A stretch of DNA of 64,000 nucleotides, from NCBI GenBank assembly GCA_002842925.1, contig PHEL01000001.1, positions 6,691 through 70,690 on the forward strand, written 5' to 3'. The notes under the pieces are model-generated. The model was not told the origin of the DNA. It did no database searches and saw only the letters and a program-made list of their open reading frames with translations. How positions within the stretch are numbered: the first letter of the stretch is position 1; every line of letters starts with the position of its first letter. The position numbers and the translations under genes are program-made. Positions 1 through 64,000 of the stretch are shown piece by piece. The stretch comes from Alphaproteobacteria bacterium HGW-Alphaproteobacteria-14. Its GTDB lineage: Bacteria; Pseudomonadota; Alphaproteobacteria; Sphingomonadales; Sphingomonadaceae.

Positions 1-142
1 GTCGGGCAAGATCGCGAATTTGCTCGATGGAACAGACATAGCGATCCTCGATAGGGCAGCTTGAGCAACACGTCGGCTCGATCAAGCGCCTAAGCAAAGC
101 GTCGTTACAATCATCTTGTGGTCGAAATAGTGTATCGGCCAG

Positions 143-544
143 TTAGCGGCCAGCACCGCTCCCGGCGAGCACCTCGATCACTCTGCACTCGGCAACAGTG
201 CCGTGTTTGCAACTCTCGACCACTTTGGTGAGCTCTTTTCGAAGTGCTCTGAGATCGGTCAGCTTTGCTTCAACTTCGCGCAATTGGGCGCTGGCGATCT
301 TGTCGACCGTTTCACAAGGCTGGTCGGGATCATCCGCCATCGCCATGAGCTCCTTTACCTGAGACATCGAAAAGCCAAGTTTGCGCGAACGCTTTATGAA
401 GCGGAGGCGCGAAATTTCGTCCGGCCCGTAATCGCGATAATTGGACGATGTCCTCGGCGGCGGAGGCAGCAGCCCCTCCCTCTCGTAATAGCGGATGGTT
501 TCGGACTTGGTGCCAGTCGCACGTCCTGCTTCGCCAATTCTCAT
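143..544 (-). CDS. MerR-family divalent-metal regulator (CadR/PbrR/ZntR-like)
   Basis: MRIGEAGRATGTKSETIRYYEREGLL HTH, RLRFIKRSRKLGFS, three Cys (QPCETV, SCKHGTVAEC). Start moved to the ATG at 544. Confidence 0.9.
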   Translation of the reverse strand: MRIGEAGRATGTKSETIRYYEREGLLPPPPRTSSNYRDYGPDEISRLRFIKRSRKLGFSMSQVKELMAMADDPDQPCETVDKIASAQLREVEAKLTDLRALRKELTKVVESCKHGTVAECRVIEVLAGSGAGR

Positions 545-569
545 CTGCTCTCCGATACAGAAAACTTGC

Positions 570-591
570 TTGATCTTGTAGTTACTACAAG
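570..591 (+). promoter_or_regulatory. MerR-type operator/promoter facing the czc operon
   Basis: TTGATC (-35-like, 570-575) overlaps the inverted repeat CTTGTAG-TTA-CTACAAG (575-591), the typical CadR/PbrR operator form. The -10 is poor. Confidence 0.8.
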
Positions 592-694
592 GTGCAGGGC
601 TTGTCATCAGGACAGGAATTGAGCCCGACCAGCCTCGGAAATGATTACCCGAACGCTGGTCAAGCCGATGGTCTGTCAAGCACAGGAGTTACAG

Positions 695-1075
695 ATGATG
701 CGGGCAAATACCCGAGTTGAAGAGCTGCTACGACAAGAACGTGAGGCGTTCGGTGAGGCCCGACGAATAGGCGAGGTCTCAGCGGCCTGGGCCGCGCTGG
801 AACGCGAGCACATTATTGGCCAGCCCTACCTTGCGGCGCACTTTCGCTGCCACTTGTCGATGCTGGGCTTCGCTATCGAGCTGCGCGACTGGCGGGAACT
901 GCGCGGACAAATTCTCCGGCTGCTGCTCGCGCCACTGGGCAATGCATCGGGACGCTTGCCGATCGGCAATACTGGTCGCTCCAATGTCAGCGCCTTTGCA
1001 CCGATGGAAATCCCCGCCGATCTATCAGCAAAAATTGAAAACACGTCGCCCGATGCTGGAGAGAACTTACAATGA
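695..1075 (+). CDS. DUF3703 family protein
   Basis: AWAALEREHIIGQ...HFRCHLSML...RELRGQILRLLLAPLG...GRLPIGNTGRSNVSAFAPMEIP matches the family pattern; RBS CAGGAG before the ATG at 695. Confidence 0.8.
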   Translation: MMRANTRVEELLRQEREAFGEARRIGEVSAAWAALEREHIIGQPYLAAHFRCHLSMLGFAIELRDWRELRGQILRLLLAPLGNASGRLPIGNTGRSNVSAFAPMEIPADLSAKIENTSPDAGENLQ

Positions 1076-1737
1076 GTGTCCTGAGCAGTGCGGAGACGAG
1101 GAAACTCTATAACCGGATCGCGGGGGTCTATGATCTCTGCCTCAAGGCCTTCAATGCGGTGGGAACCAACCGATGGCGCTCGCAGCTTGTAGCGAATTTG
1201 CAGATCAGGCCCGGCGACCATGTCATCGACCTGTGCGCGGGAACAGGTGCGAACCTTCCCTATCTTGCAGAGAAACTTGGAGCCCAAGGTAAGCTCACTC
1301 TCGTCGATCTTTCGGAAGGGATGCTAACCAAGGCAAAAGAGCGCGCGGAGAGGCTGGGCCTGACGAACGTCGAAATCGTCCAGATGGATGTGAACGAGTT
1401 TCGATTTCCGCCAAAAGTCGATGCCATTATCAGCACGTTTGGGCTAGAAATGGTGCCCGCTTACCCGGCCATCATCGAGCGGGCCGTTGCTTCGCTGCGG
1501 CCGGACGGGCGCATCGGTCTGCTGGGACTGAAGCATCCCGAAAATTGGCCACTATGGGTGCTGCAAATCGGCATCTTGGTGACAAAGCCCTTCGGCGTTT
1601 CCCGCGACTACGAGGACTTCAAACCGTGGGTCGCTGCCCGAAACGCGGCCAGCCAAGTATGGTTTGAAGAACACCTCACAGGATCTGCCTATTCCTTTGT
1701 CGGGCAGCGCAAAGCGACATTGGCCGAGAAACAATAA
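1072..1737 (+). CDS. Class I SAM-dependent methyltransferase (UbiE/PmtA-like)
   Basis: Motif I VIDLCAGTG, then LVDLSEGML and VQMDV; ATGA overlap with the upstream gene. Confidence 0.85.
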   Translation: MSVLSSAETRKLYNRIAGVYDLCLKAFNAVGTNRWRSQLVANLQIRPGDHVIDLCAGTGANLPYLAEKLGAQGKLTLVDLSEGMLTKAKERAERLGLTNVEIVQMDVNEFRFPPKVDAIISTFGLEMVPAYPAIIERAVASLRPDGRIGLLGLKHPENWPLWVLQIGILVTKPFGVSRDYEDFKPWVAARNAASQVWFEEHLTGSAYSFVGQRKATLAEKQ

Positions 1738-1775
1738 TGCTTTTAACTTCAAGCCTTCTTCGCTACTCGCCCGCC

Positions 1776-2096
1776 ATGCGTTTTGTTTTCACTCTCTTCG
1801 CCGCGATGGCGATACTGGTTTCCGGCATCCATGCCGGGCCATCGGAGGCGCATGAAAATGATCCCACGCATGCCAGCGAGCATCACGCCCAAAGTGACGA
1901 TGACGATAGCGGTTCGGAAGACCCAACCAAAGGTGACCAGCACGGCTGCCATCACCATTGTCCAAGTGCCGCCGCGTCCAATCTCGGCAAACTGACATCG
2001 ACGCACGACTTTGCTAGCGCCCGTCTGGTGCCGTCGAAGACGTTCCCGCTTGGCTCAACAACGCGTGCACCGCCACTAACCCCTCCCAAGGCCTAA
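1776..2096 (+). CDS. CzcI/DUF2946-like secreted His/Cys-rich protein with C-terminal RAPP motif
   Basis: Signal peptide MRFVFTLFAAMAILVSGIHA, His/Asp-rich linker, HGCHHHC, and C-terminus TTRAPPLTPPKA; directly upstream of czcC. Confidence 0.75.
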   Translation: MRFVFTLFAAMAILVSGIHAGPSEAHENDPTHASEHHAQSDDDDSGSEDPTKGDQHGCHHHCPSAAASNLGKLTSTHDFASARLVPSKTFPLGSTTRAPPLTPPKA

Positions 2097-2159
2097 TTGT
2101 TCGCACCGCGCGCGGCCTGATCGCGCGCTCTGAAGCAATTTGCCAAGGGATGATTCCCC

Positions 2160-3388
2160 ATGAAATCGATAATTTGCGCTTCCCTGCTTGCCGGGGTCGC
2201 GGGGCTGTGGCCCGCAACACTTGCGGCGCAACAGCTGACACTTGACGAAGCGGTCGACAGGGCCGTCGCCTCCGCTCCTGAAATGGTCGCAGGACAGGCG
2301 ACAGTCGATGCCGCCCGCGCCGAAATCCGCCAGGCCGACGTGCGCCCCAACCCCACTGTGTCGGTCGAGGCCGAAAATTTCGTCGGCAGCGGTGGGTTCA
2401 GCGTGCTGGAACAACCTGAAGTCACAGTGACCTATGAGCAGCGCATCGAGCGCGGCGGCAAGCGCGAAGCCAGGCTGGGATACGCGTCGCGCGGCCTCGA
2501 CCTTGCTCAGGCAGAAGCTCGCCTGGCGCGGCTGGAGCTGGCGCAGCAAGTGCAGCGCGCCTTCATCGACATTCAAATTGCTGACCAAATGGTCTGGATA
2601 GCCGAGCGTCGGCTCGAGACGGAACGCGAAATGCAAACGGAAGCCCTGCGCCGCGTTCGCGGTTACCGAGACCCTCTGTTTGTCGAAACGCAGGCTGCAG
2701 CGCGTGTCACTTCGGCTGAACTCGCGCTTGAACAGGCTGAGGCCCGATCAGCCGCCGCCCGCAATCTGCTCGCCTCTTTCTGGGGCGGAGAGGGTGGCGG
2801 GCTTGAGGTGTCAGATGGCATAGAGAGACTGGCCAGCTTGCAAGGCGAACTGGCGCAGGCTGATGCGAATGTTCGCGAGGCAGCCGTAGCGCAAGCCAGC
2901 GCGGAAGTGGTGCTTGAGCAATCACGCGCCACTCAGGATTACACGATCGGCGGCGGCGTCCGTTTTCTGCGGGAAACCAACGATGTCGCTCTTGTCGCAG
3001 GCATTTCCATCCCGCTGGGCCGGTTCGATCGCAATGAAGGCAATATCGACCGTGCGCGCGCTGAACGTCGGCGGTTGGAGGCCGAAGCGGAAGCCGACCG
3101 CCTCGCGCGATTGCGCCGACTGGCGGCTTTGCGAGCCGAAGCCAGCGCTGCTGCGAGACGGGCAGATGGGCTGATGCATCAAGTCTATCCGCAAGCTGTC
3201 CGGACCCTTGAGCAGGTCCGCGAAGGCTACAATCGCGGAGGCTTCCGCTTTTCTGATGTCCAGGACGCCGCTGACACGATCATCCAAGTCCAGCAACAAT
3301 GGGCCGATGCGATGACGATGTTCCGCGACGCCCAATCCGAAATCGATCGACTGACCGGCCGCTTTGACGTGGCTGCGGAGACTCTCCC

Positions 3389-3392
<4 letters not shown>
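2160..3392 (+). CDS. czcC: TolC-family outer-membrane factor of a heavy-metal RND system
   Basis: Signal peptide, LTLDEAV...P, ADVRPNPTVSV, GISIPLGRFDRNEG; first gene of the C-B-A order. Confidence 0.88.
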
Positions 3393-8687
<5,295 letters not shown>

Positions 8688-8722
8688 CGACGGCATGACT
8701 TCCAGAGCGGTCTGGTCACACC

Positions 8723-9649
8723 TTATTCCATCGCCATCGGTGACATCATCCCAAGAACCGCAACCAGCCCAACCACGCCAACCGCCAGTCCAAACTCGCC
8801 GGCAAGACTGCGGCGCAAAGCTGCCAGCGAAGCGGGGCTATCATTGGCTTGGCTATTATTTGGCGAAGCTTCGCGCCGCCCGATCCGGGCATTGTGCGCC
8901 CCGAAGGCGAGCATGCCGCAGACCAGCACCAGCTTTCCTGCCAGCAAAATGCCATAATCGGTCGTCAGGACTGCAGCACTGTTCGTGATCCCAAAGATCA
9001 GTTGGACATTGGCCAGACCTGTAATGGCAACGACCGATACCAGCGTGATCCCCAGCGGCGCAAATCGGTGCATCACGCCCAGCAGGTTCCGCGCCTGAGC
9101 GTCATCGACTCGCCGATGCGCCCTGATGACAAGATGGAGAAACCAGCCGATGGCCCCCAGCCACAACCCGGCTGCAAGCAAATGCAGCCCATCATTGAGG
9201 CGATGAAACAGCCCCAATCCGCCCTCCGTCGCGGCGGCATGTCCGCTCCATGCGAGCGTGATGAGTGCGGAAGCGTAACACAGGGCAGCGATGGGCAACG
9301 CTGACGCCAGACGGTTGCGCAGCAAAAGTGCAATCAGGCCTCCTCCGAGCAGTGCCGCGCGAAAAAGGAAAGCCCAACCCAGATCGGTGCCAAAGATCAT
9401 CGTTTCGACCATCGGCCCTTCGAGCGCGGCGAGTGGCTGGCCCATCATCGCAGCGATCGAAGTCAGCATCAGGACGAGCGACACCAACGGTGCCAACACC
9501 GCACCCACCATCGCCACGGCAAAACCGTTTCCCCACTGCTGCAAATTCAGCTCGCGCAGGCCAATCACGCGGAACGCTGTCCACCCGAACAAGCCAAGCA
9601 GCAGTGCATAATGTAGAAACCGCAATCCCGGCTCGAGCCAGTCCTCCAT
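8723..9649 (-). CDS. copD: Copper resistance inner-membrane protein
   Basis: Multiple TM segments, AWSGHAAA, HLLAAGLWLG, TDYGILLAGKL; follows copC. Confidence 0.9.
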   Translation of the reverse strand: MEDWLEPGLRFLHYALLLGLFGWTAFRVIGLRELNLQQWGNGFAVAMVGAVLAPLVSLVLMLTSIAAMMGQPLAALEGPMVETMIFGTDLGWAFLFRAALLGGGLIALLLRNRLASALPIAALCYASALITLAWSGHAAATEGGLGLFHRLNDGLHLLAAGLWLGAIGWFLHLVIRAHRRVDDAQARNLLGVMHRFAPLGITLVSVVAITGLANVQLIFGITNSAAVLTTDYGILLAGKLVLVCGMLAFGAHNARIGRREASPNNSQANDSPASLAALRRSLAGEFGLAVGVVGLVAVLGMMSPMAME

Positions 9650-9656
9650 AAAGCGG

Positions 9657-10052
9657 TCAGCTGACGGTGAAGTTCACGGTGCCCGTCATCCGGTGCCCGT
9701 CGGCGCCGGCGGCCTGCCAGCGCACTTCATAGGTGCCAACACGCAAGGCTTGGCGCAGGTTGAGCGTCAAGGTCCGATTGCTATTCGACCAGGCGGTGGT
9801 GAAATTTCTGATCGTCATTTCGCCGTGGTTCGGCATGCCGGGCATTGCGGTCATGACGATGCTCGCAGCGGCGGTCGGCGGCAGTAGAGCCTCGCTATAC
9901 GTGATCGTTATAGAGCGCGGCCGCGCGACCGTTGCGCCTTCGGCTGGCGTTGACGCGGTGACGCGCGCGTGAGCGAATGCGGCAGTTGGCACGGCAGCCG
10001 ATAACAGGGCGAGGCTCATAGCGCCTATCGGGAGGATTTTGCGGAAATTCAT
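9657..10052 (-). CDS. copC: Periplasmic copper-binding protein
   Basis: Signal ending AFA-H, HARVTASTPAEG, Met-rich MTAMPGMPNHGEM, GADGHRMTG. Start moved to 10052. Confidence 0.92.
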   Translation of the reverse strand: MNFRKILPIGAMSLALLSAAVPTAAFAHARVTASTPAEGATVARPRSITITYSEALLPPTAAASIVMTAMPGMPNHGEMTIRNFTTAWSNSNRTLTLNLRQALRVGTYEVRWQAAGADGHRMTGTVNFTVS

Positions 10053-10084
10053 AGTGGTGTCCTTTGGGGGATGGAGTGAATATT

Positions 10085-11155
10085 TCAGAACCAGAAGCGA
10101 ATGCCGACGACGTAATTTGTCACGCTGGGATCTTCGCCCCGCCACCGCGCGAAATCGGCGCTGCCGCCGACGCGCCAGCTCTGCTCGATGCCGACATAGG
10201 GCGCGAATTCGCGAATGATTTCGTAGCGCAAGCGCAGGCCCACCTCGACCTTGTCGATACCTGCTCCAATGCCGAGCTCAGCCACATCTTGCGCCGACAG
10301 ACTGATTTCCCCGCGAGGCTGGAGGATCAGCCGCTGTGTAATGCGCTGATCAAGTTCGGCTTCGATCCGCGCAGTGATATCGCCGCGATGCGAGGCGAAC
10401 AGCGCGGCATCGACCTCGAACATATAGGGCGCGAGGCCCTGCACGCCGACAACCGCGTAGGTCGTGTCGGGTCCAGCTACATCCTGCCGCACGCCTGCCT
10501 GCACATCCCAGAAGGGCGCAATGGCACGCGAATAGAGCGCCTGAAACTCGGCATCCTCAATCGCTTCACCAAAACTGCCTTCGCCTTCAGTCTTAAACCA
10601 GAACCTCTCGGTCGTGCCGCCGTAATAGCCCTGCACATCCCACAGATAGCCGTCAGCCCCATCGCGGAATTGAACCTCGGCGCGGTCGGCCTGAAACCAG
10701 AAAACCGGGAAATCGCCGTGGGTTTGCTGCAATTCGCGCCGTGATGCCCGCATGGCATCAGCGCCCCAGATCGCATCGGCAGCGCGTGGCGGACCGCTCC
10801 CCGCCTCGGGCGGCGGCGGGGTTTCCATTGTGGGGCCGGGTGAAACCGAGGCCGTGCCATCGCCATCGGCCATTGCACCATGATCCATTGCGCCATGGTC
10901 CATAGCCGAATGGTCCATACCATCCATCGCGTCTTGTTGGGCTGGCGCAGTCTCAGCCGCCGCAGGCATGTCGTGGCCCGCATGCGGATGGACGGGTGGC
11001 GGGGTGACGGGTGGCGGGGTGACGGGCGAAGGCTCGGGAGCAGGCATAGCATGACCATCATGTCCGGCATGCTCGTCCTGGCTTTGCGCGAATGCCGGGG
11101 CAATGAGCGCAGACGCGGCAAGCATCGCCAGCGCGAAAGTAGCGATCCGGTTCAC
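10085..11155 (-). CDS. copB: Outer-membrane copper resistance protein B
   Basis: MDHSAMDHGAMDHGAM region, WDVQGYYGG, FWDVQAGVRQD, GLRLRYEIIREFAPYVG, terminal GIRFWF. Confidence 0.93.
   Translation of the reverse strand: MNRIATFALAMLAASALIAPAFAQSQDEHAGHDGHAMPAPEPSPVTPPPVTPPPVHPHAGHDMPAAAETAPAQQDAMDGMDHSAMDHGAMDHGAMADGDGTASVSPGPTMETPPPPEAGSGPPRAADAIWGADAMRASRRELQQTHGDFPVFWFQADRAEVQFRDGADGYLWDVQGYYGGTTERFWFKTEGEGSFGEAIEDAEFQALYSRAIAPFWDVQAGVRQDVAGPDTTYAVVGVQGLAPYMFEVDAALFASHRGDITARIEAELDQRITQRLILQPRGEISLSAQDVAELGIGAGIDKVEVGLRLRYEIIREFAPYVGIEQSWRVGGSADFARWRGEDPSVTNYVVGIRFWF
10991..11026. repeat. 15-bp perfect tandem repeat (about 2.4 copies) in copB, encoding VTPPP
   Basis: GACGGGTGGCGGGGT at 10991 and 11006, plus GACGGG at 11021. 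Confidence 0.9.
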
Positions 11156-13038
11156 GACGCTGCCTCAGGGCCGACCACGGTCACGGTCTGCATCATTCCG
11201 CCATGCATGTGATACATCAAATGGCAGTGGAAGGCCCAGTCTCCGGGCTCATTGGCGGTCAGGTCAAACTGCGCGCTTGCGCCCGGTTGAACGATGACGA
11301 CATTCTTGCGCGGTTGATGCGCAGCGCTTTCGCCATTCACCAGCTCGAAGAACATGCCGTGCAAATGGATGGGGTGCGCCATCATCGTGTTGTTGATGAG
11401 TTTCACCCGAACGCGTTCGTTCCAGGCAAAACGGATCGGCACATCGCTGACGGCCGAATACATCCGACCGTCGAACGACCACATATAGCGTTCCATATTG
11501 CCGGTGAGGTGCAGCTCAAGCAGCCGTGACGGCTCGCGCGAGACGATATTGGGCTCGAGGGCGGAAAGCATACGGTAGTTTAGCACCCGGTGCGGCACAT
11601 CGCGCAGCCCAAGGCCCGGATCGCCCATTTTGTCGACCGGTGCCATCGATACCATGTCGATGCCAGGGCCGATCGCGACATCGGGCGGCAACAGCGACGT
11701 ATCTCGCATGTTCATGCCCTCCATGCTCATGCCGCCCATCGCCATCCCGGCCATTGCGTCATCGGCCGCAGCTGCTGGCGCAGAATGGCCCATGGCCGAG
11801 TGATCCATGGCCGCCGCTCCCGCACCGGCAGCGCCGACTGGCGCAGCACTATCGGCAGGTGCGCTATGGTCCATGCCGCTGTGGTCCATACCCTCGGAAC
11901 CGTGGTTCATGCCCATGTCGCCCATCGTCAGCAGCGGCGGATCGCGCAGCGCTGGCACAGCCGCACGCGCGCCCGGACGGCTCGCCAGCGTGGCGAGCGC
12001 CATGCCCGATCGGTCCATCGACTCGGCCACGATCGAATAGGCCTCGGCGCTGCCCGCCGTGACAATTACATCATAGGTCTCGGCGGTGCCGATCTGGAAC
12101 TCGTCAACCTCGACGGGCCGGACATTTTGCCCGTCTGCGGCGATCACTGTCATCGGCAGGCCAGGAATTCGGACGTTGAAGAAGCTCTGCGCTGACCCGT
12201 TTATGATCCGCAACCGGATGCGTTCACCGGCGCGGAAAAGATATTCCATGCCCTCGGTCGGCCCGCGTCCATTGGCAAGGAAGGTGTAGGTCGGCGAACC
12301 GATATCCATGATATCGGTCGGCATCATTCGCATTTGCGCCCACATCCGGCGCTCTTCACTGGACATCGGATAGTCGTCGGTCCAGGTGTTTTGCTGGCGG
12401 TTGAAATAACCTTCGCCAGTGCGGAGGCGGTTCATGATGAAATGCGGATCGTGTGTGGTGAAGTCGCTCAGAAGCAGGATATAGTCGCGGTCATAAGCGA
12501 CCGGCTCCGCGCCTGCAGGGTCGATGATCATGGGACCATAGTGACCCGACTGCTCCTGAAGACCCGAATGGCTGTGATACCAATAGGTGCCCGCCTGGCG
12601 GACTGGGAACTGGTAAGCGAAAGTTTCATGCGGCTTGATGCCGGGAAAGCTGATGCCCGGCACACCATCCATCTGGAACGGCAAGAGCAGACCATGCCAG
12701 TGGATCGAGGTATCCGCATCGAGGTGGTTGGTAACGTTCAGGCGGACATTCTGACCCTCGCGCAGGCGGATAAGCGGACCCGGCACGCTGCCGTTCACGG
12801 CAATGCCGGGGCCTCGCCGACCCTCGACAATGCGGTGGCCGCTGCCGACAGTTAGGTCGATGACATCACCGCGCAGTTCGCCAAATCCCGCCGGGATTTG
12901 CGGTCCACCACGTCCGTGGCTGCCGCCGTGGACACTATGGCCCTGCGCCCAAGCAGGGATCGCGAGCATGGATGCACCGACACCCAAACCGCCCAAAAGA
13001 GTCCTTCGCGAAACTTGATTCGTCATTGTCTTGCTCAT
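11152..13038 (-). CDS. copA: Tat-exported multicopper oxidase (CopA/PcoA)
   Basis: SRRTLL Tat motif; copper ligands IHWHG, WYHSH, HPIHLHG, HCHLMYHM; Met/His-rich insert. Confidence 0.96.
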   Translation of the reverse strand: MSKTMTNQVSRRTLLGGLGVGASMLAIPAWAQGHSVHGGSHGRGGPQIPAGFGELRGDVIDLTVGSGHRIVEGRRGPGIAVNGSVPGPLIRLREGQNVRLNVTNHLDADTSIHWHGLLLPFQMDGVPGISFPGIKPHETFAYQFPVRQAGTYWYHSHSGLQEQSGHYGPMIIDPAGAEPVAYDRDYILLLSDFTTHDPHFIMNRLRTGEGYFNRQQNTWTDDYPMSSEERRMWAQMRMMPTDIMDIGSPTYTFLANGRGPTEGMEYLFRAGERIRLRIINGSAQSFFNVRIPGLPMTVIAADGQNVRPVEVDEFQIGTAETYDVIVTAGSAEAYSIVAESMDRSGMALATLASRPGARAAVPALRDPPLLTMGDMGMNHGSEGMDHSGMDHSAPADSAAPVGAAGAGAAAMDHSAMGHSAPAAAADDAMAGMAMGGMSMEGMNMRDTSLLPPDVAIGPGIDMVSMAPVDKMGDPGLGLRDVPHRVLNYRMLSALEPNIVSREPSRLLELHLTGNMERYMWSFDGRMYSAVSDVPIRFAWNERVRVKLINNTMMAHPIHLHGMFFELVNGESAAHQPRKNVVIVQPGASAQFDLTANEPGDWAFHCHLMYHMHGGMMQTVTVVGPEAAS

Positions 13039-13057
13039 CCTTTAGTAAGCTGATACT

Positions 13058-13074
13058 ATACCCCCCTATGGTAT
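13058..13074. promoter_or_regulatory. CsoR/RcnR-type operator between divergent copA and csoR
   Basis: ATACC-CCCCTAT-GGTAT: inverted repeat around a C-tract. Confidence 0.8.
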
Positions 13075-13095
13075 TGCAAGGGATAAGAGGAATCG

Positions 13096-13368
13096 ATGAC
13101 GAAAGACAAGACAGCCATTCTCAATCGGCTCAGCCGGATTGAGGGCCAGGTGCGCGGCGTGGGCCAGATGGTCGCGGACGAGCGCTATTGCATCGATATC
13201 CTGCATCAGGTGCAGGCCGTGAAAGCTGCCCTTTCAAAGGCAGAGAGTGAAATTCTGAAAGATCACGCGGCATGCTGCGTTTCCGAAGCGATCGCATCGG
13301 GCGATACGGCCGAGCAGCGCGTGAAGTTCAACGAGCTGATCGACCTGTTCGAGAAGGTCAAACGATGA
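13096..13368 (+). CDS. csoR: Copper-sensing repressor, CsoR family
   Basis: RLSRIEGQVRGV, YCIDILHQ, HAACCV (C-H-C ligand set). Confidence 0.93.
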   Translation: MTKDKTAILNRLSRIEGQVRGVGQMVADERYCIDILHQVQAVKAALSKAESEILKDHAACCVSEAIASGDTAEQRVKFNELIDLFEKVKR

Positions 13369-13460
13369 CCGCAGCCAAGACCGAAGCCAAGACCGTCACC
13401 CTTTACCGCATGGTGATGGCCCTGCGGATGCCGCTAGCGCCCATGGGAGATACGCAATGA
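13365..13460 (+). pseudogene. 31-codon in-frame deletion remnant of a glutaredoxin-MauE/DoxX-type gene
   Basis: MTAAKTEAKTVTLYRMVM joined directly to ALRMPLAPMGDTQ; ATGA-coupled to csoR and to DUF305. The two halves resemble the N- and C-termini of the gene usually found at this position (recalled, not searched). Confidence 0.6.
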
Positions 13461-13966
13461 CCTACACCCGTTTTCTCGCGATGATCGCAACCTCGACTGT
13501 TGTGATGTTCGGCCTGATGTATCTGAACACCTACGCGCTCGACCATATCTTCTACAGTCAGACGCGTACCTGGATGGCTGTCTATATGGGCGCTGTCATG
13601 GCGATCATCATGCTCGCCTTTATGTGGAAGATGTATGACGGAACATCCAAGAAGCTGACAATTGTCGGGGCATCACTGCTTGTTTTTGCAGGCTCGCTCT
13701 ATCTCGTCCGCAGTCAGGAGACGGTCGATGATGTGAGCTATATGCGGGCGATGATCCCGCACCATTCAATCGCAATCATGACCAGCGAGCGCGCGAAAAT
13801 CCGCGATCCACGCGTTCGTGCTTTGGCGGATGACATCATCGAGGCACAAGTCAGGGAAATTGCCGAGATGAAGCGGCTGATCGCCGATCTGGAGGCTCAG
13901 CCACTTCCCTCGGATGCCCCCATTTTGCCGGCGGTGCCAGTGCAAAGCACGGAAACGGGAAATTGA
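13457..13966 (+). CDS. DUF305 (CopM-like, ferritin-like) membrane-anchored protein
   Basis: Three N-terminal TM helices, then YMRAMIPHHSIAIMTS...IIEAQVREIAEM. Confidence 0.85.
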   Translation: MTYTRFLAMIATSTVVMFGLMYLNTYALDHIFYSQTRTWMAVYMGAVMAIIMLAFMWKMYDGTSKKLTIVGASLLVFAGSLYLVRSQETVDDVSYMRAMIPHHSIAIMTSERAKIRDPRVRALADDIIEAQVREIAEMKRLIADLEAQPLPSDAPILPAVPVQSTETGN

Positions 13967-14346
13967 TGGCAAAAGGCAGCAAAAGCCAAGCCGAGGCTGT
14001 TCCGCACAGCGATACGCCTGATGAAATGTCCGAAATTCGTCAGCGTTCGCTCGCAAGGTGGGACAATGAGGGGGGCGCGATTGCCTCTATCGCTGAGATT
14101 GCTGCGGATGCTGTCCCTGAAATGACCAACACTGAGCTGGTTCATCTGCGTATCCGGGTCATCGCGCTTGAAAATCTAATGATCGCTGTTCTGGCAGAGG
14201 GATCGGAGCAGCAGCGCCAGATGGCGCGCGATATGGCCGCTCTCATTACACCTCGGCCAGGATACACCCAGCATCCGCTGACCATTCATGCAGCCGATCA
14301 CATCACTGATCTGGTTGGACGCGCAGACCGCTTTCGCACGGGCTGA
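13963..14346 (+). CDS. Hypothetical protein in the CsoR operon
   Basis: Start overlaps the DUF305 stop; contains SLARWDNEGGA and LVHLRIRVIALENL...HPLT. Confidence 0.65.
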   Translation: MMAKGSKSQAEAVPHSDTPDEMSEIRQRSLARWDNEGGAIASIAEIAADAVPEMTNTELVHLRIRVIALENLMIAVLAEGSEQQRQMARDMAALITPRPGYTQHPLTIHAADHITDLVGRADRFRTG

Positions 14347-14426
14347 CACCGCAAAGCCTGCGCTTATCCCGGAAGGAACAGCCGCGTGGTCGCACCCAGA
14401 CACCAGCTTCACCAAGGGAGATAGAC

Positions 14427-14702
14427 ATGCAAAATCCAACAATGGGCCGCCAGATTATCCGCTGGGGATGGACGCTTAGCGTTTTCATTCTGCTGAGCTT
14501 TCTAGTCTATATTGCGTTCGGCCTGCTGATGCCCGGACGCTTCCACATGCATGAGGCGTGGGCGCCGCTGCTGCCGGGGTTTGAGTGGCTGACATGGCCC
14601 GGCTTTATCGCAGGCGCGGTCGGTAGCTTTCTCTATGGCTGGTATATCGCCGTATTGATCGTTCCGCTTTATCGCTTCTTCGGGCGCGGGCAGCCGTCAT
14701 GA
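14427..14702 (+). CDS. Small membrane protein (DUF5676-like)
   Basis: [24 protein letters not shown]...YGWY; RBS AAGGGAG; coupled to the ATPase. Confidence 0.75.
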
Positions 14703-17014
14703 GCGGCTATATTTGTCCCATGCACCCTGAAGTCCGGCAGGACGAGCCGGGCGACTGTCCGAAATGCGGAATGCATCTCGTACCGGACGACGGCCAGCAA
14801 AGCAGCACGCATTCCGAATGCCACGCTTCGCATGGCCAGAAGGAACACCAACCGAGCGATGGCAGCTATGATCAGGTGCCAGAGGGATACACCGGCACTG
14901 TCTATACCTGCCCGATGCATCCACAGGTGCGCCAAACCAAAATGGGATCATGCCCGATCTGCGGTATGGGGCTGGAGCTGGAATCCGCCAGCATGGTGGA
15001 GGACGGCCCCAATCCGGAGCTGGTCGATTTTACCAGGCGTTTCTGGGTCGGCGCCATTCTCACTATACCGTTGCTAATTCTGACCATGGGGCCATTCGTT
15101 GGTCTTGGCGGTATCCGCGAGGCGTTAGGTGAGCGAACAACGCTGTGGATCGAATTTGCGCTCGGAACGCCGGTAGTCCTGTGGTGCGGCTGGCCGTTCC
15201 TTGTCCGCGGCTGGAATTCCTTCCGGACAATGAACCTCAATATGTTCTCGCTCATCGCAATGGGGGTTATGGCGGCGTGGCTGTTCAGCATTGTCGCTGT
15301 GCTTGTCCCGGGCATCTTCCCTGACGGTTTTCGCGATGCAGAAGGTAATGTCGCGGTCTATTTCGAAGCTGCCGCAGTGATCGTCACTCTGGTCCTGCTG
15401 GGACAGGTTATGGAGCTGCGCGCCCGCGAAGGCACCGGCAAGGCCATCCGCGCCCTGCTCGACCTTGCAGCGAAGACCGCACATGTCATCCGGCCCGATG
15501 GTACTGAAGAAGAAATCGAGCTGGAGGACGTCCAGGTGGGCGACCACCTACGCGTCCGGCCCGGTGACAAGGTTCCGGTCGATGGCACTGTACTGGAAGG
15601 ACGGTCTTCCATTGATGAGAGCATGGTGTCGGGCGAACCTGTGCCAATTGAAAAAGTCGCTGGCGATCAAATTACCGGTGCGACCATCAACGGCACCGGG
15701 AGTCTGGTGATGGAGGCGACCCGTGTCGGTTCGGACACGATGCTGGCGCAAATCGTCCAGATGGTCGCGAACGCTCAACGCTCGCGCGCGCCGATCCAGA
15801 AATATGCCGACAAAGTTGCAGGCTGGTTCGTTCCAGCGGTGATCGGCATTGCCGTGCTGGCCTTTATCGCTTGGGCAATCTGGGGACCTGCTCCGGCGCT
15901 CGCCTATGCCCTGATCGCGGCCGTCTCGGTCCTGATCATTGCCTGCCCCTGCGCATTGGGCCTCGCCACGCCGATGTCGATCATGACCGCAACGGGGCGC
16001 GGTGCGCAGGCAGGCGTTCTGATCAAGAATGCCGAGGCGCTCGAACGCTTCGAGACGATCGATACGCTGATCGTCGACAAGACCGGCACGCTGACCGAGG
16101 GCAAGCCCCGGCTGGTCGCCGTGATGCCGGAGGATGGGCATGACGAGGCGGAAGTGCTGCATCTTGCAGCCTCGCTTGAACGCGGGTCGGAACATCCGCT
16201 GGCCGAAGCAATCGTGCGCGGTGCGGAGGAGCGCGGCGCTGCAATGGATAACGCGAGCGACTTCGAAGCCATCACTGGCAAGGGGGTCACGGGCAAAGTT
16301 GGCGGCCGGTCCGTTGCCCTTGGTAACCTCGCGTTGATAAATGACATGGGTCTCGAAGCAGCAGCGCTGACGCAGAAGGCCAACGCCAGACGCGACGAAG
16401 GCGAGACGGTGATGTTTGTCGTAGTCGATGGCACCATCGCTGGTCTCGTCGCGGTGGCCGATCCGGTAAAGGAAACCACCCCTGCGGCGCTCAAAGAACT
16501 GCACGCTCTGGGCCTGCGCATCATTATGGCAACCGGTGACAACGAACGGACGGCCAAGGCAGTTGCCGCGCGGCTTGGTATTGATGAAATCCGCGCCGAT
16601 ATTCTGCCCGAAGACAAGGCCCGCATCATTCGCGAGCTCCAGGCCGAAGGCGCGAAAGTTGCGATGGCCGGAGACGGTGTCAACGATGCGCCAGCGCTCG
16701 CGCAAGCAGATGTCGGAATCGCGATGGGCACCGGGGCGGATGTGGCAATCGAAAGCGCCGGAATAACGTTGGTCCGCGGCAATCTCGATGGGATCGTGCG
16801 CGCTCGCCGCCTTGCGAAGGCGACGATGGGCAACATCCGTCAGAACCTGTTCTTTGCATTGATCTACAACGCGGCCGGGGTGCCAGTCGCAGCTGGTTTG
16901 CTCTATCCGTTCTTTGGCATCCTGATCAGCCCGATGTTTGCCGCCTTCGCCATGAGCGCATCCTCCATCTCGGTGGTCCTCAATTCGCTGCGGCTGCGGA
17001 CCGCAAAATTGTGA
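14699..17014 (+). CDS. Cu(I)-translocating P1B-type ATPase with N-terminal YxCPMHP metal-binding domains
   Basis: Two YxCPMHP domains, [44 protein letters not shown]. Confidence 0.95.
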
Positions 17015-18408
17015 GCGAACAGCAAGGCGGCCAACACAGCCAACATGCGAATGATGGCAAGGATGACGGTGCAGGGACGATAAGTCTTACCGGAGCCGTC
17101 GCGATGGGCACGGGCGTGATGATTGGCGCGGGCATTTTCGCGCTGACGGGGCAGATTGCCGAGCTGGCAGGCCCACTTTTTCCGCTGTCGTTTGTTGTGG
17201 GCGGGGTGGTCACCTCGCTGGCCGCCTATAGCTATATCAAGATGTCGAATGCCTGGCCGTCTTCCGGCGGCATCGCGATGATCCTCCAGAAGGCATATGG
17301 CCCCGGAGTTGTCGCAGCATCTGCGTCGCTGCTGATGGCCCTATCGATGGTGATCAGCGAAAGTCTGGTGGCAAGAACCTTTGCAACCTATGCGCTTCGT
17401 CCCTTCGATCAGGAGGGGAATGGACCGTTGGTGTCCGCACTGGCGCTGGCCCTGATCGTGTTTGCCTATTTCGTGAATGCATCGGGCAATCGATCGGTGA
17501 GCGGCTTTTCGCTAGTCATGTCAGCGATCAAGATTGGCGGGATTGCCCTTTTTGCCGTCGCTGCCATTTGGGCAAGCGGCTTTTCCTCCGGAGCATTTGT
17601 TGAGGAGATCTCGCTGACGAGCGGCGAGGCGTTTCTTGCTTCGGTGGCCTTCTCAATCCTCGCCTTCAAAGGCTTTACGACCATTACCAACAGTGGCGGT
17701 GAGATCGTCAATCCACATCGCAATGTTGGCCGCACGATCATCATCTCGATCGGCATTTGCGTGGTCACTTACCTGCTGGTCGCGCTGGCAGTTGGCTCGA
17801 GCTTGTCCATCGGCCAGATCGTCGAAGCTCGCGACTATTCATTGGCAGCCGCCGCCGAACCCGCGCTTGGCCAGATCGGGTTCTACTTCACCATCATCAT
17901 CGCGCTGGCAGCGACCGCCTCCGGCGTGATTGCCAGCGTCTTCGCCGTTTCGCGCATGCTGACGATGCTGACCGATATGAAGATGATCCCGCATAGCCAC
18001 TTCGGGATGAGCGGCGGGATTCGCAGCCATATGCTGATCTACACCGTCGTCGTGGCGGGGGCGCTTGCGGTCTTGTTCGATTTGTCGCGGATCGCTTCGC
18101 TTGGTGCGTTTTTCTACCTGGTTATGGATATGCTCGTGCATTGGGGTGTCTTTCGGACATTGCGAAACGAAGTTGGAGCAAGAGCATCCGTCCTGCTCGC
18201 CGCACTGGCCGCTGACGGCGTAATTCTTATTGCATTTGCGACTATGAAGCTCCGCACAGATCCGCTGATCGTTTTTTATGCGATTGCCGGAATCGCGATC
18301 GTGTTCCTAGGCGAATGGATCTTCCTTTCGCGCCAGAAAGATCATTCAAAACAAGGACCGCAACCTGCTGCCAATGGTTCAGCGAAGATGGGGCCGCACG
18401 ATCACTGA
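17011..18408 (+). CDS. APC-family amino-acid permease
   Basis: [35 protein letters not shown]; about 12 TM segments; GTGA overlap with the ATPase. Confidence 0.88.
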
Positions 18409-18859
18409 ACCCATTTTTCACCGACTCGATAAACCCGAAACATGGATTGCTATTCACGGCTTTCTTGTCTCGTTCGCCTGGGAAATGTTCCAGATGCCGT
18501 TCTATGCAATGGATCAACTGTCGGCGTGGCAAGTTACGAAGAGCTGCGGCATTGCTTCGGTGGGTGATGCCGGAATAATGGTATTCGCCTACTGGATCGC
18601 GACAATTGCAACCGGCGATCGCTTGTGGCTTCGAGATGCGCGCGCCCGACCCCTCACAGTATATTTAGGCACCGGGCTGTCGATTACGATAGTCGTCGAA
18701 CACTTGGCGCTCCGCAGCGATTGGGGCTGGCAATATGATGACACAATGCCGTTAATCGGTGGCGTAGGGCTGGTGCCATTGGTCATGTGGATCATTGTGC
18801 CATTGGTAACGATGAAACTGGCAGAGCGATCGGTCGTGCACAGCGGGTCGGCGCCGTAA
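18374..18859 (+). CDS. Hypothetical multi-pass membrane protein (start uncertain)
   Basis: FAWEMFQMPFY...GDA...WQYDDTMPLIGGVGLVPL; four hydrophobic segments. Confidence 0.65.
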   Translation: MVQRRWGRTITEPIFHRLDKPETWIAIHGFLVSFAWEMFQMPFYAMDQLSAWQVTKSCGIASVGDAGIMVFAYWIATIATGDRLWLRDARARPLTVYLGTGLSITIVVEHLALRSDWGWQYDDTMPLIGGVGLVPLVMWIIVPLVTMKLAERSVVHSGSAP

Positions 18860-18976
18860 GCAGATTAGAAAATCGACGAGCTAATTCTCTCAATTGCGTA
18901 CACCATGCTGACGGCCAGTGAGTTGCGGGCGTTCGGTTTCGGAGTGTAGGCACGGGTCGAGCTTTGCGCTGGAGCG

Positions 18977-19608
18977 GGGGAAGGCCTTCCCCTGAGCCGG
19001 AGCCGCTTTGCTGTCTCCTGCTACCCCTTCTGCGGGGACACCCCGCAACGCCCCGGTAAGCGGAGCGGGGCTGATGACGCGCTCTGTCCCGCGCATCTGA
19101 CGATGCGCTCCTGAGGGCGCGCTAGTGTTTGTTCCGGGCCCCGCGCGCACTCTGATTGCAGCTTACATTGTCATGAGGATCGGCCTGCCGGACGACAGGC
19201 CCCGCCGGGGCGGCCGATCCCGAGACTGGCACCACACGCTTCCATTCAGGGTGCGCATTTCTTGTCTTGAGAACCTCGCTGGTCGCTCGGCCCCGATTCG
19301 CGGCATGAGCAGGTTGCGGCGGACGGCGCGCGGACGTGATTTCGAGTGAAATGGGACATTTCACGGTCCCGGAAATCACGCGACAAACACTGCGCGCCGG
19401 CGTTGTTGGTGTCGGCCCGCGAAAGTGGCGGGGTGGGCGGCGCTCCCGTCTAGGCACGGTCCGGCCAGCCGCAACCCGGCCCTGCGGGTCCGGGTCTTCC
19501 ATTGCATTGCAGCCCTTTTCCGACCGGCTGAATTGACAACCATTTGCGTCATGCGGGTGCGGCTGTCCGGACCGCACCTTTCTGGTCGCAGTCACCGCCC
19601 ACCCCGCC
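18977..19608 (+). promoter_or_regulatory. Non-coding, hairpin-dense region upstream of ardC; candidate ssDNA (Frpo/ssi-like) promoter elements
   Basis: Perfect inverted repeats: GGGGAAGGCCTTCCCC 18977-92; AGTGTTTGT 19124 / ACAAACACT 19383; CGTGATTTC 19335 / GAAATCACG 19372; GGCGGGGTGGGCGG 19427 / CCGCCCACCCCGCC 19595. TTGACA at 19533. Confidence 0.6.
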
Positions 19609-19655
19609 CCTTCCGGGGGCCGGTGTGCGGATTTGGGCAGTTCGGGAGAAGGGCG

Positions 19656-20633
19656 ATGGCGCGTAAAGTTTCAAAAGGCAGAGCAGGTGGCAGGCGTAGA
19701 GGGGCGGCGCGCAGCGCCGCGCGCGGGAATGGCTCCCGCGCATCGCTTTATGATGAGGTCACGCAAACAATCATTGCCCAGCTTGAGGGCGGCGTGTTTC
19801 CTTGGGTCAGGCCGTGGAGCAAGGCCAAGGCCTCGCCCGGCCTGCCATGCAATGCGGTGACCAAGCGGGCTTACTCTGGGATCAATGTGCTGGTCCTGTG
19901 GGGCGCGGTGATCGAGGGCGGCTATCCTTCGCAGGACTGGCTGACCTTTCGCCAAGCGCTGGCCGCGGGCGGCTGCGTCCGCAAGGGCGAGCGCGGGCGC
20001 ACGGTGTTCTATGCCGACCGCTTCACCCCGAAAGGCGACCGCGACGGGCATGGGCGCGAGCAGGTCGAGAGCGGCGAGGAGGCGCGCTCGATACCGTTTC
20101 TCAAGCGCTTTACCGTGTTTAATGCCGCGCAATGCGATGGCTTGCCCGAAGGGCTGGTGTCGCAGCCAGCGCCGCTGCCCGAACGCGAATTGCACCGCGC
20201 TGCCGAAGGCCTGATTGCCGCGACGGGAGCGGATTTCCGGATTGGCGGGGCGCAGGCTTACTATTCGCCATCCGGCGATTTCGTGATGGTGCCGCCGCAA
20301 CCGGCCTTTCATCACCAGATCGACTATTACCGCACCGCTCTGCACGAGCTGGGCCACTGGACCGGTCACGGCTCGCGGTTGGGCCGCGACCAGACCGGAC
20401 GGTTCGGCTCTGCGCCCTATGCGCGCGAAGAACTGGTTGCCGAACTGGCCTCGGCGTTTCTGTGCGCTGCGCTCGGCATCGAACCCACGGTGCGCCATGC
20501 CGATTACTTGGGCAGTTGGCTTGAAGTGCTGCGCGCAGACAATCGCGCGATTTTCCGCGCCGCCAGTCAGGCGAGCAAGTCCGCCGAGTTCCTGCTGCAT
20601 TGTCAGCCGAACGAACGGGAGCAGGCGGCATGA
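19656..20633 (+). CDS. ardC: ArdC/DUF1738 ssDNA-binding antirestriction protein with zincin-like domain
   Basis: LYDEVTQTIIAQLE-G-FPWVRPW, YSGINVLVLW, VRKGERG, TALHELGHWTGH, YAREELVAEL. Start moved to 19656. Confidence 0.93.
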   Translation: MARKVSKGRAGGRRRGAARSAARGNGSRASLYDEVTQTIIAQLEGGVFPWVRPWSKAKASPGLPCNAVTKRAYSGINVLVLWGAVIEGGYPSQDWLTFRQALAAGGCVRKGERGRTVFYADRFTPKGDRDGHGREQVESGEEARSIPFLKRFTVFNAAQCDGLPEGLVSQPAPLPERELHRAAEGLIAATGADFRIGGAQAYYSPSGDFVMVPPQPAFHHQIDYYRTALHELGHWTGHGSRLGRDQTGRFGSAPYAREELVAELASAFLCAALGIEPTVRHADYLGSWLEVLRADNRAIFRAASQASKSAEFLLHCQPNEREQAA

Positions 20634-20848
20634 GCAGGGCAAACGATCCCAGCGCGCCGCCGCGCGCCTTCGAGGCCGAGGACACCGAGGCCGGTGCGCA
20701 GACGCTGGTTCCCGGCGTTGCGCCAGTTACGCTGGGCGAGCGGCTTGGCCTCCTCGCCAATGCGCCGCTGCTGCCGCGCAAGGGTCAGCGCCCCGCCAAT
20801 CACGGGCTGTTCGACACGAACGCCCGCAACCAGCTCGAAATGTTCTGA
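20630..20848 (+). CDS. 72-aa protein ending in a beta-clamp-binding-like motif (QLEMF)
   Basis: ATGA overlap with ardC; ends GLFDTNARNQLEMF-stop. Confidence 0.7.
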   Translation: MSRANDPSAPPRAFEAEDTEAGAQTLVPGVAPVTLGERLGLLANAPLLPRKGQRPANHGLFDTNARNQLEMF

Positions 20849-20862
20849 CCGGAGGCGATGCA

Positions 20863-21264
20863 ATGGACTTTCTCACCCAATCCTTGCGCGAGCGCCTGTT
20901 GGCCAATGGTCGATGCGAGGCCGACCATGTGCCCCTCGTCAAATTGTTCAATCCGATTGGCGCGGCGACCTGGCTGTTTACCGAACTCGGCAGCGATGGC
21001 GATACTCTGTTCGGGCTGTGCGATCTCGGTTTCGGCTTTCCCGAACTGGGCTGCGCAAGCCTGTCGGAAATCGCCTCGGTGCGCCTGCCGCTGGGCCTCA
21101 GGATCGAGCGCGATGTGCATTTTGCCGCCGAGCATCCGCTCTCGGTCTATGCCGAGGCGGCGCGGTTTTGCGGCCAGATCACCGAGCACCCCGACCATTT
21201 GACCCGCGCGGCAGCGGCGCTGGCGCGCGCCGGAGAGTCAGGGCGAAGCCGTTCACCGCCGTAG
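20863..21264 (+). CDS. DUF2958 family protein
   Basis: PLVKLFNPIGAATWLFTEL..DGDTLFGLCDLGFGFPELG...LRIERD; RBS GGAGG. Confidence 0.88.
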   Translation: MDFLTQSLRERLLANGRCEADHVPLVKLFNPIGAATWLFTELGSDGDTLFGLCDLGFGFPELGCASLSEIASVRLPLGLRIERDVHFAAEHPLSVYAEAARFCGQITEHPDHLTRAAAALARAGESGRSRSPP

Positions 21265-21283
21265 CCCCAACCGGCGGATGATG

Positions 21284-21366
21284 CCCGCATCGGACCCGTC
21301 CCTTCGATGCGGGACACACCGGCCCCGCCTTCCGCCTCCCAAGCCCCCCGACCGGAGGGCGGGGCC
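21284..21366. promoter_or_regulatory. Two GC-rich hairpins upstream of the parB-like gene
   Basis: CCCGCATCG 21284 / CGATGCGGG 21305; GGCCCCGCCTTCCG 21321 / CGGAGGGCGGGGCC 21353. Confidence 0.55.
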
Positions 21367-21396
21367 ACCCTATCCAAGAGTGAATGAACAGGAGTA

Positions 21397-23196
21397 TTGA
21401 CCATGCAGATCGACCATATTCCGCTGGACCGTCTTTCGGTCTCCCCCATCAATATGCGGCGCGGGCGCAAGACCCCCGATGTCAGCGACATACTGCCTTC
21501 GGTGAAGGCGCGCGGCGTGCTCTCGCCGCTGTTCGTGCGGGCAAATGGCAAGCCCGACCATTTCGAGATTCTGGCAGGCAAGCGCCGCTATTTCGCCAGT
21601 ATCGAAGCCGCCAAGGAAAGCGGCGAGGAGCGCAATCTGCCGTGTATCGTCATCGGCGAAGGTGATGATGCCGAAGCGCTCGAAATCTCGATGATCGAGA
21701 ACCTGCTGCGGCAGGACCCCGACGAGGTCACCCAGTGGGAAAGCTTCACCCGCCTCGTGAAGGAAGGCCGCAGCCTCGAGGATATTGCCGCGACCTTCGC
21801 GCTTACCGAATTGCAGGTGAAGCGCATCCTCGCGCTCGGCAATCTTCTGCCCCGCATCCGCGAGGCCTACCGCGCCGAAGAAATTGACGCTGCAACCGTC
21901 CGCCATCTGACGCTCGCCAGCAAGGCGCAGCAGAAGGCATGGCTGGCGCTGTTCGAGGACGCGGAGGCCTATGCCCCGCGCGGCAGTCAGCTCAAAGGGT
22001 GGCTGTTTGGTGGCGCGTCGATTGCGACCGGTGTCGCGCTGTTCGACCTTGAGACCTATTCCGGCCAGATCGTTGCCGATCTGTTTGGCGAGGACGGCTA
22101 TTTCGCCGACAGCGATGCCTTCTGGGCCGCGCAGATGGCCGCAATCGATGCGCGCAAGGCCGACTATCTCGAAGCAGGCTGGGCCGATGTCGTGATCGTC
22201 CCGCCAAACGAGCATTTTGCCAGTTGGGAGTATGAACACGCCTCCAAGCGCAAGGGCGGGCGCGTCTATATCCAGTGCCGCGCCAATGGCGAGGTTGTGC
22301 TCCACGAGGGCTTTGTCAGCCGCCGCGAAGCGCAGGCGGCGGAGCGCCGTGCGCGCGGCGAGGACGGGGACACCAAGCCCGCACGGCCCGAACTGACCTC
22401 GACGCTGGCAAGCTATATCGACCTCCACCGCCATTCTGCGGTGAGCGAGCGGCTCTCGACCGCGCCGTCGCTGGCGCTGCGCGTCATGGTCGCTCATGCC
22501 ATTGCCGGTTCGCCGCTGTGGAGCATCCGCCCCGCCGATACAGCAAGCCGCAACGAGAAAATTGCGGAGAGCCTTGCCGCCAGCCCCGCAACCAAGGCTA
22601 TGGCCGGACGCCGCTGCGCAATGCTTGATTTGCTGGGTTTCGATGAAAGCCGCGAGGCGCTGTGTCAGGACCGTTACGGCAGCGACCTTGTTCCGATCCT
22701 CCATCGGCTTTTGAAGCTGGAGGATGGCGAGGTCATGCAGGTGCTCGCACTGGTCATGGCTGAAACCCTCGCCATCGGCAGCGAGGCCGTCGAATATCTT
22801 GGCCAGCATATGGGCGTGGAGATGGCCGATCACTGGCAGGCCGACGAAGCTTTTTTCGGCCTGCTGCGCGACAAGGAGGTAATGGTTGCGCTGCTTGGCG
22901 AGGTCGGCGGCGAGGCGGTGGCCAGCGCCAATGCGACCGAGAAAGGCGCAACGCTCAAAGGCCTGATCTCCGATCACCTGACCGGCGCGAACGAGCGGCC
23001 CAAGGCCGAGCGCTGGGTGCCGCGCTGGATGGCCTTCCCGCCTGATGCCTATACATCGCGTGGCGGAGTGCCGAGCGTAGCCGCTGCGAAGCGCGCGGCT
23101 TGGCTGGTCGAAGGCGAGGAGGATGAACCGGAAGGCGCGGACCTCGGTTCGGAAGACCATCAAGACACGCCGGAAGCCGACCCGCTCGCGGCCTGA
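21397..23196 (+). CDS. ParB/RepB/Spo0J-domain ICE protein
   Basis: N-terminal ParBc domain (NMRRG, GVLSPLFVR, ILAGKRRYFA, SMIENLLR), HTH, long C-terminal region ending WVPRWMAFPP. Confidence 0.88.
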   Translation: MTMQIDHIPLDRLSVSPINMRRGRKTPDVSDILPSVKARGVLSPLFVRANGKPDHFEILAGKRRYFASIEAAKESGEERNLPCIVIGEGDDAEALEISMIENLLRQDPDEVTQWESFTRLVKEGRSLEDIAATFALTELQVKRILALGNLLPRIREAYRAEEIDAATVRHLTLASKAQQKAWLALFEDAEAYAPRGSQLKGWLFGGASIATGVALFDLETYSGQIVADLFGEDGYFADSDAFWAAQMAAIDARKADYLEAGWADVVIVPPNEHFASWEYEHASKRKGGRVYIQCRANGEVVLHEGFVSRREAQAAERRARGEDGDTKPARPELTSTLASYIDLHRHSAVSERLSTAPSLALRVMVAHAIAGSPLWSIRPADTASRNEKIAESLAASPATKAMAGRRCAMLDLLGFDESREALCQDRYGSDLVPILHRLLKLEDGEVMQVLALVMAETLAIGSEAVEYLGQHMGVEMADHWQADEAFFGLLRDKEVMVALLGEVGGEAVASANATEKGATLKGLISDHLTGANERPKAERWVPRWMAFPPDAYTSRGGVPSVAAAKRAAWLVEGEEDEPEGADLGSEDHQDTPEADPLAA

Positions 23197-23211
23197 CCCA
23201 GCGCTTCTCAA

Positions 23212-23246
23212 AATGCGGGCAGCGGGACGGTCCCCCTGCCCGCATT
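23212..23246 (+). terminator. Stem-loop after the parB-like gene
   Basis: AATGCGGGCAG 23212-22 / CTGCCCGCATT 23236-46. Confidence 0.6.
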
Positions 23247-23347
23247 GTGCATCGGGGCGCTTGGTTGTATTGGTTGGCCATCGAAAAAGCACCGTGGAGG
23301 AGGTCGGGAGGTGCGTCCGGCGAATGTTCGCCATGAAAGGACGCCCC

Positions 23348-23788
23348 ATGATTGTCATTGCCGCCCTCACCGTGCTCGTCGCTGCCGTGCTGGCAGCGCG
23401 CCTGCTCTATTCGCTCTCACTCTACGCCCTGCCGCTCTGGTGCGGCGGGACAGTCGCTTGGTGGACTTTTGCCAGCGGGGCGGGCTGGCCGCTTGCGGCC
23501 TGTGCCGGACTGGCAGCTGCCACACTGCTGCTGGTTGCCGCCCATCTGCTCGCCGGTGCGCGCTCCCCTGTTTTGCGACTCGTGCCGGTTGCAGGCTTCG
23601 GCCTGTGCGGCGGAGTGGCGGGCTATCATGCGGCGCATGGCCTTACCCTTGCTTTCCTACCCGATGGCCTGATCGTCCAGGGGCTGAGCCTCGCGGCAGC
23701 CATGCTGATCGGGAGCGCTGCGGCCCTGCGCTGGCTCGCCGTTCGCGGTGGCGCTACCCCATCGCCGAACCCGCCATCATGGGTGTAA
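23348..23788 (+). CDS. Hypothetical membrane protein
   Basis: RBS GAAAGGA then ATG 23348; 4-5 hydrophobic helices; GYHAAHG. Confidence 0.65.
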   Translation: MIVIAALTVLVAAVLAARLLYSLSLYALPLWCGGTVAWWTFASGAGWPLAACAGLAAATLLLVAAHLLAGARSPVLRLVPVAGFGLCGGVAGYHAAHGLTLAFLPDGLIVQGLSLAAAMLIGSAAALRWLAVRGGATPSPNPPSWV

Positions 23789-24117
23789 GTCGTTTGCCGG
23801 ACTGGGCGATTGTCGGAACCGGCTCTTCCTCGATAATGCGCTGACATGGCCCAACTGGCTGTCAGCAGCGATGGTCGCTGATCCGAAACGCGGACGGGCA
23901 ATTTGCGAGCCTGATGTTCACTGACTTCGATTCCGTGCAACCTGCGGCACCCCACAGGGCGATCACTTTTTGCCCGATACTAACCCGCTCAAGGTAAGTA
24001 CGCCGATTGGTGTCCTGATCCGCCGTTTTCGCATGGCGTCACCTGCCCCACCTGCTGCCTCGTGCATGGCCTTTCTGGCGGCGGACGGGCTTCGCCCTTG
24101 CGGGGCTTCGGGGCGCA

Positions 24118-24198
24118 ACGGCGCGGGATCGGCTATTTTCCGCCGGGCACCGGGGTGCCCTTTGCATCGCGAAACAAAATAGCCGCTCCCGCTGCCGT
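24118..24198. promoter_or_regulatory. About 80-nt branched fold-back upstream of DUF736
   Basis: CGGCTATTTT 24130 / AAAATAGCCG 24176; inner GGGCACC 24145 / GGTGCCC 24154; outer ACGGC-GCGGGA / TCCCGC-GCCGT. Confidence 0.6.
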
Positions 24199-24313
24199 CC
24201 TTCGCTGTCGCTACGGTCCCTGACGGGATGCGCCCGCCCCGCACAACCGCCCTTGCATGGCCATCGAGGCTGCGATGGGCGCAGGTTCGAACCAAAGCGA
24301 AAGGAATTTCATC

Positions 24314-24637
24314 ATGGCCAATATCGGCAACTTCACCACCACGGGCACCGGCTACAAGGGCGAGATCGTCACCATGAGCGTGCAGCAGAAGAATGTGCGC
24401 ATCGTCGCCGAAAGCGAACAAGCAAGCGAGAACGCTCCCTCGCACCGGGTCTTCGTCGGCCGCGCCGAAATCGGTGCCGCCTGGAGCAAGCAGAGCCAGG
24501 AAGGCCGCGACTATCTCTCGGTCAAGCTCGACGACCCAAGCTTCGTCGCTCCGATCTACGCGAACCTTTTCGCCGAAGATGATGGCGAGAATTTCAGCCT
24601 GATCTGGACCCGCAGCCGCAAGGTCAATGGCGAGTAA
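24314..24637 (+). CDS. DUF736 family protein (copy 1)
   Basis: MANIGNF...APSHRVFVGRAEIGAAW...YLSVKLDDPSFVAPIYANL...LIWTR. Confidence 0.92.
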   Translation: MANIGNFTTTGTGYKGEIVTMSVQQKNVRIVAESEQASENAPSHRVFVGRAEIGAAWSKQSQEGRDYLSVKLDDPSFVAPIYANLFAEDDGENFSLIWTRSRKVNGE

Positions 24638-24650
24638 CCGCCGCAAGGCT

Positions 24651-24678
24651 GCCCCGCCCGGCACACGCCGGGCGGGGC
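24651..24678 (+). terminator. Perfect 12-bp hairpin after DUF736
   Basis: GCCCCGCCCGGC-ACAC-GCCGGGCGGGGC followed by TT. Confidence 0.7.
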
Positions 24679-24814
24679 TTCGTCCGTGAAAGGTCCGTAT
24701 GGCGAACCGACAGATCAGGTATGGGACGCACAGCTAACGACCCAAGCGCCAACGCTGGCAATAAATGCTCGTTTTCCGATAGTTCGTCAGGGTGAGATAG
24801 CTCGAAAAGCGCGC

Positions 24815-25093
24815 TCAACGATAAAATTCGACCTTAAATTGTACGGGGCCAATCGGCCTGACGAAATGCACCTGTCGAGGCTCGATAATGACGTGCTCAC
24901 CGGTGTTAACGGCATGGACTTGAGCCGGTTCCCCCGGAACGTGGTATTCAATGCTACCAGCGATCACGCAAAGCTTGCCCCAAACTCCGGCCTTGAGGTC
25001 GTGCTTTGAGGTGATCTTTTCAGGAACCGTCTGTTCGCTAAAAAGCGGTGTTTCCGAATACTTGTGAACACCATCTGGCATTACCTTCGACAT
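24815..25093 (-). CDS. DUF1971 (YeaR / TehB N-terminal-like) protein
   Basis: YSETPLFSEQTVPEKITSKHDLKAGVWGKLCVIAG...IEPRQVHFV...FKVEFY. Confidence 0.85.
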   Translation of the reverse strand: MSKVMPDGVHKYSETPLFSEQTVPEKITSKHDLKAGVWGKLCVIAGSIEYHVPGEPAQVHAVNTGEHVIIEPRQVHFVRPIGPVQFKVEFYR

Positions 25094-25095
25094 GC

Positions 25096-25554
25096 CTATT
25101 CTCCGATCCCGACAAAGACGGTAATGATCAGTATCGCAACGCCAAATAGGGCGACCGCGAACGGCACGATCAAAATCTGACCATAAACTGCTGTTTTGTC
25201 CATCAGCCCCGTCCAGGTATCGAGCATCTTGCCTTGTTCGAGCGGTGACTTGGCTTCTTGCCCTGCCTGACGAGCGCCAATCCGCGCCACCCCGAAATAG
25301 ACTGCGGTGTAAAGCACGGAAATCACGATAGCGAAACGTGCCGAAACGCTGTCACCCGTCGCCGCGAAAATAGTGGCAAAGAACACCGCATAGCAGGACA
25401 GCATCGCTGCCCAAACGCCGCGCGGCAGTTGGAACCCAGGATTCTGTGGCGCGACAGGCGGTGCGGCCAGGGGCTGAAGTATGCTATCCAGCGGCTGAAG
25501 TTCCGCCTCCAGATCGGCTTCCCGTTCGGCTACAATCGATTGCTGTTCAAACAT
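25096..25554 (-). CDS. Hypothetical membrane protein
   Basis: Overlaps the haemoglobin stop; three hydrophobic segments; LDTWTG motif. Confidence 0.7.
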   Translation of the reverse strand: MFEQQSIVAEREADLEAELQPLDSILQPLAAPPVAPQNPGFQLPRGVWAAMLSCYAVFFATIFAATGDSVSARFAIVISVLYTAVYFGVARIGARQAGQEAKSPLEQGKMLDTWTGLMDKTAVYGQILIVPFAVALFGVAILIITVFVGIGE

Positions 25555-26026
25555 GGGGGAGGTTCCTTCCTGCTTTGGTTCCGGAGATCCCGTCTCGCCG
25601 GATCGTGATCCCTGTAAGGAGACTGTCGGCGATGGCGCGCGCCCGTTCGGCGACAAGCGCAGTGCCTTCCGGCTGCGGTCCGAGCGCGTCTAAAGTTGCG
25701 TAGAAAAGCTCGAGCCAGCGCACGAAATGGGATTCCTCAAGACCAGGGATCGCCATGTGCTTGACCATCGGGTTTCCTGAGAACTCTCCGCTATTGAAGA
25801 GGATGGAGCGCCAAAAGGTTTTCATCCGTTCCAGATGCGGGGGCCAATCAGAGATACGCTCTGCGAAGATGGGAGCGAGCAGTTCATCCTCCCGAATATT
25901 GGCGTAGAAGCGCTCCACCATGAGCGATACGAAACGCTCATCGACACCCAGTGCCACGGCATGTGCGCGTTTCTCTGCCCTTGCCGCGTGTACTTGCTCT
26001 CGTGATTTCTCGGTTGTGGTATGCAT
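25547..26026 (-). CDS. Group III truncated haemoglobin
   Basis: VERFYANIREDELLAPIF, DWPPHLERMKTFWRS, FSGNPMVKH, HFVRWLELF. Confidence 0.92.
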   Translation of the reverse strand: MHTTTEKSREQVHAARAEKRAHAVALGVDERFVSLMVERFYANIREDELLAPIFAERISDWPPHLERMKTFWRSILFNSGEFSGNPMVKHMAIPGLEESHFVRWLELFYATLDALGPQPEGTALVAERARAIADSLLTGITIRRDGISGTKAGRNLPHV

Positions 26027-26041
26027 CTGGAACGCTCTCTT

Positions 26042-26105
26042 AAGAGGTATTTGATATACCTGTTAAAGCGTCTTGGAGAGAAAAGCAATATTTGATATAC
26101 CTGTT
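26042..26105. promoter_or_regulatory. NsrR-type operator, partly duplicated as a 17-bp direct repeat
   Basis: AAGAGGTAT-TTGAT-ATACCTGTT (26042-64); TATTTGATATACCTGTT occurs exactly at 26048 and 26089. Confidence 0.75.
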
Positions 26106-26107
26106 TT

Positions 26108-26542
26108 ATGCAGTTAAACCTTCGAACAGATTATGCCTTGCGAATGCTGATGGCCCTCGCCGCCAAGGATGAGGTGGTGTCGATCGACTGGCTGGCCGAT
26201 CATTATGGCATCTCGCGCAATCATCTTGCCAAGGTTGCGCAAGAGCTGGTCGCGGCAGGCTATGTCGCCTCGCTGCGAGGAAGGGGTGGCGGGCTACGAC
26301 TGGCGCGGCCCCCAGCAGAGATAAACGTGGGCGAGGTGGTCCGGAGATTGGAGAATCTCACGGGCTTCGTGGCTTGCATGGGGGGCAAGGAGAACTGCGC
26401 CATTGACGGTGTCTGCGGCCTAAAACCTGCGCTCGCTGGCGCTATCGACGCCTTTCTGACGCATCTCGATCAATTTGATCTTGCACAGATTACAGCGTCA
26501 AAGTCCCGGCTGCTTCGTCAATTGAATCCGGAAGAGGCCTGA
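26108..26542 (+). CDS. nsrR: Rrf2-family regulator, NsrR-like
   Basis: MQLNLRTDYALRMLM, ISRNHLAKV, RGRGGGLRLAR, three Cys (FVACM, ENCAI, VCGLK). Confidence 0.85.
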   Translation: MQLNLRTDYALRMLMALAAKDEVVSIDWLADHYGISRNHLAKVAQELVAAGYVASLRGRGGGLRLARPPAEINVGEVVRRLENLTGFVACMGGKENCAIDGVCGLKPALAGAIDAFLTHLDQFDLAQITASKSRLLRQLNPEEA

Positions 26543-26618
26543 GCCAAGTATTGCCCGCCTTCCACTCGTTTTCAGCCGTTTGAAACGCCATTTGCGCAGC
26601 CCGAAAGCGGACACCCCG

Positions 26619-26849
26619 CTAAGTTGCCAGTTTGTCGCCTTCCGCAGTTTCAAGCAATTCCGCGGGCTCGATACCTAACTCGACTGCCAGCTTTTCGATC
26701 ACATCCAGCGTTGCGGCATACTGACAGCGCTCAAGGCTGCTGACATAGGTCCGGTCGATCTGTGCGCGATGGGCAAGTTCTTCCTGCGACAGGCCGACCG
26801 CTTTTCGATAGCGGCGCAAATTGGCAGCAAAGGTCTCGCGCAGGGTCAT
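26619..26849 (-). CDS. XRE-family HTH regulator, QseC-like
   Basis: FAANLRRYRKAVGLSQEELAHRAQIDRTYVSSLER; divergent from the qseM-like gene. Confidence 0.85.
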   Translation of the reverse strand: MTLRETFAANLRRYRKAVGLSQEELAHRAQIDRTYVSSLERCQYAATLDVIEKLAVELGIEPAELLETAEGDKLAT

Positions 26850-26870
26850 GCTGGCGAGTGAGCGGGATTG

Positions 26871-26899
26871 CAGAGTATTTAACCACGGAGTATACTCTG
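26871..26899. promoter_or_regulatory. Candidate XRE/QseC operator
   Basis: CAGAGTAT-N13-ATACTCTG, 22 bp upstream of the XRE start codon. Confidence 0.55.
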
Positions 26900-27044
26900 A
26901 ATGAAAGTAGGTATGTGCTAATTTCGCGAAAAGCTTTGAAACTCAGCGGCTTTTGTCGTGCGCCCCGTTAGCCTCAATTGGAATATCGCATTACCTGTTT
27001 GGGGATAAGCGGCATAGCTAAGAGTGGCGAAGGATTTCGTGCTA

Positions 27045-27078
27045 AAAGCAAGCCCGAAAGCAAGCCCGAAAGCAAGCG
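27045..27078. repeat. 12-bp tandem repeat (about 2.8 copies) upstream of the qseM-like gene
   Basis: AAAGCAAGCCCG AAAGCAAGCCCG AAAGCAAGCG. Confidence 0.9.
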
Positions 27079-27097
27079 AGTCGAAACCGAGCTGACC

Positions 27098-27358
27098 ATG
27101 ACTGAGACCCCTGCCTTCCAGGACCTTCCGCCGCTGTCCGAACACGTCACGGACTATGATGAAGCGCATTTCGTCACCTATCTGCGCCTGCTTGATGCCG
27201 CTGCGGAAGGCGCGGATTGGCGCGAAGTTGTCCGACTTGTGTTTGGCCTCGATCCCGCTGACGACCCAGACGCAGCGCGCGCGATGCACGCGGCGCACCT
27301 CGAGCGCGCACGATGGATGGCGCGTAGTGGCTACAGGCAATTGATCGCGAAGGATTAA
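27098..27358 (+). CDS. qseM: Small DUF2285 protein, QseM-like antiactivator
   Basis: VTDYDEAHFVTYLRLLDA..EGADW.E....FGLDP..DP..AR....HLERARWM...GY closely resembles QseM as recalled. Start moved to 27098. Confidence 0.8.
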   Translation: MTETPAFQDLPPLSEHVTDYDEAHFVTYLRLLDAAAEGADWREVVRLVFGLDPADDPDAARAMHAAHLERARWMARSGYRQLIAKD

Positions 27359-27518
27359 TTGCGAGCCAATTTCAACTTTGTGCAATTCTAGGTAATTTCA
27401 CGCGTCTGCTTGTACCGCCGCGAAGAGCAGCAAAGAGAAGATTCGGATACTTCCCGATTCTTCAATTCTCTCAAACGTTTCAGTCTGGCCAAGCTGCCCT
27501 CTACCAAAGGAGGTTGCA

Positions 27519-28305
27519 ATGTCGGGAGAAGGCTCCTGGCGCTCAGCCGATTATGCCGAGCGCTTCGAGACCCATGACCATGCGGATTTCGCGCAGGAAT
27601 TCTTGCGCCGCAACCCCGACTATGCCCGCGAATACACTCAAACAGAGCAACGCGCACTTGCCGCTCTGGCAAACGCACAGGAAGAAAGTGAGGGCCTGGC
27701 TCGGCGATGGGGCCTGAGCTTTCCCCTGCGATCCGAACAAATCCGCGAAGGATGAACCGGCGCATTGGTCGCCCGAGGTGCTGGGGACGACGATCATCCA
27801 GACGGGAGTCGAGCCTGCCAAACGCCTGCTCTCGGACCTTTCCTGGATTGGGGTTCATAGATGTGCTTGTTCGGACGGACTGCACTACGTTCTGACCAGC
27901 ACCTTTGGCCGCTACCGGCTGTGGCAATCGGATCTGGCAGTCGGTCTTTCACGTGCCTTCCTTGTACCAGACGACGCATTCGCCTCCATGCGATCCGAGG
28001 CCCTTTATCGCTTCCAGCTTGCGCGCGCAGGTCGCCGGGCTGCGCTCCAAACCTCCAATATCTCCCCTAGCGAATACCAGCGCCGCAGGCTGGCCAACAT
28101 GCTGGCGATGCTCGACGGGCGCGAAGCCGGTGCCACCATCCGTGAGCTTGCCTTCACGCTCGTCTATCCCAATTCCCGCCTTCTTAGAGGCGCTGAATGG
28201 AAGGCCTCGGGCGAAAAACGCCATGTGCTGCGCCTCCTCAAATCAGCGCTGAATTTGCGCGGCGGCGGCTACCGCGCCTTTCCCGGTTTCGACCGCTCCA
28301 TCTGA
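27519..28305 (+). CDS. fseA: DUF6499-DUF2285 activator (FseA-like), about 261 aa via +1 frameshift; appears as two ORFs, 27519-27755 and 27778-28305
   Basis: ORF1 has W.S...Y...FAQEFLRRNPDY (DUF6499-like); ORF2 has RLANMLAMLDG..AGATIRELA...W (DUF2285-like). The +1 frame is open from the slip site into ORF2. Confidence 0.8.
27705..27725 (+). other. Programmed +1 ribosomal frameshift site
   Basis: CGA.TGG.GGC.CTG.AGC.TTT.CCC fits the msi172-type consensus as recalled, SRV.TGG.GGN.NTN.NNN.TTT.CSY. Confidence 0.8.
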
Positions 28306-28426
28306 TGGGGGGGACAGCTTTGGCCACCTCCCTTTGGTCACTCCCTTCGCCGCGCCACCTTGCTCCATCTCACTCCGCAACCAGCAGCACTGCGCTGCAG
28401 CAACCTGTCTCAAGCGGAGATATTCC

Positions 28427-28699
28427 ATGGACGCCGTTCCCGCCCCGATCCGCCCGCGTTATCTGCGCACCCCCGATGCCGCCGTGCATCTGGGCCTTTC
28501 GCCGCGCACGCTCGAGAAGCATCGCTGCTTTGGCACTGGTCCTGTCTATCGCAAGCTGGGTGGGCGGATCGTCTACCGGCTCGACGATCTCGACAGCTGG
28601 GCCGAACAGGGCCTGCGCCGCTCGACCAGCGATCCGGGCAAGGGCGTGGTCCATCCCGCCAAGCGGATCGACGGCTATTCCGGTCCCGTCCGGCGTTGA
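28427..28699 (+). CDS. rdfS: HTH excisionase / recombination directionality factor, RdfS-like
   Basis: YLRTPDAAVHLGLSPRTLEKHRCFGTGPVYRKLGGRIVYRLDDLDSW; RBS GCGGAG. Confidence 0.8.
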   Translation: MDAVPAPIRPRYLRTPDAAVHLGLSPRTLEKHRCFGTGPVYRKLGGRIVYRLDDLDSWAEQGLRRSTSDPGKGVVHPAKRIDGYSGPVRR

Positions 28700-28710
28700 A
28701 GGTCAGGCCC

Positions 28711-29604
28711 ATGCCCGCCCGCCAGACTTCTGCCCCGTCCCTCTCTAGCGCGGCACAGCAGCTCGATCTGTTCGTCGGGGCCGGAGGCGATATCGCGGCG
28801 CGCGATGCCCAGGACCTGATGGCCTGGCCTTTCTTCAGCCTCGCCAAGTCGAAGCGCGTCAAACCGATCGATTTTCGTATGGGCGAGGTTGCGATCCTCG
28901 TCGAAGCGACCGCCGAACACGGCATGGCGACCATCTGGGATGCCGATGTGCTGATCTGGGTGGCGAGCCAGATCGTCGAGGCGCGCGATGCCGGAAGGCC
29001 GACCTCGCGGCTAATCGCGGCCACCCCGCATGAAATTCTTGCCTTCACCCGGCGCGGGACCGGCAAGGCGGGCTATGACCGGTTGAAAGCGGCGCTCGAC
29101 CGGCTCCAATCGACTACCGTTGCGACCTCGATCCGACAACTTGGCGCACGCCGCCGTCACCGCTTCTCCTGGATCAACGAATGGCGCGAGCGCCTCGATG
29201 CCAATGGCCGCGCGCTCGGTATCGAGATGATTGTGCCCGACTGGTTCTATGAAGGCGTGCTCGACCGGGCGCTCGTGCTCACCATCGACCCGGCCTATTT
29301 CCAGCTGACCGGCGGGCTCGAACGCTGGCTCTACCGCATCGTGCGCAAGCATGGCGGCAGGCAAAAGGGCGGGTGGAGCTTCGATATTGCGCACCTCCAC
29401 CTCAAGTCCGGGGCGCTCTCGCCGCTGAAGCGCTTCGCGTTCGATATGCGCGATATCGTGCGGCGCCAGCCACTGCCGGGCTACACCCTGACCCTCGAGC
29501 ACCAGCTGGGCCGCGAGCGACTGAATTTCGTAGCTCTGCCCGTCGATCCTTTCGATGCCGCCATGCGGCGGATCGGTATGACCCCTGTGGACAAGTCGGT
29601 ATGA
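28711..29604 (+). CDS. repA: Replication initiator protein A (RPA family)
   Basis: QQLDLF, RDAQDLMAWPFFSLAK, GMATIWDADVLIW, RFSWINEW, YFQLTGGLERWLYRIVRKHGG. Start moved to 28711. Confidence 0.9.
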   Translation: MPARQTSAPSLSSAAQQLDLFVGAGGDIAARDAQDLMAWPFFSLAKSKRVKPIDFRMGEVAILVEATAEHGMATIWDADVLIWVASQIVEARDAGRPTSRLIAATPHEILAFTRRGTGKAGYDRLKAALDRLQSTTVATSIRQLGARRRHRFSWINEWRERLDANGRALGIEMIVPDWFYEGVLDRALVLTIDPAYFQLTGGLERWLYRIVRKHGGRQKGGWSFDIAHLHLKSGALSPLKRFAFDMRDIVRRQPLPGYTLTLEHQLGRERLNFVALPVDPFDAAMRRIGMTPVDKSV

Positions 29605-29757
29605 TGTCCGGACTATCAGGAACCCCCGCATTCGGACGATCAGGAACCCGATGTTCGGACTATCGGGAACCGAAATGCCGCGCAAAGCCGCAGAAATGCT
29701 GGGCTGCTGCGCCCCTTAACTATGCTAACAAGGAATCTTCCAGATTCCTGCTAACCT
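29586..29757. repeat. Putative oriV: DnaA-box-like site, three 16-bp iterons, TAAC repeats and a hairpin
   Basis: TGTGGACAA 29586; CGGACTATCAGGAACC 29609, CGGACGATCAGGAACC 29633, CGGACTATCGGGAACC 29656; then TTAAC/CTAAC repeats around AGGAATC/GATTCCT. Confidence 0.75.
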
Positions 29758-29765
29758 CGCAGCGC

Positions 29766-30287
29766 CTGTGCACGGATGGCGCGGCGGAGCCTCCCTCTAC
29801 CAATCAGTGCATTCAGGATGGCAATCCGCCTCTCACCCATGTCACGCTGGTGTGGCAGCAAGGCGTGCGCGAAGACTGGCTGCGTTTTGGCAAGCCGGTT
29901 GCCGAACGCATTCTGGATCGCCGCACCCGCATCGAGAGCTATGCGCCGGGTCAGGTGTTCGCTTTGGTTCGCTGGGCCTCCAATGATTACGGCACCGTTC
30001 GTTCAACGCTCGATATCGTGCGCGCAGTCGCCAGCGGCGAAGACTTCACCACCGTGCCGCAAGTTAACCCTGGCGGCGAAATCCTCCTGTCGGTTCGAGG
30101 CTGGCGGAAGGTTCGCCAGACCTTTGAGCTGATCGACGGCATCGAACAGGCGGGCCACGATCCGTGCGAAGTCGCACCCGATCACTGGCGGCATATGCAC
30201 AACAGGCTGGCAGCGGGTATGAAGCCTCGCTGTTACTCCCCCCGTCGCCACCTTGCTTGGCTGCTTCGCCGGAAACTGCAATCATGA
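29766..30287 (+). CDS. DUF2840 family protein (start codon unclear)
   Basis: LTHVTLVW...DWLRFG...FALVRWASNDYGT...VPQVNPGGEILL...GW.KV...PDHWRHMHNRL. No in-frame ATG near the domain start; CTG at 29766 is a placeholder. Confidence 0.7.
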   Translation: MCTDGAAEPPSTNQCIQDGNPPLTHVTLVWQQGVREDWLRFGKPVAERILDRRTRIESYAPGQVFALVRWASNDYGTVRSTLDIVRAVASGEDFTTVPQVNPGGEILLSVRGWRKVRQTFELIDGIEQAGHDPCEVAPDHWRHMHNRLAAGMKPRCYSPRRHLAWLLRRKLQS

Positions 30288-30970
30288 AGCGGCGAACGAT
30301 CCTTCTGGCAGCCACAGTTGCGGCGGCGGCACTGCTGAGCGCGGCTCTGCCCATGTCGCGCATTCTTCTCTGGAATGCGACCGCCAGCGTGCCGACCGGG
30401 CTCTACCATATTCGCGGGACAGCGAGCCTCCATGTCGGCGAGCGGGTGGCCATCGATCCGCCGCCCGGGCTCCGCACCTATCTCGCTGAGCGCGGCTATC
30501 TTCCCTCCGGCGTGCCGCTGCTGAAGGAGGTCGCGGCGCTGCGCGGCGACATCGTTTGCCGCCATGACCTCGTCATCACGATCAATGGCAAACCGGCAGG
30601 CGAGGCGCGTGTGCTCGACAGCCAGGCGCGCCCACTACCCGACTGGCAGGGCTGCCAAATTATCGGCGCTGATGAAATCTTCGTGATGAGCAGGAGCGCG
30701 CCCGGCAGCTTCGACGGGCGCTACTTTGGGCCGATTGTGCGCGCGCAGGTGATCGGACGCGCAAACCCTGTCTGGACCGACGAAGCGGGCAACGGCGTGC
30801 ATGTCTGGTTCGCCCGTCAGCATTTGATCCCAATCGCCAACACCAACTCTAACAACACCAAGGAGACCAAACATGACATGTATCGGCACATTCACCGCGC
30901 GCCCCGATGGCTTCGAAGGCCGCCTACAAACGCTAACGATCGACAGCGCCTTGACCATTGTCCCTGCTGA
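30284..30970 (+). CDS. traF: S26-family peptidase / TraF
   Basis: WNATASVPTGLY, LLKEVAALRGDIVCR, SFDGRYFGP. The C-terminal tail overlaps the next gene by 98 bp. Confidence 0.88.
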   Translation: MKRRTILLAATVAAAALLSAALPMSRILLWNATASVPTGLYHIRGTASLHVGERVAIDPPPGLRTYLAERGYLPSGVPLLKEVAALRGDIVCRHDLVITINGKPAGEARVLDSQARPLPDWQGCQIIGADEIFVMSRSAPGSFDGRYFGPIVRAQVIGRANPVWTDEAGNGVHVWFARQHLIPIANTNSNNTKETKHDMYRHIHRAPRWLRRPPTNANDRQRLDHCPC

Positions 30971-31205
30971 GCCGGGCGAAGCCGAAAACACACCGGACTT
31001 CCGTATCATGGCTGGCGAGGGCGATACCGCCTTCGAAGTCGGAGCAGGCTGGATGCGCGTCGGCGACAAGGCGGGTGCCTATGTCGCGGTCCTGATCGAC
31101 GATCCGGCGCTCATGCAACCGCTGCGCGCGAATCTGTTCCAGTCGGACCCGCGCACCCATGTGCTGATGTGGTCACGCCCCTCACGCCGCGAAGCGAAGG
31201 ACTAA
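30873..31205 (+). CDS. DUF736 family protein (copy 2)
   Basis: MTCIGTF...PDFRI...EVGAGW...YVAVLIDDP...LRANLF...LMWSR; RBS AAGGAG. Confidence 0.88.
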   Translation: MTCIGTFTARPDGFEGRLQTLTIDSALTIVPAEPGEAENTPDFRIMAGEGDTAFEVGAGWMRVGDKAGAYVAVLIDDPALMQPLRANLFQSDPRTHVLMWSRPSRREAKD

Positions 31206-31208
31206 GCG

Positions 31209-31889
31209 ATGCGCGACCATCGACTGGTCTCTGCGGCCTTGGCTGCACTGGCCTGCGCCTACCCGGCTCCCATTCATGCGCAGACAGGTTCAACCGGTTC
31301 GCAAGCACAGCGCATCGATATCGACGTCCATGTGCGCGAAGCTGCACAGCGCTTCGGTATTCCTGAGCACTGGATCTATGCGGTAATCCGCATCGAAAGC
31401 GCGGGCCGGACGCGCGCCGTGTCATCCGCCGGGGCCATGGGTCTGATGCAACTGATGCCCGGAACCTGGGCGCGCCAGCGCGACCGGTTTGCGCTCGGCA
31501 GCGATCCCTTCGATCCGCGTGACAACATCATGGCAGGAACATCTTACCTGCGGGAAATGTATGACCGCTATGGCGCACCGGGTTTCCTTGCGGCCTATAA
31601 TGCTGGACCGGGACGGTATGAGGCATGGCGTGCAGGACGGCGTTCGCTCCCGCTCGAAACGCGTCGGTATGTCGCCAAGATTGTGCCCATGCTGCAGGCG
31701 GAACGCATTTTCGTTGCAGCGACCCAGCCACCGATGAGCGAAGCATTGCCCGCATTTACTGCGCAAACGGCTACACCATTAATCCCAGCAGAAGCCAACG
31801 AACAGCAAGCTCCGACCAATCCGTTCGCGCGTGCCGATCAGCCTTCGCACGACCTCTTCGCACCTGTCTCCACAGTCAGCGATCAATGA
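31209..31889 (+). CDS. Lytic transglycosylase (SLT)
   Basis: AVIRIESAG, SSAGAMGLMQLMPGTW, LAAYNAGPGR, LPLETRRY. Confidence 0.92.
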   Translation: MRDHRLVSAALAALACAYPAPIHAQTGSTGSQAQRIDIDVHVREAAQRFGIPEHWIYAVIRIESAGRTRAVSSAGAMGLMQLMPGTWARQRDRFALGSDPFDPRDNIMAGTSYLREMYDRYGAPGFLAAYNAGPGRYEAWRAGRRSLPLETRRYVAKIVPMLQAERIFVAATQPPMSEALPAFTAQTATPLIPAEANEQQAPTNPFARADQPSHDLFAPVSTVSDQ

Positions 31890-32129
31890 TGCCCGCAATC
31901 ATGCTCTCGCGCCCGGCTTCGTCCTTTGGCGAAGCTTGGGGATGTATGGTGGGAAGCGTCAGAAAGGGGAAAGGAGGATGGCGAGATAAAAGCACCGCCG
32001 TCGGCCGGGATGCAGGTGGTTGGTTTTATTGGGCAATATGCGCCGTCTTGGCATATGCCCTGCCGTCGCTTCTGGCGAATTCTCTCACAATTTCAACGGC
32101 CGATGCGCCGTCGCCAGGCTTCCTCCCCC
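31890..32129. other. Candidate oriT region
   Basis: Non-coding gap between the SLT gene and the relaxase, the usual oriT position in this ICE type; no nick site confidently identified. Confidence 0.4.
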
Positions 32130-33869
32130 ATGGCTGATGACGACTTCGACATCAGACCGGGCCGCTCGCGGGACAGCGGTGTTGGCGCCTACCGCAAGGC
32201 CAACACGCTGGTCGGCCGCGTGCTCCAGGTCTCGCGCCGGGCAGGCTACACGCCGCTTGGGCGAAGCAGGTCCGGCCGCGGCACCGGCCATCTCGGGCGC
32301 GGCAAGCGCGCTGCGCTGCAGCGCCGTCGCACTGCCTTCCAGCGGCGCGTCGTCATCAAGGCCCGCGTTGTCCGGCATAGGGGTACATCGTTTCGTTCCG
32401 CACCGCTCGCACGCCATATCGCCTATCTCGAACGTGACGGTGTTACCCGTGATGGATCGGACGGCCAGATGTTCGATGCCCGCTCTGACCAGGCCGATGG
32501 GGAGACCTTTGCCGAGCGCTGCGAGGAAGACCGGCACCACTTCCGCTTCATCGTCTCGCCTGAGGATGCCAGCGAGATGGCGGATCTGCGGGCTTTCACG
32601 CGCGAGATGATGGACGACATGGCGAGCGATCTGGACACGAAGCTCGATTGGGTCGCAGTCGATCACTGGAACACCGACAATCCGCATATCCATGTGCTGG
32701 TCCGGGGCGTTGCGAGCGATGGAAAGGATCTCGTGATCGACCGCGCCTATATCAGCGAGGGCCTGCGTGCCCGCGCCGAAGAGCGCGTGACGGTGGAACT
32801 CGGCCCGCGCAGCGAGCGTGATATTCAAAACGCGCTTCGGCGAGAGGTCGACGCCGAACGCTGGACTTCGCTCGACCGCCGATTGCAACGGCAGCGTGAC
32901 GATCTTGGTGTGGTCGACCTGCGCCCCGAGGCATCAGGCGCACGAAAGGATCGCAGCCTACTGCTTGGCCGTGCACAGACACTCGAACGCATGGGTCTAG
33001 CCCAGCGCATTGGTCCAGCCAGTTGGACGCTGGCTGCGGATGTCGAGCCGACCTTGCGCGAACTGGGTGATCGCGGCGACATCATCAAGACTATGCACCG
33101 CGCCATGACCGGCCACGGTCTGACCATCGATCCCGAGCGCATCGCCTTGCATGGACGAACCGGTGGCGCGCGTGTCATTGGCAGGCTCGTCGAACGCGGG
33201 TTGCATGATGAACTGACCGGCGAGGCCTATACGATCATCGATGGGGTGGATGGCCGCACACATCATCTGCGTTTTCCCGACATCGATCGGACGACTGACG
33301 CTGCGCCGGGCGCGATCGTCGAGGCCAGCAACTGGACCGATCGCAAAGGTCGGCAGCAGACAAGTCTGCTGGTCCGGTCCGACCTTTCCATCGACACGCA
33401 AGTCCGTGCGCGCGGTGCGACATGGCTCGACCGGCAGCTGTTATCGCCGCGACCCGAAACACTCTCGGGCGGGTTTGGGTCAGACGTTCGCGACGCACTG
33501 GAGCAACGGTCGGAGGGCTTGATCGATGACGGCCTCGCCAAACGTCGGGGGCAGCGCATCGTCTTTGCGCGCGGCCTGCTCGATACGCTCCGAGACCGTG
33601 AACTGGCTGACGCAGGCGAGGCCTTAGCGGCGCGCCACGGTGGTATCGCTCAGTCCGTCAATGCCGGCGACCATGTAGCTGGTATCTACCGCGAGCGGGT
33701 GACGCTCGCGTCTGGCCGCTTCGCCATGATTGACAATGGCATGGGCTTCCAGCTCGTCCCCTGGCGGCAGGATCTTGAACGGCATCTGGGGCAGGCCGTG
33801 ACCGGCAGGATCAACCAGCGCGGCGGCGCCGACTGGAGCTTTGCCCGCTCGCGCGGCCCAGCAATCTGA
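32130..33869 (+). CDS. rlxS: Relaxase, RlxS/VirD2-like with DUF3363
   Basis: RRVVIKARVVRH, HIAYLERDGVTRDG, HHFRFIVSPEDA, AVDHWNTDNPHIHVLVRG, GATWLDRQL. Start moved to 32130. Confidence 0.92.
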   Translation: MADDDFDIRPGRSRDSGVGAYRKANTLVGRVLQVSRRAGYTPLGRSRSGRGTGHLGRGKRAALQRRRTAFQRRVVIKARVVRHRGTSFRSAPLARHIAYLERDGVTRDGSDGQMFDARSDQADGETFAERCEEDRHHFRFIVSPEDASEMADLRAFTREMMDDMASDLDTKLDWVAVDHWNTDNPHIHVLVRGVASDGKDLVIDRAYISEGLRARAEERVTVELGPRSERDIQNALRREVDAERWTSLDRRLQRQRDDLGVVDLRPEASGARKDRSLLLGRAQTLERMGLAQRIGPASWTLAADVEPTLRELGDRGDIIKTMHRAMTGHGLTIDPERIALHGRTGGARVIGRLVERGLHDELTGEAYTIIDGVDGRTHHLRFPDIDRTTDAAPGAIVEASNWTDRKGRQQTSLLVRSDLSIDTQVRARGATWLDRQLLSPRPETLSGGFGSDVRDALEQRSEGLIDDGLAKRRGQRIVFARGLLDTLRDRELADAGEALAARHGGIAQSVNAGDHVAGIYRERVTLASGRFAMIDNGMGFQLVPWRQDLERHLGQAVTGRINQRGGADWSFARSRGPAI

Positions 33870-33893
33870 GGAGGTAGGCCAATGACACAAATC

Positions 33894-33930
33894 TTGACAA
33901 AAGCACCACATGATGCTTATAAACGCATCA
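33894..33930 (+). promoter_or_regulatory. Sigma70-like promoter with overlapping operator for the TA operon
   Basis: TTGACA 33894, TATAAA 33918 (18-bp spacer), inverted repeat TGATGC-N8-GCATCA at 33911-33930. Confidence 0.75.
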
Positions 33931-33941
33931 GGAGAAGCGAT

Positions 33942-34373
33942 ATGGCGAGTGCAGTTTTTGAACCAGTCGAAGCCCCGCGCGGACTTCAAACCTTTGCGGG
34001 CGATGATGATCGCCGCCGCCTGACCGGCGCGGCGGTGAAAGCCGTGCTTCGTCTTGTCGAAGCCTGGGGTGGCAGCAACGCCGAAGGTGCGGCGCTGCTC
34101 GGTGTGTCCGAAAGCACTTGGGACCGGATGAAGGCCGGGACCTGGGAAGGCATACTCAGTCAGGACCAGCTGACCCGCGCTTCGGCGCTGATTGGCCTGT
34201 TCAAGGGACTGCACCTGCTCTTCGCCGACGACATGGCCGATCGCTGGCCAAAGCTTGCAAACAAGGCGCCCGTGTTCGACCGGCTCTCGCCCGTGCAGGC
34301 GATGATCGATGGTGGCATTCCGCGCATGTTAGAGACCCGGCAGTATATCGACGCGCTTCGTGGCGGGCTTTGA
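33942..34373 (+). CDS. Xre/MbcA/ParS-family antitoxin (DUF2384)
   Basis: HTH AALLGVSESTWDRMK, LSQDQLTRASALIG, N.APVFDRLSPVQAMI.GG; RBS AGGAGA. Confidence 0.88.
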   Translation: MASAVFEPVEAPRGLQTFAGDDDRRRLTGAAVKAVLRLVEAWGGSNAEGAALLGVSESTWDRMKAGTWEGILSQDQLTRASALIGLFKGLHLLFADDMADRWPKLANKAPVFDRLSPVQAMIDGGIPRMLETRQYIDALRGGL

Positions 34374-35076
34374 GGGAGGGGCCGACCTGTCACTGGCCAG
34401 CCTTCCGACAATCCGCGAGGCCTTCGAGCAGACGATCAGGCTCGTGCCGAGCGCGCGTCTGCGCGAAGCGGTCATGTCGGCTCTTGCTGACGATGACGAC
34501 GATCTTGCCTTGTTGGCTGAGATCGAGGGCGCGACGAGCGGGAGGCTGATTGCTGAAGAACGCGGGCTTGGCGGGCTGACCGCCGATGAGCTGGTTCACG
34601 GCGTGCCGCATGCCAAATTCATCAATGCCAGCTTCGCCTATGCCAAGCCGCGTGAGCCGGGTCGCTTCAATCCCGCCGATCGCGGTGCCTGGTATGCCGC
34701 GCTAGTGGTCGAGACCTGTATCGCCGAGGTCGGCCATCACCTGACCAAAGCCTTGGCCGACGCGGGCGATTTCAACGCAATTGTTGAATATGGCGAGATG
34801 ATCGCCAGCATGTCGGGCGTGTTCATCGATCTGCGCGGCCTTCCCGATCATCCCAGCCTCGATCCCGATGCTGCGAAGGGTTATCCGGCAGGCAATGCTC
34901 TGGCGGCGCAAGCGCGCGGCGAAGGGCACAATGGGATCATCTACCCCTCAGTTCGGCATCGAGATGGCACCTGTATAGCGGCGCTTTGGCCTAATGTTGT
35001 GCAGTCGGTCGTGCAGGGCGCGATGTATCGGCTGACGTGGTCAGGATCGCCAAAGTATGGGTGGGAAGCGCTTTAG
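34360..35076 (+). CDS. RES-domain toxin (start uncertain)
   Basis: GRFNPADRGAWYAA, TCIAEVGHH, GIIYPSVRH; coupled to the Xre antitoxin. Confidence 0.88.
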   Translation: MAGFEGGADLSLASLPTIREAFEQTIRLVPSARLREAVMSALADDDDDLALLAEIEGATSGRLIAEERGLGGLTADELVHGVPHAKFINASFAYAKPREPGRFNPADRGAWYAALVVETCIAEVGHHLTKALADAGDFNAIVEYGEMIASMSGVFIDLRGLPDHPSLDPDAAKGYPAGNALAAQARGEGHNGIIYPSVRHRDGTCIAALWPNVVQSVVQGAMYRLTWSGSPKYGWEAL

Positions 35077-35091
35077 GATCGCAACGCGCTT

Positions 35092-36240
35092 TCAATATTT
35101 CTCGTGATGAGGATTCTCGTTAGGAAAGGCATCGACATAACCAAAATTTACATCGATCCTCTTCTTCGAGACCTCCACTTCGTGGAAAACGACGCCATCG
35201 TCCAGGGATCTATCGGCTGTAATCGTAAGCGTAAAAGGGAGCGTATCTTCAATGTAAGTTTCTTCCGAACCAAGGTGAACGTAGTCTCGATCGACACTAT
35301 CTTCCACGAAGAAATTGAAGGATGCTTCGAAGCCAACACATGCCTCAAGGCCCACTGTAAAGGTCACCGTATCACTGTCGACTGCGATAACCGTTGGCTG
35401 ACCGATGCTTTGTGGATTTACAAACTGAAGTACAGCGCCGAGCGGCTCCGCTTCAAATTCCACATCAGCATGCCCGTCGACACTGAAATCCAGATCATCG
35501 AGGCGATATTCGAACGCGTTTGAAATCGCTTCGATAAACTCACCACCTTCGCTTTCCCGCCAACGCTGCACAATGACGTCAGCGAGGTTTTGGTCGGCAG
35601 CATTGAAAAGTGCGAGGGCGTGTTCCAGCCTGTCCACGCAGACGAGATGATCCGACTTGGCGGCGAATTCCACCCAGCCCTTGTCAGGGGCAACGCAGAG
35701 TACAAAACCTTTGTTTTCTTCGCCGAATGTCTCCAGTCGCAAAAGTGCAAATGCGTCCGGAAATTCGCTCTTCCGCTTGTCAGCAGGTCCAAAAGGAGGC
35801 GCTTCCGAAAAGTACCGGGTCAGGATATTTTCGACAGCATCTGGCACGTCAGAGGACTTAATGACTTGGCCATTGACGTGTTTGAGAAATGCGTCGAATT
35901 CTAATTGGGCGAAGGCCGCTGGATCCGCCTGAAGCAACAAATCTTCATCTTCTTTGTCAGCTCTTTCCCGGTTCCAGCGAAGCGTGTGCGAGCGCAGAGC
36001 CTTTTTGAGTGCTCTTTGTGGCTCCGAAGCATCATCGCGCAAATGCGCAACTATCTCTCTGGCGACCACATCCGAGAAGACGACACGAACATCGCGTTCA
36101 TAAAACTGATCTAGGCGCTGTAACACCGTATTGCTGAAAGTCTTCTGCTTTGCGTCAAACACCGAAGTGTCGATCGAGATCGCAAACACCTTCCCGTCGG
36201 CGATTGCTTTTTTCAGTTCATCATCAGTCAGAGTTGGCAT
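35092..36240 (-). CDS. PIN-domain protein (PIN_8/DUF4935-like) with acidic C-terminal domain
   Basis: ISIDTSVF, VVAREIVAHL, KRKSEFPDAF, APDKGW acidic tetrad; visibly more AT-rich than its flanks. Confidence 0.75.
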   Translation of the reverse strand: MPTLTDDELKKAIADGKVFAISIDTSVFDAKQKTFSNTVLQRLDQFYERDVRVVFSDVVAREIVAHLRDDASEPQRALKKALRSHTLRWNRERADKEDEDLLLQADPAAFAQLEFDAFLKHVNGQVIKSSDVPDAVENILTRYFSEAPPFGPADKRKSEFPDAFALLRLETFGEENKGFVLCVAPDKGWVEFAAKSDHLVCVDRLEHALALFNAADQNLADVIVQRWRESEGGEFIEAISNAFEYRLDDLDFSVDGHADVEFEAEPLGAVLQFVNPQSIGQPTVIAVDSDTVTFTVGLEACVGFEASFNFFVEDSVDRDYVHLGSEETYIEDTLPFTLTITADRSLDDGVVFHEVEVSKKRIDVNFGYVDAFPNENPHHEKY

Positions 36241-36424
36241 ACGCAACCTTACGCTAAGGACCTGAATAATGCATCATCTTCAAAATCTTTGACCCCTGCA
36301 AGGTCAACAAGAATTTGTAGGCTAACCACGCTGGCATCACTTTCTCTTCGCTAGAACACTATCATTACCCATCGGCCTTGCAATCCTCATTCAGGCGTTT
36401 CGACTTACCTCTAAAGGAGGTGCT

Positions 36425-38410
36425 ATGTCGGCAACCAAAATCCTGTGGGGCCAAATACTCGCCGTCTTCTCCCTGACGTTGGCAGGCATCTGGGCAGGCA
36501 CACAATGGACGGCAGCCGCCCTCGGCTACCAGACTGGCCTAGGCACAGCCTGGTTCGAGGCCTTCGGTGTGCCCGTCTATCCGCCCTATGCCATCTTCTG
36601 GTGGTGGTTCAGCTTTGAAGCCTATGCGCCGCGCATCTTCGAAACTGGCGGCATGATCGCGGCATCGGGCGGTCTTGCTTCGGTAGTGGTGGCGATCGCC
36701 ATGTCGGTCTGGCGCGCCCGCGAGATCAGGAACAGCGCTACCTATGGCTCGGCGCGCTGGGCCACCCGATCCGAAATCGCCAAGGCAGGCCTGCTTACAG
36801 GCAAGGGCGTCGTCATCGGCCAGCACGCCAATCTCTATTTGCGCCATGACGGTCCCGAACATGTTCTGTGCTTTGCGCCAACCCGCAGCGGCAAGGGCGT
36901 AGGGCTGGTCATCCCGACACTGCTGACTTGGCCGCACTCTGCAATTGTCCACGACATCAAGGGCGAGAACTGGGACCTGACTGCCGGCTTCCGTTCGAAC
37001 TTCAGCCGCTTGCTGTTGTTCGATCCGACCAACGAGGCTTCGGCGGCCTATAACCCGCTGATGGAGGTGCGGCGCGGGATCAATGAGGTCCGCGACGTCC
37101 AGAATATCGCCGATGTGCTGGTCGATCCCGAAGGCTCGCTCGAGCGCCGCAACCATTGGGAAAAGACCAGCCATGCCCTGCTGGTCGGGGCCATCCTGCA
37201 CGTGCTCTATGCGGAAAGCGACAAGACCCTAGCAGGCGTCGCAGCCTTCCTCTCCGATCCCAAGCGATCGATCGAGGCGACACTCGCCGCCATGATGATG
37301 ACCCCGCATCTGGGCGATGATGGCATGCATCCAGTCGTTGCGAGCGCAGCCCGCGAACTCCTCAACAAGTCTGAAAACGAACGCTCGGGCGTGCTGTCTA
37401 CCGCTATGTCCTTCCTTGGACTCTACCGCGATCCGGTCATCGCGAAAGTCACAAGGCAATGCGACTGGCGCATTGCCGATTTGGTCGATGCCAAACGTCC
37501 GGTCACGCTCTACCTCGTTGTCCCACCATCGGATATCAGCCGGACCAAGCCGCTCATCCGTCTGATCCTCAACCAGCTCGGGCGGCGGCTGACCGAAGAC
37601 CTTGCCGAAGGCGCGGACCGGCAGCGGCTGCTCCTGATGCTTGACGAGTTCCCGGCGCTTGGCCGCCTTGACTTCTTCGAGAGCGCGCTTGCCTTCATGG
37701 CCGGATACGGCATCAAGGCCTTTCTGATCGCGCAGTCATTGAACCAGATCGAAAAAGCTTACGGCCAGAACAACGCGATCCTCGACAATTGCCATGTGCG
37801 GGTCTGCTTCGCGACCAATGACGAACGCACCGCCAAGCGCGTCTCGGAATCGCTCGGTACCGCCACTGAAATGCGGGCGATGAAGAACTATGCCGGACAT
37901 CGGCTGTCGCCATGGCTTGGTCATCTGATGGTCTCGCGCTCCGAGACCGCGCGGGCTCTGCTGACCCAGGGCGAGATCATGCAACTGCCTGATACCGATC
38001 AAATCGTCATGCTAGCTGGCGCCCATCCTATCCGTTCGAAGAAGGCTCGCTACTATGCCGATCCGCGGCTCAAAAAGCGGATCGATGCGCCACCGATCCC
38101 GAAGCAGTCAGTCGACAAGGGAGCTGCCGGTGATTGGGGAGGCAGGATTGCGAAAGCTGTGCATCGGAAGGACAGCCCTGTCAGCAAGCCCGAGTGGCGG
38201 GATGATGAGGCCGAGGGCGGAATTCGGCGTGAACCAGAATTGCCTGAGCACGAAGACATCGCACCAGCACCTGTACCCGTGCGCAATGAATTTGATTTTG
38301 AGGACAGGAGCGATGCTGACATCGCGAGCACCAATCGCGGATTGGCCGACCAGATGCGCGCCAACGCCCGGCGCGCTGCGCTCGATCCCAATGACGGGAT
38401 CGAACTGTGA
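36425..38410 (+). CDS. traG: Type IV coupling protein TraG/VirD4
   Basis: HVLCFAPTRSGKGVGLVIP, VHDIKGENW, LLMLDEFPALG, QSLNQ; RBS AAGGAGG. Confidence 0.96.
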   Translation: MSATKILWGQILAVFSLTLAGIWAGTQWTAAALGYQTGLGTAWFEAFGVPVYPPYAIFWWWFSFEAYAPRIFETGGMIAASGGLASVVVAIAMSVWRAREIRNSATYGSARWATRSEIAKAGLLTGKGVVIGQHANLYLRHDGPEHVLCFAPTRSGKGVGLVIPTLLTWPHSAIVHDIKGENWDLTAGFRSNFSRLLLFDPTNEASAAYNPLMEVRRGINEVRDVQNIADVLVDPEGSLERRNHWEKTSHALLVGAILHVLYAESDKTLAGVAAFLSDPKRSIEATLAAMMMTPHLGDDGMHPVVASAARELLNKSENERSGVLSTAMSFLGLYRDPVIAKVTRQCDWRIADLVDAKRPVTLYLVVPPSDISRTKPLIRLILNQLGRRLTEDLAEGADRQRLLLMLDEFPALGRLDFFESALAFMAGYGIKAFLIAQSLNQIEKAYGQNNAILDNCHVRVCFATNDERTAKRVSESLGTATEMRAMKNYAGHRLSPWLGHLMVSRSETARALLTQGEIMQLPDTDQIVMLAGAHPIRSKKARYYADPRLKKRIDAPPIPKQSVDKGAAGDWGGRIAKAVHRKDSPVSKPEWRDDEAEGGIRREPELPEHEDIAPAPVPVRNEFDFEDRSDADIASTNRGLADQMRANARRAALDPNDGIEL

Positions 38411-38829
38411 GCAAGGGCAATCGCATCAAGCATACTTTTCGGCTGCCTCCAGACCTCTCGCAGCAACTGGCAGACTACGCCGGGCGCAAGCGGGTATCGC
38501 AGGCATCGGTGGTCGAGGCAGCGGTTGCATCATTCCTATCACCGGACGGATCGGAACGAATGGAAGCTGCGTTCAGTCGGCGTCTGGATCGTATTTCGCG
38601 GCAGTTCGACAAGCTCGACTATCACGTCGAGGTCGGCAACGAGGCTATTGCCCTATTTGTGCGCTTCTGGCTCGGGATGACCCCCTCGATGCCAGACGAA
38701 GCAACAGCTGCGGCCAAAGCTGCCGGCGAGCAGCGCTTTGAACACTTCGTTGCTGCTTTGGCGCGGCGCGTTGAGAATGGCCAGCGGCTCTCTAATTTCG
38801 TCGATGAGAAAGTCCGCCAAGCGCCCTAA
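38407..38829 (+). CDS. CopG/ribbon-helix-helix protein
   Basis: KHTFRLPPDLSQQLADYA...SVVEAAVASFLSPD..ERMEAA..RRLDR; usual position after traG. Confidence 0.85.
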   Translation: MSKGNRIKHTFRLPPDLSQQLADYAGRKRVSQASVVEAAVASFLSPDGSERMEAAFSRRLDRISRQFDKLDYHVEVGNEAIALFVRFWLGMTPSMPDEATAAAKAAGEQRFEHFVAALARRVENGQRLSNFVDEKVRQAP

Positions 38830-39329
38830 TGTCGATCATAGCGGATCGCCCGACGATCGCCTGAAAGCGGACACACTTGCCAACATGTTTCAAAAATCGG
38901 TTCTGGGACAAAGCCGCCCTTCCCTTGCGACGACTTCAACGGCAGGCGGTTCGCTAAAAACCGACATCCAGTTTTCGTCAAACCAGCCTTGCAACGCGAC
39001 GGCAACTGGGCCGGTTAGAGGCGTTCTGTTCTCGGACGCAAATCGCGAGAAGCTGAGATTGAGTGGCGCGAAAGCACTCTAGAGTGCAGTCTGACTTAGA
39101 TTGAATGCACTGTACTACCGCGCAGATATTTCGCGTGCGTAAGAGCCTTTCAGTCTAAGCGGCACAACGCCGTGGATCGCCACCTTTACAGCAAATCTGA
39201 CCGACCTCCGGAGAAAGCGTTACAGACCATAGCAGTGCATCAAATTCTAATAACATAGCAACAAAGTGAGTTGATATGCATCATATCGTTCGTTATACGC
39301 ATCATAGCGCCTACTCGACGCAACCGCAT

Positions 39330-40544
39330 ATGGGACTGCTTATGGAACACTTCTCAATCATCCAAGCGCTCTGTCGAGCAGCAATCGCAGAGGCATCGCC
39401 AGCGACGCGCAAACAGATCGAGCGCCTGCGTGACGCGATCGCGAAGGATGGCGACCCAAAACAGTCGGCGGCGCTGTCCAGCATTTTAACGACTGCGGAT
39501 CGAACCAAAGAGCTCTCACCCAGTCGCATCGAGCGGTCGAAATCGATCGTTGCTGGCGAGGTTCTGACACGCAACACGCCTCTACCTGTCGATCGCGAGA
39601 CGTCGGCGGCGCTTGCCGATATTTTCTTTCCTAGCGATATTCAGGCGTCGCCGCCGTTGTTCAATTCAAGGGTAAGCCAAGCAATCCGGACGATTATCGA
39701 GGAATGGGCGAATTTCGATGTTCTGTCGGAAATCGACATTCGGCCATCCAAAACCTGCCTTATTTATGGCGCGCCCGGGACGGGCAAAACGCGCCTAGCG
39801 TTATGGATTGCGCAACAACTCGATTTGCCAGTCGTGTTGGTCAAGCTTGATGGTCTGGTGTCGTCATTTCTTGGAACCACAGCACGGAATATCGGCAATC
39901 TGTTTGCGTTTGCCAATCGGCATCGGTGCATTCTCCTTCTTGATGAATTTGACGCGATCGCCAAAGTTCGAGATGACCCGCAGGAAGTCGGCGAAATCAA
40001 GCGCGTAGTGAATGCTCTTTTGCAGAATCTCGACATCCGGCGCGATGTGGGTTTCACAATCGGCATCACAAATCACCCGAAGCTGCTTGATCCAGCCGTT
40101 TGGCGCCGGTTCGAAGTCCAGCTTGAAATTCCGAAACCTGATTTTGAAATGCGCAAAGCAATCGCTGCGAATTTCATGCCACCAATCGAAGCTCCCGACG
40201 TGCATCTACGGCTAATCGCATGGTTCACCGAAGGCTCCACAGGCGCCGAGATCGAGTCGCTCGTTCGCACCTACAAGAAAGCGACGACGGTTCGGGCTGA
40301 AGATAAGCGCGGCCTCCTCGATACCTTGCGCCAGTTCGCTACGCTCAATGCCGCACGGGTCCAGAGCGAACGGCGGGCCCTGCTTTTCGACGACACGAGC
40401 AACCTGTTTAGAGCGATGCGCGATGACCCGATTCTTGGCTTCTCGATGGCCGATATCGGCGAAATAGCAGGCAAGGACAAATCGACGGTCAGCCGACAGC
40501 TGGGCCGCGCAGCAAAGTCAGAGAATGAGGTGACGAATGGCTAG
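39330..40544 (+). CDS. ietA: AAA+ ATPase of an IetAS-type system, with C-terminal HTH
   Basis: GAPGTGKT, LVSSFLGTTARNI, LLDEFDAIAK, EIKRVVNALLQ, LLDPAVWRRF; C-terminal SMADIGEIAGKDKSTVSRQL. Start is 39330 or 39342. Confidence 0.85.
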   Translation: MGLLMEHFSIIQALCRAAIAEASPATRKQIERLRDAIAKDGDPKQSAALSSILTTADRTKELSPSRIERSKSIVAGEVLTRNTPLPVDRETSAALADIFFPSDIQASPPLFNSRVSQAIRTIIEEWANFDVLSEIDIRPSKTCLIYGAPGTGKTRLALWIAQQLDLPVVLVKLDGLVSSFLGTTARNIGNLFAFANRHRCILLLDEFDAIAKVRDDPQEVGEIKRVVNALLQNLDIRRDVGFTIGITNHPKLLDPAVWRRFEVQLEIPKPDFEMRKAIAANFMPPIEAPDVHLRLIAWFTEGSTGAEIESLVRTYKKATTVRAEDKRGLLDTLRQFATLNAARVQSERRALLFDDTSNLFRAMRDDPILGFSMADIGEIAGKDKSTVSRQLGRAAKSENEVTNG

Positions 40545-43041
40545 CCCGATCCAGATTGTCCTCAATCCTGAAAATTATGAGCAAGCGCGCGAAGCTGGCG
40601 GTGGCGGCGGTCGGAAGGATTTCTTCGCACATCGCGATGCCGAGTTCCGCACACACCGCGATACCCTGATTGGGCAGATCGAGACGATCTCAGGAGTGCT
40701 CAGCGCGCAGTCACAGGGCGACGTCGGGTACGTAAAGGTCATCTTGCGAAGGGAAGCTTGGGCCAAGAGTCATCGCCCGGTCCAAAGTCTGTTTCGCAGC
40801 GATCGCACGCCCATAGTCGGAGGAGGCGATCTTGGCGTGATGCTCATCGAGGCGCGCCCGTCGACAATCCTCCAAGTCGCTGCGGAAATCGCGAAAGCGG
40901 AAACGCACACTGAGATGCGCTTCAACGAATATAAGCAGAAGGAAGAACCGCACCCGACGTCGCGAAAGAGCGAAACGGGTGCCATCGATCGTATCGAAAT
41001 TTATAGCGCGGCGGATCGGCGAAGCTTCTCGGTTGAGGAAGCCGTGGCTTGGCTTGCTAATCCCATGACGGGCAGCAGTTATCAGGTCGAACTGTTCGAA
41101 AGCCCTCCTCCCCGATCGGAATGGGATCGGCTGGACACGGGCCACAGGCGCCTTATCGAGACTTTCATTGGAGGGTTTAGAGATCTTGGACATGGGCTTG
41201 CGGTCGAACGGCTGTCCTTTCATCGCGACAAGCAAGCGGTACTCGCGGTGCGACTGGATCAGTCGGCCGATCAACCTATTCTCCGTCTGGATGATACGTC
41301 TGCCACCGAACGCCGACGCGAGTTACCGGATTTCAGTCCCGATATTGAGCGCCACACGCAACTGCTGCGCTTTCTGGAAAAGCACCCGCTCGTAAGGCGT
41401 ATTGAGCTTCCAGGCATTGTCGTGAGGTCTGCGACAGCGGAAGGTGCAGCCCGGGCGTGGCCAACCGACTTGGCTATGCCCGCGCGAGATACTCGGAGAA
41501 CGCATCCGCGGCTCGGCATCATCGATGGCGGGATAAGCGATGCACTATCGGACTGGGTCATCGATCGCTGGGACATCTTGGCTAGCGAAGATTCCGATCT
41601 TTCGCACGGCACCTTTATCGGAGGCTTGGCCGCCGTTGGGGGCGCATTGAACGGACTAGAAACCTGTCCCGAACCGGACGGAGCGGAATTGGTCGACGTC
41701 GCTGTTTTCCCGAACGAGGGAAAAGCTGGCGCCTTTGCATCATATTATCCTGAAGGATTGCCCCAGTTCTTCGACGAAATGGCCAACGCCGTTTCCGATG
41801 CGCAGGCCCGCCACGGGGTGCGCGTATTCAATATGAGCCTCAATATTCTGCAACCAGCGACGCCCGACCGATACAGTCAGCATGCCGCTCGGCTTGATCA
41901 GATCGCCGAAGCAAATAACGCCATCGTATTCATTTCTGCAGGCAACATCGCGCCTCAAGACCTTCGTCCGGAATGGCCTGCGGACGCCGCCACAGCGCTC
42001 ACGAATCTTGTGAATGCCCGGAACGATGGCTTGCTGACCCCTGCGGAGAGCGCACGCAACGTCGCGGTCGCAGCGCTCAATCCTCCTGGACACGACGGGT
42101 GTATGGCTTTCGCACCGACACGGTTCAGCCGCAGGGGGCCCGGAATGCGTGCGGGCGTCAAGCCCGACCTCGCGCATATCGGCGGGTCCGGCACTCAGCA
42201 TTCCGAGCTCGGCCATGGCCTATTTTCGATCCTGCCCGACGGCACCATCATCGACGGTTGCGGTACGAGCTATGCTGCGCCGCTTGCGGCGAAAACTGCT
42301 GCCGTCCTAGATCATGCCATCGAAGGCGAGGTGTCTCGCGAGACTTTGATCGGACTGCTGGTGCATCATGCAGAAATACCCACGACTATGCAGTCAAAAG
42401 AACTTGCGCCGATTGCCAGGCATTTTGTGGGATTTGGAATGCCGCCGTCAGCGGATCGGATCCTAGAAACTGGCGATCACGCGATCACGTTGGTTTTTGC
42501 CTCGCGCATCCAGCGCGATCAGCAGATTAACTTCCGGTTCGCTTGGCCTGCCTCTCTCGTCGGCCCGGGCGGCAAATGTCGCGGCCGGGCAAAGATCACG
42601 TTGATATCGACGCCACCGCTCGATGCGCGCTTCGGATCTGAGTTCGTGAGGGTCAATATCAATGCGACGCTGCAACAAGAACAGGCCGCCGGAGGCTGGA
42701 AAGGGCGGCTCGAGCCGTTGTACCTGCCGTCAAAGCGGGAATCCCCTGCCGTTGAAGCCGAGCTCATTGAACACGATCTGAAATGGAGCCCGGTGAAAGT
42801 TTTGGCGAAGACGTTTCCGAAAGGGGTCGGGCCGTCTTCCAACTGGCGCCTCTTCGTCGACTATCTCACTCGCGCTGGTGAGGTGATGCCCGAGGAAGGC
42901 GTACCGTTCACCGCGATCGTGACGATAAGTGATCCGGCGTCTGAGCAACCGGTATTCAATGATATGCGGCAAAATCTTCAGGCGCTCGGAACCCAAATCG
43001 CGGATATCCGTACCGCCGCGCGCATTACTCCGCGCGTGTAA
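40537..43041 (+). CDS. ietS: S8 (subtilase) serine peptidase of an IetAS-type system
   Basis: Catalytic D (GIIDGG), H (SHGTFIGG), oxyanion N (SAGN), S (GTSYAAP); overlaps the ATPase stop. Confidence 0.88.
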   Translation: MASPIQIVLNPENYEQAREAGGGGGRKDFFAHRDAEFRTHRDTLIGQIETISGVLSAQSQGDVGYVKVILRREAWAKSHRPVQSLFRSDRTPIVGGGDLGVMLIEARPSTILQVAAEIAKAETHTEMRFNEYKQKEEPHPTSRKSETGAIDRIEIYSAADRRSFSVEEAVAWLANPMTGSSYQVELFESPPPRSEWDRLDTGHRRLIETFIGGFRDLGHGLAVERLSFHRDKQAVLAVRLDQSADQPILRLDDTSATERRRELPDFSPDIERHTQLLRFLEKHPLVRRIELPGIVVRSATAEGAARAWPTDLAMPARDTRRTHPRLGIIDGGISDALSDWVIDRWDILASEDSDLSHGTFIGGLAAVGGALNGLETCPEPDGAELVDVAVFPNEGKAGAFASYYPEGLPQFFDEMANAVSDAQARHGVRVFNMSLNILQPATPDRYSQHAARLDQIAEANNAIVFISAGNIAPQDLRPEWPADAATALTNLVNARNDGLLTPAESARNVAVAALNPPGHDGCMAFAPTRFSRRGPGMRAGVKPDLAHIGGSGTQHSELGHGLFSILPDGTIIDGCGTSYAAPLAAKTAAVLDHAIEGEVSRETLIGLLVHHAEIPTTMQSKELAPIARHFVGFGMPPSADRILETGDHAITLVFASRIQRDQQINFRFAWPASLVGPGGKCRGRAKITLISTPPLDARFGSEFVRVNINATLQQEQAAGGWKGRLEPLYLPSKRESPAVEAELIEHDLKWSPVKVLAKTFPKGVGPSSNWRLFVDYLTRAGEVMPEEGVPFTAIVTISDPASEQPVFNDMRQNLQALGTQIADIRTAARITPRV

Positions 43042-43081
43042 CTACATCAAATCTGACCCGCTACGAGGAAAGGAGTTTCGA

Positions 43082-43396
43082 ATGGTAAAATCGGTGTCGC
43101 TTGCGACAGGTCGTTCCTTCCCCACCATCAAAGCAGCGCTCGATCATTTCTCTGGAGTATTAAAGGAACAGCCTGACAAGGCGCCGTTTACCGGAGCGGA
43201 TGAAAGCGACATCGGCGCGGCATATCTGGCTTATTGCGCCAAGACCAAATGGACGTTGGAATCGTCGCCTGCCTCTTATTATCCTACCCATGGCCGTGGT
43301 GTCGGATTTACCACACGATGCTTCGGCGTGACCTTCGCGGATGGAACCAGCACCATCTTCTCGATGGAAAAAGCATTACGCGCAATTGCGAACTGA
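43082..43396 (+). CDS. DCL/DUF3223-like small protein
   Basis: VSLATGRSFPTIKAALDHF...TTRCFGVTFADGTSTIFSMEKAL resembles the RCF..DG...FS..K motif; strong RBS AGGAG at 43071. Confidence 0.7.
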   Translation: MVKSVSLATGRSFPTIKAALDHFSGVLKEQPDKAPFTGADESDIGAAYLAYCAKTKWTLESSPASYYPTHGRGVGFTTRCFGVTFADGTSTIFSMEKALRAIAN

Positions 43397-43612
43397 CGAC
43401 TTCAGAAGGTTCCCACAGACTTGAGCGGGATAGTGATGGAATTTCACATTTGAGCGACTGACCGCTTTCCGCCTCTAGCCAACCGCAACCCGCCGTTCAG
43501 CAACCGGCCTAAATGCTGACCTCGCAGACGATCTGATTTCGTGGAAGCACGATGATGTTTTAGACGTACGGTGCGGGAATATCCGAAACTGGCTAGGAAA
43601 ATAACTCGACAC

Positions 43613-44923
43613 CTACGACAACCTCGCATCTGATAAATGGTAACCAGCAATCTGCCTAAGCGCGTCTTTGGTCCCTGTTTTGCGCGAAATATCGATAGTT
43701 GCAGCTGAGAGAAACTGGTGGCTGTGCGGCACCACAAATGTACCTGCCACACCCGGCGCTTCCACGAGCTCGCCATGGTGCGGGTAAAGCAAAGTCAGTG
43801 CCTCACACTCGTAGAGCTGACCATATGCCATCATCTGGTAAACATCAGTGTGGGAGATGCCCTGTTTGGCGTCTTCGATTTGCGGAGAAATGCGTTTCCA
43901 TTTTGTATCGATGACTTGGATTACCCGGCCACCCTCTTTGATTAGGATGTCAGGCTTGGTTTGAAAGAGGCGCCGCCCATCATCGACAGATTCCAGACAG
44001 AACAGCCGCCCGCCCTGTAAATGAACGGTCAGACCGCTGCCAAAGAGGGCGCGGCGCATCATCCGACCGACATATTGCTCGAACAGAGTGTTCATCTCAA
44101 AAAGCAGTGAGAATCCAGCCTGAGTGCCCATAGAGGTGGTCTGGAACCGGTCACCTAAAATGAACTTCGCAAGTGCGAGCAGATCCTTCCATCGCGCATT
44201 TGTGCGGTCGAGCTGAACATCCTGCCAGCGTAGGGCGCTTACCGGAACTGCCAATACTTCGGCATAACCAAAGGCCAGCTCCGACAATCTTCTCTGGTTG
44301 TCATTTGTGCGCGCAAGGCGACCGAGTCTATCGACTGTTGCCTTCATGATTTGATTCAAGGCTGTATCAGTCGAAAGCTCGTCATATCGGCAAGCAAGTT
44401 TGGACGGATCAACCGCCAGAACGGTGAACTGACGCCCAATATCGAGGCGTCCCCTTAGCGCTCGAAGGTCATCCTCACAGTCGATGTAGCGTCTAGGAAC
44501 GCCCTGACGGACGGCGTCGAGCAGCTTAGTGCTGAACAGCCGAATGAGGATTTCGAGTAGGCTGTCCCTCTGCCAGCCAAGTTCGGTCATCGCGCCGCCA
44601 TCAATCTGGATGTCCAGAGCGACGGCAAGCAGATGCACCAGCCTTTCACGGATCAGCCCGCGCTTGTGCGCGTCATCGGTCTCTGCAGGGAAATCGATCT
44701 TCGGCAGAATTTCCAGTGTGTAGTCATCTCCCGCAACAATCCCGACCACCTGCCCGGCGCGCAGAGATTTGCGGCCGAGCGTCAGTATTCGTCCGCCGCT
44801 TTCACCGCCTAGCGGAGACTGCTTGGCTACGCCTGCAAGCTGGTCTGCCGCCCAGACGGGGATTTCGTTGTGCCCATCGCCATATGGCAGGGACTGCCAT
44901 TCGAGGACCGAGCGCTGGATCAC
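43613..44923 (-). CDS. mcrC: McrC-family PD-(D/E)XK nuclease subunit
   Basis: GQVVGIV, LEILPKI, LRGRLDI, LFEMNTLFEQYV, KPDI...IDTKWK...DVYQMMAYG; GTG start at 44923 overlaps the mcrB stop. Confidence 0.92.
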   Translation of the reverse strand: MIQRSVLEWQSLPYGDGHNEIPVWAADQLAGVAKQSPLGGESGGRILTLGRKSLRAGQVVGIVAGDDYTLEILPKIDFPAETDDAHKRGLIRERLVHLLAVALDIQIDGGAMTELGWQRDSLLEILIRLFSTKLLDAVRQGVPRRYIDCEDDLRALRGRLDIGRQFTVLAVDPSKLACRYDELSTDTALNQIMKATVDRLGRLARTNDNQRRLSELAFGYAEVLAVPVSALRWQDVQLDRTNARWKDLLALAKFILGDRFQTTSMGTQAGFSLLFEMNTLFEQYVGRMMRRALFGSGLTVHLQGGRLFCLESVDDGRRLFQTKPDILIKEGGRVIQVIDTKWKRISPQIEDAKQGISHTDVYQMMAYGQLYECEALTLLYPHHGELVEAPGVAGTFVVPHSHQFLSAATIDISRKTGTKDALRQIAGYHLSDARLS

Positions 44924-47787
44924 GACAGGCCCGAGTAGGCATCCTGTGGGAATGTCGATCGAACATTCCAACGCCATCGAGAAGGTGCTTCGCCGTCCTC
45001 GTCCAGCCCGGTCGGCGGCTTGAGTTCGACCCGCTCGAGGAATCTGCTCCCATCGCGATCACCAAGAACCAATGCAATTTTGTTCCAGTCATCGAAGAAG
45101 TATTCCGACAAGAGGGGAATGATCCGCACTCGCATGCACGCATCCACGTCTGCCCGGCTCTTGCAGGCTATAAAATAGGCGTGGCCGATCTGGTGTTCGC
45201 GATCGAAAAGATACTCAATCCGCTCGTTCAGCGTGCGCAACACCATGGGCAGGTCGACCCCAGTCAGCGCAGCAGCATCTTCCAGAACATCGGGCTCGGG
45301 CATAACTTCGCGGAACTCGAACCGGCGCCTCAGTGCCGTGTCGAGCAGGGCAATTGAGCGGTCGGCTGTATTCATCGTGCCGATGACGTGGAGATTGGCC
45401 GGGACTGAGAATTCTTCGCCGGAATACGGTAACTTTACGCTCAGAGCGTTGGGCTGACCCGCGCGCTTGTCCTGCTCCAGTAGGGTGATCAGCTCACCGA
45501 AAACTTTCGAGATGTTGGCCCTGTTGATCTCGTCGATGATGAGGACATACGGTTCCGGCTCACCACTGGTTGCCACCGCATCGCCGCCCGAGGCCACGAT
45601 CTGTTCGAGCGCATCCCAAATCACCTGCCGCCCCTGCATCTGGTATGCGGAAACCTGGCTAAGCTGTTTCTTGTAGATGCGTTCCCGCGGCAGGCTATCT
45701 TCTGTGTGCCACAGCCAGCGAACGCTGCGGCGGTGATTGTATTCGCCGTCCGGTCCCGGAACGAAACGATAGTCGCTGGTCACTTCGGCAACGGCGCGGA
45801 ACTTCATGTTGCCATCCGAAATGACAATCAGCGATCCGACCTCCATGTTGCTGCGGAAGGTATAGATCTGCGACATGTTGGGGTCGTTGCCATGAGCATC
45901 AGGATGGTCTTGCCGCCAGCGCTCCTTGATCGCCTCCCAATCGTCGAACCGCTGATCCGACCAGTCGACTTCGCCGCCCCATCCAAGGACTACGTAGCCT
46001 CCCTCCAGCGCGCCTTGGTAAATGGCATCATCTTCGGACGCCCAGCTCCTGCCAAGCGACATCTTGAATATCTTTCGGCTTCCATCGAACGGCGGAAGAT
46101 CATGCGAGAGCGCACGCCCCTTGTTCTCGCCTGCGACCCGCGCCATTTCCTTGAACACACCATCACGAGCCACCAATGAAAAGCCCGTCGTGTCGGGCGA
46201 GCCTTCGTCACCGGTTTCCGCCTGCTGTGGCCGCAGCCCCTCGACGAAGTCCTCGTAGCTGAAACTTTGATGGAAAGTTACAAAACCTATCCGCCCCTTG
46301 CGGGACAATTCCTGGTAGCGCAGCATCAATTCTTCGCGATCGTTGGGGGCAGTGCCATCGCACAGCCGCACCGCCTCGCTGGCAGTGGCGTAGGTCTTGC
46401 CGGTGCCGGGCGGGCCATACAGAATCAGATTGGTTGGTTTTGTCCCTATCGCGGGCTTGCCTTCGGTTGCCGGAGCCATCTCGCCCCCTTTCTTGCTCAC
46501 GATCTCAAAGCCCAAACGCTGCAAGATCCCGTTTGCGGCTTGCTCTCCATAACCGCCGTAAAACTCCTTCGCGCTCTGCGGCTTGCCCTCCGGCATGAAG
46601 CCATAGGCCGCGCCGACGATTGCCTTGGCCGGGAACAGAAACCCTTCAGGCTCGCGCCGCGTCCAGTAATCGCGAGGTTTGCCGAACCGGTACTGGGCCA
46701 GGAAGGCCTCGACGCCGATCTCCTCGCACTCGTCCATGGCCTCCTCAACCGCTTCGCGCGTAAGATCTGACACCGCCTGCTCCTCCCAGTTTTCTGCCAT
46801 GGCAACCCAGATGAAACCTTGCACATCGGTCAGGCTGCCGGTCCGCCAGTTCCAGTCATCGAGCTGGTCACGAATCCGGTTCATCGCCCACTGAAATTTC
46901 TCGAATTCCGCCAGCTCGAATTGCGGAGAGGCGAAGAATTTTTGCCCCATCAGAGCCTTGCCAAGCCGGTCGAAAGTGCGGACTTTGAACCAGCAGGCAT
47001 CATTCACGTTGACCGTGCCGTAAACCGATATCGCAATGCTGAGGACTTCTCCCCGCCGCATACCCGGCAGGCCTGCTTGCTTCAGGCTTTCAAGTTCACG
47101 CGCACAGTCCAGCAAGCCGTGGTTGTCGCCCGCTTCCAGGCGCGCGAGGCGGGCAACCGTTTCGTAGAAACGGGTCTGGAGATTGGCTGGTGCCTTGGAG
47201 ATTTCTGCCTGCGTGCGCCAGCTGAGCGGGAGGCCTTGTTGTGTGCCCTGCACCAGCGCCTTGTAGACTGCGCCGCCGCATTCTTCTTCGGTCTGGTCGA
47301 AATTGGTGGCAGAGGCGATCACGCTTTCGCGCGCGTCGCGCTTGTAGCTGCCCTCGGTCTCCCAGAACTGGCCGATCTCTTCCGCGAAGCCTGCGAAGTC
47401 GGGCATCCGTTCCTTGAAAACGCCCATCATGCGGCTAACTTCAGAGAAGAACTGATCATCCCCCAGCTTTGGGGTTCGAGGCTTTCGGCCCGCCTGATCA
47501 TCGTCGCGATAACGCTGATAGAAATTCAGGGTGGCCCGGTAACTCGCGAGGTTGGAATAGAGGTCTCCATCGATCGGGAGCTTGGACGGGTTGGCTGCCT
47601 GATCGCGCTTGTCCTGGGCGGAGTATTTCAGCGTTGCAGCGATGGCCGTGAACTTGTCCCGGTCAAAGTGCTCGTCCAAATCGCCATACGCCTGATCAAG
47701 TCGGCGGGCCTGGGCCATCTGGGTGTTGACGGTATTTTCCGCATACCCCGCCCGGTTCAGCCACAGCTTGAAATCATCTTCGCTCAT
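44920..47787 (-). CDS. mcrB: McrB-family AAA+ GTPase with several accessory domains (955 aa)
   Basis: ILYGPPGTGKT, TFHQSFSYEDFVEG, IIDEINRANISKVFGELITLLE, MNTADRSIA, EYFFDDW. Confidence 0.92.
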   Translation of the reverse strand: MSEDDFKLWLNRAGYAENTVNTQMAQARRLDQAYGDLDEHFDRDKFTAIAATLKYSAQDKRDQAANPSKLPIDGDLYSNLASYRATLNFYQRYRDDDQAGRKPRTPKLGDDQFFSEVSRMMGVFKERMPDFAGFAEEIGQFWETEGSYKRDARESVIASATNFDQTEEECGGAVYKALVQGTQQGLPLSWRTQAEISKAPANLQTRFYETVARLARLEAGDNHGLLDCARELESLKQAGLPGMRRGEVLSIAISVYGTVNVNDACWFKVRTFDRLGKALMGQKFFASPQFELAEFEKFQWAMNRIRDQLDDWNWRTGSLTDVQGFIWVAMAENWEEQAVSDLTREAVEEAMDECEEIGVEAFLAQYRFGKPRDYWTRREPEGFLFPAKAIVGAAYGFMPEGKPQSAKEFYGGYGEQAANGILQRLGFEIVSKKGGEMAPATEGKPAIGTKPTNLILYGPPGTGKTYATASEAVRLCDGTAPNDREELMLRYQELSRKGRIGFVTFHQSFSYEDFVEGLRPQQAETGDEGSPDTTGFSLVARDGVFKEMARVAGENKGRALSHDLPPFDGSRKIFKMSLGRSWASEDDAIYQGALEGGYVVLGWGGEVDWSDQRFDDWEAIKERWRQDHPDAHGNDPNMSQIYTFRSNMEVGSLIVISDGNMKFRAVAEVTSDYRFVPGPDGEYNHRRSVRWLWHTEDSLPRERIYKKQLSQVSAYQMQGRQVIWDALEQIVASGGDAVATSGEPEPYVLIIDEINRANISKVFGELITLLEQDKRAGQPNALSVKLPYSGEEFSVPANLHVIGTMNTADRSIALLDTALRRRFEFREVMPEPDVLEDAAALTGVDLPMVLRTLNERIEYLFDREHQIGHAYFIACKSRADVDACMRVRIIPLLSEYFFDDWNKIALVLGDRDGSRFLERVELKPPTGLDEDGEAPSRWRWNVRSTFPQDAYSGLS

Positions 47788-47803
47788 TGGCTTGTTTCAC
47801 CCG

Positions 47804-50800
47804 TCACGCCGCATACCGCCCATCTTTCAGCCGACGGGCCATGCCGATACCAGCCAGCGCCTCGAGCACGGGACGGACAGTGGCGGCGCGTTTTCCTTTG
47901 AAGGAACGGGCAACGTCCTGCGGTGCGAGCGGCGTTTGTGCGGTCGAGAGTATCGATTGCACTGCGCTGACCTGTTCGGGCAGCGTTCCCGGCCACGGGA
48001 TGATATTGTCCGGCACATGTTCGGCTGCGATCACGGGCTTTGCCGGTTTGACGCCCGATCCGGTGTCGAGCCAATCGTCGGAAGGCGGGTTCTGATATTC
48101 GGGGCGCAGCCAGCGGATCAGGCCACTGGCTTCCTCGGCGGCGCGTTCCTTGTTGAGCGCGACGAGACGGGTGAGGATTTCCTCGTCGGACAGGTCTACG
48201 GGCCAGCCATAAGCTTCGGCGACCAGCGCATCGATAGCGTCGTGGTGCTGGCGGATCAGGGTGACGAGCCCACGATCATGCATGTCGCGCTCGGTCTCGG
48301 TCAGCGCGCGGCCCTCCCGCAAGGCTTCGAGCACATTGTAAAGCTTGGTGAGGGTCAGGTCTTCGTGCTCGGCCAACACCCGCTTGCGTAAAGCGTCGAG
48401 CGCTTCAACCTCGGTCCTGATCCTGTCCTTGAGCGGCTCAGCGACATCGGAGGGGAATGGGAAGGGATCGAAGCACTGTGACTTCACATAGACCGGTCGA
48501 TCTTCCAGCAACCCGCCTACACCTAGCGACCACGAGACATGAATGGCGCTCGAGAGCACGCCCAAATGATAGGCGTCATCCAGTGCCATGCACGCTAGCT
48601 TGTTATCCGGCAGGATCGACATGGACAGGAACTGGAACACCCGGTGTTTTGCCGTCTCGATAGTAGCAATATAGCGCGACACACCGCGCAGGGCCTTCCG
48701 CAATTCAGACCGCTGTTCGCCGAAAAGCCACCAGTTGTCGCGATAGCTGGCACGGTTGTTCTCATCACGGTGTGGTTTCACATTGGCCAACACGTGCTGA
48801 TAGATTGCCGGATGCTTGTCGCGCACTTCGGCCTCGTTAAGCCCGTACAGGTCAATCACCTTCACCCCGCGCGGGCGCGCAGCAAGATCACGGCCATTGC
48901 GATAGTCGAAGATCACCGCATCGCCATCTTCAACTCCGGTGCGGATGTTGGCTGGTTGCGTATCAGTGATTTGAACCGACAGACCCTCTGCCTGTTCAGG
49001 CGTGACTATGAAGCCGTTGCCCATCAACTGAACGCCTCGAGATGCGAGCTTGTCATTCGCCTTGAGCGGGCGGGCCGAGGAAACATCGGCCCCGATCCGT
49101 AGGTCGGCGCTGATCAGGCCGATATTGATGCCAAACGCAATGGTGTGCGGCGCGCCGCTTTCATCAATGACGGTTTGCACCATGCCCGGATCGCGGCCTG
49201 ATTTGCCTTGCGGTTCAGCCACTGTCATGGCGATGCGCACGGCGGCACCATCCTTTTCGTCCACCCAAGGATGGTTTGGGATGGCAAATCGCAGGCTAAC
49301 GCCGCCCTTCGCCTCAAGATGCTTTGCAATTACCCTTCGGCTGAACACCTGCGTGATCGAATTGGTCGTGACAAAACCGAACCGCCGTGTGCCCGCATTG
49401 CGAACTGCCGTTGCCGCCTTGTCCCACCAATGCATGACGAAATCGGCGCTTTCGGGCACATCAGTTGTGACGAACAGCGCATCAAAATAGCCATCGCCCA
49501 ACCGGTCCCGCACGTCTTTGCCGCCAATGAATGGCGGGTTGCCGACGATGAAATCGGCCTTCGGCCACTTCGCTGCGCGGGGCTTCACATAGCGATAGAC
49601 CTCAACCCGCGCGCCCTCGTCGGGCACCTTTTTGCCCGTGACGGGATGGAGCTTCATCGTTTCGCCATCCCAGCGAGAAATGGGTTTGCCCGCGTCATCG
49701 CGTTCAAGAATCTTGTCGTCGTAGTCGATCAGAGCGTCGCGATGTTCAATCGTTCGCACGTCGCGCAGGATAGGTTCGGGCGGCGTGCGGTCCGCGCCGT
49801 TGACGCGGAAGTGCCATTGCAGATAACCGATCCACAACACCAGTTGCGCGATTTCGACGGCACGTTCGTTTACCTCAATGCCGAGGAAGTTTTCGGGCGT
49901 GATAGTGTGGCCGGTGATCTCGGCGACATATTGATCATCGCCCAGCTCGACCAGCAGATCGAGCACTTCGCCCTCCAGTTCCTTCATCCGCGCCATGGCA
50001 ACATAGAGGAAGTTGCCGGTGCCGCAGGCAGGATCGAGCACTTTCGTCTGGGCAAGCCGCGAATGGAACGCCTCGACAAAAGCCTTGGCCTCCTCCTCCT
50101 TCCCCTCTTCGATCAGGGTCGCCGCAGCTCCGCGTACCCCGTCCCAATCGGCACGCAGCGGCTCCATGATCGTGGGGCCGATCAGTCGTTCGACATAAGC
50201 ACGGGGAGTGTAGTGTGCGCCAAGCTTGGCCCGCTCTTTGGGATTCAGCGCGCGTTCCAGCAGGGTGCCGAAGATGGCCGGCTCTACCTCGGTCCAGACG
50301 TGTTCGCCCGCCTTGATCAGCACTTCCAGCTCTTCCGCATCCAGCGGGATCGCAGTGCGTTCCTTGAACAAATAGCCGTTGAACTTCTTCAGCGGCACGC
50401 CCAGCGCAGGCGAGAACTCGCCCTTGTCCATCGCCGCCCACAGTGCGGAAAGCTGATGCTCCAGATGTTCGGGGTGGGCGCGCTGGTTCTTCAGCAGGTT
50501 GGTGAAGCTCTTCTCCGGGATCAGCCCGCTGTCTTCCGCGAACATTGTGAACAGCACGCGCATGAGGAAACCGCTGGTGGTCTCGGCATTATAGCCGCGC
50601 TTCTCAAGACGCCGGGCGACAGTGGCGAGCAGATCAGCAATGTCGCGGGTAACGCGGGCAGCGCGGGCAGCTGGGTCGAGGTTCTTGGGGTCGGTCCAGA
50701 TAGCACGGAGCCGCTCTCGCACGGCTTCGTCGTGCAAATCCTCTAGCATGATCCGGTAGCGCGCCCGGTCGGGGAACTGGGCGTAGGCTTTGCCGGTCCC

Positions 50801-51310
50801 GGTGAAGTCTGCATAGACCTCGATGCAATAGCCGATGTCGGTGACGAGCAGGATTGGCGGCCAGCCATGGTCAACCGGAAGCGCCTTGGCATAGCGTTCG
50901 GCCTGGCCCTTGGCCTGCACCATGGCCTTGGCCCATCCCGGCGTGCCGCGCCGCGCGGTGCCACGCTTGACGCGGGCGCTGGCGGTCTGGCCGAAGATAT
51001 CGAGATCGTCCTCGCCCTTGTCGGCCGCCGCCCGGTCAGCCTCGCTGCCCTGCTTGGCTTCGAGTATGTAACAACCGCGCTTGTAGCAATCGATACGGCC
51101 AAAGCTCTGAGTGCCGTCCCCATTGTCTTGGAAGACGCGGCGTTCGAAAACGTAGTCATTATGCACGTCATCAGTGCGGCTGCCGGTGGGCGGTTCTACC
51201 TCTAGCAGATCGCACAGGCCGTTGATGAAGCTCTGTGTATTGGCAAGCTCACTGCCGCCGGTATCGCGCCACTGGGAAATGAATTTGTCGATATCGGCAG
51301 GGCTGGTCAT
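47804..51310 (-). CDS. MmeI-like type IIG/IIL fused restriction-modification enzyme (N6-adenine MTase with N-terminal nuclease and TRD)
   Basis: N-terminal GRID...[38 protein letters not shown], then target-recognition region. Start moved to 51310. Confidence 0.88.
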
Positions 51311-51588
51311 CGGGAACACGATAAAGCACAGCCGCATCGCAACGGCAACGCGACTTGTGTTGTGATGACAATTATCGATCTGATTGAAATCGGACGAGTT
51401 CATCCTGAATAGCAGGTTTGATTCGGATTGTTGGCGCGTTTGACTGACCGGCCCGTTACGCCAGCGATACTTTGGCTACGCTGCGCTTTCCTAGCGGCAA
51501 AAGCTTGTTGCCTGACGGCAATCTGATGTCTCTTTGATCTGCCTCGCAAGCGCAGCCGATGGTCGGTTGCCGCAATCCGGGGCCTCCC

Positions 51589-52569
51589 ATGAGCGTCATT
51601 CCAATCCGGTCCGAAGCATCATCGCGCGGCGCGCGCATGTTGCGTACGGCTTTGGGTGCAGAGATTGCGCGCTGGCTCGAAGAGCCTGCCGTGATCGAGG
51701 TGATGCTCAATCCCGATGGTCGGCTTTGGGTCGACCGGTTGGGTGAAGGCCTTGCCGCAACTGACTGCCTTATGGGCGCCGCCGATGGCGAGCGCATCAT
51801 TCGGCTGGTTGCGCACCATGTCGGTGCCGAGGTTCATGGCGGGGCGCCGCGCGTTTCGGCGGAGCTGCCCGAAGGCGGGGAACGCTTTGAAGGGCTCCTG
51901 CCGCCGGTGGTTGCAGCGCCCAGCTTTGCCATTCGCAAGCCTGCAGTCGCGGTATTTACGCTGGCTGACTATGTCGCCGCAGGCATCATGGCCGACGGGC
52001 AGGCCGTTTTGCTGGCCGATGCCGTCATGGCGCGGAAGAACATTCTGGTCGCTGGCGGTACTTCCACCGGCAAGACCACGCTTACCAATGCGCTGCTGGC
52101 CGAAGTTGCTTCCAGCTCTGACCGCGTCGTCCTGATCGAAGATACGCGCGAACTGCAATGCTCTGCTCCCAATCTCGTATCGCTGCGGACCAAGGACGGC
52201 GTTGCCACCCTGTCAGACCTCGTCCGCTCGGCCTTGCGCCTGCGGCCTGACCGCATCCCGATAGGCGAAGTGCGAGGGGCCGAAGCCCTCGATCTGCTCA
52301 AGGCCTGGGGCACCGGTCATCCGGGCGGCATTGGGACAATCCACGCCGGAACGGCACTGGGCACGCTGCGGCGGCTCGAACAGCTGATCCAGGAAAGTGT
52401 GGTCACCGTGCCGCGCGCGCTGATCGCCGAGACCATCAACGTTATCGCTGTGCTCGTGCGTGATGGCACCGGTCGGCGGCTGTCCGAACTGGCCGAGGTC
52501 CGCGGGCTCGATGCTGCCGGCGAATATGTCCTTGCACCCCTTTCCCCCACTCAAGGAGACCCTTCGTGA
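51589..52569 (+). CDS. trbB: P-type conjugative transfer ATPase
   Basis: [55 protein letters not shown]. Confidence 0.95.
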
Positions 52570-52898
52570 TTCACGTTCTATCGCGTGCGCGCTCGCGCCT
52601 GCACGCTACAATACTCACTACCTGCGTGGCACTCGTCGTTGCCACGCCCGCCCATGCAGCAGGCTCGTCCATGCCATGGGAAGCGCCGCTGCAGGCCATC
52701 CTTGAATCCATCCAAGGCCCGGTCGCCAAGATCGTCGCGGTGATCATCATCATCGCCACCGGCCTGGCGCTGGCTTTTGGTGACACATCGGGCGGGTTCC
52801 GGCGGCTGATCCAGATCGTCTTCGGACTGTCGATCGCATTTGCCGCATCGTCTTTCTTCCTGTCCTTCTTTTCCTTCGGCGGCGGGGCGCTCGTCTGA
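52566..52898 (+). CDS. trbC: TrbC/VirB2 pilin
   Basis: AHAAGSSMPWEAPLQAILESIQGPVAK...FGDTSGGFRRLIQIVFG. Confidence 0.92.
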   Translation: MIHVLSRARSRLHATILTTCVALVVATPAHAAGSSMPWEAPLQAILESIQGPVAKIVAVIIIIATGLALAFGDTSGGFRRLIQIVFGLSIAFAASSFFLSFFSFGGGALV

Positions 52899-53173
52899 TG
52901 GAGAGCGGCGCATCCAGTTTTCCCAATGGCTTCGCGGTTCCCGTTCACCGTGCGCTGACCGAGCATATCCTGCTCGGCGGTGCACCGCGCGGGCTCGCGA
53001 TCGCCAATGCCACGCTGGCAGGAGCCATCGGGCTGGGCCTGCAGCTCTGGATTGCAGGGCTCGTTTTCTTCGCGCTTGGCCACATGGTGGCAGTCTGGGC
53101 CGCACGGCGCGATCCGCAATTCGTGGACGTGGCCCGGCGGCATCTGCGCTTTCCTGCGTTTTGCGGGGTGTGA
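52898..53173 (+). CDS. trbD: TrbD/VirB3
   Basis: VPVHRALTEHILLGGAPR...AARRDPQF. Confidence 0.92.
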   Translation: MESGASSFPNGFAVPVHRALTEHILLGGAPRGLAIANATLAGAIGLGLQLWIAGLVFFALGHMVAVWAARRDPQFVDVARRHLRFPAFCGV

Positions 53174-53176
53174 GGG

Positions 53177-55639
53177 ATGCTGAGCTTGCGCGAATATCGA
53201 AACAAGGCCGACCGGCTCGCGGACTTCCTCCCTTGGGCAGCGCTGGTCGCGCCCGGAGTGGCGCTCAACAAGGACGGCAGCTTTCAGCGCAGCGCGCGCT
53301 TTCGCGGGCCCGACCTCGACAGCGCAACGCCTGCCGAACTGATCGCGACCACCGCACGCCTCAACAGCGCGCTGCGGCGGTTGGGATCTGGCTGGGCGAT
53401 GTTCGTCGAAGCGGTGCGCCGTCCGGCGCTTGACTATCCGGTCTGCGACTTTCCCGATCCCGCCTCGGCACTGGTCGAGCGCGAACGCGCAGCGCATTTT
53501 GCCGAGGAAGGCGCGCATTTCGAGAGCCGGTATTTCCTGACCTTCCTGTGGATGCCGCCTGCCGAAGACGCCGCACGCGCCGAAAGCTGGCTCTACGAGG
53601 GCAAGGCGGAAAAAGGCATTGTCCCACGTGAATTGCAGGACGGCTTCGTGGATCGGACCGACCGGCTGCTGCGCCTGTTCGAGGGCTTCTTTCCGGAAGC
53701 CCAATGGCTCGATGACGGCGAAACACTGACCTATCTTCACAGCTGCATCTCGACGCAGGTGCAGTCCGTCCGCGTTCCCGAAACCCCGATGCATCTCGAT
53801 GCGCTGCTCGCCGACAAGCCGCTTACTGGCGGGCTCGAACCGCGTCTGGGCGCGGCGCATCTGCGCACGCTCAGCGTGATCGGCTTTCCTAGCGCGACCT
53901 TTCCCGGCCTGCTCGATGAATTGAACGCACAGGGCTTTGCCTATCGCTGGTCGACTCGGGCGATCATGCTCGACAAGAGCGACGCGACGCGGCTGCTTTC
54001 CAAAATCCGCCGCCAGTGGTTCGCCAAGCGCAAATCGGTCGCCGCGATCCTCAAAGAGGTGATGACCAATGAAGCTTCGGTGATGGTCGACAGCGACGCG
54101 GCCAACAAGGCCGAAGATGCGGACACGGCCTTGCAGGAACTGGGCGCAGACCATGTCGGGCTGGCGCTGGTGACGGCCACCGTCACCGTCTGGGACGAGG
54201 ATGCCGCGCTTGCTGCTGAAAAGCTGCGCCTTGTCGAAAAGGTCATCCAGGGCCGCGATTTCACCTGTGTGACCGAAGGCATGAATGCGATTGAGGCCTG
54301 GCTCGGATCGCTGCCCGGCCATGTCTATGCCAATGTCCGCCAGCCTCCGATCTCGACTCTCAATCTGGCGCATATGATGCCGCTCTCGGCGGTCTGGGCC
54401 GGGCCGGAGTGCAATGCGCATCTCGATGCGCCGCCGCTCTTCTATGTGAAGACCGAAGGCTCGACCCCGTTCCGCTTTTCGCTGCATGTGGGTGATGTTG
54501 GACACAGTCTGGTTGTCGGCCCAACCGGGGCGGGCAAGTCGGTGCTGCTGGCCATGATGGCGCTGCAATTCCGCCGCTATGCTGGCTCGCAAATCTTCGC
54601 TTTCGATTTCGGCGGCTCAATCCGGGCGGCGGCGCTCGCATGCGGCGGCGACTGGCAGGATCTGGGATCAAGCCTTTCAGAGGACGGCGACGAGGCCGTG
54701 ATGCTGCAACCGCTCGCGCGGATCGACGAGCCGGGAGAACGCAATTGGGCGTCCGAATGGTTGCAGGCCATCCTTGCTTCCGAAGGCGTCACCATTGACC
54801 CGGCCACCAAGGACCATCTCTGGTCGGCACTGACCTCGCTGTCGACCGCGCCAATCGGCGAACGCACGCTCACGGGCCTAGCCGTCCTGCTCCAATCGCA
54901 GGGCTTGAAGCAGGCACTCGCGCCCTATTGCATCGGTGGTCCGTTCGGTCGGCTGCTTGATGCCGAAAGCGAGCGGCTTGGCGAAGGCAGCTTCCAGGCC
55001 TTTGAGACCGAGGGATTGACCGGATCGGCAGCGGCCCCCGCAGTCCTGTCCTATCTCTTCCACCGGATCGAAGGGCGGCTCGACGGGTCGCCTACGATGA
55101 TCATCATCGATGAGGGCTGGCTGGTGCTCGACAGCCCAGCCTTTGCCGCGCAATTGCGCGAATGGCTTAAAACGCTGCGCAAGAAGAATGCGAGCGTGGT
55201 GTTTGCCACGCAGAGCCTTGCCGATATCGAGAGTTCAGCGATTGCACCGGCAATCATCGAAAGCTGCCCAACCCGTATCTTCCTGCCCAATGAGCGCGCG
55301 GTCGAACCGCAAATCCTGAGCATCTATCGCCGCTTCGGGCTCAACGATCGCCAGATCGAAATCCTCAGCCGGGCAACGCCCAAGCGCGATTATTACTGTC
55401 AGTCAGCGCGCGGCAACCGTCTGTTCGAACTGGGTCTGGGAGAGGTCGCGCTCGCCTTCACCGCAGCCTCTTCAAAGAGTGACCAGCTCGCTATCGCGAG
55501 GATCATCGAGAATTCCGGCCGCGCAGGTTTTGCCGCCGCCTGGCTCAGACATCGCGGCCTCGACTGGGCTGCCGACCTGCTCGGAGCCCCCGAGCGCACA
55601 TCCCTTACCCCCAGCCCCCAACAAGGAGACCTCCCATGA
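53177..55639 (+). CDS. trbE: TrbE/VirB4 ATPase
   Basis: LADFLPWAALV, GHSLVVGPTGAGKS, IIIDEGW, TLRKKNASVVFATQSL. Confidence 0.96.
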   Translation: MLSLREYRNKADRLADFLPWAALVAPGVALNKDGSFQRSARFRGPDLDSATPAELIATTARLNSALRRLGSGWAMFVEAVRRPALDYPVCDFPDPASALVERERAAHFAEEGAHFESRYFLTFLWMPPAEDAARAESWLYEGKAEKGIVPRELQDGFVDRTDRLLRLFEGFFPEAQWLDDGETLTYLHSCISTQVQSVRVPETPMHLDALLADKPLTGGLEPRLGAAHLRTLSVIGFPSATFPGLLDELNAQGFAYRWSTRAIMLDKSDATRLLSKIRRQWFAKRKSVAAILKEVMTNEASVMVDSDAANKAEDADTALQELGADHVGLALVTATVTVWDEDAALAAEKLRLVEKVIQGRDFTCVTEGMNAIEAWLGSLPGHVYANVRQPPISTLNLAHMMPLSAVWAGPECNAHLDAPPLFYVKTEGSTPFRFSLHVGDVGHSLVVGPTGAGKSVLLAMMALQFRRYAGSQIFAFDFGGSIRAAALACGGDWQDLGSSLSEDGDEAVMLQPLARIDEPGERNWASEWLQAILASEGVTIDPATKDHLWSALTSLSTAPIGERTLTGLAVLLQSQGLKQALAPYCIGGPFGRLLDAESERLGEGSFQAFETEGLTGSAAAPAVLSYLFHRIEGRLDGSPTMIIIDEGWLVLDSPAFAAQLREWLKTLRKKNASVVFATQSLADIESSAIAPAIIESCPTRIFLPNERAVEPQILSIYRRFGLNDRQIEILSRATPKRDYYCQSARGNRLFELGLGEVALAFTAASSKSDQLAIARIIENSGRAGFAAAWLRHRGLDWAADLLGAPERTSLTPSPQQGDLP

Positions 55640-56382
55640 TTCCTCGGAAATACTTTCGCAGCCTTTTGACCGGTGTCGCGCTTGCCTGCGCAGGCTCCGG
55701 CGCTCTCGTGTCCGCGCCTGCCCACGCGCAGTTCGGCGGGGTCGTCTACGATCCATCGAACTATGCCCAGAACGTGCTGACCGCTGCGCGCACGCTTGAG
55801 CAGATCAACAATCAGATCCGCATGCTGCAGAACCAGGCGAACTCGCTCGTCAACGAGGCGCGCAATTTGCAGAGCTTGCCGCTTACCGTCCTGCAGCCCT
55901 TGCAGGACCAGATCCGGCAGACCCAGCAATTGCTCCAGCAGGCCCAGCGCATTGCCTATGATGTGCGCGAAATCGAAACGACCTTCGATGCGCAGTACAA
56001 GAATATTCCGCTCAATGCCTCACAGCAGGCGATGGTCAATGGCGCTGAGGCGCGCTGGCAAAACAGCGTCGCTGGTTTTGAAGATGCGCTGAAGGTCCAG
56101 GCGGGCGCGGTCGCCAATATCGAAGGCTCGCGCGAAGCGGTCGGCGATCTGGTCAGCGCCAGCCAGTCAGCCACCGGTGCCTTGCAGGCCGCACAGGCGG
56201 GCAACCAATTGCTGGCCGTGCAGGCAGGCCAATTGGCCGATCTCACTGCCACGCTGGCGGCGATGAGCCGGGCGCAGGCGCTTGATGCTGCCGAAAGCGC
56301 GGCAGCCAAGGCGCAGGCGCGCGAACAGCTGCGGCGCTTTCTTGCCAATCGTCCGCGCTACCTGCCCAGCGGGCAAAAGTGA
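55636..56382 (+). CDS. trbJ: P-type conjugative transfer protein
   Basis: VYDPSNYAQNVLTAARTLEQINNQI, GALQAAQAGNQLLA. Confidence 0.93.
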   Translation: MIPRKYFRSLLTGVALACAGSGALVSAPAHAQFGGVVYDPSNYAQNVLTAARTLEQINNQIRMLQNQANSLVNEARNLQSLPLTVLQPLQDQIRQTQQLLQQAQRIAYDVREIETTFDAQYKNIPLNASQQAMVNGAEARWQNSVAGFEDALKVQAGAVANIEGSREAVGDLVSASQSATGALQAAQAGNQLLAVQAGQLADLTATLAAMSRAQALDAAESAAAKAQAREQLRRFLANRPRYLPSGQK

Positions 56383-56388
56383 TCCGCC

Positions 56389-56736
56389 ATGGATAGCAAG
56401 CTCCTCGCGCGCGTCGGTGCCGCCGTCTTCGTCGGCCTCGCCTTCGCCATGACGCTCGTGCAGCTGCGCGAGGAACCTGCCACGCGCCCTGAGCCTGCAC
56501 CGGACATCTGGATCCCCGATGGCGATCCCTTGCCCGCCCAATTGCGTGCATGTGCCGAGATGGGCGAGTTGGCGCTGTCCTCACCCGATTGCCGCGCGGC
56601 CTGGGCCGAAAAGCGCCGCCGCTTCCTGGGTGTCGATCATCCCGAGGCCTATTCCGGGCTCGCTTATCCTGCGCCGCCAGACGCGCCTGACTTCCCGGTG
56701 CCGGCCCCGGTTGGCGAACAGCGAGGGGAGAACTGA
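56389..56736 (+). CDS. trbK: TrbK-alt (putative entry-exclusion) protein
   Basis: MDSKLLARVGAAVFV...LRAC.EMGE.A....C..AWAEKRRRFLG; lies between trbJ and trbL. Confidence 0.8.
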   Translation: MDSKLLARVGAAVFVGLAFAMTLVQLREEPATRPEPAPDIWIPDGDPLPAQLRACAEMGELALSSPDCRAAWAEKRRRFLGVDHPEAYSGLAYPAPPDAPDFPVPAPVGEQRGEN

Positions 56737-56737
56737 C

Positions 56738-58051
56738 ATGGGCGGCACCGGCGTCGTCGATCGCTTTCTGGCGATCTTCTCCCAATATATCGACAGCGGC
56801 TTTGGCCTACTTTCGGGCGAAGTCGCGTTCATCGCGACCACGTTGATCGTGATCGATGTGACGCTGGCAGCGCTGTTCTGGAGCTGGGGCGAGAATGACG
56901 ACATCATCGCCCGGCTCGTCAAGAAGACGCTCTTCGTCGGCATCTTCGCCTATATCATCAGCAACTGGAGCGCGCTCGCCAACATAATCTTCAACAGCTT
57001 TGCTGGTCTCGGTCTGAAAGCCAGCGGTTCGGGGCTGGGTGCCGCCGACCTGCTGCAGCCGGGCCGGGTCGCGCAGGTCGGGATCGATGCCGCCTGGCCG
57101 CTGATCGAATCCATCGCCGATCTGATGGGCTATGTCGGCTTCTTCGAGAATTTCCTGCAGATCATCATTCTGCTGCTTGCCTGGGCGGTGGTGATCATCG
57201 CATTCTTCATTCTGTCGATCCAGCTGTTCGTCACCCTGATCGAGTTCAAGCTGACAACGCTCGCAGGCTTTGTGCTCATTCCCTTCGGCCTGTTCGGCAA
57301 GACCGCCTTCCTAGCCGAGCGTGTGCTCGGCAATGTCGTGTCTTCGGGCATCAAGGTGCTGGTTCTGGCCGTGATCATCGGCATCGGCTCAACGCTCTTT
57401 GCTGAATTCACCAGCGCGATTCCCGGCGAGCCGACCATCGAGGATGCGCTTGCGATCGTGCTGGCCAGCCTCACGCTTCTCGGTCTGGGCATTTTTGGCC
57501 CCGGCATCGCCAACGGCATCGTGGCTGGCGGGCCGCAATTGGGCGCTGGCGCTGCAGCGGGCACGGCTCTGTTAGCAGGCGGCGCGGCGGTGGGCGGTGT
57601 CGCCGGAGCCAAGCTGGCTGGCGGCGCTGTCGCCAGCGCTGCCTCGTCGGTCGCGCAAGGCACATCGCGCGCTGCGGGCGGGGCAAGCATGGCCTACGCC
57701 ACAGGCTCTGCAGGCAAGAGCGGCGGTGCAGCGGTTGCAGGCGGCATGGCCGGTGTCGGCCGCGCCGCAGGAGGTGCCGCCATGTCGCCGCTGCGCAAAG
57801 CAGCGGACAGCGCCAAAAGCAATTTCCGCGAGGGTGCACGGGCGTCGGTCGGCAATATGGGCGGACGCATCGTGCCTGCACCCGGCAGCACGCCGTCCGG
57901 TCCACAGCCCGAAAACGGCCCGCCCGCCTGGGCCAAATCCATGAAGCAGCGCCACAGCCTCGGCCACTCGGCTTCGCTCGCCGCGCACACGGTGCGCTCC
58001 GGTGACGGCCACGGCGCAGGCTCCTCCATCGACACGAAAGAGAAGGACTGA
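56738..58051 (+). CDS. trbL: TrbL/VirB6
   Basis: MGGTGVVDRFL...YIDSGFGLL, IQLFVTLIEFKL, Gly/Ala-rich tail. Start moved to 56738. Confidence 0.94.
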   Translation: MGGTGVVDRFLAIFSQYIDSGFGLLSGEVAFIATTLIVIDVTLAALFWSWGENDDIIARLVKKTLFVGIFAYIISNWSALANIIFNSFAGLGLKASGSGLGAADLLQPGRVAQVGIDAAWPLIESIADLMGYVGFFENFLQIIILLLAWAVVIIAFFILSIQLFVTLIEFKLTTLAGFVLIPFGLFGKTAFLAERVLGNVVSSGIKVLVLAVIIGIGSTLFAEFTSAIPGEPTIEDALAIVLASLTLLGLGIFGPGIANGIVAGGPQLGAGAAAGTALLAGGAAVGGVAGAKLAGGAVASAASSVAQGTSRAAGGASMAYATGSAGKSGGAAVAGGMAGVGRAAGGAAMSPLRKAADSAKSNFREGARASVGNMGGRIVPAPGSTPSGPQPENGPPAWAKSMKQRHSLGHSASLAAHTVRSGDGHGAGSSIDTKEKD

Positions 58052-58057
58052 CCTCTC

Positions 58058-58738
58058 ATGTTCAAACGCCCCTCAATCCGATACGGCAAGACGCCGCAAC
58101 CCGAGACGCCCTATCAGCGCGCGGCACAGGTCTGGGACGAGCGCATCGGCTCGGCCCGCGTCCAGGCGAAGAGCTGGCGCTATGCCTTTTTCGGCGCGCT
58201 CGGCCTATCAGCAGCGCTGACCGGCGGTCTCATCTGGCAGAATGCGCGCGGCACCATCGTCCCCTGGGTGGTCGAGGTCGACAAGCTTGGCGAAGCGCGC
58301 AGCGTCGCGCCTGCCAATACGGAGTTCGCGCCAACCGATCCGCAGATCGCCTTCCACCTTGCCCGCTTCATCGAGCATGTCCGTGCCATCCCCGACGATG
58401 CCATCGTTGTGCGGGAAAACTGGCTCAGAGCCTATGACTTCGCGAGCGACAAGGGCGCGATCGCGCTCAATGACTATGCGCGCGCCAATGATCCCTTCTC
58501 CGTGATTGGACGCGAACAGGTGGCCGTCGATGTCACCAGCGTGATCCGTGCGTCGCCGCGCAGTTTCCGGGTGGCCTGGGTCGAGCGCCGCTACCGCGAC
58601 GGCGCGCTCGCCGAGACGAGCCGGTGGACCGCGATCCTCGGCATCACCGTGCAGCCGCCCAATAATCCCGATGCGCTCACCAAGAACCCACTCGGCATCT
58701 TCGTCACATCCATCAACTGGTCAAAGGAGCTCGGCTGA
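58058..58738 (+). CDS. trbF: TrbF/VirB8
   Basis: PETPYQRAAQVWDERIGSARVQA, NPLGIFVTSINWSKE. Confidence 0.94.
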   Translation: MFKRPSIRYGKTPQPETPYQRAAQVWDERIGSARVQAKSWRYAFFGALGLSAALTGGLIWQNARGTIVPWVVEVDKLGEARSVAPANTEFAPTDPQIAFHLARFIEHVRAIPDDAIVVRENWLRAYDFASDKGAIALNDYARANDPFSVIGREQVAVDVTSVIRASPRSFRVAWVERRYRDGALAETSRWTAILGITVQPPNNPDALTKNPLGIFVTSINWSKELG

Positions 58739-59730
58739 TGTCCCGCTCACATATTCTGTCTCGCAAAATCTATGTCAGCCTGTTTGGTTCTGCCTCGCTG
58801 GCCCTGGCTTCGTCCGCTTCGGCGACACCTGCACCCATCGCTCCGGCCATGCAGACGGCTCTTACTGTGCTGGTCCAGCTGCGCCCGGTCACAGCAATCC
58901 GATCGCTTGAGTACATCAATTCCCTTTCGCGGCAGGCCTCCCCCACTGCCGCGCGCCGCTCCCGCCCGCCTGACCCCGAGGACGAGGTGGGAGCGGCAAA
59001 CGATGCTGCCCGTATCCAGCCCGAGGATGCAGGGTTCCAGAATGCGATCCAGCGCTATGCCTTTAGCGAAGGAGCGCTGTTCCAGATTTATGCCAAGCCC
59101 GGTCAGGTGACCGATATCGCCTTGCAGGAAGGCGAGCAGCTGGTCGGTCCCGGACCGGTTGCGGCAGGCGATACGGTGCGCTGGATGATCGGCGATACGC
59201 TCAGCGGATCGGGCGCCACACAGCGGGTGCATATCCTCGTCAAGCCGACCCGGCCTGACATCACCACCAACCTTGTCATCAACACCGACCGGCGCACCTA
59301 TCACGTCGAACTGCGCGCCAACGCCCGCGTCTACATGGCCTCGGTCAGCTGGTCCTATCCCGAAGACGAGCTGATCGCATTGCGACGGGCAGAAGCCGAA
59401 GCCGTGCGCACGGCGCCGATTGCGGATGGGTTCACGATCGAAAACCTCAATTTTGATTACCGGATATCGGGCGACAAACCCGATTGGCGGCCGCTGCGCG
59501 TTTTCGATGATGGTCAGCGCACGCTCGTGGAGTTCCCGCCCGACATTGCCCAAGGGGAAATGCCGCCCTTCTTCGTCATTGGCGAGGAGGGCGAGGCCGA
59601 ACTGGTCAATTACCGGGTGAACGGGCGCTACCTGATCGTCGACCGGCTGTTCCATAAGGCAGAGTTGCGACTTGGCGCAGGACGCCGGCAGGTTCGCGTA
59701 AAGATCACCAATCGGGCGCGGAGCGAGTGA
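58738..59730 (+). CDS. trbG: TrbG/VirB9
   Basis: QIYAKPGQVTDIALQEGE, AAGDTVRWMIG, NLVINTDRRTYH, RVFDDG, LVNYRV. Confidence 0.94.
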   Translation: MSRSHILSRKIYVSLFGSASLALASSASATPAPIAPAMQTALTVLVQLRPVTAIRSLEYINSLSRQASPTAARRSRPPDPEDEVGAANDAARIQPEDAGFQNAIQRYAFSEGALFQIYAKPGQVTDIALQEGEQLVGPGPVAAGDTVRWMIGDTLSGSGATQRVHILVKPTRPDITTNLVINTDRRTYHVELRANARVYMASVSWSYPEDELIALRRAEAEAVRTAPIADGFTIENLNFDYRISGDKPDWRPLRVFDDGQRTLVEFPPDIAQGEMPPFFVIGEEGEAELVNYRVNGRYLIVDRLFHKAELRLGAGRRQVRVKITNRARSE

Positions 59731-60902
59731 TGAACAGCGAGCCCGAACCCGAACGCCCCGTCGACGCCGAATCCATCACCAGCCTGCGCGGCGAGGGCCC
59801 GCGCGTCGTGCGGCTGTCGCGCAAAGCCATCGGTATCGCCAGCGCCGTCGGACTATCGCTTGTGGGCGCAGCTTTACTCTATGCGCTGCAGCCTGCCTCG
59901 CAAGGGAGCGAGGAGGAGCTGTTCAACACCGATGGCGTCGCGGTGGCCGATGGTCTGGCATCGGCCCCGAGGGATTATTCGCAGGTGCCAAGGCTCGGAC
60001 CGCCGCTTCCCGGCGATCTCGGCAAGCCGATCCTCGATGCGCAGGAGCGCGGGGCCGTTGCTGCATTACCGCCTGTCGGCGCGCAACCGCCCCCACCGCC
60101 GCCGCAGGGCATCAGCCCAGAGGAAGCGGCGCGTCAGCGGATCGAACAGGAACGCGAAGCCGCACGCGGTAGCCGCCTGTTTTTTGGCGGCGGAACGCCC
60201 GCTGCCAGTCTAGCGCAGGCGCTCCCGCCCTCCGATCCATTGCCTGCATCAGCTCAGCCTTCGGTTTCTGCCGCACAGCCTGCCTTTCTCGATCGACCCG
60301 CCGAGCGCCGTACAGTTTCATTGCAGCGGCTCGATGCCGCACCATCGGGGGCGCTGTTGCAAGCCGGTTCAGTCATCCCCGCCGCACTCATTACCGGTAT
60401 TCGCTCCGACCAGCCCGGCCTTGTAACCGCGCAAGTGACTCAAAACGTCTATGACAGCCTGACCGGACGCCGCTTGCTGATCCCGCAGGGCGCGCGCCTG
60501 ATCGGCGAATACGAATCCGATGTTGGCTTTGGCCAGCGGCGCGTGCTGCTCGCATGGAACCGGCTTATCCTGCCCGATGGCCGTTCAATCGTACTGGAAC
60601 GCCAGCCCGCGTCCGATCCCTCAGGCTATGCCGGTCTCGAAGACGGGGTCGATTATCACTGGGGCGGCGTACTCAAAGCCGCGCTGGTCTCGACTTTGCT
60701 GGGCGTTGGTAGCGAATTTGGTTCCGGCAGTGAAAGTGATTTGGCGCGGGCGCTGCGGCGCGGCAGTCAGGACAGCGTCAACCGCGCGGGCGAGCAGATC
60801 GTCTCGCGCGAGCTCAATATCCGCCCGACGCTGACTATACGGCCGGGCTATCCAGTGCGGGTGCTAGTCACCCGTGATATCGTACTGGAAAGTGGATCGT
60901 GA
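59727..60902 (+). CDS. trbI: TrbI/VirB10
   Basis: LQAGSVIPAALITGIRSDQPG, IPQGARLIGEY, PTLTIRPGYPVRV. Confidence 0.95.
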   Translation: MMNSEPEPERPVDAESITSLRGEGPRVVRLSRKAIGIASAVGLSLVGAALLYALQPASQGSEEELFNTDGVAVADGLASAPRDYSQVPRLGPPLPGDLGKPILDAQERGAVAALPPVGAQPPPPPPQGISPEEAARQRIEQEREAARGSRLFFGGGTPAASLAQALPPSDPLPASAQPSVSAAQPAFLDRPAERRTVSLQRLDAAPSGALLQAGSVIPAALITGIRSDQPGLVTAQVTQNVYDSLTGRRLLIPQGARLIGEYESDVGFGQRRVLLAWNRLILPDGRSIVLERQPASDPSGYAGLEDGVDYHWGGVLKAALVSTLLGVGSEFGSGSESDLARALRRGSQDSVNRAGEQIVSRELNIRPTLTIRPGYPVRVLVTRDIVLESGS

Positions 60903-61138
60903 CCAGGCTCAAGCTTTCCGACATCACCGACGAGAAGCCCGTCAAGCTCACCATCGAGATCCCCGCCCGGTTGCACTGCGATCTGGTTACCTATGGCACC
61001 GTCCTGAATGGCGGAGAGGAGCTAGGTGCACCAACACCCGAGCAGTTGGTCGCCCCGATGCTGGAGCGGTTTATGGCGACCGATCGCGAGTTCGCGAAAG
61101 CGCGGCGGAACATTCAGCCAGCGCCGGTTAGCGGATAG
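60899..61138 (+). CDS. DUF2274 family protein
   Basis: LKLSDITDEKPVKLTIEIPARLH.DL...LVAPMLERFMATDREF. Confidence 0.88.
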   Translation: MTRLKLSDITDEKPVKLTIEIPARLHCDLVTYGTVLNGGEELGAPTPEQLVAPMLERFMATDREFAKARRNIQPAPVSG

Positions 61139-62022
61139 CGTTCATCGAGCAGCTTGAAGAAGCGGGCGAGTGCGGGATTGTCGTTGTCCTCGCGCCACCA
61201 GGCTGCAAAATCGAGATGCGCAGCACCGCTTGGGTCGGTTATCTCGCGGAACACGACATCGGACCGGGCAGCGCCGGTCGCGCTTTCGGGGACCACGGTG
61301 ATGAACTTCCCGAACGGCACCATAGCGGCGATGGTCTCTGCGCTCGTTTCCTGGGTGATGATATTGGCCTTCAAGCCATTGCTGCCAAGCCGCTGGCGGA
61401 TCACTTCGGCAATCCTCGGCCCGCTTCGTTCCCGCGGCATCACGAAGACCGACTTGCGCAAATCGGTCCAGAATAGGCTTTCGCTCTTGGCCAGGCGATC
61501 TTCCTTGGACAAGACGACCATCAGCCGTTCGGACCACAGCCAGCGCTTGGTGACTCCGGGTTCCTCGATCTGGCTGGCATGGATGGCGATGTCGACGATG
61601 CGGGTTTGCAGCCCTGATAGCATGCGTTCGGGACTGGCTTCGAGCGCATCAAGTTGCACATCGGGAAAGCGTTCGAGCACATCGCCAAGCAAAAGGCGCA
61701 GATTGCCGGTACTGAGCGAGCCGGAAAAGCCGACCATCAGGCGCCCGACCTCCCCGTATCTCACGGCCTTCGCCGTCGTCAGCAGATTGTCGGCATCGGT
61801 GACGATCCGCCGCGCAACCTCAAGGAACGCCTTGCCGGTCTCTGTCGGCACAACGCCTCGGGTGGAGCGCTCAAACAGAGTGATACCGAGACGATGCTCG
61901 AGCGCCGATACCTTCTTGCTCAACGTGGACTGTTTCACATTGAGCTGCTTGGCCGCGCGCAGGAAGCTGGCCGTGTCTGCTGCGGTAACAGCGAAGCGAA
62001 GCTGGCGAAGGTCGATAGTCAA
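61114..62022 (-). CDS. LysR-family transcriptional regulator
   Basis: DLRQLRF...SFLRAAKQLNVKQSTLSKKVSALEHRLGITLFERS; TTG start. Confidence 0.93.
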   Translation of the reverse strand: MTIDLRQLRFAVTAADTASFLRAAKQLNVKQSTLSKKVSALEHRLGITLFERSTRGVVPTETGKAFLEVARRIVTDADNLLTTAKAVRYGEVGRLMVGFSGSLSTGNLRLLLGDVLERFPDVQLDALEASPERMLSGLQTRIVDIAIHASQIEEPGVTKRWLWSERLMVVLSKEDRLAKSESLFWTDLRKSVFVMPRERSGPRIAEVIRQRLGSNGLKANIITQETSAETIAAMVPFGKFITVVPESATGAARSDVVFREITDPSGAAHLDFAAWWREDNDNPALARFFKLLDERYPLTGAG

Positions 62023-62157
62023 AGACTTCGCCCCACCTTGCCCTTAGTCATTGTTGTGGCCCCATAATTTGAACGAATGCTCCGTTTTCGGTGCTGCATA
62101 CGTCATGCCATTTACCGGGGCTGAGTCAATTCACCGCACACCCAGCACAAGCCGTCG

Positions 62158-62204
62158 CGCTTACATTTTGCTTACAACAACAAGCGCAATGAGCCGTGTA
62201 AGCG
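62158..62204. repeat. Candidate integrase arm-type binding sites near att
   Basis: GCTTACA at 62159 and 62170 (11-bp period), inverted copy TGTAAGC at 62197; about 50-100 bp from the tRNA 3' end. Confidence 0.55.
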
Positions 62205-62255
62205 CCCTTCATTGGCGCCTACAGGCTATACACACTTGAATATATGAAGAAATAA

Positions 62256-62330
62256 TGGAGCGGGCGAGGCGATTCGAACGCCCGACCCCAACCTTGGCAA
62301 GGTTGTGCTCTACCCCTGAGCTACGCCCGC
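62256..62330 (-). tRNA. tRNA-Gly(GCC), 75 nt, CCA encoded; likely integration site
   Basis: Reverse complement GCGGGCGTAGCTCAGGGGTAGAGCACAACCTTGCCAAGGTTGGGGTCGGGCGTTCGAATCGCCTCGCCCGCTCCA folds as a cloverleaf with anticodon GCC. Confidence 0.98.
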
Positions 62331-62554
62331 TCACTGGCGCTGGCAGAAACCGAAACAAGCGCGGTATCTGCCGGAGAGGCGGCGGCGCGACTAGCAGTGC
62401 CTTGCCGGGGCTGCAAGCGCAAAATTGGGCCGATTGGGGCTTGATCGCAGGCCTGCGAGCGGCCAGCACTCAATGCCCGCTTCACATCTGCACCGAACGC
62501 CCCACATTGGGGCAGCAACAACGCAGCCACACAGCAAGACACAGGAGCATTCAA

Positions 62555-63493
62555 TTGGCCAGCATGGGATTGAGCATCGACGAACAAAAAGCGGTCGAAC
62601 GCTTCCGCAAGGACGTGGTCGATCCATCGCAGACCAGCCTCGTCATCCTCGATTTCTGGGCCGAATGGTGCGGGCCGTGCAAGGCGCTGACTCCGGTGCT
62701 GGAAAAAGTCGCGGGCGAATATGCCGACAAGGGCGTGGTGCTGGCGAAGGTCAATGTCGATGAAGAACAATTCATCGCCGCGCAGTTCCAGGTGCGATCA
62801 ATCCCGACTGTCTATGCGATGTTTCAAGGCCAGCCGGTTGCCGATCTGACCAGCGCCCGCACCGAAACGCAGTTGAAAGCGGCGATTGATCAGTTGCTGA
62901 CCCAATTGCCGGTGCAGCCGGGTGCAGCCGCCGCTGCTCCGCCGCAGGGGCCTTCGCCAGAAGAAATCGCGCAATTCATCAAGCTGGGTGACGAGGCGCT
63001 TTCCGCGGGCGATCCGCAGCGCGCGGCCAGCATCTTTGCCCAGATCACCGAATTCGCGCCCGAAAATGCCCCCGCCCACGCCGGACTCGTGCGCGCGCTG
63101 GTGCAATTGGGTGAGGTCGATCAGGCCCATCAGGTGATGCAGGTGATCGACGCCGATCCGCGGCTTGCCGCCGACCCGGCGATGACCGCTGCGAAAAGCG
63201 CGCTGGAGCTGGCGGGCACCAGGGTTGATGATGGCGAGCTTGCCACCCTGCGCGCCGCCGCTGTCGCAAACCCCGCTGACATGGACGCGCAGTTCGCCTT
63301 TGCCGAGGCGGCCTTTGCTGCCGGAAGCCGCGATGAGGCGGCCGACACGCTGCTGGCAATGGTTGCCGCCGATCGCGAGTGGAACGAAGGCGCGGCGCGC
63401 ACCCAGTTGCTCAAGATTTTCGAGGCCACCGGGCTGGAAGATGAATGGGTGATCGGCGTCCGCCGCCGCCTGTCGCGCGTGTTGTTTGGATGA
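62555..63493 (+). CDS. cnoX: Thioredoxin-TPR chaperedoxin (CnoX/YbbN)
   Basis: LDFWAEWCGPCK, FQVRSIPTV, TPR region, WNEGAARTQLL...RRRLSRVLF; TTG start after AGGAG (ATG alternative at 62564). Confidence 0.9.
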   Translation: MASMGLSIDEQKAVERFRKDVVDPSQTSLVILDFWAEWCGPCKALTPVLEKVAGEYADKGVVLAKVNVDEEQFIAAQFQVRSIPTVYAMFQGQPVADLTSARTETQLKAAIDQLLTQLPVQPGAAAAAPPQGPSPEEIAQFIKLGDEALSAGDPQRAASIFAQITEFAPENAPAHAGLVRALVQLGEVDQAHQVMQVIDADPRLAADPAMTAAKSALELAGTRVDDGELATLRAAAVANPADMDAQFAFAEAAFAAGSRDEAADTLLAMVAADREWNEGAARTQLLKIFEATGLEDEWVIGVRRRLSRVLFG

Positions 63494-64000
63494 ATGAACG
63501 GATCATGTCGAGGCGCCTCTCGATCTTCCCGCTGAGCGGCGCGGTGCTGTTTCCCGGGATGCAACTGCCGCTGCATATCTTTGAACCGCGTTACCGTGCG
63601 CTGGTCAGCGATGCGTTGATCCGGGATCGCCAGATCGCGATGATCCAGCCGCAACGCCCGACTGAAGGCGCGCCGCTGTTCAGCGTCGGCTGCGTCGGGC
63701 GGATTGGCGAGGTGCAGGCGATGGATGACGGGCGCTACAATATCGTCCTTGAAGGCGTCGCCCGGTTCCGGCTGGTGCGCGAGCTGGAGGTCACCACCGC
63801 ATTCCGCCAGATCGAAGCCGACATCTATGACGAGGATGAGGACGAGACCCTGACCCACGCCCAGCGCGGCGGGTTCGAGCGTGAGGCGCGGGCCTTTGCC
63901 GATGCGCAAGGATACAGCGTCGACTGGGATTCGGTCGAACGGCTGGATGATCGCTCGCTCATCAACGGCGTATCGCAGATCGCGCCGTTCGATCCGGCCA
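63490..64000 (+). CDS. LON peptidase substrate-binding-domain protein, truncated by the window end
   Basis: Translated by hand: MNERIMSRRLSIFPLSGAVLFPGMQLPLHIFEPRYRALVSDAL...GRYNIVLEG. Confidence 0.88.
   Translation, partial: MNERIMSRRLSIFPLSGAVLFPGMQLPLHIFEPRYRALVSDALIRDRQIAMIQPQRPTEGAPLFSVGCVGRIGEVQAMDDGRYNIVLEGVARFRLVRELEVTTAFRQIEADIYDEDEDETLTHAQRGGFEREARAFADAQGYSVDWDSVERLDDRSLINGVSQIAPFDPA

Follow-up and report, generated by a model that had tools for sequence, protein, structure and literature searches.

The window, i.e. the whole stretch of 64,000 nucleotides analysed here, contains a short ORF directly in front of a czcC-like gene that encodes an exported His/Cys-rich leader protein. 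With moderate confidence we regard this ORF as a cis-acting regulatory peptide of the CutF/CruR type for the czcCBA-CDF heavy-metal efflux operon of an Erythrobacter-like member of the Sphingomonadales. The leader consists of a signal peptide, an acidic/His-rich linker, an HHHC motif, a spacer of 37 residues and the C-terminus RAPP-L-T-PP-K-A in front of the stop codon. Ribosome arrest on the leader, its dependence on metal and its dependence on secretion are each what we infer. All ORF, motif and RNA features listed in a preliminary description of this DNA were found again at their positions (Table 1).

Table 1. Features of the leader ORF and its operon in the window (nucleotide positions; strand + or -, a dot where none applies).
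Feature	Position	Strand	Basis or remark
MerR-family metal-responsive regulator gene, divergent from the operon	143..679	-	Pfam MerR_1, MerR-DNA-bind, MerR
Perfect 8-1-8 inverted repeat CTTGTAGT-T-ACTACAAG	575..591	.	repeat search and sequence
DUF3703 gene, first cistron of the operon	641..1075	+	Pfam PF12487, 123 bits
SAM-dependent methyltransferase gene	1072..1737	+	Pfam Methyltransf_25 and related families
Exported His/Cys-rich leader ORF	1737..2096	+	119 aa from ATG 1737, 106 aa from ATG 1776
Predicted Sec-type signal peptide coding region, MRFVFTLFAAMAILVSGIHA	1776..1835	+	sequence, AF2 helix, family consensus
HGCHHHC motif	1941..1961	+	sequence
R-A-P-P, CGT GCA CCG CCA	2064..2075	+	residues 110-113 of 119
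Second PP-K-A codons, CCT CCC AAG GCC	2082..2093	+	invariant alignment columns; RNAalifold pairs
Conserved long-range stem-loop	2084..2150	+	RNAalifold, folding
czcC Shine-Dalgarno sequence (SD) AAGGGA	2145..2150	+	9 nt before ATG 2160; GGGA invariant in 14 lineages
Second UCCC, just before the AUG	2155..2158	+	alternative local SD partner; invariant in the RAPP clade
czcC-like outer-membrane factor gene (OEP), 410 aa	2160..3392	+	Pfam OEP
czcB-like adaptor (3389-4630), czcA-like RND pump (4645-7773) and CDF transporter (7770-8687) genes	3389..8687	+	

At the head of the operon lies the divergent MerR-family gene, whose true start is probably near 544 (MRIGEAG...). Its top NCBIfam matches were CueR, CadR-PbrR, MerR and ZntR, all of them under the equivalog cut-offs. 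The inverted repeat at 575..591 directly follows a TTGATC hexamer resembling a -35 element, and judged by its sequence it is likely to be the MerR-type operator combined with the operon promoter. A scan with the standard spacer of 16-18 nt over positions 450-2250 yielded no sigma-70 promoter, and no such match is expected because promoters of the MerR type have a long spacer. The MerR control postulated in the preliminary description is backed by both the regulator gene and its perfect dyad operator.

The stop codon of the methyltransferase gene overlaps the ATG of the small ORF at 1737 (TAATG), and further downstream the starts of the czcB, czcA and CDF genes overlap with, or closely follow, the preceding genes. 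The czcC-like gene matched the NCBIfam family of an IhpA-like divalent metal exporter subunit, under the cut-off. In most related loci the DUF3703 gene is situated directly 5' of the small ORF, and the genes downstream match CzcB_N/CzcB_C and ACR_tran. The gap between leader and czcC amounts to 63 nt in the window and to 57-68 nt in all intact related loci, where OEP, CzcB and CzcA genes follow. No comparable uORF was found 5' of the neighbouring copA-like gene.

Translation of the leader ends at the TAA at 2094-2096, while its start is ambiguous. The ORF of 106 aa beginning at ATG 1776 is present as first described, but the alternative in-frame ATG at 1737 (119 aa) had been overlooked. The latter is favoured in the clade of the window by the overlap with the upstream stop codon, whereas in the wider family the N-terminus (MR...) agrees with ATG 1776. 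The N-terminal sequence shows the pattern of a Sec-type signal peptide, with an MR n-region, the hydrophobic stretch FVFTLFAAMAILVSG and an AxA-like site (IHA/SEA), and cleavage after IHA or SEA is probable. The family consensus for this part is MRxxxxLLxxxAVLxCGLHxxxPAxAH. AF2 predicted a confident helix only at residues 12-32 (pLDDT about 91), corresponding to the signal peptide; the export signal proposed earlier is thus consistent with its n-region, h-region, cleavage site and modelled helix alike. For the mature part, pLDDT values of 53-64, the lack of secondary structure and a pTM of 0.30 were obtained, and this part is predicted to be disordered.

Conservation in the HGCHHHC motif centres on the core HHHC-P, where H72, H74 and C75 are kept in 90% or more of the wide family; its first Cys is not conserved. 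The distance from C75 to P112, i.e. from the Cys of HHC to the first Pro of APP, is exactly 37 residues in 126 of 134 relatives, although this spacer has almost no sequence conservation and the N-terminal linker of the same relatives varies in length from 59 to 81. Thirty-seven residues correspond to about one length of the ribosomal exit tunnel.

Homologues of the leader were detected in 20 loci with strict synteny, a profile search returned 123 cluster representatives of the family, and the ORF is conserved in Sphingomonadales. Conservation and synteny led us to reject a chance ORF. In the source annotation all family members are named 'hypothetical protein', and a tblastn search against the PLSDB plasmids gave no match for the ORF. 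The ORF of the window itself belongs to no Pfam or NCBIfam family and gave no match to DUF2946 at E<=1. Among the relatives, 25 of 99 matched DUF2946 (PF11162, gathering score 23.7 bits), all of them under the threshold and with 22.1 bits at best. An hhalign comparison with 13 DUF2946 sequences aligned the last 19 residues only, with a probability of 36% (reversed control 3%); an overall homology to DUF2946 is not demonstrable on the basis of this C-terminal alignment. Ozturk 2023 calls a protein CutF-like if it is shorter than 150 aa, carries a signal peptide, has PP among its final 15 residues and is followed by a gene on the same strand less than 1000 nt downstream; the leader is CutF-like by this rule, with PP at -8/-7 and -4/-3 and a gap of 63 nt.

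Six codons (LTPPKA) separate the RAPP motif from the stop, and the motif is the sole R[AG]PP located at most 15 codons from a stop in a six-frame scan of the 64 kb. By analogy with the toeprints of ApdA, ApdP and CruR (PMC12992588), arrest is predicted with CCG 2070-2072 in the P site and CCA 2073-2075 in the A site. RAPP motifs stall the ribosome with their third codon in the P site and the fourth in the A site, and Arg is essential (PMC12992588); it is irreplaceable in ApcA, ApdA, ApdP and CruR. Translation was arrested by each of the seven S. lividans proteins tested that have RAPP/RGPP at the C-terminus, and by CruR (PMC12992588). This arrest depends on which species the ribosome comes from, since most of the S. 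lividans peptides caused none in the E. coli PURE system (PMC12992588).

In 16 close homologues the C-terminus L.STTRAPPL.PPK. is almost invariant. Of 15 lineages of the near clade, 14 retain the amino acids R-A-P-P despite synonymous codons, with four different codons for Arg, and behind every fixed residue of L, S, T, T, R, A, P, P and L stand 2-4 synonymous codons. This synonymous variation behind a fixed L-x-S-T-T-R-A-P-P-L indicates that in the clade of the window selection acts on the peptide. The conservation of RAPP at a fixed distance from the stop, which the preliminary description had named as a check, holds for these 14 near-clade lineages (six codons). In the wider family RAPP is not conserved, an outcome that the same description had counted as refuting, and only 24 of 117 representatives have Arg before APP. 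There, the residue in front of APP is Q in 39 cases, T in 13, S in 9, P in 8 and I in 7, and Q is itself conserved within a large subclade (SFAQAPPVQPPAA). Near variants comprise QAPP (L005, one copy from a close genome), RIPP (P0142), RAPL (P0020) and SAPP/AAPP. The C-terminus conserved in the wider family reads xAPP-[LIV]-x-PP-x-A-stop, x in front of APP being Arg in the clade of the window, and APP-[LIV]-[EQD]-PP is kept family-wide, with two diprolyl motifs at fixed positions that always end 2 residues before the stop. As Arg is missing in most relatives, either the common mechanism works without RAPP-type arrest or arrest of this type occurs in some clades only.

The second PP motif behaves differently from the first. 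Its codons CCT CCC are found in 15 of 15 lineages and the following AAG in 14 of 15, and this fixation at the nucleotide level indicates that selection there acts on the RNA. The sequence UCCC at 2084-2087 within these codons is a predicted anti-SD, pairing in RNAalifold with GGGA 2147-2150 at the base of the conserved stem-loop next to GGC 2090-2092 paired with GCC 2142-2144. The middle of the structure is formed by 2095-2100 and 2135-2140, so that the stop codon lies within the stem, and its apex by a GC hairpin (2108-2115 with 2121-2128). The stem AATTG 2095-2099/CAATT 2136-2140 enclosing GCGCGCG 2108-2114/CGCGCGC 2122-2128, as previously noted, is present in it. A second hairpin described earlier, GGGA 2147-2150 with TCCC 2155-2158 over the ribosome-binding site (RBS), is real but provides the weaker of two SD partners, and the stronger one in the leader's own PP codons had been missed.

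Hairpin 2090-2144 folds with -30.4 kcal/mol (z = -2.3; 4 of 200 shuffles were as good). In the conserved structure 94.3% of the cells are paired, compared to 31-49% with the partners slid, and the covariation score of 0.227 (vs 0.180) was reached by none of 500 shuffles. Compensatory changes comprise UA<->CG (6 vs 6) and CG<->UA (9 vs 5), and of 20 pairs no more than 3 changed on both sides. The pairing UCCC:GGGA is invariant and hence contributes no evidence from covariation. In relatives without Arg, too, the SD is predicted to be masked by the 3' end of the leader. Masking of an SD by the 3' end of an upstream ORF is also a signature of ordinary translational coupling.

A ribosome held at RAPP would have its leading edge (+15 to +18) on UCCC 2084-2087. 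In 6 of 7 RAPP lineages, such a ribosome reaching to at least +15 changed the modelled cost of opening the RBS by -1.4 to -4.4 kcal/mol; when the RBS was delimited more broadly, stalling lowered this cost in the window by less than 1 kcal/mol (12.2 to 11.4), and these opening energies are modest and vary with how the RBS is delimited. The probability of the SD being unpaired hardly changes after release and is uninformative, because the freed SD re-pairs with the second UCCC. On the + strand of positions 450-2250 no intrinsic terminator was found. The GC hairpin was rejected as a terminator since it has no U-tract and RNA-type contigs read through it; in relatives such contigs cover the uORF and czcC together with the region between them, which is weak evidence.

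Taken as a regulatory peptide, the leader might act as follows. The ribosome translating it would pause or arrest with its P site holding Pro112 and its A site Pro113, and its edge on UCCC 2084-2087 would open the helix masking the SD, permitting a second ribosome to initiate on czcC; czcB, czcA and the CDF gene would be translated afterwards through coupling. If the leader were completed quickly, the helix would re-form, czcC would be poorly translated and the untranslated RNA might meet Rho. How long the pause lasts would depend on the part of the nascent chain that has left the tunnel, where the HHHC/His-rich segment may bind Zn/Co/Cd (or Cu), and the pulling force of Sec translocation might act as an additional or alternative determinant. 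In a logic like that of CutF, metal would prolong the pause and turn the pump on, as a post-transcriptional layer downstream of the MerR-type transcriptional control of the whole operon.

CutF of Rhodobacter capsulatus (Ozturk et al. 2021, 2023 and a 2025 preprint) is comparable in that a short intergenic stem-loop masks the SD of a metal-detoxification gene. There, binding of Cu prolongs a stall at C-terminal Pro residues and the stem-loop is melted (PMC9973294; bioRxiv 10.1101/2025.02.05.636593). This switches the gene on, a logic that suits an efflux pump. The differences are that CutF carries CxxxC instead of HHHC-P, and PPP, which is sensitive to EF-P, instead of RAPP, which is of the EF-P-refractory type; that the anti-SD of the leader sits in its own last PP codons; and that the metal is Cu for CutF and probably Zn/Co/Cd for the leader. 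Compared with the CutF-like/DUF2946 proteins, the protein of the window has no Pfam match and its relatives match under the threshold only.

CruR of Bordetella pertussis (Bp2923, DUF2946; Roy et al. 2022) shares with the leader a uORF whose product is predicted to be exported, a Cys motif and a C-terminal RAPP close to the stop codon, which in CruR is required in cis for downstream expression in a metal-responsive post-transcriptional layer. A conserved distance between metal motif and RAPP is common to both (45 +/- 2 intervening residues in CruR, 37 from Cys to Pro in the leader), and in CruR this spacing is functionally important (PMC9426467). On the other hand, CruR regulates an importer and works as an off switch, its stall being relieved by metal, its signal peptide is dispensable, and its intergenic region of 162 nt is unstructured with Rho acting there, whereas the 63 nt behind the leader are structured and mask the SD. 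SecM, ApdA and ApdP have in common with the leader an exported nascent chain with an R-A-[GP]-P core near the C-terminus, and the ribosome stalled on SecM opens a stem-loop masking the SD of the downstream gene, as we propose for the leader. The gene downstream of SecM-type leaders encodes a Sec or YidC component; here OEP, CzcB, CzcA and a CDF transporter follow. Because the downstream gene belongs to a metal efflux pump, secretion capacity alone is unlikely to be the signal monitored.

The preliminary description was not aware of such control having been described for czc operons. This is out of date, since in Ozturk 2023 OEP proteins (CusC/CzcC/SilC) are the most frequent downstream neighbours of CutF-like proteins, with CzcI being discussed, and Fig. 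4B of Fujiwara 2025 lists RAPP uORFs in front of 530 genes of the TolC family, 620 RND adaptor genes and 50 CusA/CzcA genes. In the TolC class of that study 486 of 531 have a signal peptide, and RAPP ranges from -3 to -11 in the TolC and RND classes, which includes the distance found in the leader; the main text neither discusses nor tests the efflux classes listed in the figure. Like the members of the RAPP/RGPP class of Fujiwara 2025 (EMBO J), the leader is shorter than 300 aa, begins with a signal peptide, has RAPP near its C-terminal end (6 residues away) and precedes a gene on the same strand. The TolC-upstream examples shown there differ from it in sequence, and in the portion of its supplementary lists that was searched the signatures STTRAPPL and HHHCPSAAA were not found.

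Alternatively, the leader might be an ordinary metal-binding protein of the periplasm, small and analogous to CzcI in position, that is translationally coupled to czcC in the usual way; we hold this to be unlikely, though well worth considering. It could act as metallochaperone or buffer for the pump or as a periplasmic regulator. Its xAPP-L-x-PP-x-A end would then be a docking or degradation tag (often -AA, -SA or -LA) combined with a C-rich anti-SD, and the Arg of the clade would be incidental, causing a mild pause at most. CzcI of Cupriavidus metallidurans (pMOL30) is, like the leader, a small exported protein encoded immediately 5' of czcC in a czcCBA operon. It has 115 aa, a signal peptide, His-rich and Cys motifs, a distance of 75 nt to czcC, an R-A-P-D remnant 9 residues from the C-terminus and CGVCH 40 residues before the Pro of this remnant. 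CzcI lacks a diprolyl motif (also stated in PMC9973294) and is, according to a proposal cited in PMC9973294, a regulator protein that senses metal. The designation of the leader as CzcI-like, given to it previously, is true of its position alone: hhalign aligned 12 residues of the signal peptide only (probability 13.6%), and homology to CzcI was rejected. The rarity of Arg in the wider family, the conservation of Q in its large subclade and the SD masking seen alike in loci with and without Arg agree with a periplasmic protein, as do the models, in which the RBS is exposed by a terminating ribosome at least as effectively as by one parked on RAPP. However, the mature part has no predicted fold, and a spacer of exactly 37 residues, variable in sequence and next to a variable linker, is hard to explain for such a protein, a fixed spacer being typical of nascent-chain mechanisms in the exit tunnel (CruR). 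Furthermore, RAPP is strongly avoided in proteomes, all C-terminal RAPP/RGPP proteins tested arrest translation, and Arg was retained through its four codons in the clade of the window.

A wider version of the regulatory-peptide reading would make the Sphingomonadales family (>120 clusters) a 'tunnel-ruler' sensor for Zn/Co/Cd in which members without Arg stall as well. We consider this a speculative proposal of low probability. With the ribosome on xAPP, HHHC may be positioned at the exit of the tunnel, exactly 37 residues away from the peptidyl-transferase centre, while the leading edge may lie on the anti-SD encoded by the next PP codons. QAPP, TAPP or SAPP together with the fixed second PP may stall as an Arg-independent relative of the RAPP motif, and the natural R/Q/T variation may tune the gain. 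If true, this would be the first nascent-chain metal sensor for divalent cations other than copper that controls an RND pump.

It is also conceivable, at a distinctly low probability, that the ribosome stalled at RAPP shields a C-rich rut site near the end of the ORF or keeps Rho from RNA polymerase as in CruR, with its release leading to Rho-dependent termination before or within czcC, and that polarity rather than unmasking of the SD dominates. CruR is the best-studied metal-responsive RAPP uORF, positions 1917-2097 show a bias of C over G (C 0.36-0.41, G 0.22-0.26) comparable to the C>G bubble described for cruR (PMC9426467), and the lack of an intrinsic terminator fits as well. However, rut and termination regions are usually unstructured, whereas the gap here is strongly structured and short, and nucleotide-level conservation centres on SD and anti-SD. 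Relief of the stall by metal would moreover turn the operon off, a logic that would have to be inverted to suit an efflux pump, and the RNA-type contigs crossing the junction argue weakly in the same direction. Rho polarity and masking of the SD do not exclude each other, and polarity could add to masking.

An EF-P-sensitive diprolyl pause at APP and/or the second PP-K, resembling the PPP of CutF, tuned by EF-P, metal and secretion and merely strengthened by Arg in some clades, is very improbable: the two diprolyl motifs are the family-wide conserved part, CutF stalling needs PPP and is relieved by EF-P, and in the models a ribosome halted at the second PP or at the stop codon exposes the RBS in several lineages, but according to PMC12992588 EF-P does not relieve RAPP arrest, and the second PP is nucleotide-fixed, so that its conservation may stem from the RNA alone.

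With the regulatory-peptide reading, the sequences suggest that the leader family is a new case within the already described class of CutF/CruR/RAPP uORFs. If confirmed, it would extend nascent-chain metal sensing beyond copper, the metal of the cases known so far (CutF, CruR), to a leader rich in His and an RND pump of the Zn/Co/Cd type; RAPP uORFs in front of such pumps are already contained in large surveys. The family moreover constitutes a natural experiment, since relatives differ at the essential Arg (R, Q, T, S, I) and keep both the 37-residue ruler and the SD-masking RNA, and comparing them could separate the roles of Arg, diprolyl motifs, spacer and mRNA. As regards annotation, the leader ORFs account for the conserved gap before czcC in the metal islands of Sphingomonadales.

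The leader ORF in front of the czcC-like gene, its RAPP motif and the palindromes named in the preliminary description all lie in the sequence where they had been placed. The encoded protein reads MLLTSSLLRYSPA-MRFVFTLFAAMAILVSGIHA-GPSEAHENDPTHASEHHAQSDDDDSGSEDPTKGDQHGCHHHCPS...LGSTTRAPPLTPPKA; the alternative in-frame ATG overlaps the stop codon of the methyltransferase gene (TAATG). Scanning the 64-kb window in all six frames showed this RAPP to be the sole R[AG]PP located at most 15 codons from a stop. Neither a terminator-like nor a standard promoter-like site was detected in the + strand of 450-2250. The operon adjoins a copper island (8723-13966) with copD-, copC-, copB- and multicopper-oxidase copA-like genes on the - strand. 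Genes for CopA and DUF305 proteins are enriched elsewhere for RAPP/CutF-like uORFs; no such uORF precedes the copA and DUF305 genes of this island.

Features of the operon, its leader region and the adjoining copper island (window positions)
Feature	Position	Strand	Remark
merR	143-679	-	metal-responsive regulator gene at operon head
Perfect 8-1-8 dyad	575-591		CTTGTAGT-T-ACTACAAG; repeat search
DUF3703 gene	641-1075	+	operon head
Methyltransferase gene	1072-1737	+	between DUF3703 gene and leader ORF
Leader ORF	ATG 1776 to TAA 2094-2096	+	106 aa
Leader ORF, alternative in-frame start	ATG 1737 to TAA 2094-2096	+	119 aa
RAPP	2064-2075	+	CGT GCA CCG CCA, stop six codons on
UCCC : GGGA	2084-2087 : 2147-2150		czcC Shine-Dalgarno (SD) pairing; RNAalifold, 14 lineages
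GGC : GCC	2090-2092 : 2142-2144		pairing; RNAalifold, 14 lineages
Stop-codon region	2095-2100 : 2135-2140		pairing; RNAalifold, 14 lineages
Capping GC hairpin	2108-2115 / 2121-2128		RNAalifold, 14 lineages
OEP/czcC-like gene	2160-3392	+	next after leader ORF
czcB-like gene	3389-4630	+
czcA-like gene	4645-7773	+
CDF gene	7770-8687	+
CsoR/RcnR-like repressor gene	13096-13368		copper island, after copA-like gene
DUF305-like gene	13457-13966		copper island, after CsoR/RcnR-like gene

The leader ORF matched no Pfam or NCBIfam family, and only 16 close homologues (47-96% identity) were found in a database of 5.8 billion proteins. Twenty loci were recovered by scanning genomes and metagenomes and by looking up encoding contigs; the six that stem from genomes all belong to Sphingomonadales (Erythrobacter, Alteraurantiacibacter, Rhizorhapis, Sphingobium). 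In every intact locus 63-68 nt separate the ORF from an OEP gene of 409-410 aa, followed by CzcB and CzcA. The common upstream layout is merR<->CDF-DUF3703, the DUF3703 stop being overlapped by the small-ORF start. A DUF3703 gene lies directly upstream in most loci (L015-L019, L021-L023), often with such an overlap, and heads the operon in the window; its product, of unknown function, may be part of the same system. The copy in a Sphingobium metagenome-assembled genome (L006:3158-3861, contig coverage about 2x) carries a frameshift or truncation inside the signal-peptide region, probably an assembly error and not a pseudogene.

Among the close homologues the C-terminus L-x-S-T-T-R-A-P-P-L-x-P-P-K-x is almost invariant, the remaining protein being only about 50% identical. 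Searching 1.84 billion representatives with a profile extended the family to 123 clusters. Most members have about 105 aa and the same layout. A signal peptide and a His-rich linker lead to HHC-P and then to a C-terminal L-x-S-x-x-x-A-P-P-[LIV]-[EQD]-P-P-x-A; in 115 of 117 representatives the second PP is followed by precisely two residues before the stop. P0012, P0021, P0023 and P0078 are chimeric or have artefactual ends (e.g. MRISDWSSDVCSSDL..., ...EERRVGKECVSRCRYWGG) and are best kept out of family alignments.

The last 16 codons, compared in 15 distinct lineages, point to selection at two levels. L, S, T, T, R, A, P, P and L are fixed as amino acids with two to four synonymous codons each (for Arg CGT 4, CGC 5, CGG 4, CGA 1, and one CAG encoding Gln), indicating selection on the peptide. 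The codons of the following Pro-Pro-Lys are themselves conserved (CCT 15/15, CCC 15/15, AAG 14/15), indicating selection on the RNA, which is explained by the structure predicted for 14 lineages. The hairpin 2090-2144 has a folding energy of -30.4 kcal/mol (z = -2.3). In the structure predicted across lineages, two positions show compensatory changes (UA<->CG, 6 vs 6; CG<->UA, 9 vs 5). Paired cells amount to 94.3%, compared to 31-49% with the partners slid, and none of 500 shuffles reached the observed covariation score. The SD pairs are invariant and therefore yield no covariation evidence. The mini-hairpin over the ribosome binding site (RBS) noted in the preliminary description involves a second UCCC (2155-2158); it proved invariant but the weaker of two alternative SD partners. 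This UCCC abuts the czcC AUG and is unchanged throughout the RAPP clade (L001-L019 equivalents), where the loop sequences vary; it is absent from all four non-R loci inspected (L021-L024). It could serve as a fallback SD mask or as an element of a two-state switch.

The explanation we consider rather probable is that the leader is a cis-acting peptide of the CutF/CruR type. Metal bound by the nascent chain, its export, or both would govern a ribosomal pause at RAPP, and the paused ribosome would open the helix masking the czcC SD; MerR-type transcriptional control would lie upstream of this layer. In ApdA, ApdP and CruR the stalled ribosome holds the third and fourth RAPP codons in its P and A sites, respectively (PMC12992588). 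The corresponding geometry would set the P site on CCG 2070-2072 and bring the leading edge of the ribosome to UCCC (+15 to +18). Thermodynamic models of unmasking gave modest outcomes depending on the definitions chosen. With the RBS taken as -14..+12 and a RAPP ribosome reaching +15 or more, the opening cost was 1.4-4.4 kcal/mol lower for 6 of 7 RAPP lineages (8.9 to 5.9 kcal/mol in the window). With a wider RBS the effect on the window sequence was below 1 kcal/mol, and a ribosome at the stop codon unmasked more (12.2 to 7.3). The unpaired probability of the SD hardly changed because it re-pairs with the second UCCC. Therefore, on these models, the RNA architecture is compatible with stall-dependent unmasking and equally with ordinary translational coupling.

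Plain coupling would suffice if the ORF encoded an ordinary exported metal-binding protein with an incidental Arg. In 126 of 134 sequences (34/36 R-type, 92/98 non-R), the HHC Cys and the first APP Pro lie 37 residues apart, roughly the length of the exit tunnel. The spacer sequence shows hardly any conservation, and the linker N-terminal to it differs in length by over 20 residues. An analogous conserved spacing is needed for the function of CruR (PMC9426467). AlphaFold2 with a 99-sequence alignment was confident for the signal-peptide helix only and predicted no secondary structure in the mature part (pLDDT 53-64, pTM 0.30). In our view, the strict ruler and the predicted unfolded mature part favour a leader peptide that acts as a nascent chain over a folded periplasmic protein; the ordinary exported protein appears unlikely.

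Rho-dependent attenuation would be suggested by a C>G bias in the 3' half of the leader ORF (1917-2097; C 0.36-0.41, G 0.22-0.26), resembling the C>G bubble (rut region) of cruR. Contigs of relatives 95-97% identical, from runs flagged as RNA by guess and possibly containing DNA, are continuous across ORF, hairpin and czcC (e.g. 1728-3510, 1815-2712, 1809-2794); they fit co-transcription of both genes, and contigs are unable to show absence. Rho attenuation as the sole mechanism seems improbable. In three RNA-type runs, close-relative contigs start at about 1793-1815, one right behind an Illumina adapter, with depth near zero at 1346-1768. This could reflect an internal 5' end or processing site in the leader ORF, or a different upstream gene in these strains.

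CutF-like proteins were defined by a signal peptide, less than 150 aa and a PP within the last 15 residues; Ozturk et al. 2023 sorted 5,334 such proteins into 29 clusters (Cys, His or mixed motifs), most commonly followed by an OEP gene (CusC/CzcC/SilC) across intergenic regions mostly below 100 nt, and discussed CzcI upstream of czcCBA, too (PMC9973294). In CutF, copper on the exported nascent chain prolongs a C-terminal Pro stall, and an SD-masking stem-loop melts (bioRxiv 10.1101/2025.02.05.636593). Proteomes are depleted of RAPP/RGPP, whereas small secreted proteins are enriched for it close to the C-terminus, and arrest occurred in 7 of 7 tested S. lividans proteins and in CruR (Fujiwara et al. 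2025, PMC12992588). Their Fig. 4B source data list RAPP uORFs, mostly with signal peptides, before 'TolC family protein' (530), 'efflux RND adaptor' (620) and 'CusA/CzcA' (50) genes; efflux pumps are not taken up in the main text. The leader-peptide concept and its genomic association with efflux genes are therefore already published, and the earlier view that this is undescribed for czc operons is out of date. The leader-family signature did not occur in the portions of their lists consulted, and the literature consulted contained neither a description of the Sphingomonadales family, its RNA design and ruler, nor a test of efflux-associated members.

The leader family shares architecture and C-terminal motif with DUF2946 (CruR, CutF). 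The window ORF did not match DUF2946, and 25 of 99 relatives matched below threshold (best 22.1 bits, cut-off 23.7). Against 13 annotated DUF2946 proteins hhalign aligned the last 19 residues only (probability 36%, reversed control 3%); at the sequence level, global homology is not demonstrable. The term 'CzcI-like' holds for position and not for homology: C. metallidurans pMOL30 CzcI (L025:25177-25524) resembles the leader in position, size, signal peptide and Cys/His motif, and hhalign covers the signal peptide alone. CzcI, described as lacking a Pro motif (PMC9973294), ends in ...SSLNARAPDRPQWQRLA with RAPD and no PP. This RAPD lies 9 residues from the C-terminus after S-S-L (compare L-x-S-x-x-R-A-P-P), its Pro 40 residues downstream of the second Cys of CGVCH, and could be what is left of a decayed arrest motif.

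The nascent-chain metal and secretion sensor of the preliminary description is partly supported: it is plausible and fits the conservation data, except that the Arg is not conserved family-wide. Among 117 representatives the residue before APP is Q in 39, R in 24, T in 13, S in 9, P in 8, I in 7 and others, Q being conserved across a large subclade (SFAQAPPVQPPAA). QAPP, TAPP and VAPP members also lie 57-66 nt upstream of OEP-CzcB-CzcA, the SD again paired by the ORF 3' end. No other residue can replace Arg in ApcA, ApdA and ApdP, and R139A abolishes CruR arrest (PMC12992588), yet Arg varies here, so that a RAPP-type arrest cannot be the mechanism shared by all members. It may operate in particular clades only, or enhance an xAPP..PP pause. 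An EF-P-sensitive diprolyl pause as the entire explanation seems improbable, and it or Rho attenuation could act jointly with the RAPP-dependent mechanism.

The window protein has near relatives with QAPP, RIPP, RAPL, SAPP and AAPP in place of RAPP. QAPP in an Erythrobacter genome (L005:6304-6351) results from a single CGG-to-CAG transition, and the others occur among P0142, P0020, P0019 and P0022; in all of these the rest is intact, including CCT CCC AAG and the hairpin. These natural variants could serve directly as mutants when arrest is assayed.

Follow-up and report, generated by a model that had tools for sequence, protein, structure and literature searches.

The 64-kb stretch of DNA analysed here, referred to below as the window, represents an ICE of the Tn4371/ICEMlSymR7A type in an Erythrobacter-like alphaproteobacterium, and the nearest ArdC loci are found in Erythrobacter and other Sphingomonadales. 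One end of the element is the tRNA-Gly(gcc) gene at 62256-62330 on the minus strand; the other is a 3' tRNA-Gly fragment located beside a tyrosine integrase, 1.4 kb to the left of the window. The metal-resistance cargo, about 19 kb from the integrase side, comprises an RND system, a P-type ATPase (14699-17014), a permease and an ORF that ends at 18859. It is followed by a non-coding gap of about 800 bp (18860-19655) and by ardC (19656-20633, plus strand), the first gene of the establishment operon, whose product combines an ArdcN domain (Pfam PF08401, 3e-40) with a zincin metallopeptidase (PF18818, 6e-52). ArdC is reported to be required in the recipient (PMC7213743). The genes then run in the order small ORF, ParB-like, RepA, DUF2840, TraF, SLT gene, relaxase (about 31.9-33.9 kb), TraG and Trb operon. 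This gap forms the composite leader of that operon, which consists of ardC, the small ORF and the ParB-like gene. An earlier sequence-only reading had described it as a single fold-back array; it is instead a mosaic of independently distributed modules, and one of the "nested units" of that reading is in part an inserted REP-like repeat.

As ssDNA, the whole gap is far more stable than its shuffles, with z-scores of -4.6 for the plus strand and -7.1 for the minus strand. The three short hairpins noticed in the sequence-only reading are present, each at most 1 nt away from where it had placed them, and its inverted repeats exist as sequence (GGATCGGCC/GGCCGATCC, CGTGATTTC/GAAATCACG, and AGTGTTTGT/ACAAACACT at 19124/19383). 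The long-range stem thought to close one unit at 19124/19391 is nevertheless fortuitous: it is unconserved, because its right arm lies in the Mc insertion described below and its left arm in a variable spacer. The long ORFs that cross the gap (19122-19595 on the minus strand, and an extension of ardC starting at 19425) were rejected as coding sequences, since homologues differ by frame-breaking indels and the ORFs are not conserved. A search of Rfam, which had been suggested as a check, yielded no family: covariance models run on 18800-19700 down to E = 10 returned at most chance matches of the miRNA type, and neither the whole window, on either strand, nor the homologous loci matched any.

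The module M1a (18974-19056, plus strand) is a conserved 80-nt motif of three hairpins, recognised by the covariance model R1 with 88.6 bits. Its first hairpin, H1, is the palindrome GGGGAAGGCCTTCCCC (18978-18993), which appears in the layout shared by the copies as GGGGAARGYYTTCCCC. H2 pairs 18996-19003 with 19016-19023 over 8 bp (7-8 bp across copies) and is followed by the linker ACCCCTTCT, invariant across copies as ACCCC(T/A)TCT. H3 is the palindrome GCGGGG-ACA-CCCCGC (19033-19047), of the general form GCGGGG-N3-CCCCGC, and the motif ends with the tail AACGCCCC. Both sides of H2 have changed in six of its eight pairs, with compensated variants such as AGCCGGAG/CTCCGGCT, CGGCCGAG/CTCGGCCG, GCCGGCG/CGCCGGC, GTCGGCA/TGCCGAC and AACCGCC/GGCGTTT. 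This covariation implies that H2 base-pairs. H1 and H3 are the same in all copies, without covariation, and these two palindromes look like protein operators as much as hairpins.

M1a is a widespread alphaproteobacterial motif marking the head of establishment operons. Model R1 detected 43 copies on 80 ArdC loci, all in the same orientation as ardC. The motif also has 13 plasmid matches and matches in 13 of 400 genomes of the class; in a sample of 400 genomes taken from the phylum, matches were exclusively alphaproteobacterial. The plasmids belong to Sphingobium, Novosphingobium, Haematobacter, Magnetospira, Mesorhizobium, Agrobacterium and others. The gene located 3' of the motif is always ardC, a DUF932-like, ArdA-domain, ParB-like or DUF2958-like gene; these are classical establishment families, such as are also carried by the leading region of the F plasmid. 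The present genome contains two copies according to the model, the second one at C17:5062-5144(-). M1a also adjoins the tRNA fragment of this genome. In eight ICEs, the motif stands 104-182 nt from the tRNA attachment site and is therefore the outermost feature of the element. A role as an attP arm site was rejected, as M1a is also found on plasmids far from any att site. The words resembling oriT or nic sequences in M1a and M1b (TCCTG, GCGCCCT-like) were discarded as well: they sit in covarying stems, the oriT of this ICE family adjoins rlxS, and a nick at this place would send the wrong ardC strand into the recipient.

These properties of M1a bear on a conventional explanation of the leader, according to which ardC would be transcribed from a weak, non-canonical duplex promoter controlled by a repressor bound to the M1a palindromes GGGGAA-N4-TTCCCC and GCGGGG-N3-CCCCGC. 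Zygotic induction would then result from the transient absence of the repressor, as with Reg576 of p576, and the hairpins would be mRNA leader structures serving stability, termination (at the hairpin P-a, see below) or translation. The invariance of H1 and H3 is what protein operators would show, M1a stands at the head of establishment operons of several types, and a subset of its copies carries CTGACA-N17-GATAGG just 5' of H1, as read off the alignment. p576 offers a precedent (PMC6294495), in which the ardC576 leader also contains inverted repeats with a stabilising role. Against this, the covariation of H2 demands base pairing, each element carries a single M1a whereas the operators of a global repressor usually recur within an element, and promoter boxes show no positional enrichment upstream of M1a in 61 copies, nor was a promoter recognised anywhere else in the leader. 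Duplex regulation of this kind is considered rather unlikely as the main explanation, and two further observations that concern it, on strand preference, are given below.

The next two modules also carry structure. M1b (19056-19155, plus strand) contains the nested stems GCGGGGC/GCCCCGC and CGCGCTC/GAGGGCGCG, the conserved loop sequence GCTCCTGAGGG and a covarying inner hairpin, GCGCATC-TGAC-GATGCGC (19092-19109), for which the alignments display the compensatory variants GCGCATC/GATGCGC, GCAGGCC/GGCCTGC and GCCCGCC/GGCGGGC. Mb, the structured middle module (19156-19331, plus strand), carries the hairpin GGATCGGCC/GGCCGATCC within 19177-19220, a long-range stem joining 19145-19158 to 19243-19256, and a conserved CTCGCTGGTCGCTCG. 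They were found at 33 (M1b) and 32 (Mb) of the 80 ArdC loci. The pair M1b-Mb also occurs without M1a in another type of MGE, between a T4CP gene and an operon of ssb and small ORFs that has a strong terminator of its own. Some M1b-like copies appear chromosomal at first sight; tmRNA, 6S and SRP identities were dropped for them, the loci being those of this other MGE (ssb ... T4CP).

The plus strand of M1b+Mb folds better in 22-24 of 28 non-redundant sequences, and the same preference is displayed by M1c, an alternative leader of ardC and DUF932 genes. M1b and Mb thus look like plus-strand structures acting at the RNA level, and a structured ncRNA, the other option raised in the sequence-only reading, is possible for the stretch from M1a to Mb. 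The plus-strand preference of M1c and M1b+Mb is also what mRNA leader structures would show, in favour of duplex regulation. A second type of ardC leader consists of M1a-M1c without the Md module described below, and its structure is biased to the plus strand. A fold-back of the template strand is therefore not general for ardC.

The hairpin P-a (plus strand) pairs GGCGCGC at 19325-19331 with GCGCGCC at 19392-19398, and is followed by the T-rich GGCGTTGTTGGTGT. Its stem covaries and is kept in all homologues of the alignments. The conserved stem and the moderately T-rich tail GGCGTTGTTGGTGT are reminiscent of an intrinsic terminator; the scan for terminators does not report one here. P-a resembles a weak terminator or an insulator placed between the upstream modules and Md. 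Its loop houses Mc (19332-19391), a REP-like nested hairpin, GTGATTTCGAGTGAAATGGGACATTTCACGG..GGAAATCAC, of which the inverted repeat CGTGATTTC/GAAATCACG (19335/19372) is a part. Mc is an incidental REP-like insertion. Indeed, homologous leaders that otherwise match at 92-96% identity lack it with exact boundaries; no more than 7 of the 80 ArdC leaders contain it, and copies of 87-93% identity occur in unrelated intergenic contexts of at least eight genomes of the family. Such a near-identical short palindromic unit, found at unrelated sites with insertion polymorphism, has the behaviour of a dispersed REP-like repeat. Mc, a nested hairpin of about 46-60 nt, is comparable to the REP or small dispersed hairpin repeats, which share its unrelated intergenic sites and its polymorphism of presence and absence. 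It differs from them in being single-copy in this genome and in that neither a transposase nor a target duplication was identified. A MITE origin of both "nested units" was rejected, Md and Mb being single-copy and syntenic and the behaviour of a mobile repeat being limited to Mc.

The last module, Md, is a 215-nt fold-back of the minus strand (19411-19625) defined by alignments, covariation and folding of both strands, and the upstream modules M1a, M1b and Mb are separate from it. Its basal arms of 28 nt (19413-19440/19595-19622) have as their core the 14-bp perfect repeat that the sequence-only reading had noticed at 19427/19608 and which is therefore real. A conserved asymmetric internal loop separates these arms from a second stem (19452-19476/19555-19579), beyond which lies a three-way apex with a variable insert (19515-19553). 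Counting contigs that end early, Md was found 5' of ArdC at practically all of the 80 homologous loci (77-80), among which amino-acid identity ranges from 58 to 96%; in one genome without ardC, it precedes instead an operon of a small ORF, DUF2958 and parB. Covariation across homologues, another check that had been proposed, is strong. For the 53 consensus pairs in 14 homologues, 94.4% of the cells are paired against 79.1% in shuffles, compensatory double changes affect 29 pairs against 16.6 expected, and the covariation score of 0.416 compares with values of at most 0.096 for slid registers; none of 500 shuffles reached the values of Md. Even the near-invariant basal arms, GGGTGGGCGG/CCGCCCACCC, co-vary, as GGGAGGGCGG/CCGCCCTCCC and GGGGGGCG/CGCCCCCC. 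As ssDNA, the minus strand of Md has a folding energy of -75.9 kcal/mol, which beats all 297 windows of equal size in the 64-kb sequence; Md thus forms the long stable ssDNA stem-loop expected of an Frpo/ssi element.

This structure is strongly asymmetric. In all 14 homologues the minus strand is more stable than the plus strand, by 3.2-12.2 kcal/mol with DNA parameters and by 3.2-22.1 kcal/mol with RNA parameters, against a baseline difference of -0.07 +/- 3.7 in the 297 windows of the 64-kb sequence. Consensus folding with alifold of 38 non-redundant sequences (<90% identity) gave -57.7 for the minus strand and -34.2 for the plus strand. The wobble pairs were then counted, with the count restricted to pairs predicted on both strands as a guard against the bias of a one-strand prediction: A-C pairs, which are G-T on the minus strand, amount to 24 cells in 17 columns, and G-T pairs on the plus strand to 5 cells in 2 columns (binomial p ~7e-4 by our own arithmetic, related sequences being counted). 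The asymmetry is not an effect of base composition, since G+T is slightly higher on the plus strand of Md. Two F-plasmid elements, Frpo2 (located upstream of ssb) and Frpo1, served as positive controls and favoured the template (T) strand by 7.5 and 11.1 kcal/mol, respectively, and M1c and M1b+Mb, the internal negative controls, favoured the plus strand. By the asymmetry and these controls, the structured strand of Md is the one complementary to the ardC mRNA; selection has favoured a fold of the minus strand, the template for ardC. The ssDNA-folding structure claimed for the entire region is accordingly supported for Md, by its covariation, its minus-strand advantage and its agreement with the Frpo control, but not for M1a, M1b and Mb, which cover most of the interval of the sequence-only reading and have no template-strand bias. 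The bias of Md towards the minus strand, and not the mRNA strand, also weighs against the duplex regulation discussed above.

A minus-strand structure could alternatively belong to an antisense RNA. Md would in this case encode a FinP-like transcript that, by pairing with the ardC leader, would control its translation or stability, an idea to which the selection acting on the minus strand and the position of Md over the would-be 5' UTR of ardC lend themselves. To the right of Md, however, no conserved minus-strand promoter was found: weak matches are scattered at differing positions in 7 of 29 homologues, and on this side ardC begins with its variable N-terminal coding part. The minus strand also has no T-tract after the structure, and neither strand has an Rfam match. 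An antisense RNA is for these reasons regarded as very improbable.

The promoter signals of the leader were examined with the same alignments. The TTGACA at 19533, pointed out earlier as a possible promoter box, cannot be retained as such: it lies in the apical insert limited to the closest relatives, and has already become GAACAGTCAGCC in a homologue of 94% identity. A stringent scan of both strands of this window and of 29 homologues recovered no canonical sigma-70 promoter. The minus strand of Md contains instead, in its distal arm (complement of about 19448-19475), the arrangement TTGCGN-N16-TAGNNG with fixed spacing. The conserved sequence reads GGGTTGCG(G/C)C, and exactly 16 nt after TTGCGN comes (C/T)AGNNG, followed by GGAGCGCCGCCCACCCC. 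The TTG belongs to the stem, and the TAG is at the edge of the conserved asymmetric internal loop. The -10-like box is poor, T-A-G alone being conserved and the last position always being G. In the duplex form, the plus strand has GGTGCG ... CTTTCT at the corresponding places. Sigma-70 promoters have the consensus TTGACGS-N10-14-GCTANAWC in Caulobacter and CTTGAC-N17-CTATAT in rhizobia, and the arrangement in Md resembles such alphaproteobacterial consensus sequences, with a weak and non-canonical -10. A stem that rebuilds a canonical pair of -35 and -10 boxes, spaced as in a promoter and as seen in Frpo/ssi elements, was thus not found in Md.

The significance of the folding strand depends on which strand is transferred. 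The oriT of ICEMlSymR7A is located downstream of rdfS-traF-msi107 and upstream of rlxS (PMC11963761). In the window, ardC, the ParB-like gene and the majority of the backbone genes are directed to the junction between the SLT gene and the relaxase gene, which fits the orientation towards an expected oriT that had been proposed earlier; by analogy with ICEMlSymR7A, the presumed oriT would correspond to about 31.9 kb. The relaxase gene normally enters the recipient last in well-studied systems. With a nick presumably close to the relaxase gene (about 31.9 kb), and with that gene expected to be the last one in, the minus strand is probably the T-strand, that is, the strand entering the recipient. 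The region from ardC to repA would then constitute the leading 12 kb, transcribed towards oriT with the T-strand as template. This is the arrangement of the Frpo-controlled genes, which are transcribed towards oriT and use the T-strand as template (PMC9849209; PMC11541004). In Frpo/ssi elements the folding strand is both the transferred and the template strand; the template-strand preference of Md matches the Frpo control, and its transferred strand is deduced from gene order relative to the relaxase and from ICEMlSymR7A.

On the basis of these observations, the reading preferred here is that Md is an ssDNA promoter or priming element which follows a Frpo-like logic and belongs to a new family, a proposal given slightly less than an even chance of being right. 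When the ICE arrives as ssDNA, Md would fold into an imperfect hairpin of roughly 200 nt, whose distal arm would provide the non-template strand of a pseudo-duplex promoter, with the -35-like TTGCGN in the stem and, 16 nt later, TAGNNG at the edge of the conserved internal bubble. The host RNA polymerase would bind this pseudo-duplex, initiate near 19585-19600 and leave the hairpin at its base, continuing into ardC and the downstream genes; the recruitment of the polymerase and its timing belong to the model. The outcome would be an early and transient expression of ardC, an RNA primer for the synthesis of the complementary strand, or both. Conversion to duplex DNA would abolish the structure and switch the element off, the duplex form being devoid of a recognisable promoter. 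P-a may meanwhile shield Md and ardC from read-through coming from the cargo or the tRNA.

A narrower interpretation would keep the priming role alone. Md would then be a single-strand origin or priming signal (sso/ssi) for the complementary strand of the transferred, or rolling-circle-displaced, ICE strand, and would have no part in an ardC promoter. The strand-specific and covarying fold-back is evidence for this possibility as well, and Frpo itself is reported to be both a promoter and a primer signal (Masai and Arai 1997). A weak -10 box would suit recognition other than that of a promoter, and in the other type of MGE M1b-Mb lies beside the expected position of oriT, after a terminator and without a promoter. 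A priming site would not need such a place, however, and Md is strictly tied to the site directly 5' of the first establishment gene at about 80 loci, including one without ardC; in addition, no primase gene was seen beside it. A pure priming signal is hence judged improbable.

It can be proposed more broadly, but only tentatively and at clearly less than even confidence, that the control elements of establishment operons in alphaproteobacterial ICEs and plasmids form families of their own, not described before. In that case Md would be a true ssDNA promoter or primer signal, unrelated to Frpo in sequence and lacking a canonical -10, and M1a, with M1b-Mb, would be a structured element found across the class, acting as ssDNA or as an RNA of about 350 nt and marking the first gene expressed after transfer (ardC, DUF932, ardA, parB-like or DUF2958). 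Early anti-restriction expression decides the survival of a conjugative element in its new host. Should Md work from ssDNA, this mechanism would have an older origin and a wider reach than has been assumed, extending beyond enterobacterial plasmids to ICEs; it would operate in environmental ICEs with metal-resistance and catabolic cargo, and its promoter architecture would tolerate a non-canonical -10. Whatever the mechanism, M1a and Md are easy to search for and can serve to mark the establishment end of ICEs and plasmids in Alphaproteobacteria, and the G-T/A-C strand test, calibrated on Frpo, offers a cheap way of finding further candidates.

To our knowledge, the only single-stranded promoters characterised so far are the Frpo/ssi elements of F-like and I-type enterobacterial plasmids, and no publication on elements of this type in connection with ardC or ICEs was found in the literature. 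Like Md, the Frpo elements of F and ColIb-P9 are non-coding and located just 5' of establishment or anti-defence genes that point to oriT (Couturier et al. 2023, PMC9849209; PMC11541004). Both are long imperfect fold-backs with the more stable fold on the template strand, and the asymmetry of Md agrees in sign and size with that of F Frpo1 and Frpo2; the leading region of F also shares gene families with the present operon (DUF932, ParB-like, antirestriction). Md differs in its length (about 200 nt instead of about 330-480 nt), in its TTGCGN-N16-TAGNNG in place of a canonical -35/-10 pair, and in its setting, a GC-rich alphaproteobacterial ICE instead of an enterobacterial plasmid. The distance is another difference: about 12 kb, including inserted cargo, separate ardC from the presumed oriT. 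Samuel et al. (2024) admitted members to the Frpo/ssi group at a BLAST E-value of at most 1e-6 (PMC11541004). A blastn comparison of F Frpo1 and Frpo2 with 18860-19655 produced short chance words, the best at E = 0.16, and Md is outside the Frpo family for lack of sequence similarity. The Frpo-like promoters of the sequence-only reading are consequently supported as regards the asymmetry of Md, which is that of Frpo1 and Frpo2, and not as regards conserved boxes or sequence similarity. As modelled here, Md appears Frpo-like on every criterion that can be computed except the canonical boxes, and its function is a candidate one. The queries of the 2024 leading-region survey were five Frpo/ssi sequences from enterobacteria and canonical -35/-10 boxes (PMC11541004), and with these it would have missed Md and the GC-rich elements of other phyla.

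A second comparison concerns the establishment promoters of p576 and pLS20 (Reg576; Val-Calvo et al. 2018, PMC6294495), where, as here, a conserved motif marks the promoters of ardC and other establishment genes. The zygotic induction of p576 is based on a repressor (PMC6294495). The ardC leader of p576 is also long and contains inverted repeats, and zygotic induction is expected in both cases. The p576 operators, however, are short direct heptamers, 13 per plasmid, placed next to clear sigma-A promoters, whereas the present elements carry one 80-nt motif each, with a covarying hairpin and no recognisable promoter. The third system to be considered is that of the single-strand origins. The ssoA and ssoU of rolling-circle plasmids and the sso of ICEBs1 are structured, non-coding stretches of about 150-300 nt that function in a strand- and orientation-specific manner, are recognised as ssDNA and prime the complementary strand. 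Md is similarly strand-specific, highly structured and non-coding, and is distinguished from them by its fixed position before the first establishment gene.

Behind ardC lies a small open reading frame (window 20630-20848) whose protein has the C-terminus NQLEMF; the minus strand of the locus record L018 (1236-1487) carries its counterpart, with the C-terminus NQIEMF. The L018 genome is devoid of ardC, and Md, the 215-nt fold-back found directly ahead of ardC in the window (19411-19625), is located there directly upstream of the small open reading frame. Given this counterpart behind Md in an ardC-less genome, the micro-protein belongs to the operon as a conserved member.

The leader itself exists in more than one form. 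At several loci (L007, L010, L044, L051, L057, L064 and others), the 85 nt between the three-hairpin motif M1a and the ardC/DUF932 start are occupied by M1c (GAGAGTGAGAGTGCGGACGG..CCGTGACGGGTTGAGGGCTGGAGGAGAGGCCTCCGGCGCCCGTCGCGGAGA-ATG), a second conserved leader standing in place of the modules M1b-Mb-Md. The stems of M1c contain invariant T-G wobbles on the plus strand, and in one stem a GGAGG is paired with CCTCC; M1c has the look of a leader at the mRNA level, through which translation could be controlled. An M1c-type leader is also observed in the genome carrying the ICE, 1.4-1.9 kb to the left of the window start (G000:C17:4830-5290, record L009), where, past a 3' tRNA-Gly fragment and on its strand, there come another copy of M1a-M1b-Mb and this leader, and further downstream a DUF932-like gene and a ParB-like gene. 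The integrase of the ICE itself (L009:5435-6754) lies on the opposite side of the tRNA-Gly fragment. This region looks like a second element, or what remains of one, that shares the tRNA-Gly with the ICE in a tandem arrangement.

M1b-Mb can also be found without M1a in a different type of mobile element (L039:1440-1760; likewise L032, L033, L038, L040 and L042). In these elements it is positioned immediately 3' of an operon of ssb and a small acidic ORF, which ends in a strong terminator; some 300 nt further on come a small ORF and the gene of a TrwB-like coupling protein. An R388-like oriT would be expected at this site. The ~46-nt nested hairpin repeat GAGTGATTTCGAGTGAAATGGAACATTTCACGGCTCGGAAATCACGGC (window 19332-19391; also L027, L028, L029, L034 and L041) is scattered between genes in Erythrobacteraceae-like genomes, each of which has one or two copies, and may be a family-specific REP-like element.

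Between ardC and repA, in the presumed leading region of the ICE (window 20634-28360), folding with DNA parameters favoured the minus strand over the plus strand in all eight intergenic GC hairpins, by a small advantage of 0.1-3.3 kcal/mol that keeps the same sign throughout; the opposite bias would be expected if these hairpins were plus-strand terminators. In the F plasmid's leading region (L161, record positions 53784-65259), the DUF932, ParB-like, antirestriction and ssb genes are all oriented toward oriT, and these protein families are the same as those encoded downstream of M1a and Md in the alphaproteobacterial elements.

What the first reader, a model, noticed from the sequence alone, without database searches (positions are those of the whole stretch)
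27519..28305. Hidden master activator made by a +1 programmed ribosomal frameshift
Seen: ORF1 (DUF6499-like) reads ...CGA.TGG.GGC.CTG.AGC.TTT.CCC (RWGLSFP). Slipping UUU to UUC at 27720-23 enters a stop-free +1 frame (PCDPNKSAKDEPAHWSPEVLGTT...) continuous with the DUF2285-like ORF, giving about 261 aa. Known: this matches the msi172-msi171/FseA frameshift of ICEMlSym, where low-efficiency shifting limits activation of the rdfS promoter; an rdfS-like gene follows directly here. The mechanism is described in rhizobia, but annotation would show two hypotheticals or a pseudogene, and its occurrence on a metal/defence ICE of a sphingomonad-like host is notable.
Basis: partly seen in the sequence, partly recalled or inferred. 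Interest (0 to 1): 0.72.

Follow-up and report, generated by a model that had tools for sequence, protein, structure and literature searches.

The report
FseA-type frameshifted ICE transfer activator
This is a real, well-conserved gene for a transfer activator of a mobile element, whose full-length protein can only be made if the ribosome slips forward one base; the trick is already documented in thousands of related genes, so this is an ordinary new example.

Summary
ORF1 (27519-27755, DUF6499) and a +1-frame ORF (open from 27718, stop 28303-28305, DUF2285) overlap by 38 nt. A +1 slip at UUU_C (27720-27723) gives a 261-aa protein.

Three things show it is a functional gene and not a broken one:
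- Nine related sphingomonad loci keep the identical site.
- Each half is under purifying selection in its own frame.
- The trans-frame junction (RRWGLSFPCDP...PAHW) aligns without gaps to 71 single-ORF homologues and to RovC (PDB 6XZ5).

Five distant plasmid lineages carry the same UGGGGN-YUN-NNN-UUUC cassette. Around the gene lie homologues of the other circuit parts:
- QseM antiactivator (PDB 7UQT, E 6e-19)
- a divergent Cro/CI-type regulator
- RdfS (PDB 8DGL, E 1e-11)
- the repA, DUF2840, traF, SLT and relaxase genes downstream

It is not novel. Published work reports the conserved +1 site in about 61% of 4709 FseA homologues across proteobacteria. Both split and fused forms are common in Sphingomonadales, so the host is not notable.

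Not shown here: actual frameshifting and its efficiency, the FseA operator (the R7A-type box is absent) and what transcribes fseA. Interest is low.

The parts
26619..26849 (-). QseC-like Cro/CI-type HTH regulator (76 aa), divergent from the qseM-like gene
   Evidence: PF01381 HTH_3, E 9.8e-14. Conserved in relatives. An HTH_3 gene has the same position and orientation next to the fused homologue P0007. The assignment as QseC rests on position and fold class only.
27098..27358 (+). QseM-like antiactivator (86 aa, DUF2285 only, acidic)
   Evidence: PDB 7UQT (QseM), E 5.8e-19 over 79 residues. PF10074, E 4.6e-8. pI 4.9, charge -7. The start ATG 27098 was taken from the alignment with relatives.
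27359..27518 (+). Conserved AT-rich spacer between qseM and fseA. It contains a palindrome (AATTG-N5-CAATT) and an imperfect inverted repeat (GTGCAAT-N8-ATTTCAC). It is a candidate fseA promoter or operator. AGGAGG lies 5 nt before ATG 27519.
   Evidence: Near-invariant in 9 loci. No + strand terminator was predicted. The function is inferred, not tested.
27519..27755 (+). fseA ORF1 (0 frame, msi172-like): DUF6499 domain with the FAQEFLRRN motif. The unshifted product is 78 aa.
   Evidence: PF20109, E 3.8e-20. dN/dS 0.19-0.63 in frame 0.
27708..27713 (+). UGGGGC: G-rich, Shine-Dalgarno-like codons of the invariant Trp-Gly, 6 nt upstream of the slip codon
   Evidence: Read directly from the sequence. 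UGGGGN sits at the same distance in 5 distant lineages. The published interpretation as an RBS-like stalling element is in PMC10359603.
27720..27726 (+). +1 slip site UUU_C (27720-27723), followed here by CCC_C (27723-27726)
   Evidence: Invariant in 9 relatives. UUUC is conserved at the position WGLxF in Sphingopyxis, Blastomonas, Mesorhizobium, Sinorhizobium and Sphingobium plasmids. The fused relative has TAC CCC TGC at this point.
27718..27755 (+). 38-nt window in which both frames are open. The shift must occur here.
   Evidence: After the slip site, variable positions fall on the +1-frame wobble position (6 of 10, against 2 of 11 and 3 of 11).
27724..28305 (+). fseA +1-frame part (msi171-like): junction motif, middle domain and C-terminal DUF2285 DNA-binding domain
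   Evidence: PF10074, E 7.9e-23. dN/dS 0.18-0.36 in the +1 frame, against 1.7-4.6 if read in frame 0. The DUF2285 part has pI 11.1.
28311..28341 (+). Candidate FseA operator: GGGAC-N21-GTCAC. Relatives have GTGAC-N21-GTCAC and the fused homologue locus has GCGAC-N21-GTCGC.
   Evidence: Inferred only. It differs in sequence and spacing from the R7A box GGCGAA-N16-TTCGCC.
28427..28699 (+). rdfS-like recombination directionality factor (90 aa, wHTH)
   Evidence: PF12728 HTH_17, E 5.8e-9. PDB 8DGL (RdfS) is the only hit, E 9.9e-12. The protein is almost invariant in 9 relatives.
28711..33869 (+). Downstream transfer genes on the same strand: replication initiator protein A (28711-29604), DUF2840 (within 29373-30287), S26 peptidase TraF (within 30164-30970), SLT transglycosylase (31209-31889) and a relaxase with DUF3363 (31926-33869)
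   Evidence: Pfam hits. The order rdfS...traF-SLT-relaxase matches the R7A rdfS-traF-msi107-rlxS operon described in PMC11963761.

Best explanation
The locus 27519-28305 is one gene, an fseA homologue. It encodes a two-domain transcriptional activator (DUF6499 plus DUF2285) of an integrative conjugative element.

Most ribosomes read ORF1 to the TGA at 27753 and release a 78-aa DUF6499-only peptide. In a minority of translation events, peptidyl-tRNA-Phe in the P site re-pairs from UUU (27720-27722) to UUC (27721-27723). The upstream UGGGGC, which resembles a Shine-Dalgarno sequence, probably helps. Translation then continues in the +1 frame to give the 261-aa activator.

By analogy with ICEMlSymR7A, the full-length protein dimerises and binds upstream of the adjacent rdfS-like gene. 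It switches on rdfS and the downstream repA, DUF2840, traF, SLT and relaxase genes, which starts excision and transfer. The acidic QseM homologue encoded just upstream would hold it in check by binding its DUF6499 helix.

Shown here:
- the gene architecture
- conservation of the slip site
- selection on each half in its own frame
- colinearity of the trans-frame product with single-ORF homologues
- the identities of the QseM and RdfS homologues

Inferred:
- that shifting occurs, and at what rate
- the exact slipping tRNA
- the operator
- the regulatory outcome
For: - Domains and frames.
- The identical cassette CGATGGGGCCTGAGCTTTCCCCTGCGATCC and the same 38-nt overlap occur in 9 loci of 79-90% nucleotide identity, from Erythrobacter, Pontixanthobacter, Stakelama, Parasphingorhabdus and other genomes.
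- The wobble periodicity switches at the slip site. Variable sites by frame-0 codon position are 12, 11 and 23 in ORF1, against 110, 53 and 39 in ORF2.
- dN/dS is below 1 for each half only in its own frame.
- About 54 nt of conserved +1-frame coding sequence (PCDPNKSAKDEPAHWSPE) lies upstream of the first possible +1-frame start, GTG 27778. That GTG has GAGG directly abutting it, so there is no usable spacing.
- 71 single-ORF homologues of 240-270 aa with both domains align without gaps across the junction, following the pattern RWGL-x3-DP-x7-PA-x-W.
- The closest fused locus has the same synteny. It reads TAC CCC TGC GAT CCG where the window reads TTT C CCC TGC GAT CCG.
- The fused sequence gives an AlphaFold model with pLDDT 90 and pTM 0.89. 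The pLDDT is 95 over residues 61-90, which include the junction.
- The family profile hits RovC (6XZ5), E 3.8e-15. Its first matched stretch runs through the junction motif.
- Five distant plasmid lineages (29-37% amino-acid identity) carry UGGGGN-YUN-NNN-UUUC followed by the F[PA]xDP...W motif in the +1 frame.
- Circuit partners: QseM (7UQT) and RdfS (8DGL).
- Literature: the UUUC slip, 4-13% efficiency and a junction product detected in R7A (PMC4755241); the conserved site in about 61% of 4709 homologues (PMC10359603).
Against: - There is no protein or reporter evidence for this locus, and no RNA-seq run holds it.
- No known stimulator apart from the G-rich stretch is evident. The 0-frame A-site codon CCC is not rare (26% of Pro codons). 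There is no stop codon at the site. In-frame TTT_C occurs 35 times in 20 other genes of the window, so the tetranucleotide alone cannot explain programmed shifting.
- UGGGG also encodes the invariant Trp-Gly of the fused homologues, so its conservation does not prove a role in frameshifting.
- An R7A-type FseA box (GGCGAA-N16-TTCGCC) is not present upstream of rdfS. Only the TTCGCC half is there, at 28346-28351, and it is not conserved in relatives.
- Foldseek of the model against the PDB found nothing significant.
Confidence: 0.88

Rival explanations
1. The mechanism is the same, but the slipping tRNA is tRNA-Pro on CCC_C (27723-27726) rather than tRNA-Phe on UUU_C. The product would be identical.
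For: The window and its 9 relatives all have UUU CCC C. CCC_N is a classical +1-prone site (established knowledge on tRNA-Pro frameshifting).
Against: Distant split homologues keep UUUC but not CCCC. They read UUU CCC G, UUU CGC C and UUU CCC U. The published R7A site is assigned to tRNA-Phe moving from UUU to UUC.
Confidence: 0.08
2. This is a split activator. ORF1 (DUF6499) and ORF2 (DUF2285, initiated at GTG 27778) are made as two separate proteins that assemble non-covalently, with no frameshift needed.
For: Gene callers and PGAP annotate two CDS. In the published model, the DUF6499 helix docks on DUF2285.
Against: - The +1 frame is conserved as coding sequence for 54 nt upstream of the GTG, with no start codon in that stretch.
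- The GTG has no properly spaced ribosome-binding site.
- Annotated ORF2 starts in other lineages are scattered about 70 to 200 nt or more downstream of the slip site.
- The junction motif is continuous in fused homologues and in RovC.
- In R7A the unfused pair gives only 0.8% of the activity of the fused gene.
Confidence: 0.04
3. This is a pseudogene. A single-base insertion inactivated a formerly fused fseA gene.
For: Single-ORF homologues exist. One decayed copy, L010, shows that the family does decay.
Against: The identical offset is kept across 9 diverged loci, with dN/dS of 0.18-0.63 in both halves. The same site recurs in distant lineages. The flanking qseM and rdfS genes are intact and conserved.
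Confidence: 0.02
4. Transcriptional slippage by RNA polymerase on the T3 or C4 run adds or removes a base in the mRNA, rather than the ribosome shifting.
For: Short homopolymer runs lie at the site.
Against: The runs are only 3-4 nt long, whereas known slippage sites need about 7 or more A or T (established knowledge). The C run is not conserved in other lineages. No RNA data were available to test this directly.
Confidence: 0.02

Closest known systems
FseA (msi172-msi171) of ICEMlSymR7A, Mesorhizobium japonicum R7A
   Same: - The two-ORF layout, with DUF6499 followed by DUF2285 in the +1 frame.
- The UUUC slip site after the WGL codons (UGGGGN).
- A QseM-type DUF2285 antiactivator and a Cro/CI-type regulator in the same element.
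- An RdfS homologue followed by traF, an SLT gene and a relaxase as the likely target operon.
   Different: - Only about 30% amino-acid identity to rhizobial homologues.
- The alpha-2 motif reads FAQEFLRRN instead of AWEFLRRN.
- All parts are contiguous here (qseC, qseM, fseA, rdfS), whereas in R7A fseA follows traI2 under TraR control and rdfS lies elsewhere.
- No quorum-sensing genes were seen next to it.
- qseM is co-directional with fseA instead of convergent.
- The R7A FseA box GGCGAA-N16-TTCGCC is absent.
- The RdfS homologue seems to lack the ICESym-specific N-terminal helix. The alignment starts at RdfS residue 18 and only 10 residues precede it here.
- repA and DUF2840 are inserted between rdfS and traF.
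Single-ORF FseA homologues of Sphingomonadales (e.g. P0007, Sphingomonas and Novosphingobium proteins)
   Same: The same domains, junction motif and length (240-270 aa). Where checked, the same synteny: HTH_3(-), an 86-aa DUF2285 gene, the FseA gene and a 90-aa HTH_17 gene.
   Different: No frameshift is needed. The slip codon is replaced (TAC in P0007) and there is one base fewer. Identity to the window protein is only 23-38%.
RovC of Yersinia (PDB 6XZ5), activator of a type VI secretion system
   Same: DUF6499-like N-terminus, the WG...DP...W junction motif and a C-terminal DUF2285 domain, all in one chain. The profile hit has E 3.8e-15.
   Different: RovC is a single ORF, it regulates T6SS rather than ICE transfer, and it is only distantly related.
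prfB (RF2) +1 programmed frameshift
   Same: A +1 P-site slip in which the tRNA gains a better third-position pair (CUU_U there, UUU_C here), with an upstream Shine-Dalgarno-like G-rich element.
   Different: Here there is no stop codon in the A site; the 0-frame stop is 11 codons downstream. The SD-like element is 6 nt upstream rather than 3. There is no autoregulatory logic through release-factor level.

Membership tests
FseA family with +1 PRF (msi172-msi171 type) | N-terminal DUF6499 domain with an AWEFLRRN-like alpha-2 motif | tested here: met
   PF20109, E 3.8e-20. The motif is FAQEFLRRN at residues 24-32. E27, F28, L29, R30, R31 and N32 are invariant or nearly so in 72 sequences. Trp is replaced by Gln, as in other sphingomonad homologues.
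FseA family with +1 PRF (msi172-msi171 type) | C-terminal DUF2285 extended-turn HTH domain with a basic surface | tested here: met
   PF10074, E 7.9e-23. Residues 180-261 have pI 11.1 and charge +8. The surface itself was not mapped.
FseA family with +1 PRF (msi172-msi171 type) | The two domains are encoded in overlapping ORFs offset by +1 | tested here: met
   38-nt overlap at 27718-27755.
FseA family with +1 PRF (msi172-msi171 type) | Conserved slip cassette: WGL codons (UGGGGN) followed by slippery UUUC | tested here: met
   UGG GGC CUG AGC UUU C at 27708-27723. The same pattern occurs in 9 relatives and in 5 distant lineages.
FseA family with +1 PRF (msi172-msi171 type) | The trans-frame product is colinear with single-ORF family members | tested here: met
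   Gap-free junction alignment with 71 fused homologues and with RovC. The model has pLDDT 90.
FseA family with +1 PRF (msi172-msi171 type) | A frameshifted full-length protein is actually produced at low frequency | not testable with these tools
   This needs a reporter assay or mass spectrometry. No RNA or protein data exist for this locus.
FseA family with +1 PRF (msi172-msi171 type) | Binds an inverted-repeat FseA box (R7A: GGCGAA-N16-TTCGCC) next to the rdfS promoter | tested here: inconclusive
   The R7A-type box was not found. Only TTCGCC is present, at 28346-28351, and it is variable in relatives. A different inverted repeat (GTGAC-N21-GTCAC in relatives, GCGAC-N21-GTCGC next to the fused homologue, GGGAC...GTCAC in the window) is a candidate.
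FseA/QseM/RdfS excision-control circuit of ICEMlSymR7A | QseM antiactivator: a short acidic DUF2285-only protein | tested here: met
   PDB 7UQT, E 5.8e-19. 86 aa, pI 4.9. The LLD and RxxW motifs are retained in the alignment.
FseA/QseM/RdfS excision-control circuit of ICEMlSymR7A | RdfS wHTH recombination directionality factor as the target gene | tested here: met
   PDB 8DGL is the only hit, E 9.9e-12. HTH_17, E 5.8e-9. The gene lies 121 nt downstream of the fseA stop.
FseA/QseM/RdfS excision-control circuit of ICEMlSymR7A | [quoted passage not shown] | not tested
   No LuxR or LuxI gene was seen among the ORFs annotated, but the window was not searched exhaustively. fseA is preceded by qseM, not by a traI gene.
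prfB-type +1 PRF | In-frame stop codon in the A site at the shift site, and an SD-like element about 3 nt upstream | tested here: not met
   The A-site codon is the sense codon CCC. The 0-frame stop is 11 codons downstream. The G-rich element ends 6 nt upstream.

The most novel reading that the evidence does not exclude
In this module, which appears to lack quorum sensing, the antiactivator gene qseM and fseA lie head-to-tail. They are separated by 160 conserved nucleotides with no predicted terminator. If they are co-transcribed, the frameshift rate alone would set the ratio of activator to antiactivator. The abundant unshifted 78-aa DUF6499 peptide could also titrate QseM. The ribosomal slip, and whatever changes its rate (for example translational stress or tRNA supply), would then be the actual decision point for ICE transfer, and not merely a passive damper downstream of quorum sensing.
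Probability: 0.1. Interest if true: 0.5.

Novelty: new member of a known kind. Interest (0 to 1): 0.15.

Why it matters
The practical value is in annotation. The two 'hypothetical' ORFs should be merged into one frameshifted fseA gene. The neighbouring small genes can be named as the QseM-like antiactivator, the QseC-like regulator and the RdfS-like excisionase. That identifies the transfer switch of an ICE carrying metal-resistance and defence cargo in marine and groundwater sphingomonads.

The locus adds no new mechanism. The same +1 site is already reported for thousands of FseA homologues. The compact layout (qseC, qseM, fseA, rdfS) without adjacent quorum-sensing genes would be a convenient minimal system for studying how frameshifting and antiactivation together set transfer frequency.

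Tried and rejected
1. Off-by-one error of mine. I first gave the rdfS-like ORF as 28428-28696; the ATG is at 27427+1000, that is 28427. These results were therefore run on a wrong-frame translation and are void: protein 3, protein 1, the structure job and the homologue search. This cost one protein search and one structure job. The correct frame gave HTH_17 and RdfS 8DGL.
2. Foldseek of the confident fused model against the PDB gave no match with E below 0.36 and did not retrieve RovC or QseM. The sequence profile did retrieve RovC.
3. A single-sequence phmmer search of the fused protein against the PDB gave only noise.
4. I searched for the R7A-type FseA box (GGCGAA-N16-TTCGCC, sequence taken from the supplement). 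It was not found.
5. I looked for a 'hungry' A-site codon. CCC makes up 26% of Pro codons and CGC (in other lineages) 49% of Arg codons, so neither is rare.
6. I considered an upstream hairpin (GCUCGG...CCUGAGC) ending at the slip codon. I rejected it because L005 breaks it (CTTTGC) and distant lineages lack it.
7. I considered the +1-frame TGA at 27715-27717 as a functional part of the cassette. I rejected it because it is absent in L005 and in most distant lineages.
8. L010 at first looked like a naturally fused allele (TTTCCCTGC). It is a decayed copy with several other frame breaks, and its rdfS is broken too.
9. The megablast search of the plasmid collection with 26500-29700 matched only the repA part.
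10. The RNA-seq search found no usable run.

Full report
**Observation.**
- ORF1 starts at ATG 27519, 5 nt after AGGAGG. It reads ...CGA TGG GGC CTG AGC TTT CCC... and stops at TGA 27753-27755, giving 78 aa.
- The +1 frame is closed by TGA 27715-27717. It is then open from 27718 to the stop at 28303-28305.
- Reading 27519-27722 and then 27724-28302 gives 261 aa, with the junction ...RRWGLSF|PCDPNKSAKDEPAHWSPEVLGTT...
- Pfam places PF20109 (the former DUF6499) on ORF1, E 3.8e-20. It places PF10074 (the former DUF2285, now named RovC_DNA-bd) on the +1 ORF, E 7.9e-23.
- Because the site reads U UUC CCC U, a slip of tRNA-Pro on CCC_C would give the same peptide as a slip of tRNA-Phe on UUU_C.

**Is the frame offset real and maintained?** A scan of one genome per species returned ten loci.
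- Nine of them come from Erythrobacter, Pontixanthobacter, Stakelama, Parasphingorhabdus, a Sphingomonadaceae MAG and one MAG labelled Rhodobacterales. They are 79-90% identical in nucleotides.
- All nine keep the same two-frame layout and the invariant string CGATGGGGCCTGAGCTTTCCCCTGCGATCC. One locus has CTTTGC in place of CTGAGC.
- Contigs of four independent metagenome runs show no indel at the site.
- Variable positions fall mostly on frame-0 codon position 3 in ORF1 (12, 11 and 23 for positions 1, 2 and 3). In ORF2 they fall on frame-0 position 1, which is the +1-frame wobble position (110, 53 and 39). The few variable sites in the overlap after the slip codon already follow the +1 pattern (6, 2 and 3).
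- Pairwise dN/dS is 0.19-0.63 for ORF1 in frame 0. It is 0.18-0.36 for ORF2 in frame +1, but 1.7-4.6 if ORF2 is read in frame 0.

Both halves are therefore functional coding sequence in different frames, which excludes a pseudogene. The tenth locus (L010) has one C fewer (TTTCCCTGC), which fuses the frames. It is broken in several other places, as is its rdfS, so it is a decayed copy.

**Is the product one protein?** Four points argue that it is.
1. About 54 nt of conserved +1-frame coding sequence precede the first possible +1-frame start, GTG 27778. That GTG has GAGG directly abutting it, which leaves no spacing for a ribosome-binding site.
2. Database proteins from close relatives are 175-aa ORF2-only calls beginning MLGTT at that GTG. 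More distant relatives of 240-270 aa carry both Pfam domains in a single ORF. Of the 120 proteins listed, 81 have both domains, 37 have DUF2285 only and 2 have DUF6499 only.
3. In an alignment with 71 single-ORF homologues, the trans-frame junction aligns without gaps to the family motif RWGL-x3-DP-x7-PA-x-W. The closest fused homologue (P0007) reads GAT TGG GGT CTG GCC TAC CCC TGC GAT CCG where the window reads CGA TGG GGC CTG AGC TTT C CCC TGC GAT CCG. It sits in the same gene order.
4. With that alignment, AlphaFold2 models the fused sequence as one compact unit (pLDDT 90, pTM 0.89), with pLDDT 95 over residues 61-90, which include the junction. A profile of the alignment hits the crystal structure of RovC (6XZ5), E 3.8e-15. 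Its first matched stretch runs through the junction motif, and a second stretch covers the C-terminal domain. Foldseek against the PDB found nothing significant, so this structural link rests on sequence.

**Is the site the known one?** The published msi172-msi171 site of ICEMlSymR7A has these features:
- a slippery UUUC on which tRNA-Phe moves from UUU to UUC, with a conserved upstream G-rich region and 4-13% efficiency (PMC4755241);
- the adjacent, highly conserved WGL encoded by the RBS-like UGGGGG (PMC10359603).

The window has UGG GGC CUG AGC UUU C. A tblastn search of the plasmid collection found 35 records. Nearly all matched as two pieces in two frames, annotated as separate DUF6499 and DUF2285 CDS. 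Five of them were inspected: Sphingopyxis indica pMC4, Blastomonas pBSY18_2, M. japonicum pMLb, Sinorhizobium medicae pMl2 and Sphingobium indicum pCHQ1. All have UGGGGN-YUN-NNN-UUUC, followed in the +1 frame by F[PA]xDP...W. What follows UUUC varies (CCC G, CGC C, CCC U). The shared element is therefore UUU_C and not the C run, which favours the Phe slip and argues against polymerase slippage on a homopolymer.

**Surroundings.**
- Divergent from it is a 76-aa Cro/CI-type HTH gene (26619-26849), the position QseC holds relative to qseM.
- Downstream, 121 nt after the fseA stop, the 90-aa ORF 28427-28699 matches HTH_17. Its only PDB hit is RdfS (8DGL), E 9.9e-12.
- Then come replication initiator protein A, DUF2840, an S26 TraF-type peptidase, an SLT transglycosylase and a DUF3363 relaxase. 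This order matches the R7A rdfS-traF-msi107-rlxS operon that FseA activates (PMC11963761).
- Further on are TraG and Trb-type T4SS genes, interspersed with defence cargo: RES-Xre, PIN, McrBC and an MmeI-like enzyme.
- To the left is metal-resistance cargo: an RND pump, a multicopper oxidase and a P-type ATPase.
- A tRNA-Gly at 62256-62330 probably marks one end of the element. Relatives lie in contigs of 1-2.3 Mb, so the element is integrated.

**What is not established.**
- The R7A FseA box is GGCGAA-N16-TTCGCC (supplement of PMC10359603). Upstream of rdfS the window has only a TTCGCC, at 28346-28351, and this is variable in relatives. No matching left half is present.
- A different inverted repeat sits just after the fseA stop. 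It reads GTGAC-N21-GTCAC in most relatives and GCGAC-N21-GTCGC beside the fused homologue, a compensatory pair of changes. In the window it reads GGGAC...GTCAC, with one mismatch. It is a candidate operator only.
- What transcribes fseA is unknown. It follows qseM on the same strand after 160 near-invariant nucleotides containing two small inverted repeats. No + strand terminator is predicted, and no LuxR or LuxI gene was noticed.
- No stimulator of shifting beyond the G-rich stretch is evident. CCC is a common codon, and in-frame TTT_C occurs 35 times in 20 other genes of the window.
- The efficiency and the junction peptide cannot be obtained with these tools, and no RNA run holds the locus.

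**Comparison and novelty.** The locus meets every sequence-level criterion of the FseA +1 PRF family. The functional criteria (actual shifting, operator binding, quorum-sensing input) are untested or inconclusive. Jowsey et al. (PMC10359603) curated 4709 unique FseA homologues across alpha-, beta- and gamma-proteobacteria. Split and fused versions are both common in Sphingomonadales, so the host is not remarkable. This is a new member of a known kind.

The local differences are modest:
- a compact qseC, qseM, fseA, rdfS arrangement without adjacent quorum-sensing genes;
- FAQEFLRRN instead of AWEFLRRN;
- an RdfS without the ICESym-specific N-terminal helix;
- a probable operator of different sequence and spacing.

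**Error log.** I first mis-set the rdfS-like ORF by one base (28428 instead of 28427). The results (protein 3), (protein 1), and one search are void for that reason. Searches use the correct frame.

Noticed in passing
window 27045-27080: The 12-nt unit AAAGCAAGCCCG occurs three times in tandem in the leader of the qseM-like gene. All relatives that cover the region have two copies. The effect on qseM expression is unknown.
   Followed up: no
window 27355-27402: A near-invariant AT-rich stretch lies between qseM and fseA. It has the palindrome AATTG-N5-CAATT over the qseM stop and the imperfect inverted repeat GTGCAAT-N8-ATTTCAC. It is a candidate promoter or operator for fseA with no known binding protein.
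   Followed up: partly
L010 about 3130-3260 (Sphingomonadaceae MAG HK-STAS-PROT-79): A decayed copy of the module. The slip site has lost one C (TTTCCCTGC), so the frames are fused there. fseA and rdfS are both interrupted elsewhere.
   Followed up: yes
window 27790-28000, compared with L006-L009: The middle domain of FseA comes in two clearly different allelic types among otherwise close relatives. In L007, dS is 0.07 in ORF1 but 0.67 in ORF2. This suggests recombination with a breakpoint near the frameshift region.
   Followed up: partly
window 27690-27735 (run X6, record 6): A divergent metagenome contig matches the window only over these 46 nt and diverges on both sides. The frameshift cassette therefore seems to be the most conserved nucleotide stretch of the gene, even between distant alleles.
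   Followed up: no
window 62256-62330 (-): tRNA-Gly(GCC) lies just beyond the T4SS genes and a LysR regulator (61114-62022, -). It is the probable integration site and right-hand end of the ICE. No integrase was found in the window, so the other end probably lies beyond it.
   Followed up: partly
window 33882-51403: A defence and addiction island is inserted among the transfer genes. It comprises a Xre-RES toxin-antitoxin pair, a PIN_12 protein, an AAA ATPase with an S8 subtilase, McrBC with an AAA_5 partner, and an MmeI-like type IIL restriction-modification enzyme.
   Followed up: no
window 25547-26542: An Rrf2-family regulator (26108-26542) lies divergent from a 159-aa ORF with no Pfam hit (25547-26026). 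This looks like cargo immediately left of the qseC-like gene.
   Followed up: no
L015 3279-3306 (Sphingobium indicum UT26S pCHQ1): A perfect inverted repeat TGTCGA-N16-TCGACA lies between the split fseA and the rdfS-like gene. It has the same overall length as the R7A FseA box. The DUF6499 ORF of this plasmid is not annotated in the record.
   Followed up: partly
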